Assembly: GCA_012295275.1 (NCBI GenBank)
Contig: CM022665.1
Coordinates: 7,254,001 to 7,318,000 of the forward strand
Direction of reading: 5' to 3'
Source of the DNA: Chrysomallon squamiferum
Taxonomy: Eukaryota; Animalia; Mollusca
Length of the DNA: 64,000 nt
Below are positions 1 to 64,000 of the stretch, piece by piece (positions within the stretch are counted from its first letter, which is position 1; the number at the start of each line of letters is the position of its first letter). The notes under the pieces are model-generated. The model had not been told where the DNA came from. It worked only from the letters and a program-made list of their open reading frames with translations, and did not search any database. The position numbers and the translations under genes were made by a program.

Positions 1-739
1 TTCCATTTATCGTAATAAAAACACTGACAGTTACCATTTTTAGCATAAATGTGAAACGAAAGAACCAAAAAATAAATAAATAAATAAAAATAAATACAAA
101 AATAAATTAAAGTAAATAAATAAATAAAATTATATATTTTTATAAATTCCATAATTAGGCATTTATTCCGATATAATAATAATAATTATTATTATTATTT
201 TAAAATTCATAATTGTACTATATTATTAATTGAAAGAATGAACAAATTTGTCTTCATTCCAAACAGAACAAAATTAAAAAAGCCTTAAAATGTGCGTTCT
301 TGGTGAACATCATTTACCTGCTTGCAGAAAAATCAAAGTCGCCCTTATAATAAATTGTTTTAATTTTTTGTTTTGGATATTTTTTTTATTTTACTCTTAA
401 TTTTTTTTTTTTTTTATAATCGCCTCAGATGCATTGTCCATTGCTTGAAATACTAGTTAAAAGTACTTTACAAACATCAGTGGACGCTTTCAATAACAGA
501 CAAAAGTTGAATTAAGGAAGTTCGGAACTAAACTGTGAAATAACTGAAAGGTAAGTCTTTACGTGTATTCAGTGGGTCAAAACGATAATGCTTCTAATGT
601 TACTTTTTACGATGAAATCAGTTTAAAACGGCCATAATAAAAACTTTAAAAAATAATAAAATAAAATTATATTGTTATATAGTAAAAGATTAAGAAGTAA
701 AATAAACAAACCTTTTAAACGAATTTTGAAAGTCTGCAA

Positions 740-787
<48 letters not shown>

Positions 788-935
788 CAAATAAATAAAT
801 AAATACAAACGGATACGAGAAAAAGTACAATAAAATAAAATAATAAAAGTTTAACTAATTTAAAAAAAAAAAAGGTAATTTTTGTCTTTATTATATGATG
901 AAGGTTTTAAAACCATATCTACGAATGTTCGCTCG

Positions 936-937
<2 letters not shown>

Positions 938-983
<46 letters not shown>
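938..983. repeat. (CA)n microsatellite
   Basis: Pure CA run. Confidence 0.95.
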
Positions 984-984
<1 letters not shown>

Positions 985-1758
985 CTAAGCGATTGTTCAA
1001 ATAATGGTATTAAATTAAAATTGTTACATCCATAACTTGTTTTGCGCTTTATTATTCATTAATTTGGGCAACCGTACGAATTTCACAAACAGAATCAAAA
1101 ACGTATTGTGAAAAGAAGAGCTGTTATCATAATTTAAATTATTAATTTTTTATATTTCAGCCAGACGGTGCGCACATGTGTATGTGTGTGTTTGTTAAAA
1201 AAAAAAAAAAAAAAACTCTTTCACAAATACTCAAATGACACAAAACAGATCACAGTTTCTGTTCATGTAACGCCTGTTAGTTGAAGAGATTTTTTAAAAA
1301 AATTTTTTTTTTTTTTTTTTTTTTGGACAGGGCGTCTGTCTGAACAATATCAGTAACACACGGAAAGAATCCATTGAATTCTTCATCCAAAGTTTGTGTA
1401 ATGACGGCTCCTGGACGGCCATAGGAAGCCATACCAGCGACGCTATAAATGTCGGCGTTTTAAGCGAATTTATTCGTTTTGTCACGAGTACGTGTAAAAC
1501 AAACCCAGATCTCTGTCATACGAGAAGGTGTTCGTTCAGTCAGTGCCAGCATGAACTGTTCATCAATGAAAAGAGCACAATGTGTTTTTACCTGCTGGTA
1601 CTAACTTCTCAATGACTACGTAGAATGTCGACAGGTGTAGATTCAGGTAGAAATCTGACGTACTGCCCAGTGCAAGGTTCGGACAGATATTTATGTTTTT
1701 TAATCGTTGTCACCTTCATGTTCACACTTGACTTTCTTCATACTTTTCGTTTCCTGTC

Positions 1759-1801
<43 letters not shown>
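1759..1801. repeat. (TTA)n microsatellite
   Basis: Pure trinucleotide run. Confidence 0.9.
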
Positions 1802-1806
<5 letters not shown>

Positions 1807-1957
1807 GTCGTCATTATATTTACACTATCACTGTTGTTTTTGTAGTTAATATTATTATTATTACTGTTGTTTTTGTTGTTATCACTGTTTTTATAGTTAT
1901 TATTACTGCTATTTTTGTTATTGTTACAGCTGTTGTTATTACCACTAACTGAATGAC

Positions 1958-1998
<41 letters not shown>

Positions 1999-4964
1999 AG
2001 GTTTTAAATTTCAGTCACTGATTTAGTGGTGAGAACACATTCAGAGGACAGCCATCCATTACGTTTTGTCGACCAAGACTGTTTTGTCTTTTTCTTTTGA
2101 TGTTTTCTTTCTTTGCTCTCGTACCTATTTGATCTTGAACATTTTGTTCCCATCATTATGACGACTCCTCCCCTCTGATTCACACTTACTAGTCCTAACA
2201 GACGATTATCATTCTGCTCATGTTATTACATTTACATTTTTTTTTTTCCCCACAGACAAAGCTTCCAAATAGAAAATGCATCAGAGTGCAAAAAAAAAAA
2301 AAAAAAAAAAAAATCTGTATCATGAACTTGTTAAACGAATATTTCAAAATAAATAAGCTAGAATTGTCGCTGTTTACTCTTGAACTTTAAATTATTTAAT
2401 TAAAAAGCCCAAAAAAAAAAAAAAAAATAAAAAATAAAAAAATATGAAAAGTGTATAAAATGAAATCAACTTTTACATTTGACTTTTTTCGAGATTTTTA
2501 TTTACGTGAAGACGCCTAAGTTTTTGTTTAAAATTATGGATCATTTTTTTCTTTCTTTCTTTTCTTTTTTCCTTTTTCTCGTTAATTATCAGTAATTCAG
2601 CCTCTTTGAAGGTGCGAACGAGAAATGATTAAACAAAATATTACAGACTGACACAAATAGAAAAAAAAGAAAAAAAAAAGGTAGTAAAACATTTAATTGA
2701 ATTATGGCCTTTCTATGCCTTTAACTGCAGTTTTTATTCTACTTTTCTTCCTTTGGTCTTGGTTTTTTGTTTTGCTGTGTTTTGTTACTATTTTTTCTTG
2801 TTTGAAGACAGTGGTATAAAAGCTTTTCTTTCAATATTTTTTTACTTTTTATATGACATTAAACAGAGATATTATGTTGTAGGCAAGCATGGTTCTAAGC
2901 TGATAGTATTCAAATTAACAACACGAAATGGACCGTTTCATTACAGAATGATTCAAAAATTAATTTGTGTGCATGTAGCTACTTTATTCATAATTTTACA
3001 GACGTCGAACTGTAGAGGAAGAAAATATAGATATTTACTATAAACATTTTTCTTGTTCTTTAATTTATTTTTTTTCTTTCTTCTTTGTTTCTTAACGATC
3101 TTTGTTTTCTTTTTGTTTCGTTTGTTCTGTAGTTTTTTTGTTGTTTTTTTTTTTTTTTTTTTGGTTAAATTAGAATTAATCAGTGTCACAATTACAATTT
3201 GTGTTGTCTTTAATCTCTTTATATCCAGTAAATAATCCTGCATTTAATTAAAAAAAAAAAAAGTCTTTATCATCTCGGCATTCATTTATAAATATTTAAA
3301 TAAAATAAAACTAAAAGCTAAGCGAATCTCCCTACTAGCGAGAGAAATCCGTGTTCACTAAACAGAGCCCTCGAGGTTTGAAAAATAATTAGGGATTTCC
3401 CCGTATAATCGAGAGAGACAGCTTTTACAAAACGACGGGCCCTTACTTTGTCTGTCTCACGTTTCTTTGTTCGTTGGCCAAGCTTGGTTGACCAAGTAAA
3501 GACTTTTGAAAACCGGCAGTGTATTATTTTGTCAGACCTCTCAAGATTTGTCTAGATAACCATAAACCTTTGTGAGTTAACATAATGTGCACATTACATT
3601 CTGTTGTTATTTATTGTCCAGCACTGTAGTTTAGAAAGAAGTACTTATATCATTCTGAATAATAAAAACACTGACAACAACAGCGAGAACAAATTAATAA
3701 ATCAATTAATACACAACAACAACAACAACAACAACAAAAATCTATTGGTCTGTAGTTCTTTATGTCTGTTATACTTATCTCTCCAAGGAAAAACAACAAC
3801 AAAGACCAAACAAACAAGCGAGTTATTATTTCATAGACCTCTGTGTCTATAATACTTATTTCTCTAAAAAATAAAAACGATTTGCTGCTTTATAGTGCTT
3901 TATGCCTGTAATACTTATTTTTTCAAGAAACAAGAAAGCCCCAAAACAAACTATTCTGGTTGTACAAAATAAATATATAGATACCACTTTATTCAGACGC
4001 ACACACACTATTGCCCTCTCCCCCCCTCGTTCATTCGCAAGTCATCCTCTGGGATTTGGCACGTCTGTTTTGTCAAAGACTGTGATTTAAATTTTCTTGT
4101 ATCTGAAAAGGAAAATAGAAATGATTCCTTGCTTTTAATCAACAAGAAAATCCCACGAAGACGACACGGCAAGTTCATTGTCATCATTATATAAAAATAT
4201 CTGATAACTACTTAAACAAATATTCATTCTTATATTTACTACTTTAATTGTTGTTACTGAAAGATTTAAAATATATATATATTTTTTTTTATTTAACTGG
4301 GGGTGGGGGTGGGGAGAAAGAAAGAAGAGAATCCAAATTTTTTTTCTTCATATATTTGTTAATTTAATCAATAAAATTAATACATTAAATATGTATTTTG
4401 TTGGGGTGATAATAAAGTGTATATTTCATATATTTTTCTAAATATTTCGAGGATGAAAAAAATCAGAAAAATAATTAGAGGTGATTGACAGAAATGGGTT
4501 TGGGTTATTTGAGACTGTTAATAATATGCATAGTATTATAAAGTATTAATGTCAAAGAACAGTTATCTTGAAAAATGTTACATAAATAACTAAGACAAAG
4601 AAAAATATAATAAAAAAAACACATCCTCAAATAATTTATATGGTTATTGAATTACGAAAAAAATAATAATAATAATTTAGAGTTTTCTTCTTCTTTTCTA
4701 AATATCAAATTTATTTCTAAACAGCAGATGAGTAACTTAACAATGATAATAATGATAATAACAACAATAAATAAATAAAATATACTTTTTATATTGTATT
4801 CTTTTCATTATTATAAAATATTACGTTCAAAAGATTTTAATTTTTTATCATTTTAACCGGCTCGCTTAACTTACACAGACCCATGGTAAGAAAACTCTGT
4901 TTAAAAAAAAAAAAAAAAAAAAAAAAGCATTGATAATCGGAGTCGCGTAAATGTATGTAGCATG

Positions 4965-5001
4965 TTAGGGGTCATGGTATCAGAAAGGTTAGGAATCCCT
5001 G
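4965..5001. mobile_element. Possible hAT-Charlie-type terminal fragment
   Basis: ggggtcatgg..aaaggttaggaatccctg; the reverse complement cagggattcctaacctt resembles the CAGGGGTTCCCAACC-type TIR; no partner end identified. Confidence 0.25.
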
Positions 5002-8000
5002 CCTTTGAGACTATTACTGCTTTTGTGTCGTGGGAAGGTCAAAGGTGACGCACTCGCGGAGGTTATCGGCGTCTGCTGTTATCGGATGGCTGATCTTGAG
5101 GCGTTCTGAAATTTAAGAAGATGTGCACAGCGAAAAGAACGTCACAGATGGCAGAGCACGTATATTACAAGATCTTCTTTTATCACTCTGACATGAGAAA
5201 AGAATTTATTTTGCTGAACCTCCACGGGCGATTTATAGAGTTAAATTTTATGTTTTCCTATAACGACTTTTCACAGAATGTTTATAGCTAATAAATCACT
5301 TTGTTATTTTTCCTCACCAGTAAACATAAAAAGCCACGTAAGCGATTCTTACATTTAGTGGTATAAAAATTGTTCGTAGAAAACTAATAGAGTAGTTAAT
5401 CGCCCCGAAAGGCGATATTTTCTTTAACCTACTCCTCAAGTGGTCATTTTAAACTGGAAAATGTGATATGCTTTATATACTGTAGACATGAAAAGAAAAA
5501 GGGGGAAAATAAAATAAACAAAGTAAGAAAGAGACTAAAAAAAAAAAAAAAAAAAATTCAGAAAGAAGAAAAAGTTGATAAGCTCTCAAAATCATCACAA
5601 CTTTATTTATTTATTAAAATGCACATTGTCCTAAAATATAATCCATGAATAACTGACTATAAGTATAAAATATCTTTATAACAAATTAAGTTATGCGCGT
5701 CTTAACAAATAAAGAAGATTTAAAATGGATAGCTGACGTCTCACGATATATTCTTTTATTACTGATCTTTCGATATCAAATAAATGCTTGTTGAGATTAC
5801 CATCTGTAAATTATTAGGCACAGAGAATACCTACCGAAACTCTGTCCGTCCCCTGACAATATCCTTTTGTTTTGCTGCTTTATCGAGACCTTTAAAGTGG
5901 TATTACACAACAAAACAATCTGTTCGTAATCTGCAAATTCTTTCAGTTTAATATCTGCCAGATATCTCTGCTCTAATACATTATATATATCGAGGTGTAT
6001 CTTTACTAATGCATTGACTAACAGAATTAAAAACCAATTTTTTTTTATAACTTGTGTTCATAAAGACATTAGCTCAACCAGTTTAAACACTGATGTTTTA
6101 TATGCGATGTTTCTTGGGTAATCTTGCTGCACTTTTTGTAACTTTAACAAAAAAAGAAAAACATTATTTTATTTGAAATAACAATAACAATAATAATAAA
6201 CCAGGGGAAAAAAGCAAAGAAAAAACAGAAAAGAAAAGAAAAAGAAGAAAAAGAAAAAAAAGAAAAAAAGAAAGACAGACAAACAAACAAACAAACCCGA
6301 ACAGCAACAGATCGATCGTATTTCAAGAAATAACTTTTTACTCTAATTCACAGAGAAGCAAAGTTTATTCTGTAGCTCACAAGTCAGAGCCCACGAATCA
6401 GATATGAAAGGTATCAGGATAAATATTCCTGTTTGCTCCTTTTAGGAACTGTCCCGTTCCAAACCGTTTCTCACGAGTTCTTTATCATACTTCGTGATAC
6501 ATTTATTCCATTCTTTGAAAAGATTCATAATAAAATTGCTTGTTATTAACCTAAAAGCTTGAAGTGGCAGAAGCTTCTCTCTTATTATTATTATTATTAT
6601 TATACAACTAGCATCTAATAATAGCTATAATGGGCATTAAAGTGTCATTATATATATATTCAGTTCATATCGTTTTTAAAGAAGGAGTATATAGCAAGTT
6701 TTAATAGCACTTTCCTCATTTTATGTTGTTAAACGTCTAACGGTCTAGTATAGTTTCATTCCTGCCATGACCAAACGAAAAGAAATGATAAACGTTCTAG
6801 ATCCGCAGTCGCACACGTACGACAGTTCTGCTTGTTCTACAGAACTCGTTTTGGAATGGAATCTTCCAAACTGCTGAGTAGCATTTTTTCTCAGTTCATT
6901 CGCATCCTGTTAAAAGCCCATTTCCTTAAGAATTACTAGCTTAAAATTATTTGGCTTTACAAGAAGATATATTGTTAAAATAGTGTCGACAGGGGCTAAA
7001 AACATTCTCCTATATCCCCATATATATAGTAACTGTGACAAGTAGAAACATGGGGTCTGGCAAATTGAATGAGTGTTGACGTACTTGGTATGAGTAATTG
7101 AAATACATTCCTGCTTTGGTTTGTTCGTACGGAAAAGTAATCAGCAGGCACGGAGAATGACAGGGTAGTTAGCTTTACTGTCGTATCCTATGCAGAGAAG
7201 TTAATATATCACAACAGTTGTCAGAATTTGTTCTCAAACAAAACAGAAAAAAAAGGGAGGGATTTTTTTTCCTATTTTTTTTTTTTTTAAATGAGTTTTT
7301 TGCCTTCGTTATTCATCTTTCTGAAAATACTGTCATGGCTAGGTTAGTACGAATACTGAAGAAAATAAACTTTGATACGAGTGTATGTTCATTTTATATA
7401 TATATATATAAAATGTTTCCAATTTGCACAAATTTATATTTTTTTAAAAAAAAGAAGAAAAAATTGAAAAAGAAAAAGAGAAAATGTTTTTATTAATAAT
7501 ATTATGAAAATCAGTCACGTATTGTGTATATCTACTAAAAAGGAAATAAATATAATAAAAATATTGGTTTATGTTTGCATAAAGGCGCCTCGTCCAAACA
7601 AAAATGTCTGCTCTTGGCATTTGTTTAAATAAAAATGCAAATAATGCTGTGTCATGCTTTAGCGATTGTTGCAAATTTGAAACTTTTCTCCGATAACAAA
7701 CAACCCCCTCCCACACACATACACAAGCCCACTTAAACAACGTGATTTCTAGACAATGGGAATCGAACGTCATTACTTTCAAGTCTGTAAGATGAACAAC
7801 CATACTTTTATTCAATGCATCCTATTGCTCTGCAAAATACAAATTTATTCATTCAAAATACCAAATAGTTCATCATTTTGTTATAGTAATTTTATTATTA
7901 TTATTATTATTATTATTTTTATTTTGTTCTTAAATTGTGATTATTGAACTAAAGGTTTTATTTTTTAGAAATATTTTTCCTTTGTTCTTTATGATGAATA

Positions 8001-8735
8001 TATTATTATTATTATTATTTAAAATAAACAGGTAATTGTATACTTCTTTTCCACTGCATTTATAGTTAAAACATTTGACAAATTGTTTAAATGTATTCAA
8101 GATATATGTAGACGCTTCTAAAATTTCTAATTTTTATTTCTGTACAAGTTATCTCCCTTTACTAATATTGGTATTTTGTTCGTATTGCATGTGTATTATA
8201 AAATACAGCTTTAAATCAAATCATTTTGGTTTCTCTATAACTTTTTTTGTTCAGTAACAAAGCTACCATCATCAGTGTTATATTTTGAAAATAGAATGAT
8301 TCTGATACCATTTAGATTATAGAAATACTTAGTAATTTTAAGGCCTTCTATCCATTTCAGCCCAAGACTTAAATAAACAGAAAATACTGCAGGAAACTGT
8401 TTATAACACAATCTTTAAATATACACCAAGTCTATGCTAAGTTTCAATTTTTTTTTTTTTTTTTTTTTTTTTTAATAATATAAGAACCAATCAGTTAGAT
8501 TCAGGATATTAAAGGGTACCTGTGGAACAAGGAAATAATAGCTTAAACATTTCTGTATTTCAATCTTACTGTAATGTTTGTGTCACTGTTAGTGTCTGCT
8601 AATAAAATAATATGATAATGGTAAATACATATCTTGAAATTTCATTAATTTCATATATAAATATATGTTTAATGATGATAAAGGTTTTTTGGGGGTTTTT
8701 TTGTAAAATTTTGGAATTGACAATCCACATCATCT

Positions 8736-9830
8736 TCAGAATTCAAAAACTGGTAAATATGGTTCAGTGAAACCAAGAATAGGGTTCTTCATCCAGACAA
8801 CACAAACAAAAGACAAAAGTACCAAATAGGAACTAACAATGAGAAGTAGGTATATTCCCAAAACTGGCAGTCTCCAGATTAGGTAAGTGGTGAGGTGTTC
8901 TAATCCGCTTCCAGAAATGGGGAAAACTGGCATGAGCAATTAAGGCCAATTTAGACTCATGAGGATTGAAAGAAAATTAATGTTTGGAGACATGAAATCA
9001 ATGTGATATCTCAGTAAAATCTGGAGACAGGTTATACTACCAATTTAGATGTATGGGGTTAACGAGATCAAACAAGAGATGTATGAAAAGGGTAGTCAGA
9101 GTAGAGGTTGCAAGGAAATTAATGTTATAACATAAAATTTGGAGACAGGAAATACTACCTATATAAATACTGTAGAGTCATGATGTTTGTTATGTTTAAT
9201 CATGGCTACGAAGGGAGAAATTTCATGTTTAAAGTGTGACTGAATGTGCTTTCAATTTGTGGACAAAATACTGTTTAACAAAAGTACATCAATTAAGGTG
9301 ATGGAACACTGGTTAGTAAGGGTGAGCAATAAAATGCCAGAAATGGAACATCTGGCGTGTCCAGTTAAGATGTGTTATAATCTTACTGCCAGATTCAGTA
9401 ATGCCAGAATTGTGAATAAACCGAGAAATACCTTGGAAACAAGGAACTGAAGTTTCAGCATTGTGTTGCAACTGCAATTAGCAAAGGCTTTACACATGCT
9501 TGTACTGGTGAGTGCCACTTTCACATGCACTGATAAAACTGTATTTCAGTATAATCCATCCTCATTTGGAGACTGAAAGGATCCTAAAACAAATGACAAA
9601 AATGAAGAACCATCTCTGGGGTACTGCAGCAGCAGAAGGGACAAGTTGCAAATGAAAGGCATGACAGACGAGTTAATTTTAGTATTAATAGGTGTGAATT
9701 AAGAGCCCAGAACTCAAAGCTGTGATGAGAAATTTGTGAAGAAGCATGCAAAGTTAAGCATCCTTCAGTCAGTTTTTAAGATTGATTAGTAAGTCTTATG
9801 CACTTCAGTCTTTAGACTGGAATTTTTAAC
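8736..9830 (-). mobile_element. Probable highly decayed retroelement fragment (L1/Tx1-like?)
   Basis: About 1.1 kb block with higher GC and complexity than the flanks, lacking simple repeats, with only short broken ORFs (e.g. HFWKRI on the minus strand); no clear RT motif read. Confidence 0.3.
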
Positions 9831-10647
9831 TGCTGAATTTGTGACCAGATTTATTTTTATATCCGATCATTACATGTTTATTCCCAATATTTGTGTGGTG
9901 ACGGGTGGATTTTTATTTTTATTTTATTTATTATTTAATATTTATTCCATAATTATCTTCATCAAAAGACTACCAGTAACCTTTAATACCATTTATTTCA
10001 CTAAAGTTTACTATTCATTAACTGCTATAGAAACTTTTTATTATATGTATGTATATCATGACTGGACTCAGATGCTACTGTGGTATGTTTACTGTATTAC
10101 CAAGTTTTACCAATCTAAAGTTTGAATAATTCTTGACAAATTAACTCCCAATTATAAAGGATAACCAGTATATTACCTTGTATATGTAATAACCTTTACA
10201 AATAATTTTTTTTTTCCTCTTTTTAAAATAAATAGTTAAGTAAATCAAGAGCTTGTCAATAATTAGAAAACCACTGAATTAATTTTAAAAGGTATAATTT
10301 CAGACCAACATATAATTAAAAACCTCAGAAGAAGTAAAACAGAAAAACATTAGTTATTTTTCAGATATTGTGTCTTATCAAATATATAAACTGACCAAAT
10401 GCCTTAAGGGCATCAACATAACTAAAACCAAAAAATAAATGTATTTAAAAAAATGAAAATTACACAGAAAAGAAAACTTCAGTTATGTCACATTGTGAAA
10501 AACTTTTAATTTCAGCTTTGCATTAACCTGTTAATACAACATAAGTTAATGTAAATAGGAATTACTGGTCAGAAACTATTAATAAAAATGTATGTACGAA
10601 AGTTAATTCTTAAATGTCAGCGCTAAATATAAACTAGATATTTAATG

Positions 10648-11582
10648 CTAAACAAATTTAGTGGCTAATGACATAATCTTTACAAAATCTCCTTTCTTTG
10701 ATCGCAGTGTTGATGGTACAGGAACAGTGATTCTGGTTCCCAATGGCATTCCATTATCCTCCACTAACACAATATTATTACTGTCAAACCGTGGAGCATT
10801 CGGTTTTTGCTTCTGCTTCACACCGACAATGTAAGCTCTTTTTTTCTGTCCTTTTATGGCAACAAGGATTTTGTCTCCAACGGTTCCAACTCCAGTCTTT
10901 GTGTACACGTGGATGACTCGAGGAGGTTTTCCTGCTGCCACTGCTGCTCGACCAAGCCCACTGTTGTCAACCACGTTCATCCTTGCCAGCTTCCTGATTT
11001 CATGAACACAAGCTGTTGTGCTGAAATCACATTAAGATAATTATTTAACAAAACACTGCAGAAATCTGACTGTACAGATATTAATTCATGAATGAAACAA
11101 AATGTTTAGTACTCATTCAACAATCTAACATTAGTTGGTGTAAATATATTGAAGAATGTTTTATAGACTTTTGAAAAAACAATGTTATTTCAGTATAACA
11201 TGCTCAACACATTTTTTGTTATCTACATGCATATATATCACAACAAATGTATGATTAAGTACCATCCAGATAATGAAAGGAAACCTATTTCCACCATGCA
11301 ATGAGCTATTTACAAATTAATAACATTACCATAAACTGAAAAGCAGACACATGTTTACTATCACTGATCCTACAATTACTAATTGGTATCCATCAGTAAT
11401 CAGCACAAATTTTGTCTAACATTATTTCAAATGTTCTGGGCTGCTGCACTAACGTGTTGTTAATCTTTAATGAGACTTTTTTATATATTTTTGATAAATA
11501 CCAACCTGAAATAATTCTGAAATGAATTCCTGCATAATGGTACAAAATTAAGTTTCCCAAGGGTCTGAGTAAGATGTGCCAT
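10648..11582 (-). CDS. MRPL14: Mitochondrial ribosomal protein uL14m (39S L14), 149 aa, 2 coding exons
   Basis: Exons 11582-11506 (ATG..AG|gttggt) and 11020-10648 (tttcag|C..TAG) join in phase 2 to give MAHLTQTLGKLNFVPLCRNSFQNYFSTTACVHEIRKLARMNVVDNSGLG...GDKILVAIKGQKKRAYIVG...RFDSNNIVLVEDNGMPLGTRITVPVP...LATKFV. The uL14 motifs VVDNS, GDKILVAIKG and FDSNNIVL are present, and the N-terminus looks like a mitochondrial presequence. An acceptor at 11608-11607 implies an upstream non-coding exon. Confidence 0.95.
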
Positions 11583-12477
11583 AACTGTTTCTTTAGAAAT
11601 TTCTACCTGCAATGTTTACTGGAAAACCTGTAATAATAATAATAATAAATTATCTGAAAGCTGCTTATTACATGAAAAAACATAATGTAAAATTTCGGAG
11701 AAATTTCAACTTGTTAATTCAGTCTAATTTCCCTTTTCACCTTCCACCTCCATCATTGTGTCTGCTCTGGCAAAGGCTTTCTTCTGTATTTTTACCACTC
11801 TAGGGAGACAAACAGCAAGGCCTGTTGATTTAAGTGTGCAAGAAATGGTGGCAAATGATGGAATGAAACATAAAGCAGAATTTGATAAACATTGCAATTT
11901 GTAATTTTATGTGACCTTTTTCATATGATCTTGTACAGACAATAAGACTAGTTGAAGATATTATTATTATTATTATTATTTTGGTGTTTAATTGAAATGT
12001 TATTTTAAAAGCTTTTATTTTTTCACAGTATTTCGATTGCAAATTCGAGGATATAATTATATTACTTAATGTAAATATAGAAAAACAGTAGTCACTTAGT
12101 TTAATTTGGTGAATTTATGAATTATGACACTGGTGACCCTTCGGAAATTGCCGATACATGTGGTACCATCAATATGATGATTATACATGGATTGTATCGC
12201 TGCATGACATTGGATGATCACGATGGACTGAATATAACAAAGTGTTTATTTAATAATAGATAAACTAACATATATACAATAGTGAAAAAACTTATTATAA
12301 AACAAAAGTGTACATACAGATAATCATAACAATCTACATTTACCATAGTTTAAATTAACAATTTGTTATTGTCTTCCAGTCACACTGAAGTCACGTCGCT
12401 AATTTTTATTTTCTATGTGGAGTTATCTCCCTTCCTTTGAAAACTGATCTAAAACTAGTATGAAAACGGGGAAAGTA

Positions 12478-12478
<1 letters not shown>

Positions 12479-12537
<59 letters not shown>

Positions 12538-12825
12538 TAAAAAATAATACAATAAAAATTAAATTATTTTTTTTAAAAATAATATAACAAATATTATCGT
12601 GGTAGAAAGCTATCGGATGTAAATAAATAATTATGAATGTTAATTTGCCAGTTCACTAAACCAAATATAGCTTTTTAAAGATAATCATCGTTCTCGTTTG
12701 TAATTTCTGTTCCTTAGGATGAAAATGAGTAAGAGTGCGCACACGCAAACTGAAATGTAATAAACAAATAAATAAATAACTGGAAAATTAAAATAATAAT
12801 TAAAAAGGACTTACAGACCGAGGAT

Positions 12826-12877
<52 letters not shown>
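12479..12877. repeat. Two (AAT)n microsatellites (12479-12534, 12828-12877)
   Basis: Pure AAT runs between the MRPL14 and MDH1 coding regions. Confidence 0.9.
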
Positions 12878-12878
<1 letters not shown>

Positions 12879-13474
12879 TAGAAATCATATTATTAATGTA
12901 TTTAAGTAGTCGATCAAAGTTTCTTGTTTCGTTCCCCATTTCTTAAAGTGAAATAATTTCGAAATAAAGAGATATCTGCATTCATGAATACATCCACAAC
13001 GACTTTATTACTTTTCGTAATACCTTAATATAGCAAAGATTAGCTTCAAGATTAATCTGAAAGTATGCCTTATATATAAATATTGTTTTTAAAATGTCGA
13101 GACAGATTATTTATTTGTATGACTTCTGAGTTATTTACAATTCTGACAGCAAAACTAAGGATTTTAAATGTCCATAAACCTATTTTGTTAACGATGTCTA
13201 AATAATTGTTTTAAAATAAAAATATAAACAATCACTGCAAATTCACAGAGTGTATTCGCTTCAGCGTGTTACAAGTATAAAATGAAAGATCAAATGTGAA
13301 GAACATTTCCTACTTAAATACTTCAGAAATGTGTCCTTGATGAGGTGAAAATAATTTTTGTGGAGGGCAAACATAAAGAAGGAAAATCATATGACCTTCA
13401 CCTTTTAGTATCGACCTTCGCTTTCGAAAAAAGAGTATTGAGGGTCACTTGTCTTAACTGAAGTATTAGCAAAA

Positions 13475-17609
<4,135 letters not shown>

Positions 17610-17612
<3 letters not shown>

Positions 17613-17630
17613 CAACCTTCAAAACTCTGA
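17610..17630 (+). other. Putative stop-codon readthrough extension of MDH1 encoding PTS1 (X-Q-P-S-K-L-stop)
   Basis: TGA CAA CCT TCA AAA CTC TGA directly follows the last MDH1 codon (GCG) in frame; SKL-stop is the canonical PTS1. Confidence 0.8.
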
Positions 17631-19134
17631 CGTGTCAACTTGCAAGTCCATATAAGCTAGTTTTATAACTTAAACTGCAAGTGTGAATGTCAGAACAGCG
17701 AACATTTTTCTTTTAAGTTGTACATAGAATATTATTTGTGGCTCAGAGTAGATTATTATCACCTGTAATTTGTGTTACTTTCTATCACTGTGACTTAGAT
17801 ACAAATATTTCATTGGAAAAGGATTATCAGATACTATAATTTTACTGATAAGTTTCTTAAAAATAATATCTGTCTGATAGGATTAAGTAAAAAAAATAAC
17901 ATAGTTTTCTGCTGTTGGTATTACCTCTGCGTAAACAGTGCTAATGTCTGTAACTACTTAAATATAACTCTATATTCTGTGAAATCAGTGCTAGTGTTTA
18001 GGTGTTTTGTCTCTATATTGGTGCATTAGTAAACATGTTAATTTTAGTTGCTCTTGATATATTAATTAACTGTTAAAAATTTAAAAATTTGTTTGGTATT
18101 ACAGATTACCAGTGCCATGATGAAATTCTTCTTTAGAATGCTGTGAAATTATTAACTTTCTTCATTCTAGATAAAAATCTATTTTATATCCTAGTTTACT
18201 TTTTGGTCATTTGGATATTTATCTAGAAAAATATTTCTCTGTTCAGAAACTTTTTTTGTGAATCATATTCATGCACTACAAAAACATTTGAAGCTATGAT
18301 TACAAGATATACTTAGCTCTCCACATTAAAACAGTATGTACACATATAATATGTATATTTTTTAAATATTAATGATATAGCATTTTTGTTTGATACAAAC
18401 CACAAATCATTAAAAAATTATTTTAAATGCAAAAACATAGCAAATGATTCATTATGTGTATGAATATATAATTGAAACTAACATTTTTTTTTGTTTAATT
18501 AATAGATCATTTTTTAAGTAATTAAATGTAATTTTAAGTATTCACAATACACAACAAAATAAAAAATGATGTCATAGAAAATTTGTTTCATATTTTAAAA
18601 TGATGCCAAATAATCTTTTTCTTGCATAATATAAACTTTTATTTTGGAGTTGAGGAAAGGTAGCACTATATATGGTACTGCACTAACTTTCCAAGTTCAT
18701 ATCAGCTCACTTTGTATTTCAGACCAGTTCTTGTGAAACTTTTGACATAAATGTTTTTTCTGTTTTTCTTGGTTTGTTTTATTTTTGCTTTAAGCTAGTC
18801 AGTTTCCCAGGGTCATGTGGGTTTCCTGTGTCAAATTTTGACATAAAACATAACACATTTGATTCCTTTGGTTTCTGAATATAAAAATATTGAGTATACT
18901 AAGGTCTAATTATGTGTAAATATATATCTTCTTTTTATCAAATCAAAATATGTCATATAGTCTACTTAGAATGAATTACTGGTTTAACTAACTGAATCTG
19001 TGATTTCAGTAACCACAAAGAAATTATTGAAATAATTACTTGACTTTCACTGCCAGTGTCTGTCATACATTCTAGAATCAGCATCATGTAATAAACCTTA
19101 CTATAAATATTTAAATAATCTAATTCAGTTGGAT

Positions 19135-19245
19135 CATGTATTGGTGGTTAAGTGTGCTTGAATGAAATATGATTGTCCACTGGGCTATTTCTTGTCCCAG
19201 CCAGTACCTCACAAATATCAAAGACTGTGGTATGTGCTGCCATCT
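19135..19245 (+). mobile_element. Degenerate SINE-like relic
   Basis: ggtggttaagtgtgcttga (tRNA A-box-like), then cactgggctatttcttgtcccagccagt..aaagactgtggtatgtgct. The 13-mer cactgggctattt recurs near 56801, and blocks of the same recalled gastropod SINE type appear near 55355-55475 and inverted near 11275-11390. Confidence 0.45.
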
Positions 19246-22200
19246 TTTGGTGGCAATAGAAGTTACCTCACGTAGTCTAAAAAGATAGTCTTTTATTAAT
19301 GATGATTTCTGTGGGAATGTGTATGTTACTGATAACAGATTTGTGATGATATGGAGTGGTGGGAACAAGTTTCTTATGTATCATAATCCAAAGAACAAAA
19401 AGTAAATATTTATCAGTTCATTCTACAATGCCATTCCTTGCACTGTGAAATGGAATCCCTTGTTTAAACCAAAATTAATCTCTTCAGTTGTTATTTTCAT
19501 GAAAAGAAAACACTCTTTTCCAAACTTTATTTCTTCAACTGATAGCATCAAAACCGTAACAGTTACCTATAACACAAGTTTTACCAATTCGAATTTAAAA
19601 ACAAAAATATTTACTTTGTCAACTGCAAATCAAACCAACATGTTTGAAAGCAGAAAAGCTGTTTATAATCATTATTTTGATGCATTGAGCAGAATCTATT
19701 CCTGTTATAACCTACAACATGCAAGAATATCTATATTTACAAAAACAACAGCAACAACAAAACCAATCAATTTAAAATTTTAATATTAAGCATGTCTACA
19801 GTAAAGCAATATTTTTGTTTCTTTTTTAGATTATATTTTAGAATGCAGTGCATGCATGTAATTTGAACAGATTTTAAAAACGTACAGAGGAAATTGAGCT
19901 TTTTTCATAGTGTGCACAAATGTCTAACAACTAAAAAGCATTTTTTTTATGTTTGTAATAAGTAACAAATATATCAAATGTCAAATTTAACAAGCAGGTA
20001 TGGATGTTTAATATGGTTAGGTTACAATTCAGACTTAAATATCAGATACATATCAATTTTTGCAGTCTAAGACCAATTCATTACATGGATTTTTTGAGGG
20101 TAGCTAGGAAAAATGAAATACTGAAAGGACTAAAATAACATATATATATAGATCACTTGGAACACCTTTACTGCATTTGGCTGAAAACAGTGCGAAAATG
20201 ACATTCATATCAACAATAAATCTGGGGTTCCTATTTTCATTTTTTCCACATAACTGTCACTGCTGTTTCACTGATAATAACTGCACTGTACCAATGCTTT
20301 TTAAAAAAATAATTACTGCCTCAACTTTAAGACAAAGTTTTGTCTACTGGCAACAGTCAGGGCAGCTGCATGTGCTCCATAATTTAAGATATTTTATCAA
20401 CTGGTAAAAATAATATATTATTCAAATGTTACAGAAAGTCAGCTGTATCTCAAACTTTAAAAAAGAAAACATGTCCACAAAAAATAAATATTTACCAACT
20501 AAAATGTATTGCATGCTTTTACCAAAAAAATAAAAAAATATATATATAAAATATATATTGTTACATTTCATTCCATCAAGTAATTATTTCAAATTATTAA
20601 GCAATCCATTATGTTTATTATTTATATTTATTGTATATTCTTTAGAAAACACTCCATGAAGGAAAACATAAAATATTACTTCTTTTAACATAACATTCAA
20701 GAATCAAATCAGAAAAACAACAAACAACGGCACATTCTCTAATAACACAAAGATGAAACAAAGAAGGTTGTATTATTGCATATGATGCAACAATAAATTA
20801 TACCTCAACTTGCAACATTGTTTTTATAACTAAACTAATTAATAATAAAATAAGTAAAACCTAATGTAGTAATATTTTAATGAACTTGAACATTCATGAT
20901 ATTTAATTATGAAGCTGACAATCTGATTTAAATTACAGTGTATCCTAAAAATTATTTGTATTCAACATATGAATGAGAGCTGTCATTTGTACAAATCCAA
21001 AAGAAGTGGGTTGGAATGTCTGAATCTTTCTCTTCACTAATTAATTTTTTAAAAAGTGTAAATTTTTATTATTCAGAATTAAATCTTTTGTGATCCTTTT
21101 TGTGAAATATTTTACAAATATATAAGCATTTCAGAAATTCCTATTCATTTCTCTTTTGACATTAATACGAATACAGGAAAATAATAGGTACATTACATGT
21201 TTTTATTTTCCAACATTCTTACTGAATTGTTTTATGTTTAAATTCAAAATAAAAATAAATGTAAAAACCAACATCATTATTATGAAACAATTTTTTAAAT
21301 AATAATTTGAAATGTAAGGAGATACTATTAAATAAAAAAGGGGAAAAAAAAAAAAAAAGGAAAGTAAAAATAAAAATCCCAATAATTTCACTGAATATGT
21401 ATTAAAATAACTGAGATGGAAAAAAATTGACAGATGGTACAATAACATTGCATTTCTCAAAAAAAAAGAAAAGGAAAAAAAGAAAAAGTAAATAATAAAC
21501 AAAAAAACAGTTTTTAAAAGTGACTACGTTTCACAATACAAAAATGTAAGACCATAAAGCAAACATATAAATTGTAATAAAGCTGTAAAATAATCATCTT
21601 ACAAACATGAACTTGAATCAAACTTAACAAGAAACAAGTGTATATGCAAAAGCAGGTACTAATGCAACCTTTGTGGTTTTTACATTTCTTGGTTAACGAG
21701 GTTAAATAAATCATACTACATAAAAAGTTATTACGTGATTATAGTTCTGTAATGTGATTTGTTTTTTCTTGTTTCTTTCTAAACTGATTATGCACATTAA
21801 TTAAAATATTTTTTCACTAATACCACATTGAAATTATTACAAAGCTGCACCAAGTCTGATCTGAATATTTACATTAAACAAAACCCAGTTTCCATCACTT
21901 AACTTAAAATAAAAGTCATCTTTAATATAAAACAATACACATGTACATGATGAAGACAATTTGTCTTACAAATGGTTCCCCATTCATATAAAGAGGAAAA
22001 GTAAAGAACACCGCCTCCTAACAGTATTTTTCTAACAATCCCAAAAACCCAGCAAACATAAAATGGACTTTTTTTTTTTTTTTCAGGTGTAAACAATATG
22101 CTGTCACCATTCATGAATTAGTGCAGTGCTAGAATTTCTAACCGCAAATTCTTCTGGGAAAGTAATAGAAGGAAAAAAAAGAAGAAGAAAAAAAAAATGA

Positions 22201-24171
22201 AAATAATAATAATGATATAATATGATGAAATAAAATATTTCAATAATTATTCCATTAATTTTGGAGTTAATTTAATGGACCAAAAACATGAACAATAAAG
22301 TAAATTTTCATTAAAATACAAATGATAAATGGTGTCACAAAATGTCCTTAGGACATTTAAAGTGGTTTTAGATTTTAACTGACCGTTTGTAAAAACAAAC
22401 TGAAAAAAACAAAAAAACCCTCCCCCTGCAAAAAAATAAAATAAAGGAAATTAAAATTATTAAAAAATAATTATTGTAGTTTTGCATTTCAATACAGCTG
22501 CTTCTACTACAAATTTCAATTTAATAACTTTTTTTTATACTTATGGCTCATCCAATTTTACAGACTGAAAAGCTGTTATGAATAGTAAAAATGTGCAAAT
22601 CTTTATCGTAAGTCCATATATAGCACTCAAGTTATCACCACCAAACTCTTTTTAAATCAATAATACACGTGGTTTTAGTGTTTAACCATATATTACAAAA
22701 AATGTTTTCACAGGTGTGGGTAATAAAATGTTTTAATGACTGAAAAACCTTTTCAAAAGTAAATAATTGTGAAAATATTTATTTTTAAACAAAATTATGC
22801 TTAACTTATGCTGTGATGATAAATCCTAAAAACAAAAAAATGAGTAATTACTTTACATGTATGTAAAAAAATATCCCACAATCAAACACTATGGATTTCA
22901 CAATGTTCTGACTAGCTATGACCTCCCTTGGAGGTGTATATTCAATAGCAGTAACAAGTATGTACAAAATTTAAAACCTGAGAATAGATGAAAATTTTAG
23001 ATAAATTTAATTTTTTCTTAATCAACAAAAAATAATACTTCTTTGTATTTTATTTATATTTTTTAATTTGTTTTTGTTAGTTGAAAAATATTGCATTACC
23101 ATCAACCTAAAAATATAATAATGGAGAAATAACTGATTAATGCCATCAGTTTTGTTTTCAAAATATACACAAGTGCTTATTGAAAACAATCAATAAGCTG
23201 ATGCACAAACTTCACTGTTCTGTGAATTATTTAAAATGTGGATGGAATTCTCAGAAATATAACAAACATTAATCCATTTAATAATGTTACACATGTACCA
23301 TAATAAATCAAACCAGATTTAAGAATTTGTTTATTTTAGTTTTTAACATTTTGTAATGCTTTGTAATTTATTTTATATTTGAGTCATTACTAAATTTTAA
23401 CAACAATATTAATTAAATAAAAAGGAAAACTTCCAGTTTAGCTGTTTTTAACCAACAAAGTTTGAAAAATGTAATTATTATGTTTTTCTTCTTTTTTCAT
23501 ATTAATTATTTAAATGTAACTAGCATAATTCATGTTTTATGCATTAATATGGTTTATATTAATTTCTGTTATTTGTGAATATAGCAATATCAATTCACAG
23601 CATATTGCATGAATCTGTAACTGAAAAGCTATGTAATTATGCTGACACATCTACATAATTATATGTAGCATACATATGTACATGTATATCTGTTTACAAC
23701 CACATACTAAAGAAGGTTAACAGCACTAAAAGTGTTGATTATTTTTATATTAAAATATTTAACAGATTAAAAAGAAAATTATCTGTTAATCCAATCAAAC
23801 AATATGAATAAGAAAATTAGTAATATGTTTAAATAACAGATTACATTATTATGGCAGAAGGAACTACTGTATATATTATGCCTGTCCAGTACATTATGTA
23901 TGACTATGTGACAGCATATTTGTTACAGAAATCTGTTTAACTTTTTTGGCAGCCAAACAACAGAAAAATAACATCATAACATTCAACTGCTATAAAGTGT
24001 ATAATTTAAACATGGTTTATATAAAAGTGTCTGATAGATGGATTGATAGTCAAGTGGTAATTATCATTAAATGTTTTTCTGATAATGAAACACAAATCTT
24101 ATATGGATTTACATTTCTTTTTTCATTTAATATCCACAGCCCACGACATGTTGAAGCTAGATCTAAGACTT

Positions 24172-25585
24172 TCAATTAATACAGTTCTTCTTTGATGGAG
24201 GAATCAAATGTTCTGGTAATTCTGCTGGAAGATCATGTCCGTCTAGTTTTATCTTTATAAGGTGGTTAGCCAATGCCCACTCTTCTGCATCAAGCATGCC
24301 ATCTTTATCAACATCAGCCAGCTTCCATACTTTACTCAGAACAGAGTTGGGTAACTTCGACTTGACCATTTCACTCTTGGCTGCTGCTCCAGTAATCTTA
24401 CCATTCACTGGATTCAGCTTCTCAAAAGAATCATCATATTCATACTTTTCTTGGGCAACAACCCATTCATGTTCTCCACGACCTTTATCAACCCCTTCAC
24501 CTTTGCCAATGCCAAACGGACTTTCATTGTAACCTTCAAAGGCTCCACCTTTGACTACAGTAATGTCTGAGTTCTCTGCCTCTTCATGTGGAATCATCTG
24601 CATCAGTCTTGCAATGTCATCAGCCAGCATGTGGTCTACTGTCTCTATCAGTTTGGGTTTCATGCTGTGAAACTTTGTAAAGTCGTGATGCTGAAGCTGT
24701 TCTTGCATGCGTTTTAGATTAGGAAAGTCACCTGGTGAGATCTGGTGTTCCATTTGTAGTGCAGTAAAGGTTTCATTCAGTTTGTTAATTAACTCCTTCT
24801 TCCTGTTTTCCTTGCCAAACATTGATGGCATCTCCTTCTTCAAGTGACTAATGATGTATGCATGGACCTACAAAAATAAAATAAAATGATTTTTTGAGTT
24901 TAAATTTAATTTTCTATCAATCTGTAAAACATTCTGTTTCATGGAAAAACACAAATCAAAAGCAAAAATGTGCATACTGAATTAAAACCTGTTGCCATGA
25001 TTGTCTCTTTTTACAAAACATGCTGTAATCAAATGCAGGCATGATCAATTCAATATTTGCAGAAATTCCTAATCTGAAATACTCGAGACCAGAAGTGTTT
25101 CATATTTTGGAATATAAGTTGGTAACCTGAGAATAGGATCTAAGTCTAAATGTGAATTCCATTATAATTTATATAGGGTGTATACAGATAGAAATACAGG
25201 TTTTATTACATAAAAATTTAAACAATTTTGTGCTTTATATAAAGTTTGTATATATATACAAAAATAATCTGAAAAATGTACGATATCACAGGTTCTGCTG
25301 CTCCAAAAATGTTTTGGATTTATGACTATTTTTTTATTTTATTATATATTTTTTTTAATATGAAAAACACCAATTATGGATTTGATAATAATGACAAATT
25401 AAACTTAGGTTTTTCAGTAAGGTGTGAAACTACTGATCACATAACCAACCACACACACTTTTAAAACATTCTATACATGTTAGCAAACTCACATAATATG
25501 TAATACAAATTTGCAGTTATGCATCCAAATATTATTAGGTGTTGTGTATTAATAAGTTTTATACATATACAGAAATTAACATAAA

Positions 25586-25617
<32 letters not shown>

Positions 25618-28590
25618 TGAAATTAAACAATAACAGGAGTTATTTGTATTAAGAAATGAAAAACTAAAAAAGCAGTTTTATTTCCTTCCTTAATTTCTGT
25701 TACCAAAGCAACTGTATTTTTCTTACCACCTAGTTAAATTAAAAATAGCAAAACAGGCATGCTGTTTTTTAGATTGAGGGGTTTGTTTATGACGGTAAAC
25801 ATGGTTTCCATAGTACTGATGATCTGTGAGTCATTCTGGTGTGACAACATCAGTTACAAACATCTCTATGTGCTTGCCAAAAATAACTTGCTGCCAGCTT
25901 ATATTTAGTTTCATAGTGAATCTATACAGTATACTGTTAGGTTAGGGAAAACAAAACTATGTAATGTATTACTGTCAACATACAATTTTATATCCAAAAA
26001 CTTTTTAAAGAAGTTTGTCAGCATTTAACAACAAATATTTCTAAATACTGTTGTGTCTACCAAAGAACATGATTTTTCTTAATTATGAAAAGTATCAGTA
26101 AATAATAATAAAATGCTGACCAGCTAATACATCTATAATAGGGCAAAAATGCCAGGAAAATGTTGCTATCGTATAATCATATGAGATATGTCTTTTAAAA
26201 AGGAATAAATTACATATATAAATTAATTTGTAATCTCAAGTTTCAAGTAATATTTTTTCACAAGTAAAATGTTAGCTGTCCAGAGAGATGTATGGTGAAA
26301 TTAAAGTTCATCAATATTTATGTAGAACTCAAATATTTATCAATTTTGAAGTTTTAAATTTGGTTTCTAAATGAAACTAGACTGAGTAATCTGTTGTCAA
26401 CTTGATTAATTATTTTAGTTCTCACTGACTTTGCCTGGTGGCTTTTTTTTTTTTTTAAATGATTATTATTGTTGTTAGTGTATATCTAAAAATCTATTTT
26501 AAATTACATTCTAAAATATTTGTAAATATATAATCAATATACATAATTCACAAAACTGGCATATTTTATCAGCTAGTCATGTTTGATGTATTCTATTATC
26601 CATTCAAATAAAGATGCATGTCATCCAGAATAAAAAATCTTATAGCTTACTATGTATCAGATGAATCATTGTCACACACACACAAAAATAACTAAATATT
26701 CTGCCATATCAAAAGATCTATGTTTAGCAATTTCTCAGTGAATTATTTCAGTGGGTTTTTCTATTATATAAAAGATCCTTCTGCCCCTTTGTCATTTGTA
26801 CAAGTATGTATGTATATGTATGTGTTTGTATTTCAAATTAGGAATGTTATCTACCCTGGATTTAATTAAAATCACATTATTAAACAGTAATTCCAATCTT
26901 TTTCATTACCCTTTATGCCAACATGAGCACTTAATTAAAAATAATGTCCTTACTGGCAGCATAGAAAAAAACACTTTTATATCACCATCCCAGTTAAGGG
27001 ATGTTCCAGCTTGTTGTAAAACTTGGGGACACAAAAATGCATCTGTAAAAATAATGTTTGGAAGAAGATGCCATTTTTGAATTTGTTCCAGGGCTTTAAT
27101 AACTGCCCAAATTTCTGTAGTGATTATGGATACTGAATCAGGCAAGCTCATGCAAATTTCAGTGTCTCATACAAAATTATAGCACATGCCACAGAATTCC
27201 CATCCCATGATCCATCTGTAAACAGAAATGCAGTCATGGTAACTGTGCAGTGTTTCCATGGAAAGTGGCTGATGGATAGATGCCGCTATACAATCTTTTA
27301 TCAAATCAAGCAAAATCTTTCTTGGTGTGACATAAAGGTGGTATTAAACAAGTGTTAGATGTATCCCACAAATATAATGATGAAAAGGTACTTGATAAAA
27401 ATTTGTTTCAGCACAAATTGAATGTTAGATCTCTTGCTTAGATTAGAATTTTCTTTAGTAATGTCAGCGAATCTATATCATAATGGTGTCAACTATGAGT
27501 TAAAAAAATCCTGAAATAATAAATACATTATAATCAGAGAATTAGAGATAGTGTATCATTTGTATATTAGGTAAGCAGCAATGTTTAAATTCTCATGCCA
27601 TATTGAATATACCTTTTTTTCAGTATTCAACTCAGCATCTTTATTTTAAATTAATAAAATCAAATCAATACAAACCTTGGCTAGACGGGCCCGTTTAATC
27701 AGGTCATTTAACTTTCTGAGAGCAGCATTTCGGGGAAGACTTTGCAAATCTTTGAAAAGATCAGTTTCTTCTAATTCAAAAAGTCTTCTGTTCATATCAA
27801 ATTGTAGTGGCTGATCCCAGAAAGAACCAATATAAACTCTGGCAACTTCTGGTGTATTTAGGACCTTTCCTAATGACCACATCAAAGCTCCATATACTCT
27901 CATCAACTGTTGATGATCTACCATGTCTGCCTTGTTAAGGACAATTCTGATTTTATCATCAAAACCCTTGATTGCATCAATTGCTCTTCGGAACTCGTCA
28001 GAAATGTCAAGTTTATGAGCGTCAAACAACAAGATGATTCTATCAACTCTTTCTGCAAACCATTCCAAAACACCAGCAAAATCGTATCCTCTGTCAACCC
28101 TTTGTTTTTCTCCAGATAAGATCCCAGGTGTGTCAACTATTGTCATACTTCTCAGAACAGAGTTTGCTTGTAGTGAGCATTGGAATCTGTTCAAAAAAGC
28201 ATTACCAAACTTCGATAATGGTCTGAACTGTTTCTTGGTATCAACAACAAGAGCATTTCCTGGTACCATCCCTTCCTGGTCGCCGTACATAACTGCAATA
28301 AACCGATCAGTTGTTGGTTCTGGTCCTATTCTCATCCCCGGAAAATCCTGTTCTAATAAATATCTTATAAACGTTGTTTTACCTGTTGAATACTGCCCTA
28401 TCAATAAAATCATAGGCTTCGCGTCGAAGTCTGGATCATCAAGGGGTGGGGAGTGAAAATCGTGAAATCTATAGTATTCTTCTAGTGGTAGCAGCTTTGA
28501 TTTATAGATTCTTTTCAATCCCTCCACCACATTATTGTACACTTCGGGTTCCTTGTGATGTCGTTCATCGCTTGTTAACCAACGTAACAT
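24172..28590 (-). CDS. EHD1: EH domain-containing ATPase (EHD1/EHD3/Past1/RME-1 family), 536 aa, 2 coding exons
   Basis: Exon 28590-27676 (..RARLAK|gtttgt) and exon 24867-24172 (tag|VHAYIISHLKKEMP..NCIN*). P-loop GQYSTGKT, GPEPTTD, DTPGILSG and NKAD in the dynamin-like G domain; C-terminal EH domain (KLPNSVLSKVWKLADVDKDGMLDAEEWALANHLI). Assignment to a specific vertebrate paralogue is not possible. Confidence 0.96.
25066..25325 (+). mobile_element. Tigger4/Zombi-like non-autonomous DNA transposon relic in the EHD intron
   Basis: cctaatctgaaatactcgagaccagaagtgtttc..attttggaatat..gatctaagtctaaa..aattttgtgc..aaagtttgt..ctccaaaaatgttttggattt follows the Tigger4a/4b consensus blocks as recalled; intact TIRs not evident. 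Confidence 0.55.
26940..27350 (-). mobile_element. LINE relic with RNase H domain (I/Nimb/ingi-type)
   Basis: Minus-strand FLFTDGSWDGNSVACA (27230-27181) and SLPDSVSIITTEIWAVIKALEQI (27151-27083) match the TDGS and S(I/V)FTAE..A...AL motifs of LINE RNase H; frame disrupted. Confidence 0.75.
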
Positions 28591-28664
28591 TGTGATGTAT
28601 TTGCTGATAAAGTTAATACCAAAACCAACTTATATGCCGACTGTCAATTCTCAACCAGAATGAA

Positions 28665-28706
28665 CGGAAATGTGACGTCAGTAGTTCGCGCATGCTCCTA
28701 TAAATA
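28665..28706. promoter_or_regulatory. EHD proximal promoter: ETS-like, CRE, NRF1-like motifs and a + strand TATA
   Basis: CGGAAA 28665-28670, perfect palindromic CRE TGACGTCA 28673-28680, CGCGCATGC 28687-28695, TATAAATA 28699-28706; 75-115 nt upstream of the EHD ATG in a CpG-containing patch. Confidence 0.5.
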
Positions 28707-28996
28707 AGGCGTTGACTGGTATTCTATGTAGGCCATGTGGAACCTGGAGAAAATACTGAAAGTGTAATTATGTTATTGATTTTTAAAGAGGTTGTTGAAA
28801 GATAATAACCTATTATTCAATATAAAATTTGCTTCCTATCCGTTCTTTGTCACCAGCCAAAAAATAAATGATAATAATAACAAAAAAACCTAATAGTTCA
28901 AACACGGAAGTATTACTAATACTAGTAATAGTAGACTAAGTAGTAAGACCATCCCAGGAAGAAGAGAAAGCAAGTCAGAGTTTAAAAATGTTTAAT

Positions 28997-28998
<2 letters not shown>

Positions 28999-29033
<35 letters not shown>
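28999..29033. repeat. (TG)n microsatellite
   Basis: Pure TG run. Confidence 0.9.
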
Positions 29034-29043
<10 letters not shown>

Positions 29044-31701
29044 ATTTATTTATAAATACGTTATATAAATATTCTTATTTTACTGCTATTACAAGAATAA
29101 AAGCCATGTGGATGAAGTTTGTTAATGGCGAGAGTTGAGAGAGATGAAAATTTTTTATTTATTTTATTATTATTTTTGCTTATCTAATAGAGTATCAAAA
29201 CAACTACATAAATAAACTTTTCATGCCTTTGGTTATATGCTGTCTGCATATGAGCAAATTTGCATTGAGCTGCTGTTTGGAAAGTCCCTAGAAGTAGTTT
29301 GGTCCAACACAACCATCTTCAGCAGTGGTCCTAATTAGTCTTAAACTCTTCCTTTTGACTAATCCAGTTTTTGCTCCTGCTGATATAGCTGTTGGAGTCA
29401 CTGAGGCATGCTCGCTACCTCAGCACATCAAGGAATGTAGCACTGGTTATATGAATTTTTTTTTATGGTGCTAGTATACAAGTGATACTATAGAAGATAC
29501 CACATTTTAAAAATAAATAATGAAAATGCACTTCATGATGCCTGTAACTGCAAAAATGCCACACTGCAGTGAACTGACAAAGAAGATTTGGAAGACAAAA
29601 CCTTCACAATAATGAAAAAGAGGTTCTCTGGTGTTCAAAGAATAATAAACCAAGCTATAATTATTTTGGTTTCAAAGATTGTTGTATTTCAGTACATTTT
29701 AGCTTTGTAACATAAATGGTATGATTTAACATAATTCAAAACATTGAATTTATAATTTTATCTATAATGTACTTTATCACAATGGATGTTAAAGTGCAGT
29801 TGTTCAAAATAATGTTCTACTTTTTGTATTCTATGCTATTATTTTATTGCTTTGGATGAACTGTAATCATTAATAACAAACTATGACAATAAAATAATGC
29901 TACTAAAAATATTTGAACACTTATTTTATCCCTTTACACATGAAGTTTTAGCATACATGCCAGACTGTTTTCTCCCCCCTCAAATTTTAGAAGGAACTAG
30001 AAAAAGCAGTGTGGTCTGTACACAATGAAATCATTACAGGAAAATTACAGAGCCCAGATATTTTTAAACAGTACCCATTTACTTTATGCATTATTATCTA
30101 TTAACATTGGAAAAAAATATTTAAATAAAGCATGAGAAGTATGAAAAATTATATTATACTACTAAAGATACATTTTAAGCTCATTTTGATATAACATCTT
30201 GGCTAGAATGGAAGTTTATTTGTTCTCAAAAAATACATAAACAGTAAATTGTGAAGCTTCAGGCAAACACTTCATCACTGAGATGAAAGGTTTCTAACAA
30301 TAGCTCGCGATTCTAAAATACATTTTATAAGTTTCTTTGATAAATCAGTTCTGGAGTGCTGGTTTGGATGGTAATTAATCAAGTGCATGTACTGAAAATT
30401 AGGGCATGCTTTCATGGTGGAATGTTCACTTTTTTTTTTTTTTCTGTAGAAAAAGAAAAATGCAACATAAAAAGTAAATTATTTATGAATTCAATGTATT
30501 CTGTGAACATTTTCACACACAATCACTATTCAGTATTCTCTCTACAGATAAAATTGATTTGCATAAATTATGACTAACTCTATGAACTTTGGATCTAAAA
30601 AATGAAAAGTTAAAACAATTGTACTAATCCAGATTGTAAATATTGTATGTCAAGTGCAAGATCATTTTACATTATGTAATCAGAATGAATAAGCAGAAAT
30701 TTTAACAATTTAAAAGTTATGTGGCAAAGGATCATGAATATAATTTTAGAATATTTGTTTTTATTTATTAAGATCTGATCAATACATTCAGAAGTAATAA
30801 ACTCTTGCTCATAAAAATTAAATAAAAACAAAACAAAATGTAAGAATTTTGTATACTTTTATTTAAAAATGATTTTCCTCAGAAAAGTTAAACCGGCTAA
30901 ATAATTTCTGAAGTATGCATATATAATTAAATAGATACAAGTCAGTATTAATTTAATACTGACTCATTGTTTCTGATAACCCCTTAATACACTAACAGAA
31001 ATGCTATGTAAACAATAATGAAAATGCTGATTCTTGTGTTTTTTTTCTGAATGATGAACCTTTTCTATAGCTGTTCTACTTTCAACAACAAACACACTTG
31101 TTTATATCACAGATCTCCATTACAAAGAAACAGAGTTTATGTTCAGTTAGTAATTATCTTTTTAAATTTTAAAAGCACAACTTGTCAAAAAAAAAAAAAA
31201 AAAAATTTAAAAAAAATAATTAAAAAAAAAAAAAAAAAAAACCTTGCTCTTTTCTAGTTTCAAAGTAATATGATATCATTCAGATATTTTAAATCCAAAT
31301 TAATCTTTTTTTTTATTTTATTTTTTTTTTTTCCAATCTAGGATAATTTTTCTTAATAAAAATAGTCATTGATATTAAATGGCTTTATCAAGATGTGTAA
31401 CGAAGAAAGGTGTGTCTGTAGTATTTCATTTACTGAATTCAAAAACTCTGAGCCATGTTACTGGCTAAATGTCTTGAGTACTGACTGAATGAGAGAGTAC
31501 AATAAACAAAATGCTTTTATTTTCTTTATTTTTAAATAATAAGTAATCAAATATGCATCAGCCATTCAGACTATTGTGTGATAATGAAACAATTTTGCAC
31601 CAGTTTGTTATTTCATGTTGATTGTATTTTGTGTACATAATGTATTTTCCCAAAACCATAACAATCATTTATTTTAGTCATTTACAGAAAATGCTGTAAA
31701 A

Positions 31702-34700
31702 TTATTTTTTTGTTTTATGAAGATTTGGAGCTGCCAGTTTCACCTTGCCTGGAATATTTCTTGAAACATCAACATCCTGAAAAATTGTATTAAAATATAA
31801 AACTGTCAGTAAGCAAATTTATCTGTTACAATATTTATACTATGTATAGAATCCTTGTCAAATGATTAAAATTGTAATACAACAACCATAGACATTTTTA
31901 ATGTTATGATTAAACTGAAGAAATTTCATTTTTCTAAATTTTTGGAAATTTAATATTTTTCTTGTAAATATAGTTTGAAGAATAAATTCATTAAAATAAA
32001 ACAGAAAATATTTAAAAAAACAAACAAAATGTTACAAAAATATGACTTGAAAGCAAGAGTACACTACCTTCATTATTCTCAGTAGATCTTTTTCTCTAGA
32101 CGACCCACTCTTTTCTTGTAGAAACATGTTTATCGCAGTTTTAGCAGCTGAAACAAGAACAAAAATGTAGATCAATATTTTTATGAATTATAAACAGAAA
32201 TTCTGTTGTTCATTTTCAAAAAATAATAATGAATAAACCAATATGTAGTAATCAGAAAATTTATTTCTGCCTACATTATTTCAAGTGAAAAACAATATGA
32301 GATGCAAACTCTTTTAAAGGATGAACTCTGACCTTTTCCTCTCTTAGTGTTTCCTGGCAGAAGTTTAACCTTGTATCTGAAAAATAATTAAATAAGTAAA
32401 ATAAATAGAATATTGACAATTATGTGGAAAAGTAACGAACAAACGTTATTTTCTATGACCTAATTATTTATCACAATGTGAATTAAAACCAGTATACTTA
32501 TTAATGAAGCATAATACAAATTAGTATGACACAGTTATGAATAATAATTATTTTCCTAAAAATGAGGAAAATCCTTTGATTGTATTTACTGTAGATATTA
32601 TTGAGGCTGTTGAGAAACAGAAAGTTAGTATTCTGTTAGTAATAGTGTCAGTAATATGTGTAATTGAATTGCAAATGACTGCAAATGGGTTACTGTTTAA
32701 TTTTAAAATCTAGTTATTATTTACTTACTTGTAATTAATCAAACAGCTGTAAGGTGCACACATTGGGATGGCATAAAGAATCTCATCTTCAGGTAATGGA
32801 CAACCAGTCAGAGAGTCCAGAATGTCAGTATCCTAAGTAAAAAAAACCCCATCCCATTAAACTAATTATTATATCATCAAAAAACAAAAATGAAATCTAA
32901 ATATCTGATAATTTTTTACAATCCATCATTCATTTTACTAATAAGCAGCCTTTGTAGAAAGCCATTCTAATTATATTAAGAACATATATGAAGAATGCAA
33001 AGATAAAATTTTCCGTTTCAAAAGATTACAAAGACTGACCTTGATTTTAAATACATTAATTTACATGAGATTTTGAAATCCTAAAGATTCAACAAAATGT
33101 AATCATAAATTCTAAAACAAACCATATAAACAAAAAACAAAAAAATAAAATGTTATAATCCATGTTCTTTAACAGTTGTTATATAACATTTTACAATTTT
33201 CTTACAACTACTAATTATGAGAAAGGTTTAAAACTTATACATACATTTGTTGAAGGTAAATTATCATCCACCTTTTCTTCATCTGAATCGAGAGCCTGAA
33301 ATGACATGAAGGTTTTTTTTGCAGAATATAAATATATTAAATAAAAAGAAATTTGTTTAACGATACCTTAATATATTTTATTATGGTTTATTGCTATTAA
33401 ACATTTCTCTTTGGCTACAACCTATTCCATGCACTTTCTTACTCATTTAATCAAAGGCTGTAGTATGTTATTTTATATCAGTGGAAAAAAAAGAGATGAA
33501 AAATCAATAAGATTTATCTTGAAATTTGTCACAAAATCAAGACTGTACTGAACCACTGGACAATATGTCAAATATATTCTGTTTATTTAAACATAGCTAC
33601 AAAGTAGTTTTACCCACCCTGTCTTTTTCAATTTGTTGAATAATACTTAAATACCAAAGATCTCGGAATAAAAATTGGAAAACAGTTTGCATATTATTCT
33701 TTACATACCTCATTGTTGGCTGGTTTCTTAATATTTTTTGAAGATGATACTTTTTTTTCTTCATCTGAAAATAAAAACAAAACTGAATTCTGAATGCTAA
33801 AGTTTAAAAAAAACAAAAAAAAAAAAAACACTGAAAATAATGCTCTTTTTGTCTCTTTATTAAACAGCAAATATGTTTATTTAAACAATTTTACCTGTAA
33901 TAAAAATTCACCTTACCTGCATTTACCAACATGAAGTGCACACAAGATAAAAGAGGAAATTATTAGAAAAAAAAAATGTAAACAACCTTCTTCATCAACT
34001 TGTGTTGCAGACCCTTCTAAAGAGACATCTGTGCTTTTTTCTATTTTATCCTGACATTCTGTCTGTCTGTTTGTAGATTCTCCAGGTTTCTGAAAATCCT
34101 TTGTTGCTTTCTTTTCTTGCTGCTTATTGATTTGGACATTTTTGCTATTTTTGCCTTTTTTGCCCTTTTGAGATACAACTTCTTTCTCAGCTCCTGCTGA
34201 CTTTGTGAGAAAAATAACAAAATATTTTAATAAATTTAAATAATAAAATAATAATGACAACACAGAAATAATAAAAATCAGTTTAAGATAATGATTATGA
34301 TGCGTTTTTTTAACTGAGAATAATAAGAATTTAAGAACTCTTAGGAAAATGAATATACTGAAACATTTGTATATGTGACAATGATGCAGAATTAATACAT
34401 GCATTCTTTAGCTGAATTACATTAATAAAAACAATAAAGTTTGAAATACATGGTTAGTCACTTGTTTATTTCTCAAAACAGTCATTATAAACTTTAAAAA
34501 AACATTAAAATGAAAATTTTAATGCTTAACAAATTTTTGTTAAAATACTTACTGCCAGTATTTCCATTCGCAATTGTCTCTCTTCATCATCCTGGTCCCT
34601 ATACTTTTCTTTTATTTTTTTCCTTCTCCCCTGTTGAAGTACAACAAGTGATCAATGAAATGTAGACCGTGTCATCATATTTTTTTTTTTTTAAATAAAT

Positions 34701-37700
34701 ATTTACAAAAATAAATCTGCATCTACAAACATGGGATGATTTGAAAAAGTTTTTTTTACCTTCATACGGCTAAAATGATACAAGAAGTTCAGTCTCTTCT
34801 TTACTGTAAATAACTTTTTGAATACTTTTGGTACTTTTCTTTTACTCAGGTTTATCTCTGGAAAACAGAGCCTGTGATAAGGACCGAAATTGCTACCCTG
34901 TTCAAACATCTGACACTCACAAAATCTTTCACAAAAACTTTACCACAAAATCAACTAAAAAATACCAGTCAAGTTTAACAGAAAGTGCTCAGTGGCAGCC
35001 ATGCATGTGTCATACTCGCCATTCCTTATCTACACCACTACCTTTACTGCCCTCAGTTTTATCAGAATCAACCATATTTTCATTGTCCCAGAATTGATAA
35101 TGTCTACTTCAATCACTGTTCAAATTTTAAGATGGCCATATCCACTTTGTTAGTGAACAGGTTCAATCTAATTTGTACTATGTAAACCAAAACTAGATTT
35201 TACCCTTTGTCCTCGTTTTGGCTGCTGAACTGCATTTTCTGGTTTTGTACATGCCTAAGACAAATGAATAAATCAAGACGTTAACAGTGTTCTAAAATAT
35301 AAAATTATAATTGCTATAAGGCAAAAGTAATTTTAGTTCCACAGCTATTAAAAAAAGACGTATGTTGGTTTACCTCAATGAGCTCTAATTATATCAAATA
35401 TTTATAATTTAAAAAACAAACTGATGCTTTCTGAACATATTCTCTGTTTATATCAAATCTTAACAGATAGATAACAATCAAATCTAATGTAAATAATATT
35501 TCATATCAGCAACCGATGTCCATTTCTTTTATTCTGTTTCATTATGGCTTATTTTATCTACTATTTATACTTTATAATTTACCAATTTTTGTTTTTCCTC
35601 CTCCTTTTTTTCTGTTTGTTCTTGTTTTAACCATGACACATTATCTTCATCATCATTAAAACTCTGTTCTCTTTTACCTTTTCTATGAAAAGATTTTATA
35701 TAAACAAAACATATTACAAGACACTTGTTGATTATTTATAAATGATCAACTTTCTTGACCTAAAATTAAACATTTTATTTATCTTATTTTTGTTAAATGA
35801 AAATATTTGTTATCAAAGTTTCATATTCATTAAATCGATTCAAAATAATGTTATAAATCTAATTTTACATTAGATTAACTCACCAATTTAATTATCATAC
35901 AAGAATTTCATTAAAATCAATTCAAAGTTTTACTAACCTTGATTGCCTTGCTGATAACTTTGTTCCTTTGTTGACACACTGAAATAACAATGATTAAACT
36001 AAATTATTACTCAAGCTTAATAGTTACATACAACTGCATGCAGTTTAAACAAAAAATTAGAACAGAAAGAGAGGAAGTCCCTGACCTTTTAGCTGAATGG
36101 AAATATTATGTAATTATTTTAAATTATGTAAATTTTCACAATTCCCTTGCCTTCTTTCCTATGGTTACAGGCTGATTATCTCCAAGGAAGATGATTCTGT
36201 TCCCTTCATCATTCAAATCATCATCTGTGTTTGATGTCCTGACATCCCTTTTCAGTTCAAATCTATAATAAACAAGTGTGTTAAAAAATGTCCAGACAAT
36301 TCAAATTGTAGTATTGGTAGAATTCCAATATAACACACCCAAGTTTTAACCAAAGACAATATGTTTATATAAAATCAAATAATGAATACATCAAACAACT
36401 AATTACAGTTCAGTTATTTCATTACTAGCATTTTTAAATTAGATTTTGTACAGTCAGTATAAGTATACAATATTCAGAATTTGTTGTGTAAATATTAATT
36501 TAAATATTTAAAATAATGTTTGAACACAATTTACCAAAAAGTAAACACAACAACAAATATATATACACTGTATGCAAGCATTTACATATTTCTAAAGCTA
36601 CCATGCAGTTGAATAATTAAGTATCCAAATGTGGAGTCAGTTAGCACTTTTTTTTATCAAGTAATAATGATATACTAACTTGTCTCCTGCAACATGCATC
36701 AAGTTGATATAAGTATCTGGAAATACATCCTTCGTGTCTTCATCTGAATGTTTCTCACTCTCTGAAGTTTCTGAATCATCTGTTTCCACTTTGTCCTCTT
36801 GTTCAGTTATATCAGCAGTTAGTTCATTCAGTGAGTCTGAATTTAAGTCAACACTGCTTTTATGAACAAAACATTCACTGGATGAACAAGTGTCACTTTC
36901 AGTTTTAACATCACAGTTTTCGCTTTCTTTCTTTTCTTCACACTCATCTTTCTGCTCCACAGAAACAACAATTTCTTTAACAGTATCCTTTTCTTCATCT
37001 TCTACAGACCTCACTTTTCTTTCTCCTTTATGTCGAAAAATACTTCCATCTTCAAGCTATCAATTCACAAAAAGATAACAAGTAAAAAATGTAATACTTT
37101 CTCTATAATACATCTATTCTTCATATTAACTTTTAAAATCTATTCCAGTCCAATGAAGAAAAAAATGATTCCATGAATCTTTGTTTATTTTTTCATCAGA
37201 GTAAAATTCCAACTCTAAAAAAATTATTTTCTTTTCTTTATATAAATAAAGGTCTTAAAAATCAAGACAGTAATGCAGATTGCAATAAAATCAAAATATC
37301 TTAAAACAGAAAATATTTATTCTGTATAACCTAGTTACTAATTAGCTAGCTCTGAGGGCCCAAAATACAATGTATTTGATAATAGTTGTTAAATATTATT
37401 AGTGTATAATTATCCTTAGCATGCAGCATAAGTTATTTTTCAAAATAATTCTTAAAATAAAAGCATACCTTAAAGATGTAAGCGAATCCATATATCAAAT
37501 ATGAAGGAGGGAGATAATTTTTCTTTCCTGCAATTAAAAAACATAGACATGATTGAAGTTTTTATTTTAAAGTAACAAGTTGGAAACGTTTTCACATCTA
37601 AATAAGTATTTTGATAACATTGAGATTCGTGCAACATTTAAAGAGATCTGTTTGTGATACAAACATAAATGAATTTTCAATACCTCCAAATACTATTTTA

Positions 37701-40700
37701 TTCCACTGGAAGTATTTACAAATATTTTAATTACATACCTCTGACCATGAAACTGCCAGTAGTTAAATACTCTCCACTTGGTGCAGTTTTTGAAACTTGA
37801 TCATGATACACATACCAAGCACTGGTGACAACTTTAGCATCCCATGCTGCACTGTTGCAAATGGCCATTGTTCCTGCTTCATTCAGTGTTTTGGGTGGGA
37901 CTGGTTCTCCTAGAAATAAAGAACAGTATGTATCTATATATACCTGTATCTGTATATGAAGAGATATCAGAATAAAGTAAAAATATTTTATGTTTTTGAA
38001 TGTATAAAGATCTGAGAGATGAAATACCTGAAGGGTTCTTGATGATGCAGCTGCTAGCACCATGGAGATCAGCATGGACATAAAGATCACCTGTCAAAAT
38101 AATTATAATTAGATTTATGTACACAAAACTTAACTATTAGCTTATGTTAGTACAGTCATTTTAATCACTTCTGAGAAATCTTGTTTTAATTCACAAAATT
38201 AAATACAGAATAAATAATATTTTCAGCCAGATTTTTATTTAAATTCAGCTAAAAGTTAACTGTATTAATCAGTATAAAAAACCTTGTATAAATCTATTTT
38301 AAAATCCTTAAAACAATCAACTGGGGACAAACAGAATTTACACCTGTTTTATGACTAATAAACATTTACCTGGTTTAAGGTATCGTTTGACTATGAGTTC
38401 ATTCTGTTGTTGATCTCTTCCACCTATTACCAGGTAGTTCTCTGAACTAATGAACCAGAGAAACTTCTCAAACCTATAACGAGATATTCTGCATCACTGA
38501 GTTTGCTTTTACTATTTTACATATTGTTACATTTTATTTGACCAGGTTCTTGAAGATATTATAATATTTATATATAGAGTAGACTCTCTAAATCTTGAAG
38601 TTGCTGGGACTTGGATTCAAGTTCAAGATATCATTAAATTTGAGATTATTTTAAAACATTGCTGACTGTTCATACAGTTTTTATTAAGAAGTTGATTGCT
38701 ATCAATATCAGTTAATTCAAATACAACCTAATTTAAACACTTTGAAATGTACATACAGTTCATAAAAAAATATAGTCCTGTATCTTATATCAAATCTTTT
38801 TTAAAAACAAATTAAGAATAGAAACAGTTTTATCAAAAAGTTAATACAAAAGTTTAACTTCAAGGTTTCTGGACTGTCAACTGCTTGATATTGCATCCAG
38901 TAAATTCTTTTTTTTCCATTAAAGTCAGACAACTTAGATAAAGCTTGGAAATGTTCATCAGTTGTCATACTAAATAACTCAAGAAACACTGAAAAGATCT
39001 GATAATACTCTTTCACTCAATCCAGTATGGACAGCATTTTATTAGTACTTTTCTGAAGACAATGTCATGATAATCTTTAAATCACTTTAACCACTCATTA
39101 ATGGCATTGAAATATGAGTGATTTAACCATTGTGACATATTGAAAGAACATTTACTGCCAGGTTTCTGTTCCTAATAGTCTTAACCCACATTAAAACTGC
39201 TTCATCAACATCTGCAAATTTAGCATTTCTTATTGGAATTCAAAGCTCCTTTTTAATTTTATCAGCTGATAATGTGTTATATTTAACACCAAACACCTTC
39301 ACAATTTGTACTTTTGGTTTTGTACCAGTTGTCTCATGTTTTTTTCTCAAAGGAATGTACTGTTAACTTTTTCTAGGATCCAGCCATTTTCCCCTTCCCC
39401 TCAATACTAGCATTAGGTTCTTCATGAACTGTTCACAATATTCATTCTCCGACATAATGCTACAGGAATACAGGAGAAATGTATTTTATTTCGATATCAT
39501 TTCTTACTTAAGGTAACAAGTAATTATTTAACTGTAACCATACCTGATCTTATTCTTTGTAGATACACAATCCTAAATTTACCTTTTGAGGCCACAGCTA
39601 TCAAGTGGATTAAATTATTTTTGTTTGACAGTACTAATCAAAAGAGTTAAACAGTGTGAGTTGTAATAAAGAAAACATATTTGATGATATATTTTAAAGC
39701 ACAATACAGCCCACTGATATAAGACATTTGAGACAATGTGGTATATTCAAATCTCAAGATCTGAAACACACAAACAAATTATTACATGTTAATGTAGACA
39801 AACAGGATGACTTTCAAAAAAACTGCACTGAGGTTTGAGAGTCTACTGTAAATTGTTTTGGATATATGGATGTTGTTTAATAAACAATTACAGACACACA
39901 GATGTAATTGTAATAATCTGTAACTCTGTAAATAGAAGTATATAAAGTATGACATTAACAAATGTTTACTTTCACAGATACTGTCAGACAGATATGCTTA
40001 TTATATACTTACCAAAATGTTTTTCTTGTCTTGTTTATGCTAGCTATTATGGCTACCTCTTTTAAAGTCTGTTTTGCTTTCTTCTGCGCTGATTTAATTG
40101 CCTGTAATAAAGAAATAATTTTTAAAAGGTAAACGAAAGAACAGTATTAGAGTACTGACAATCAGATTATCTAAGAATATATCACGTATGGAAATAGAGA
40201 AAGTTATCAACCAAATCCATTTTCACTTAAATAAAAACAATACAGAAACACTTTGATAAATAACACAGTTAATAAGCCTACCTTTGTTGAAGCATCCACA
40301 GTTTTCTGTTCTTTTTTGGCTGCTAACTTTTTCTTTTCAAAATATCTAAAAATAGGAAAAGACCCTTCCAAAATAACAATAAGAAATCTTGTGAAATTAA
40401 TTAATACACATTTGTTAAAATCACTTACTCACAATGCTATGATGATCTCACAATAAATATTATAGTTACTGTATAAAGAATTTATTTTAAACCAAGAGCA
40501 TCTTAAAACAAAGTATCATAACAGGTATGTTGCATCCTGAATTACTTTATTTTTTTATCACCCAATTCTGATACAGAGAATGAAACTATATTTTACATTC
40601 CAAAATACCATCAGTACATTGATATACACATTTGTATTCACTAATGAACCAACCATTTGGTGAATAATAACGGATGGACTTCAATAAACACTGTGAAAAG

Positions 40701-43700
40701 GTAAATTGTTTTCATATTGTTATGAGTATTATTTGGTACATAACGAATAACTTGTTTGATGTGATCCATGTTTAAATTCAGGTATATGTAGGTTTAGAAA
40801 GATGTAATCTTCAATGTTAACTTTAGTTTTTCTTACTTTCTGGAGTTCGCATAAGCACCCAGAGACAGATCAAGTGTAACTCTTAGAGGTTTTATTGGCT
40901 CATATTCACTATCTTCATCATCTGCATCTTCATATGGGTCACTGAAATAATGTAAATATACAAACATTAAACAACACATATTAATTTTCAAATTTACAAA
41001 ATACAATTAATGTTTCTATCAAATTAAACATGCTATATGAATAAAATATCTATATGAAATATACCTTCTCTGAAAACAAATCATTCTGTTAACAAATTAT
41101 TTTTATACTTCACTAAATTTTGTTACAAAATAATGTAATATAAAGACGTAATACAGATCTGTACCATCTCTATAAAAGCAAGAAAATATTGTCAATAACA
41201 GGAGAGAGATTCCAGCTGAATCCTGCACTTAAAGATACCTGAGAAGCAAAGTGATCTGGTTTGTGTCAAGACAGACAGATCTGATGGCACAGGCTACTGG
41301 ATCATTTATTAACTGAGCTTCTTTTATCAGTTTCCAGATCTCTGTCCAGTCAATCTGATTTGCTACAGCACTCCGTACTCTCAGAAGTGCTTGATCAACC
41401 TAATAAAACAAAAACACTGGTACTGTGAGTGTATAAAAAAAACATACATATTTAACTGAAGCACTTTCAAAAAAAATAATTACACATACATAATTTTCTT
41501 CATTTTTAAATTATAAAGAAAAACAAACAAACAAAAATATTTTTAATTTCCAACAAATTAGGATGCTTTTAACTGTGCTGAAGATTCCCATGAAAAGACA
41601 AAATAATTAATTTAGATTCCGTACGTTTGGTAAAAATTAAGATTTAGACTATTTTAACACATTTTATATGCAGAGTAAGTGTTAACATTTCACAAAAGCA
41701 AAAACAGCTGTTATAAAACTCACCAAAGATAGATTCATCTCTATTAGTTGTCCCCGTAACACATCAATTTCCTTTTTTGAACACAAAAACAATTTTTTTA
41801 TTACAATGAAAAAAAAAATAAATAAAATAATTAAAAAAAAGTAACAAATTAACCTTTAATGAGAGCTAATCAGCTGTTACCAAATAATTAATTCAAAAAT
41901 AAAAAAACCATTAAAATAACAAAATGAATAAGCTGAATATTTAGAGCTGTTTTTGATATATTAATTTCTAAACACAATTGGGATTCTTGTTATTTTTTTG
42001 TCTTAAAGCTAAATAAATATATACTGGATGAATCTTGAATGTGTTGAGAATACAGTCTTTAGTTTACTTTCATTCATGAAAGTCCATTACTTTTAAATCA
42101 TTTTCTAACTGTTTCTTTCAGAAAATAAAAGTAACTAAAGTCAAATAGTTTCAACACATTTTGGGGTTAAAATAATCTGACTGGTTGAAAATGTTACAGA
42201 TACTTTTCTACTAATTATTAAGAGTAGCAACCAGTTTTCCAATAGTGTTTCATATATCCATTTATAAAGGATTAAGAAAACAATTCATGAAGAAATTACC
42301 TGTTCTTTCTGAAGATCACATATTCTTTTTTCATGGTCTTTTTTCACATTTTCAAGTTTTTTCAAAGCTGCTTTTTCCTACAAATTACAAAAATATACTA
42401 GTATATATATCAGATAACTACTTGCATTAGTGTCTTGAAAAACATTTTTTTTTTTTTTTAAACAAATTTAATTTACTACTAGTTCTTTGTGTTCTGCATA
42501 ACAAATAATGGTAATAACTTAATAATGCTCCTATAAAGAAATGATAATAATATAAACATGAATTCATAATGTTTTATTAAACAAAAAAGTTATCAAATTT
42601 GGTACCTGTTGTAATGTTTTCATATCTAACTTCTGGCTTTCAACTTTTGAAAAAAATTCATCAACAGCCTACAAATAAAATTGTTTAAAAATTAAAACAT
42701 TAATTGTACTGACACAACTGTAAACAGAATTACATAAATAAAGTTGAAATTCACAACAATTTAAAACTAAGGTTTAATAATATAATATTCTCCGACACCT
42801 CTGCATTCTAACTATGAGCTGCAGCTCACATGCTCCTCATACAAAAGATTAATTAAGATTAATTTAAAATCTGAGACTTACTCTATCAAAGGTTTCAAAT
42901 TCAGAAAACAATTTGTTTTCATGCTGCCTCATAAGAAGAGGATGAAATTCTTCATATCTAGAATATCAAAATAAATATAATATTGAATTACACAACAAAT
43001 AATCTTTTAACATATAATGTTAAATAAAGGTCCAGGTAAAATATGTTTTTTTAATACATAAAAGACTGATTCAACTTGTCAGAAATTAAACGGTGTCAAT
43101 ATTTTTAATTTTGTTTTTTCTATTAGCAAACTGATAAAGATAAATTAGTTGGGCAGAGAAAACAGATATACTTTAGTAAAACCAAGGAATTTTTTTTCTG
43201 GTTTAAATTCTGTAATATAATCATCATTTATAAATTAGTTACACACATAATAATGTCTTGTGAATCTTGTTCTTTTCTTACTGGTCTCTGGTCCTTTTTT
43301 TGTATAACGAAACCCTGAAAAGATATTTATTTTTTATAGTTTTCCATTTTTTATTTCCTCTTACTACCAAATCAACATGGGTTACAGTTATAAAATGACA
43401 GCATCATTGCCATCTTCATAAAACATGTGAATAGGCAACTCATAATTCATTTTCTTCTGAATTTTGTTTATACAGCTCAACAATCCATTATGGAAAGTCT
43501 GAAAAATTTCAAAAGTGCCTTTCTGTTGTAGAAGTCATCACTGATTAAAGTATATTAAACATTTTTACTTAATTTACTCATTACAAATAAATGCAGTAGA
43601 CTATTTCAATTTGTCTTGGAGAATTTCAGACTAGGAATAACCAATGCAGTTAAGTTTATAAATTATACATAAAATGAACTATTTTCATTTGAAAAATAAA

Positions 43701-43779
43701 TCTGCTATATGAAACAGTAACAAAATTTATTTACAATAATACTGCATACTTTTTCTTAATTTCTGTTACTGGCTCTTCA

Positions 43780-43810
<31 letters not shown>

Positions 43811-46308
43811 GTTAAGATAAAAAATCAGTGACAAATTAAATTACTGAAAATACTGTTATAAAATGGATTTGTTATTTACTTTAGTGTGTTCAGACTTCAG
43901 TTTCTCTAACAACTGTTCAGCCTCCTCTATTGCCAACATCAGTTTTGTCATGTCTGAAAAAATAATTATGTTGCCAAGTATATTTCTTTAAAATAATTTC
44001 AGCAATTGCAACTTTATCGTAATTCTTTTCAACCGTAAACAAAATTAAAATGCAGTAAAACAATATGCTGGAAATACTGGATGTACTTATCTTCTTCTAA
44101 CATAACTGTGAATAATTTTTTTTTGTTTTGAATTATTATCAACATGCCAAAGATTACTATAATAAATACTACAGGGAAACCTGTCTAAATAAGATTTTCC
44201 ATTTGTTGAGGATCTAGTTTAGACAACTTTCACTGCATACATAGTTAGAACAAATGAGGAAATTTATTTAAAATGTGAAAACAAAAATACTTGATTTCTA
44301 TATATATTACCTTCAGCAATATTAAAACCTTTCCCAAGTTTAATATTTTCTGAGAATCCCACTCCTTTCAGGCAGTGATCAAGCAGAGCTGGACCATAAT
44401 CTGTCGGAAATTAATTAATATTAGGATAACAACAGCACAGTACTTTTTAATATTAACAGTTAATTGGTATCAGTAACCAAACAGGTAGGCAGACTACATT
44501 TATCAACTAGCAACAAAGGATGGATCTTCACAGAGAGTGGAAAGCACATAATAGTAAAAGGAAAAGAATGAAACATCATATAGCCTAACAGGATAACTGA
44601 AAGAGGGAAATTCTACAAGGCCAAAGTTTTAACTGTAGAGCTACAACCAGCTCTCATCTCTTAAAAAGTGAGATCACAACATGAGATTAACAAACTACCT
44701 CTCTTTCTCACACAAACACACAAATGAATGAATGATAAATTAAGGTATTTTATTTTTGTTCTTTTCAATTCTAGAATATATAGAACTGAAATTTAATTAT
44801 GATTAACTGAAACAAAATATATTAAATTTTGTATGAATGTCTCCTCATATAAGCTGAAGTCTATGGCCTGAGTGAAGTTTAGTTTAGACAAGTTTAATCC
44901 TGTTTAATAACACTGATTAACTGCATCTGCAACAGAAAAATAAAAGACTGTTAGTATTACTTGAAACATCACAAATATTATTGTACCAACCTAAATTTGG
45001 AATGAGCATCTTTTTCAATGGATCCCCCTCCTTTCCAGACAAAATAATTTGCTGCAATCTGAAAAATAATATTTTCAACAAATTAAATTAAAAACCTTAA
45101 AAAGATCGCTATTTATTAAGTTTTTACATAGATTTCTTTTAAAAACTAACATAAATAACCAGTATAAATTAAAAAAAAAAAAAAAAAATCAGTGTTTGAA
45201 CAAACACTGCAAAGAGTTACTTATTTCATTGCATTATCTTAATTTTTCTGAACATTCACTTAATTTTTATGACAATCATAACACTATCTGCAGACTAACA
45301 AACTGTGCTAGAATGAACATCTGTAAAGTGTAATAATAAAAACTGCATTAAAATAACAGTAAATAATAAAACATGGAGATTTCTTGTGTTATCTTTCTTC
45401 TTGTGAAAGTAACAATATCAAGCTGAATTAAATCAAATGGTGAATGATTCAAAAATGATCTTTCTAATTCAATGGCTTCCAAGGTAAAAAATAATTAATA
45501 CAATTTTAATCCCATGAAGTTTTCAAATTTACTTTTCTTTTGTAGGAACTTCATGTTGCTTTGCTGCTTCTAATGGATATCTTTCTCTGACAGCATAACA
45601 GACTTCTTGACTAGTGTCTGTACGTGGCCGCAGAATGTTTAAAATATTATATTCATAATCTGTTAGAACAATGTTACCCTGAAAAAAAAAAAAAAATACT
45701 GTTGTTGAAGTATATGTATGAGATAAAAAAAAAAAAACCACCAAAACAAACCCTAATCCGAAAATAATAGTTATTTTCATAAACAAAATGTTATTTCAAC
45801 TAGTGTGTAACATTATTCTTTTAATTAAACCTTTAAAAAAAAAAAGATTAAAAATCTAAATCATCTTGTAGAAAGCTGCATTTACAAATTTAAAATATTT
45901 AATCTGGTGTATTAAATTTGCATCAGTATTTATTTCAGTTAAACACAAATGTAAAATAAATTCATTAAATGATTTTAAAATATTACAAAATGTTATGTAA
46001 AAATATTCATACCCTATCATACAATTCCAGAATGATGTGGTATGCTGCTTCAGAAGAACCAAACTGCAGATCAACAATTCTGTCAATTCCAAGCTGTGTG
46101 ATAGATTCAAATCGACGACCCTTTAAATGTTTTCTCATCTAAATACAAGAAAAAATAGTTTTAAATATCAAGTTCAATAAATTACTATGTGCATTATGAA
46201 TCTGTACAAAATATTACTTAGGAATGTTATCAAATATTCTAAACACAAAGTATGACACTTACACAGACATCTGCAAATTCATTTTACAAAAAACCCATTA
46301 TAACCTGT

Positions 46309-46344
<36 letters not shown>

Positions 46345-48140
46345 CAACAAGGAGAAAATGTCGGCTTAAGCTTAAAATAAACTTATTTCATATAATATTG
46401 ATATGTTGTAGGAATTTGTTAAAATTTTATCTTCTTGACAACAATTAATTCTAATATACCTTCATTGAAAATCCTGATGGTGCTGGATTTTTAGGCCAGT
46501 CAAATTCTGTACTGTGAATGCGTATTCCTGATTCTAACAAAATAACAGCCTTTTGATCTGGTCTGATAATAAAATAATAAAAAATAAAATAATAATAAAA
46601 ATGACCACACACATCAGTGGATTGAATTTATGTGAAATAAATTTATGGTAATTTGTTATCTGATTACAATATGTAGTGGTAATAATTATTTTATGTAATT
46701 AGAGAACAATTTTGATATGTGCATAAATTAGTGAAAATTGGCCTGGTGTGTATTATAATGAAATCTTACATGAAAGAATGTAATGTACACTGTAGCCAAC
46801 AATAATCATGACTGAAAAAGAAACTGACTTCACATCATTTCCATGGATAATACCTAAGTTAAAAAAAAAAATATCTTGTTTTTCTGAGGTAATTATTTTA
46901 TGAATAAGACTTAAGAGAGATAAATTATACATTTACAGAGCTCTAAAAGTGAAGTAAATCATTATCATAGTTATCAGTAGACATACTTTTGTATCCGAAT
47001 CAAATAGGTTTTGTTGTCAATATCATAGACATTTGCGACCCGCATTCCAAGAAACCTGCAAGATAAAATTTAAAAGCATGGAAACAAACAAATATTTTGG
47101 ATAAAACAACAATAATAAATGCCCTTGAAAAATCATCATTAAGCTAACAAAGAGTTGTGGAGTGAGTGATATATCACACACATTGAATGTAATGTGCTAA
47201 TCCATGCTGCAAAGAGTGACTGACCCATCTATAAGGTAAATAATAGTACCTGAAAAGTAACAACTTTTTTTTTAATATGCTATGATGGTAAACATCAAAA
47301 TAGCACTAAAAGTGTTAGACTATTACATCAAATTAAAAAAAATCTGCAAATAGAGCAATCGTGGAAACAATTTATTAACAGCATAATTAAAAAATAAAGT
47401 AATAATAATAATAGCAATATGTGAATATATAAATATCTTTAATTTCCCCCAACTGTTACACAATCTTTTCAGATGAAGATGACAAAATAATCACCAGAAC
47501 ATTTCCAATTGGTTCCTAACAAGAGAGCCAGTGTGATTCAATGCAGAGATTAATATTTTCTGTCACCCATAATAAATGTAAATTAATTGGCAATATCTAT
47601 CATATCTGAAGTGTACTTAAGATGAATTCAGAATTTGTGTTACCAACTATAAAAACAGGTGTTTAACTTTTCATCACTTGGGTCATTTCTGTTCACATCT
47701 TCAGTAGGATAACAGACATTAGGATCAATGAATTGTCTATGTCTTACTGAAGATGAAGAAAATACTGTCTGCTACCAGCATTAATCATACAAACTAACCC
47801 GGAAAAAGTTCATCAGATTGAGCTGAGCCAGATAATCTTATTATTATTATTTTTTTTTTTTTTTTGGAGGCATTTCAGAAAACCCATTGTTATACATTAA
47901 CAGGGCAAAATTTTAAATGACTGTTGAACATACCAATATAAGAAAACTGTTTTCCTCCATACATTAAACTAAATAATAATAATAAATGTTCTTGATTCCT
48001 TGATAATTTGATTGTTGCTCTTTAAACTGAAATATCTCCTGAATTTTATTCGTCTAGTCACTAGTGTCTAAATTAAAATCATACCTTTTTAATTCCTTAA
48101 TCATGACACTAATGTCAATTGTACTAAATCTTGTTTTCAT
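31702..48140 (-). CDS. NEMF: Ribosome quality control subunit NEMF (Rqc2/Caliban/SDCCAG1), about 1087 aa, 34 coding exons
   Basis: Exons (5' to 3'): 48140-48085, 47055-46987, 46562-46460, 46138-46013, 45678-45533, 45058-44991, 44400-44311, 43953-43880, 43314-43247, 42957-42882, 42668-42606, 42377-42300, 41771-41724, 41399-41239, 40941-40837, 40345-40282, 40101-40013, 38473-38370, 38090-38028, 37909-37739, 37527-37469, 37056-36680, 36262-36151 (GC donor; alternative end 36169), 35978-35938, 35682-35583, 35254-35204, 34630-34553, 34200-33987, 33764-33709, 33295-33245, 32832-32729, 32376-32333, 32147-32068, 31776-31702; phases close (3264 nt). Motifs: [42 protein letters not shown] (NFACT-N), [60 protein letters not shown] (NFACT-R), [46 protein letters not shown] (NFACT-C). 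Confidence 0.96.
38577..39848 (-). mobile_element. Degenerate Tigger/pogo (Tc1-mariner superfamily) DNA transposon in NEMF intron 17
   Basis: TIRs (G)AGTAGACTCTC 38577-38588 and GAGAGTCTACTG 39837-39848, each flanked by TA. Minus-strand decayed transposase from ATG 39387: [15 protein letters not shown]...[13 protein letters not shown] (HTH-psq-like), [22 protein letters not shown] and [17 protein letters not shown] (CENP-B/Tc5 HTH). Confidence 0.8.
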
Positions 48141-48960
48141 GTTGATTTCGCTTAAATTACAGCTGCATGGTCAAAATACTTTAAAAATAATTACTGCACA
48201 CGTCTTCAAAACAAACTAATCAACAGTCATGATTTTTCTGATAGACCGATCACACCAAATTGTAGCGCTTAAAAGACTGTGGTTGTGTCCGTACATAGAG
48301 CAACGGTTATCAAAATCAACCGTTAACTTTTGCGAACATTTTCCTGTTCCGCAACCTGATTATACACCAAACGTAAAGATTTCATACTACACTAGGAAGT
48401 TACATCAAGGTTATATCGACCTTTCGATGTATAAGAAGTAAATAAACAGACAACATAAGTAGAGTGACGATCATGATATTCTGATTTGAAAACGATTTTT
48501 CGTGTCAGTATTCAGCATGCAGTATAGAATTTTTGTTAAAATAATAACGATAATAAATAGTAAATAAACAAAACAGTGTTCAGTTTGGAGAATTAAAATG
48601 TTTATTGTTCTCTCTAAATAATTATCAATTTTGATGTCTGGTATCAGCATATAGTATCAAACTGTCGTCCAGAAGAGCTAAAAAAAAAATTATTTTTGGT
48701 TTTTATTTATTTTTTAATCGCACCGACCCCACACATACACATACACCAGTAATGTTCTGTCTTAAAAATTATATATATATATATGTTTAAAGTTCAGTAT
48801 ATTAATCTGAATAATTTAATCAGACACATTTTACTTCATTAAACCTATTACAGTTAATTTGAAAATTACTGATTTAGATTTTGTTTGTAGAAGTATAATT
48901 TTCATAAGCAAGCAGATATAGCTTAATCCAAAAATTGTAGTCAATATCAAATAAAACATT

Positions 48961-49005
<45 letters not shown>

Positions 49006-49369
49006 GTAATAATATCTCAAGAAGCATTATTTAAAATTTGAATTCACGCAGTATTACTATTATTATTATTATTACTACCCCCCCCCGCCCAGTTATGAAC
49101 CAAAGTGATCGACCATTTCCCAGTTTTCTTGGATATTAGAATCTATTTTGATTTATCTCTTTTGTCTTGGCCAATAAAACTACATAAAATTTTATTAATT
49201 TGTTTTAAAAGTTGTTCTGAATTATCTGCTAAGATAATAAATAAATAAATAAATATTATTGTTGTTGCTACCGTTGTTTTTGTTATTAAAATAACAACAA
49301 TAATAACAATAATTAAAACATTTTAAAATTATTATTATTGCTAGTAATTTCTTTTCTTTTCTTTTTCTT

Positions 49370-49408
<39 letters not shown>

Positions 49409-49662
49409 CGTTTTCAGTATGTTTAATTGTTTCAGGGTTACACTGAATTTAATAGGTGTAGGCTTTCCTAAGTACGTGTAAACAGCAGAAACCAGTATTA
49501 ATTTAAAAAGCATTAATTTAAATACAAAAACTGACTTCAAAAGAGGCATTTGGAACTATTTAATTTGATATTACACTTACAGAATTTGTCGCTTACATTT
49601 CTCGACATGTAATTCTGGTGTTTATTTAATGGTTCTTTATATACTAATTTATTTTCAGTTGT

Positions 49663-49704
<42 letters not shown>

Positions 49705-50801
49705 AAAACATTTCTGTTTTAAACAGTTTTGAAGATCTGCCAAAATATGAAATTTCTATCATTAACAATTAAGCTTACACAAATATATTTTTTATTTTTT
49801 ATTATATACAATGCATTTCTGATAGTGTTTACGCTTTTTCGTTTTCCTTGAATAATATTTTAGATGTATATATATACACAACTGAAAATAAATGAGTCTA
49901 TAAGTCTAATAATAGACGAATGTATCACTGCGGTAAAGGGGAAGTATAGAGTGTACGACATACCATTGATCCTCAGCTATAAAGCTCATGTCAAGCGAAT
50001 CGTCCTTGTTACTCTCGAGTCTTCTGATTGGTCTATATAAACTAGGTCTACTATGTTGACTTTATGGTAAAGCTGGGGATTTTTTAAATGACAGGTACTG
50101 TAAAATTATACGGTTTTATATTTAGAAACAGGAAGCAAAGAGTTTGGTTAAAATGATAAATTCTGTAGCATTCGTCAAAAACGTAAAATTGCGTGTTGAA
50201 TGTAGAATGAATACTTCTGATGCTTAAAAGGAATCCTTTTAAAGTAAGTACATTTGTACAGTGTATGTGTTTAAACAACAACAATTTCGTCTTGTCCTAT
50301 AGGGGTATTTCTGTGTGTTTGAAAGAGATTTATTTAGAACTAGTTTGTAATTTAAATTACATTTTGATGTATCCGTAGACTTATTATTTAAAATTTTGTT
50401 TAGTTTTAATGATAATGTGAATAACGAAAAGTATATTCAATGTGTTGATGTCATTTAAAATAACACTTTGTGACGAACGTACTTATTTAATATAATAGTT
50501 ACTCATCGCATCTTAAAACTCGCGACCTGATTAAACACGAGTGTATGAAACTTCAGTTACACAAACATAAAGAAAGTAAGTCGCATGTGACTGAATGTAA
50601 CAGACGACATCAAAATAGATTAAGAGTTAGGTCTGTATGGTTTTGCTTACAGCTAATTTTCAAAACACTTCTGTTTTAAACAGTTTTGACGATCTGCCAA
50701 AATATGATGAAATTTCTATCATTAACAATTAAGCTTACACAAATATTTTTTTTTATTATACATAATACATGGTTTTGTTTTCCTTGAATAATATTTTAGA
50801 T
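49705..50801 (+). repeat. Local direct repeat pair (49705-49865 and 50662-50801)
   Basis: Both copies share ttctgttttaaacagttttga.gatctgccaaaatatga..aatttctatcattaacaattaagcttacacaaatat..gttttccttgaataatattttagat. Confidence 0.9.
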
Positions 50802-52922
50802 AGTGAATCACATATTCGCCGAGACTCGTCGTACGAACGTGCATATATAATTTAAGCTGCTTCCGTAACGCTGAACAGTTCGTTATGTCTGTAACTGACA
50901 AGTACAGTCGATCTAATTAACTGCTGCAGTTTCCTATTTATATTATTATTATTAGTAGTAGTAGTAGTAGCAGTCTTCTTTTCATTTTGTTTGCTTTTCG
51001 GATTTGATTAATGTTTCGGAAGTAGAAAGTATAATTCTGCAGTTTAGATCTACATCTTGTTAGCAGAGGTTTTACTAAAAAATGTGGGTGCTTTTCCAGA
51101 AACATGAAGACTCCGCTCATTAAACATATTTCTATTACAAGAAACATTTCTACAGCGATACCACAGCTGCTTTCATTAACATTGGAAAAATTTATTGGTG
51201 TGACAGTTTTGACAAACTAAAGTAGGTTTATACAATTTTATATGATATTTTTGTATCTGCACTATCAGTTAATATATATATATATATATGTAATTAGTAG
51301 GTAATATATACGTACATAACTCACTAGTTACTGACTATATAAAATCCTCATAAAACAACTGTTCTAGGAACAAACAACCAAGACGGATTTTCAAATCAAA
51401 GGGCTTTAATAATAGGTATTCTCTGATATAGAAATATAAAAGAACACAACAGTGTAACTCTGGCATTTCGAAGGAGGACAAACTGACCAGGTTCAGAAAA
51501 CTGTATTTAATTTATACAAAACATAATAAACATTCTACATTCGTAAAATCAGAACAAATCAAACTAAAACTAAAACCATGACAAAAAAAAAAACGCTGAT
51601 GTTTTGATAAAAAGAAAATAATTCCAAACAAATATATTCAACAAACATATAATCAAATACATAATATTAATATTCAGTTCAATACAATCAAATCTGAGGA
51701 GAAGTCAATTACATGCCTTTAAATATTAATATCAACTGTCAAAGTGTATTACTCATGGCTTCCGGGAGGAACTGTTCATGAATAAATCTGCTACACTTCA
51801 ATATTTCCTATCCATATTATTACATGATCTCACATGATAACACTTAGCCAGATTAATTGGTTTCATTTCATGTTTATTTATTTCTCGCACTTGGACACGT
51901 GATATACTAATATTAATATGAGACATCTGCCTGTAATCATTTCTACCGCTTACGTTAACTAGAACCAATTACATTGTATTAAAGTCTCCATAAAAATCCT
52001 TTATACATATATTAGATAATAATTAAACCATAAGCTTTTTGGATACGTTTATAACTTTCTATAATTATTATTCATATTTTGGGTACAGTGAAAACATAAA
52101 TATAATATCACTGAAAATTTATATTTAAAGAAAAGGGTAACAGCTATCATGTGAAAACTAATACAGATCACGTTAATTATTATAAATTGTTACCACTGTT
52201 ATTTATTGTTATGACAAGACATTTAATAAATTCTGCGCTAGCATATTCAAAATAAATGAAAGTCCACAAGTAAAATATAATTTTGGTCTCATCTTTAATA
52301 TATAATAGCTTAACTATTCGTTTTAGTAGACATAATAAAATGAAAGCAATAAGAATACATTAATTACTTATCTTAGCTGATCTATACCACATATAAGTGA
52401 AATCATAATACACCAAATATAAAAATGTTTTCCTTCACTAACAATTATTTAAGGTCCTGTCATGTCAAGGGCCAGAGTGCAATCCTTGCTCTCTGTGAAT
52501 GTTCCCTCTTAAATTATAGGCAGCAGTTGCCATAAAATGGTCATGTGACATTACCATGCAGTTCTAACGAAAGATCCCATTAGGAAGCAGCGATATTAGC
52601 TTTTCTAGCTAGCACGTACTCCTCTCCCATTACTTTTATGAACTGATCACTTCAAAAACATAAAATACTGACATTTATAGAATAGGAAACAATGGTTATT
52701 ATTTTTCTGTTTTACACACATATATATATTTTTATATTTATATATCGACATGTCTCTCATTTAATCTTTTTATTTGAGCATATGCATTACTAAACAGAAA
52801 AGTAATTAACTAATTCAGTCAACAAATTTATGTATTTTAATAAGTAACCACAAAATTAGATTTCATTTCCAGAGAATAACTAATGTAATCAATTTCTTCG
52901 TTAATTTAGAACATTCGACACA

Positions 52923-55185
<2,263 letters not shown>

Positions 55186-56007
55186 AGCATTTCATTTTAT
55201 GTGCAGAAACATTACTTTTGAACTTTTTAATTGATATATGTAATATTTGTACAAGGAATAATCTTTTTATTATTCCTTAATATATATATATAAGCATATA
55301 TTATTATTATTAGTATGTACCTGTATTCAGATTTATTATGAAACACGTGCATGTACTTTTCAACCTATGAGAAGGTGTGTATAAAAACTTGCTTATTGCT
55401 AATCGACAAGACAATCCCATTAATCGCGGTAGTGAATTTTCTCACTCCAGTAAAGTTTATACCAAATGTTATTGTTTCTCCAAACTGCCTTATTAATATA
55501 CTGAATATAAATTATTATTTATTACTTTAAGAATTTATACTTTTATCTGTTGTTTTTTGTTTTGACGTTTTCTGTTAAATATATTTACCAAAGAAACATT
55601 TATGTTATAAGATAACATTATTTTTTTTAACGACTGTGTTCATATTGAAATCAAAAGTAAATGTAACCATCTACTGACTTCTGTTGTTATTTACGTTACT
55701 TAATAAAACTGACAAAACAGTTGATTGTGAACATATACAAAGATCTTAATAAAGACAAACCTTGTGTCTGTGAAAATATTCTAGAATTTAACTGAATAGT
55801 TTTAAAAGAAAAAAATATAGTTTATATGGCGATTTCAGTTCTGAATTTTTAAATTAAGAGAAAAAAAAAAAAAAAAGTCTCAAACCGTTCTCTTGCTTTT
55901 ACTTTTTATCCGAAAATGTTTTGCAATTTATTTTAGAGATGGATATAGTTAGTATTTATCTCTCCGTCTTTTCTGTAGATGTACATATACGATGTACTTT
56001 TAACAAG

Positions 56008-56107
<100 letters not shown>

Positions 56108-57623
56108 CCGTGTTTTATTTATTTTTATTTTTTCTTGTTTATTTACTGATGCCATTAAAACATTTGAAAATTCAAATGAAATAAAACACAAATCATTCTG
56201 TTGTTTGTAAACATTAATGAATAAATGAAATAAAAAAGAAAAAAAACAAAACAAAGAAAAAGAAATATTTGTTTGTTTTTACTACTATCTGAAAAGAAAA
56301 AAACAACAACAAAACAATTGAAATAAAAACTAGTTGACAAAATTTCAATCTGATATGTAAGATTAGAATTGTAGACATTACAATACATTTTCCATCCAAG
56401 GATCTGAACTCACAGTCTACTAATATTCAGGATACAGCTTAACCATTATACAACTGAAACTTAATTTCATTTACTATTAATATCACATCTGCAGCAACAT
56501 TAGTTATAATCTGTCGGAAAGGATGAACAAACGGGTAAGAATGGTGCAACGGTTATGGAGTCGAATGTACAGTTAAAAAAATTATGAAAATCCACTGACT
56601 AAAAGATCATTTTTATTTCAGGTGAGGCTAATTAATTGCTTTCTTATATTTAATGACATTAACTGATATTCGTTTTTTATTTTCATCAGTAATATCGGAT
56701 TTAGTAATAACATAATGGTGTGTGTGTGCATGTGTGTGTGTGCGTGTGTATGTGCGTGTATTTAAGTCGCATATCTTACAGATTACATAATCTGCCTTCT
56801 CACTGGGCTATTTCCACAACTTACCATAGCTAAGAAGTAACATAAATCATTAGATTTTCAGTAGCTGTTTTCCTTTCTCATATAATCACTGCAGAGAAAC
56901 CACAGGTCAGGCAGCTTGCAACAGTTACTATTGTAACACTCTGAGGTGTCGTAAACAAACGTTAATTATGCTTATTGATGTTACCTGTTACAAACGAAAA
57001 AAAGTAAATGATATTTTTATGTTTAAACGAAATTTACTGTTTATATTCGACGCAGTTTTAATATCGGGAATTCGATTATATCTTCCATTACATAATGCCT
57101 AATATGATTAATCAATGAAATACTGTATAAAAGCTAACATAAAACTGGATATCAGTTACACATTACTGTGCGCGGTGTTCGCGAACTGGCAAGTGTGATT
57201 TAAATATTGCGCTGTTAATAGAAGGGCGTGTGTTTACGTTCCATTTGGTATTGAGGTGGTTGCTATAACCTGTCTGCAAATCAATTCGTATTCTGAGTAA
57301 TCTGTTTATTATCTTCTTTTGTTAATCGGTAAACCGGGACAACCAACAATAGCTACCAACGTATCATTCCCACGACTGAGTGCTAAATGGTATTGTGACA
57401 GAGACCATTTGCCTAAGTATGTTTTAATATATATAAATAACACGAAAGGCAAACTGCTGTAGTTAAGTATTGCAAACAAAGCCTTGTTGGTAGCTAGTCG
57501 TCTACTCGCGCATTATGGACCAAGACAGCACGTTTTGTTAGAGATTCTTTTCTGAGCAAGTAAGCACGTATTCAGTCTGTATTCTTAATAGAGAACATAA
57601 ATTAAAGTGTAAGATCGAAAGAA

Positions 57624-60600
57624 ATGTCAAACGAAATGAATCTTGAACAGATGAATGACCAATCCGCTGGTCGCGGTATGGTCAGACGTCAGCAACAGAT
57701 GGTCTCCAAATCTCTTTATTTAAGTCACAAACTATGTCAAGAAGGAAAACAGTCTGAGGTTACTGGTAAGTATGAGAACGACAAAGACAGTAACAAGATT
57801 AATGAAAGTCAGGACAAAAGAATAAGTTCAGATGATGATGGGCCTGAGCAAAGTGAAATATTGGAAATACAGTCGAATCTTTTAACAGAAACTGCTGAAG
57901 TTAATTCCGAAACAAATTCCATTGGCCAGCATACTGAAGTTGGTGAGCATCCTGAAGTTGGTGAGCATACTGAAGTTGGTGAGCATCCTGAAGTTGGTGA
58001 TCATTCTGAAGTTGATCACATTCTGAAGTTGGTGATCATTCTGAAGTTGATGAGGATCCTGAAGTTGGTGATCATTCTGTAGTTGGTGAGCATCCTGAAG
58101 TTGGTGAGCATACTGAATTTGATCAGCATTCTGAAGTTGGTGATCATTCTGAAGTTGATGAGGATTCTGAAGTTGATGAGGATCCTGAAGTTGATGAGGA
58201 TCCTGAAGTTGGTGGATATACCGAAGTAGGTGAGCATACTGAAGTTGGAGAACATTCTGAAGTCGGTGGATATACTGAAGTAGGTGAGCATACTGAAGCT
58301 GATAAGTATAATGAAGTTGATGAGCATATAGAGGCTGGTGAGATTCATAAAGCTAGTGAAAATATTGAAGATGATGAGAATTCTGATGAAAATTATGCAA
58401 AAAGTCCAAATTCCAATTTGTTAAAAGAAGAAAATACCGAAAGTGCTATCAGTTTAAATGAAGTCGGGGAAAATACCGAAACCAAATTTGTTGAAAAAGA
58501 AGAAGAAAATTCTGATTTAAATCTCATAGATTTAGATGAACCATATCAGGATACAGAATCAACAGATTTCTCAAAATCACCAGCAGATTTCGACTACAGC
58601 AATTCGGGACAAGAAGAATTTGTAACGAATGAAAATGTTGAATCCACTTTAACTATAGAAGATAAAGTTTCATGCAAGTCAGAAAACTCTGATTCCAGAC
58701 GCACTTCAGAAGATGAAGCAAGTGATACAGAACACTTGATTGACGACTTGGATTCCCCAGCTGACGAAAAAGAAAATCCATCACCATCTGAAATAGTTTC
58801 AAAATCTGAAGAACAATTTCAGCAAGACAATATGTCTACTGAACAGGAGGCCGACATGTTCGAGTCTAGTGATCCAGAACACAAAATGCAGGAATTAACG
58901 GAATCAGTTATACATATGAAGAGTAAACTACGACACATCTTCTCGAATGCTGACAAACTCCTGCAGAACTACAGCAAGATGCTGAACTCCGAACCACTGA
59001 AGGATTTTGTACAGAAACTGGAAAGTTTTAAACAAGATTTCGCAGCACTGAATAAAGCTTATAGCGAATGCGAGGACATGAGTAACATGATGACTACAGA
59101 ACTGACTCGCCTACGTCAGTCAGCTGACAAAATTAACGTTCTCATAAAAGAGAAATTCAAAGATGAAGATTTGTCGAAATGGTCAGATCCAGACCCGGAA
59201 AAGGATACAAGTAAGTTTATCTTTGTGATATCAGTATAGATCGTTGCTGAAATAATAATGATTAATATGAAAGTGAAATACAAACGTTTTTTTATGTTTT
59301 TTTGTTTTTTTTACAGAAAATAATTATATTATGATTCTCCAGGATTTTCTTAGTGAGTCAAACCAGTAATGATATACGCACACGAAACGCGTAGAAACAG
59401 AAAAACACAAAAGTATACAGTAATGAAAATAAAGTAAAGATCAAATATATTTTACATTATTTAGAGTACGGTATTCTAATAGATTTTTAAAAATGTAAAT
59501 ATTTTAAATTTTATTACTGAAAAGCATTATCAATCTACACATTTGTTTTAATATAATTATGGTTATAATATCAAATTAATCAGTTTAATGAAATCTTATT
59601 TGAATGCAGTATATCACAGATTACTCTGTGTATAGTTTAAACGATTAATATAGTTTTATACTCTTTATATTTTTTCTAAATTCTTTTTATTTTTATCTTA
59701 ATTGAAACTTCACTTGTATGTGCTAGAATACTAAGTAATAATTGTTTGCTGATTTAATACATTCCATTACAAAGTCTAAATCGGGTTCATTTGTAATAAT
59801 AATTTGATAGATTTTATTCAGGGTGGCGTTTATCAGTTCATAACTAGAAAATACAGATATAAACTGGAGTTTATCGTGAATGTTAATATTTCAATAAAGC
59901 CTTTCATTTTAGATATAGTGAATGTGGTATGTGGGATTTTTCTTTTTCTAGGGTTGAAGGTTTCTTTCTTTCAGTGTAGGATATTAACTCTAGGCACGAA
60001 TTTCTTTCTGCTGTTTACTTTTCACACACAAAAAAAATGTACTCGTTGCAATAAATCGATCGGTTTGAAAGTAAACAGTTTTATTCAGAATCACACTGAC
60101 GTGGACAAAAGATAAATATAAACATAAGCATGCTGGCCTTCCCTGCAGTGAAATTAAAATACGTCCGGGACCAACTTTACACAAATACGTAGCAACGAAC
60201 AGCTAAAGTTCTTGAGAACTCAGTTTATAAGTGGCCACGGCAATCGATATGTCAATATATACCCCGTCAAAAAGAATGGGAATATGCAATAAGAATGAGA
60301 AATGTCACGCATGCACACAAACTGTAATGTCAGAATTATTACAAAGGATTGTTTTCTTTAAGTTTCTGTTTACAGTTCCGTCATGGTACTAGGATTCTGG
60401 GGTCAAGTGGGTAGTCCTACACCGTGCCGCACCATAATCAGATTCAATAAGACAATGTAAAACCTAATACTCACGCGCCTGAAATGTAGGCAGATACTAG
60501 TTTCTACAAGTACATAGGTATAATCGTAAATTCAATTATTCATCTCAAGTATTTATCTAAAAAAAAAAAATCCATAAAAAAAAAAAAATAAATAAAAAAA

Positions 60601-63600
60601 TAGATAAAGAGGGGAAACAGAAAAAAAAGTAGAAGAAAACAAAAACCGCCAAAAAATCATTATCAACAAATACTCTTTCTTTTGTTTAGTTTTTAATTAA
60701 TCTTCGAAAGCGGTACGATTATTTAGAAGCGTTCTGAGTTAGATCAAAACTGAAATTGTAATCCTGTCTGAGAATCGGGTTTCATTGATATATTCTAAGT
60801 TAGCTGAAAACACAATTTAATGACTAATAAATATAAAATTCAGACAACTTGAATAGCGACTTAAAAGACTGAACATAAATCAGTATTACTTTATAGGAAA
60901 GAAAAATATAGCTTATTTTACAAAGTGTTTACTTCTTACACACGTTCAACTTCGACAAATAACCTTTGAGAGACCCCTACAGTAGCAAATGACTTCGATA
61001 CACGTTATTTCAATGTAGAGTTAGAGCTGGAGAATGCACACGTATGATAATACATCACCCGGTGTCAAACTTGAACTATTGCCAGACAAAAATCTATTTA
61101 ATTTATTGCGGTGCTCTGCTGAAATACGTAATTATGCATTCTCAATGGCTGATCATTGACATAATTTCTGAATACATCAGTACTAGAATTAATAAACAAT
61201 AAACTGCGAAGTTAATGAAATATCATCCAAACTATTTCATTTCTGTCTTCAATTCATCTCTCTATTCAGACATTTAACAATAAATCTCTCTTAAAATAAC
61301 TAATATCCTAACTGAATGCAAACTGATATTGTACGCCAAGCAAGTTAACACTTTATTTGATTATTTTGAAATAAATCTTGGTCACATTCCACTTTTAAAT
61401 AGAACATTTAAACTGACACAGTAGCTATGCAAAATAAAATATGATTAGCGTTCTACGTGAATTGATTACCGATCTATCACGAACACAATCCACAGAAATC
61501 AGTGTGACCGATATCCCTCACCGTTATCATAATGGCTGTGTCAGTTGTATTGTATACTGTATACTTTGAATGATATATTATACAGCCTTAGCTACGATAA
61601 TGATAACAACAACAAAAAATAATAATAATAATAACAAATCATCATAATCATTATCAACAATCATAACAATAACAATAATAATGATGATGATGATGATGAT
61701 GACAACGATCATGATACCAGTAGTAATAATGTATTTACACAACGAATACGACTAACAACAATATATTAGTCCGTCCACCTATGCCATTAAATATCTCATC
61801 TAGCTGTCACCTTTCCACAGGAAAAATAATCGAGAGGCAAAATTTTGGTGTGTATTATTACCTGTCGTTGAATATCGATTTACAAAACAAGATACCACTT
61901 GTATTTTGATACTGTCTGTGTTTTCCAAACTATGGGAAGGTGCATAATATTGAACAAACAGTTAAACAGTACATAGGACATGCTTATGAAATTACAGGAA
62001 ATGTAAAAGTAATAGCAGCACTATACCAAAAAGATAACCAGAAACAAACAAATCCTTAACAGCAAGTAGCTCCTTAATATTACAATCATCAAAGTGATAT
62101 TTTTTGGGGACACTTATGCGATTAATATAAAATAAAATGTGATAATATATTTTTAATGGTTCTAGAAAAAGAGCAACTGAAGGAAGAAAGAGATGCTCAC
62201 GAAAAAGAGGCTCAGGCAAAAGCGACTAAAGCTCGTGCTGAAACAGCTAAGGCAGCAGCCAGCGTCTCAGAATCAGAAGTGGTGGCCAGACAAGCGGAAG
62301 CGGAAGCCATTCAAGCAGAACTCGCAGCCAAAATAGCACGTGATCTTGTACACGACATCATCCGAGCGGCGGAAGATGCAAAACTGGCTGCGGAGGAGGA
62401 ACAAAGACTTGAGGAGGAAGAGAAGAGGAAAGCAGAGGAGATGGAGAGACAGAAAGCCGAGGAAGAGAGGAGAAAAGTAGAACAGGAAAGGAAATTGGAA
62501 GAGGAAGCTAGAAAGAATGTTTCTGAAAATAAGAATGAAGAACAAGAGAAGAAGAACAGAGAAGAGGAAAGAAAGAATCCAAAGAAATGGCCAAGATACA
62601 TGTAACTAATTTTGAAAAAACACATAATAATACTAATAACTTTATCTGTTTGATGTAGTTATTCACTAATTTAACTGTTAAAATAAACTGTCAGCAAATA
62701 TGTAATCTTTTCCAGTGTAGTTATGAAGTCTCTGGTTTTAAAGGTTTTCTTGACGTCCTGTCAACAAGTTATTAATTCAATGATATTATCTTCACACACT
62801 GTATTTAGAAATAGAGTAATAACTTCATATTATATAAAACTTCAACTCATGACTTTGAGAAAATTTCATAATTGAATAAAAAATTTATTTCACAGTTACA
62901 GTATCGAAGGTGGTGATTTTAATCCGGGTATTGGTTGCATTGTTCGGGCCATTACTGGAAGTTTATCTCGAGACGATATTGAGATAAACAGGATAGATCA
63001 GCTCTCTGGCATCCTCCAGCTTCATGGAAACGAAGAACTTGTCAGCAACATCGTCCAGGTTAAACAGGTGGACACTGAGAAAACATTCACGGTATGACCA
63101 GGGATAAATAAGAATTCTTAATAAGTTAATCTTTTAGAAATCTAATCTTAAGTGTACCTTTGGTCGTATGTACAACTATTACTTTGTACATTTTCAAATT
63201 ATTGTTTTATCTTAAATTAGCCATCACACCTTACTAATATTAAACTATATCAATAAAGCACGCATAGAATGTAAAATTTTCTTTTGTTGTTCTTCTTTTT
63301 TTTTTCCTGATGTCATTTCATACATAGAACGATAAAATAATGATAATAATAGTAACAACAAGAAACAAAGAAACAAAAATAAAGAAAGAACATTTTTTTT
63401 TTGTTTAACCCTGTTAGTGAATAGTGTCAAATAGTTACCCTTTACAATGAATAGTGACAAAATAATATACAATTTAAATTATTTAAATATGGTTACGCTA
63501 TGAATGTTACTGAAACATTATTTCAGTTTGAAGAACCTTTTTACTTGGCTATACCCCACTGTGCACCTCGTACTGGCATAGGAAGAGAACCTGTCATCAA

Positions 63601-63667
63601 AATGCTAAACAAGGACAACCAGTGGATTGAACTTCGTACTTATGATGCCTATTTTGAAGATATTAAG
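57624..63667 (+). CDS. DTHD1: Death domain-containing protein 1-like (ZU5-type), 5' part; long acidic/coiled-coil N-terminus; 1-nt frameshift near 58018; gene continues beyond the window
   Basis: Exons 57624-59210 (broken by a frameshift at 58017-58019), 62166-62601, 62896-63091, 63527-63667 join in phases 1, 2 and 0. ...GCIVRA...NEELVSNIVQV...FEEPFYLAIPHCAPRTGIGREPVIK... resembles the ZU5-like region of DTHD1 (EELVSNVI...IAIPF, recalled). The death domain itself is not in the window. Confidence 0.65.
57924..58341 (+). repeat. Coding 18-bp minisatellite (about 23 units, consensus GAGCATCCTGAAGTTGGT) encoding EVG(E/D)H(P/T/S) hexapeptides
   Basis: Unit repeats visible directly, e.g. ggtgagcatcctgaagtt ggtgagcatactgaagtt ggtgatcattctgaagtt. 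Confidence 0.95.
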
Positions 63668-64000
63668 GTGATAGTTATTTTTATTATTAAGACAAACCTA
63701 ATAGGTATTCATTCCCTTTACTATTAATCGATGCTGTGCTATTGCAATAAATGCCGTTTCAGTATTTTGTTATATGCGCATCGAATGGTGTATGCCTCGT
63801 TAAACGACATCAACAATAATAACAACAGTAATAGTAATAATAATAATAATAACAATAATAACAATAATAATAATAAAAATAATAATAAAAATAATAATCT
63901 CCTGGACATTAATCTGCTGCTGATAATTTGTAAACCTTCATGCAAATAATAATCATCATCATCATTATCGAACACATCTGTCGCAGTAAATGAAAGAATA

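Follow-up and report, generated by a model that had tools for sequence, protein, structure and literature searches.

The DNA analysed here, hereafter the window, is a stretch of 64,000 nucleotides of contig CM022665.1 from Chrysomallon squamiferum, and it contains on its forward strand a malate dehydrogenase gene of eight exons, in which every intron is of the GT-AG type and the spliced open frame encodes 332 amino acids. The coding part of exon 1 consists of the ATG alone (13475-13477), followed by a GTAAGT donor; exon 2 (14414-14512) carries the NAD-binding motif GAAGQIA, and the coding sequence continues through exon 3 (14785-14881), exon 4 (15178-15353), exon 5 (15638-15760), exon 6 (16317-16493), exon 7 (16957-17067) and the part of exon 8 that precedes and includes the first stop (17400-17612). 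In the exon-by-exon scan, the eukaryotic cytosolic MDH family (TIGR01758, MDH_euk_cyt, NCBIfam) was the top family for all four exons scanned, namely exon 4 (E 1e-21), exon 5 (E 7e-17), exon 6 (E 1e-18) and exon 8 (E 1e-23), and the best PDB matches of exon 8 are cytoplasmic malate dehydrogenases (E 1e-25). Furthermore, the sequence P0002, 90% identical to the window MDH1, scores 521.7 against this family, with a cut-off of 470.4. The MDH1 of Gigantopelta aegis is 90% identical to the spliced window product, and a quick 44-row tree places the two as sisters with support 99, on a long branch of their own (0.27); this position makes a gastropod the most likely source. The residues R92, R98, N131, D159, R162 and H187, which we take to be the catalytic and substrate residues of MDH1, are all found. 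Judged from its sequence, the gene is an intact cytosolic malate dehydrogenase, MDH1.

The surroundings of the gene can be described briefly. An exon of an L14-family ribosomal protein lies on the reverse strand at 10648-11031 (TIGR01067, E 1e-13), head-to-head with MDH1 and about 2.4 kb from its ATG, and is probably that of the mitochondrial mRpL14. The other neighbours in the list of open reading frames look ordinary, and are presumably an EHD-like gene (24172-28629, reverse strand), a NEMF-like gene (33913-45795, reverse strand) and an exon of a major-facilitator transporter (52905-54098, forward strand). Lastly, a long acidic open reading frame with a six-residue repeat (EVGEHS/T-like) occupies 57606-59239 on the forward strand.

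The feature of interest is the end of exon 8, which reads, at 17598-17630, GCT TGT CAG GCG TGA CAA CCT TCA AAA CTC TGA. The spliced frame closes at the TGA at 17610-17612, and this first stop stands in the context TGA CAA CCT (17610-17618, forward strand), that is UGA-C, not UGA-CU. It is followed in frame by five codons for Q-P-S-K-L (17613-17627), of which the last three form the canonical peroxisomal targeting signal (PTS1) SKL, and by a second TGA (17628-17630), which would leave SKL at the C-terminus. The arrangement reported by the first-pass annotation, a TGA at the end of the MDH1 coding sequence followed by in-frame QPSKL and a stop, is therefore borne out by these bases and by the eight-exon frame, and two features of MDH1x are found here: a UGA as first stop, and a stop-closed in-frame extension that ends in a PTS1. 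The first polyadenylation hexamers occur at 18325-18558, well 3' of the tail, so that the transcript would likely include it.

How often would such a tail arise by accident? The canonical PTS1 consensus is [SAC][KRH][LM], and it was counted as this regular expression. Across all six window frames, the MDH1 locus included, SKL ends 6 of 8849 stop-to-stop segments (0.07%) and the canonical consensus 16 (0.18%); the MDH1 tail is the sole one of these 16 that is preceded by TGA-C. Under a first-order Markov model based on the kilobase 3' of the stop, the rates are 0.07% for SKL and 0.25% for a canonical PTS1, and the background of the broad PTS1 consensus, taken from PMC8919083, is 4.4% in the window. 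Neither shifted frame at the MDH1 stop ends in a PTS1, and none was found in the extensions, of 1 and 2 codons, behind two further genes of the window that were inspected. A genome-wide scan at rates of 0.07-0.25% would nonetheless regularly meet SKL tails by chance, and for this reason the case depends on the identity of the gene as MDH1 and on its relatives.

Metagenome contigs were scanned with aligned last-exon sequences, and 61 loci were obtained. Ten of them (L033, L051 and L053-L060) were dropped because their true stop could not be seen or their frame was broken, and ten more were set apart as non-animal on the basis of best hits and the tree; the remaining 41 loci are animal-like and form 19 clusters when grouped at 80% nucleotide identity across the 200 bases that precede the stop. 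The taxon labels used below come from a quick tree and best hits. One large mixed clade, of 22 loci, is treated separately, and the counts refer to the other 18 clusters. A canonical PTS1 lies in frame past the stop in 8/18 clusters, compared with 1/36 off-frame (Fisher p 3e-4, unchanged when the large clade is added as one negative), and the broad consensus is found in 13/18 in frame and 4/36 off-frame (p 1e-5), p values that overstate independence because the clusters are related. A TGA precedes all 13 of the tails that fit the broad consensus, and none of the four clusters with another stop has a tail. The first-pass annotation had held an SKL after the MDH1 stop to be unlikely by chance, and both the rarity of such ends in the window and the excess in relatives agree with it; in related invertebrate MDH1 genes, a TGA with a PTS1-like end in frame is kept much more often than the off-frame control would give. 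Against this, in the large clade a PTS1 by either consensus is found in 0/22 loci in frame and in 6/44 shifted frames. The trait can thus be lost. Among the ten non-animal loci, no readthrough PTS1 tail was found.

The distribution within the positive clusters is informative about how the signal evolves. All four gastropod-like clusters (L001, L002/L004, L003 and L007) have a tail, ending in PKL, SRL, PKL and PRL, respectively. Five related arthropod-like loci (L037-L039, L042 and L052) keep SRL or SRI across spacers that range from 5 to 17 codons, with codons that differ synonymously, a pattern that fits what is expected if selection acts only on the frame and on the tripeptide. Moreover, three of the five clusters lacking a readthrough tail end directly in GKL, GKL or ANL: the main frame closes in these tripeptides in L005 (1097), L006 (1058) and L027 (1714), and in AKL in P0165. 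As read from these C-termini, some lineages have shifted the tag into the main frame itself. Given the excess of in-frame over off-frame PTS1 ends in relatives, all of them after TGA, the tail of the window gene is very likely an inherited and selected signal, the product neither of convergence nor of chance. The first-pass annotation had left deep conservation and convergent evolution as equal options; conservation with turnover of the signal is the part that stands, as gastropod-like and arthropod-like loci share the arrangement.

Some loci deserve a separate mention. A database protein matching L001 (P0138 / P0238) is identical to a 331-residue MDH1 and carries in addition a W and a 14-residue tail ending in PKL; apparently the TGA was taken for a Trp codon in gene calling, which exposed the hidden tail of L001. 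In L012, the assembled frame is broken just upstream of the C-terminus (1000-1160), possibly through an assembly error, and its in-frame tail ends in HKL while a shifted frame ends in SKL. Within the large clade, L010, L011, L013, L015 and L017 (stops at 1490, 1568, 1705, 1644 and 1649) have TGA-CT and an in-frame tail closed by SPL-TAG, and among the five there are synonymous changes and a single insertion of 6 nt; the other 17 of the 22 loci have TAA, TAG or TGA-A and no SPL end. These SPL ends were considered as PTS1 and rejected, since SPL matches neither consensus and members of the clade that stop with TAA have similar CCG-TAG ends; they may represent a conserved element of the UTR or a tag outside the canonical form.

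The bases after the first stop set the window gene apart. TGA-CT is used by 10 of the 13 positive clusters, whereas the window has TGA-CAA, and its UGA CAA C does not match the UGA-CU(AG) class of high-readthrough motifs, in which the UGA-CU(A) element was reported to be necessary for efficient readthrough (PMC4207609). The TMV-type motif CARYYA is approached by CAACCT at five of its six positions, not at all six, and all six bases are reported to matter (PMC4132726). In HeLa cells, according to PMC4359377, the human TGA CAA context of FBXL20 gave 0.10% readthrough, against 2.91% for MDH1 and 1.55% for LDHB, and several TGA CTC and CTT contexts gave low values as well (0.13-0.66%). The short context alone therefore predicts low readthrough in human cells. 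The stop of the window MDH1 nevertheless likely works like the UGA-CU(AG) members despite its other context. Three positive clusters have a PTS1-like end behind a non-CT context, namely L007 (TGA CGT, PRL), L035 (TGA AGT, ARL) and L012 (TGA ACT, HKL). A degenerate pattern of the exact tail of the window was found in 0/61 loci, and no close relative with the CAA context was met among them. The different stop context stressed by the first-pass annotation is real, but the shortness of the extension is not unusual, as tails of 4-5 codons occur in 4/13 positive clusters. The non-CU stop context is the one point in this gene that is of interest to specialists.

A hairpin is predicted at 17626-17694 on the forward strand, beginning 13 nt past the first stop and holding the second stop in its base, with the same stem in two folds. 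Its z score is -2.68 over 90 nt (3/150 shuffles), a stretch picked after the stem had been seen, -1.24 over 111 nt and -1.01 over 161 nt; in the 161-nt fold a short helix upstream ends at the first stop. The hairpin is absent from the four gastropod-like loci that were folded, and z scores below -2 were obtained for 3 of 18 relatives folded likewise, none of them gastropod-like. The predicted hairpin, a lead with weak support and no conservation, might compensate for the weak UGA-CAA context.

Taken together, the gene quite probably gives rise, as in other animals, to a minor peroxisomal isoform, MDH1x, by UGA readthrough into QPSKL. A small share of ribosomes would misread the first UGA, add X-QPSKL and stop at the second TGA, and the extended product would end ...ACQA-X-QPSKL. 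If human MDH1x is a guide, the UGA would be decoded by a near-cognate tRNA carrying Trp or Arg, the two residues reported at the MDH1 UGA in human cells (PMC5133446); again as proposed for the human isoform, PEX5 would import the PTS1-bearing enzyme, which would regenerate peroxisomal NAD+ via a malate/oxaloacetate shuttle. Readthrough probably occurs at a low rate, that of basal leakage at UGA-C, which the hairpin on the 3' side may increase. A low rate suffices for a small peroxisomal compartment, and such signals are patchily distributed, in the view expressed in the review PMC9549241, which the patchy pattern among the relatives fits. The tail most probably goes back to an arrangement ancestral in animals, with spacer length, tripeptide and, in this lineage, the post-stop bases turning over since. 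A more specific version, which we regard as unlikely, holds that ancestral MDH1x was kept while its UGA-CUA leak signal was swapped for UGA-CAA and a hairpin 13 nt downstream, with the second stop sequestered. If true, this would be a natural swap from sequence-only to structure-stimulated readthrough on one orthologous gene and, taken with the relatives that have UGA-CG or UGA-AG, would mean that selection keeps the targeting tag and not the leak motif.

Other explanations have to be weighed against readthrough as the source of a functional isoform. The tail could be a relic, an ancestral SKL extension in which a change from UGA-CU to UGA-CA cut readthrough to an irrelevant level and decay is still pending. 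The 0.10% measured for TGA CAA in HeLa cells (PMC4359377), the prevalence of TGA-CT among the positive clusters and the existence of a whole clade without PTS1 are in line with it; however, the tripeptide is SKL, the strongest form, the second stop is intact, and the clusters with a PTS1-like end behind a context other than CT (L007, L035 and L012) suggest that low readthrough is enough. The long branch shared with Gigantopelta would also have given time for neutral decay, if the change of context is old. We consider the relic improbable. It is very improbable that the tail is expressed by another route, be it splicing past the stop, the insertion of selenocysteine or a conversion of UGA to UGG by A-to-I editing: the predicted hairpin beside the stop and the position of the stop at the end of a helix in the 161-nt fold would suit such a route, but no AG acceptor lies between the two stops, which rules out alternative splicing into the tail, the interval 17400-19400 contains no SECIS or other Rfam family (E up to 5) beyond two chance-level matches, which speaks against recoding of the UGA as in a selenoprotein, and the relatives keep TGA with a C-enriched context, the signature of readthrough. 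Finally, that the SKL is an accident of the 3' UTR is hardly credible, for although 15 further canonical-ended segments occur in the six window frames and chance tails behind genuine genes are to be expected in a large scan, the expectation is 0.07-0.25% per stop in the one enzyme where the tail is predicted beforehand, all four gastropod-like clusters have one and neither of the two other gene ends examined does.

Readthrough into QPSKL, the preferred reading, places the gene in a known family. The novelty attached to the first-pass reading does not hold: Stiebler et al. 2014 (PMC4207609) already report a cryptic MDH1 PTS1 conserved across animals, Hydra included, and vertebrate MDH1x was described by Hofhuis et al. 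2016 (PMC5133446). With animal MDH1x, as described in these two papers, the window gene shares the enzyme, the UGA stop, the C at +4 and the in-frame PTS1-ended extension; it differs in having UGA-CAA rather than UGA-CUA(G), a tail of 5 codons rather than the 12 or more residues of vertebrates (PMC4207609 Table S2), SKL in place of CRL, SRL or SSL, and a predicted 3' hairpin, while in human MDH1 the short context by itself determines readthrough (PMC5133446). Mammalian LDHBx (Schueren et al. 2014, PMC4359377) is similar in being a cytosolic NAD-dependent dehydrogenase with a short PTS1-ended readthrough tail, but it is another enzyme, restricted to mammals and with a UGA-CUA context. Among gastropods, PMC4207609 (Fig. 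S3) has a predicted readthrough SKL in a metabolic enzyme, the IDH1 of Aplysia californica (TGACTA-N16-SKL), already in print, again in another enzyme and with the canonical UGA-CUA context; in the Drosophila MDH1 listed in Table S2 of the same source, a directly encoded ...SNL* gives the same peroxisomal outcome with no need of readthrough. No paper on molluscan MDH1 readthrough was found in a search that left most subscription journals outside, and the species of Fig. 4C of PMC4207609 may include a mollusc; the available portions of PMC5100048, PMC7026636, PMC10471768 and PMC12233894 describe no molluscan MDH1 tail. The mechanism is thus already known across animals, and what is new here is a gastropod member with unusual post-stop bases.

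The significance is accordingly modest, since one gastropod is added to a mechanism reported across animals. The gene is useful as a test case. Screens for hidden PTS1 filtered on TGA-CT, as in PMC4207609, would miss the window gene together with 3 of the 13 positive clusters, and readthrough-derived peroxisomal isoforms may be undercounted. Furthermore, a low basal leak at UGA may suffice to supply peroxisomes with an abundant enzyme.
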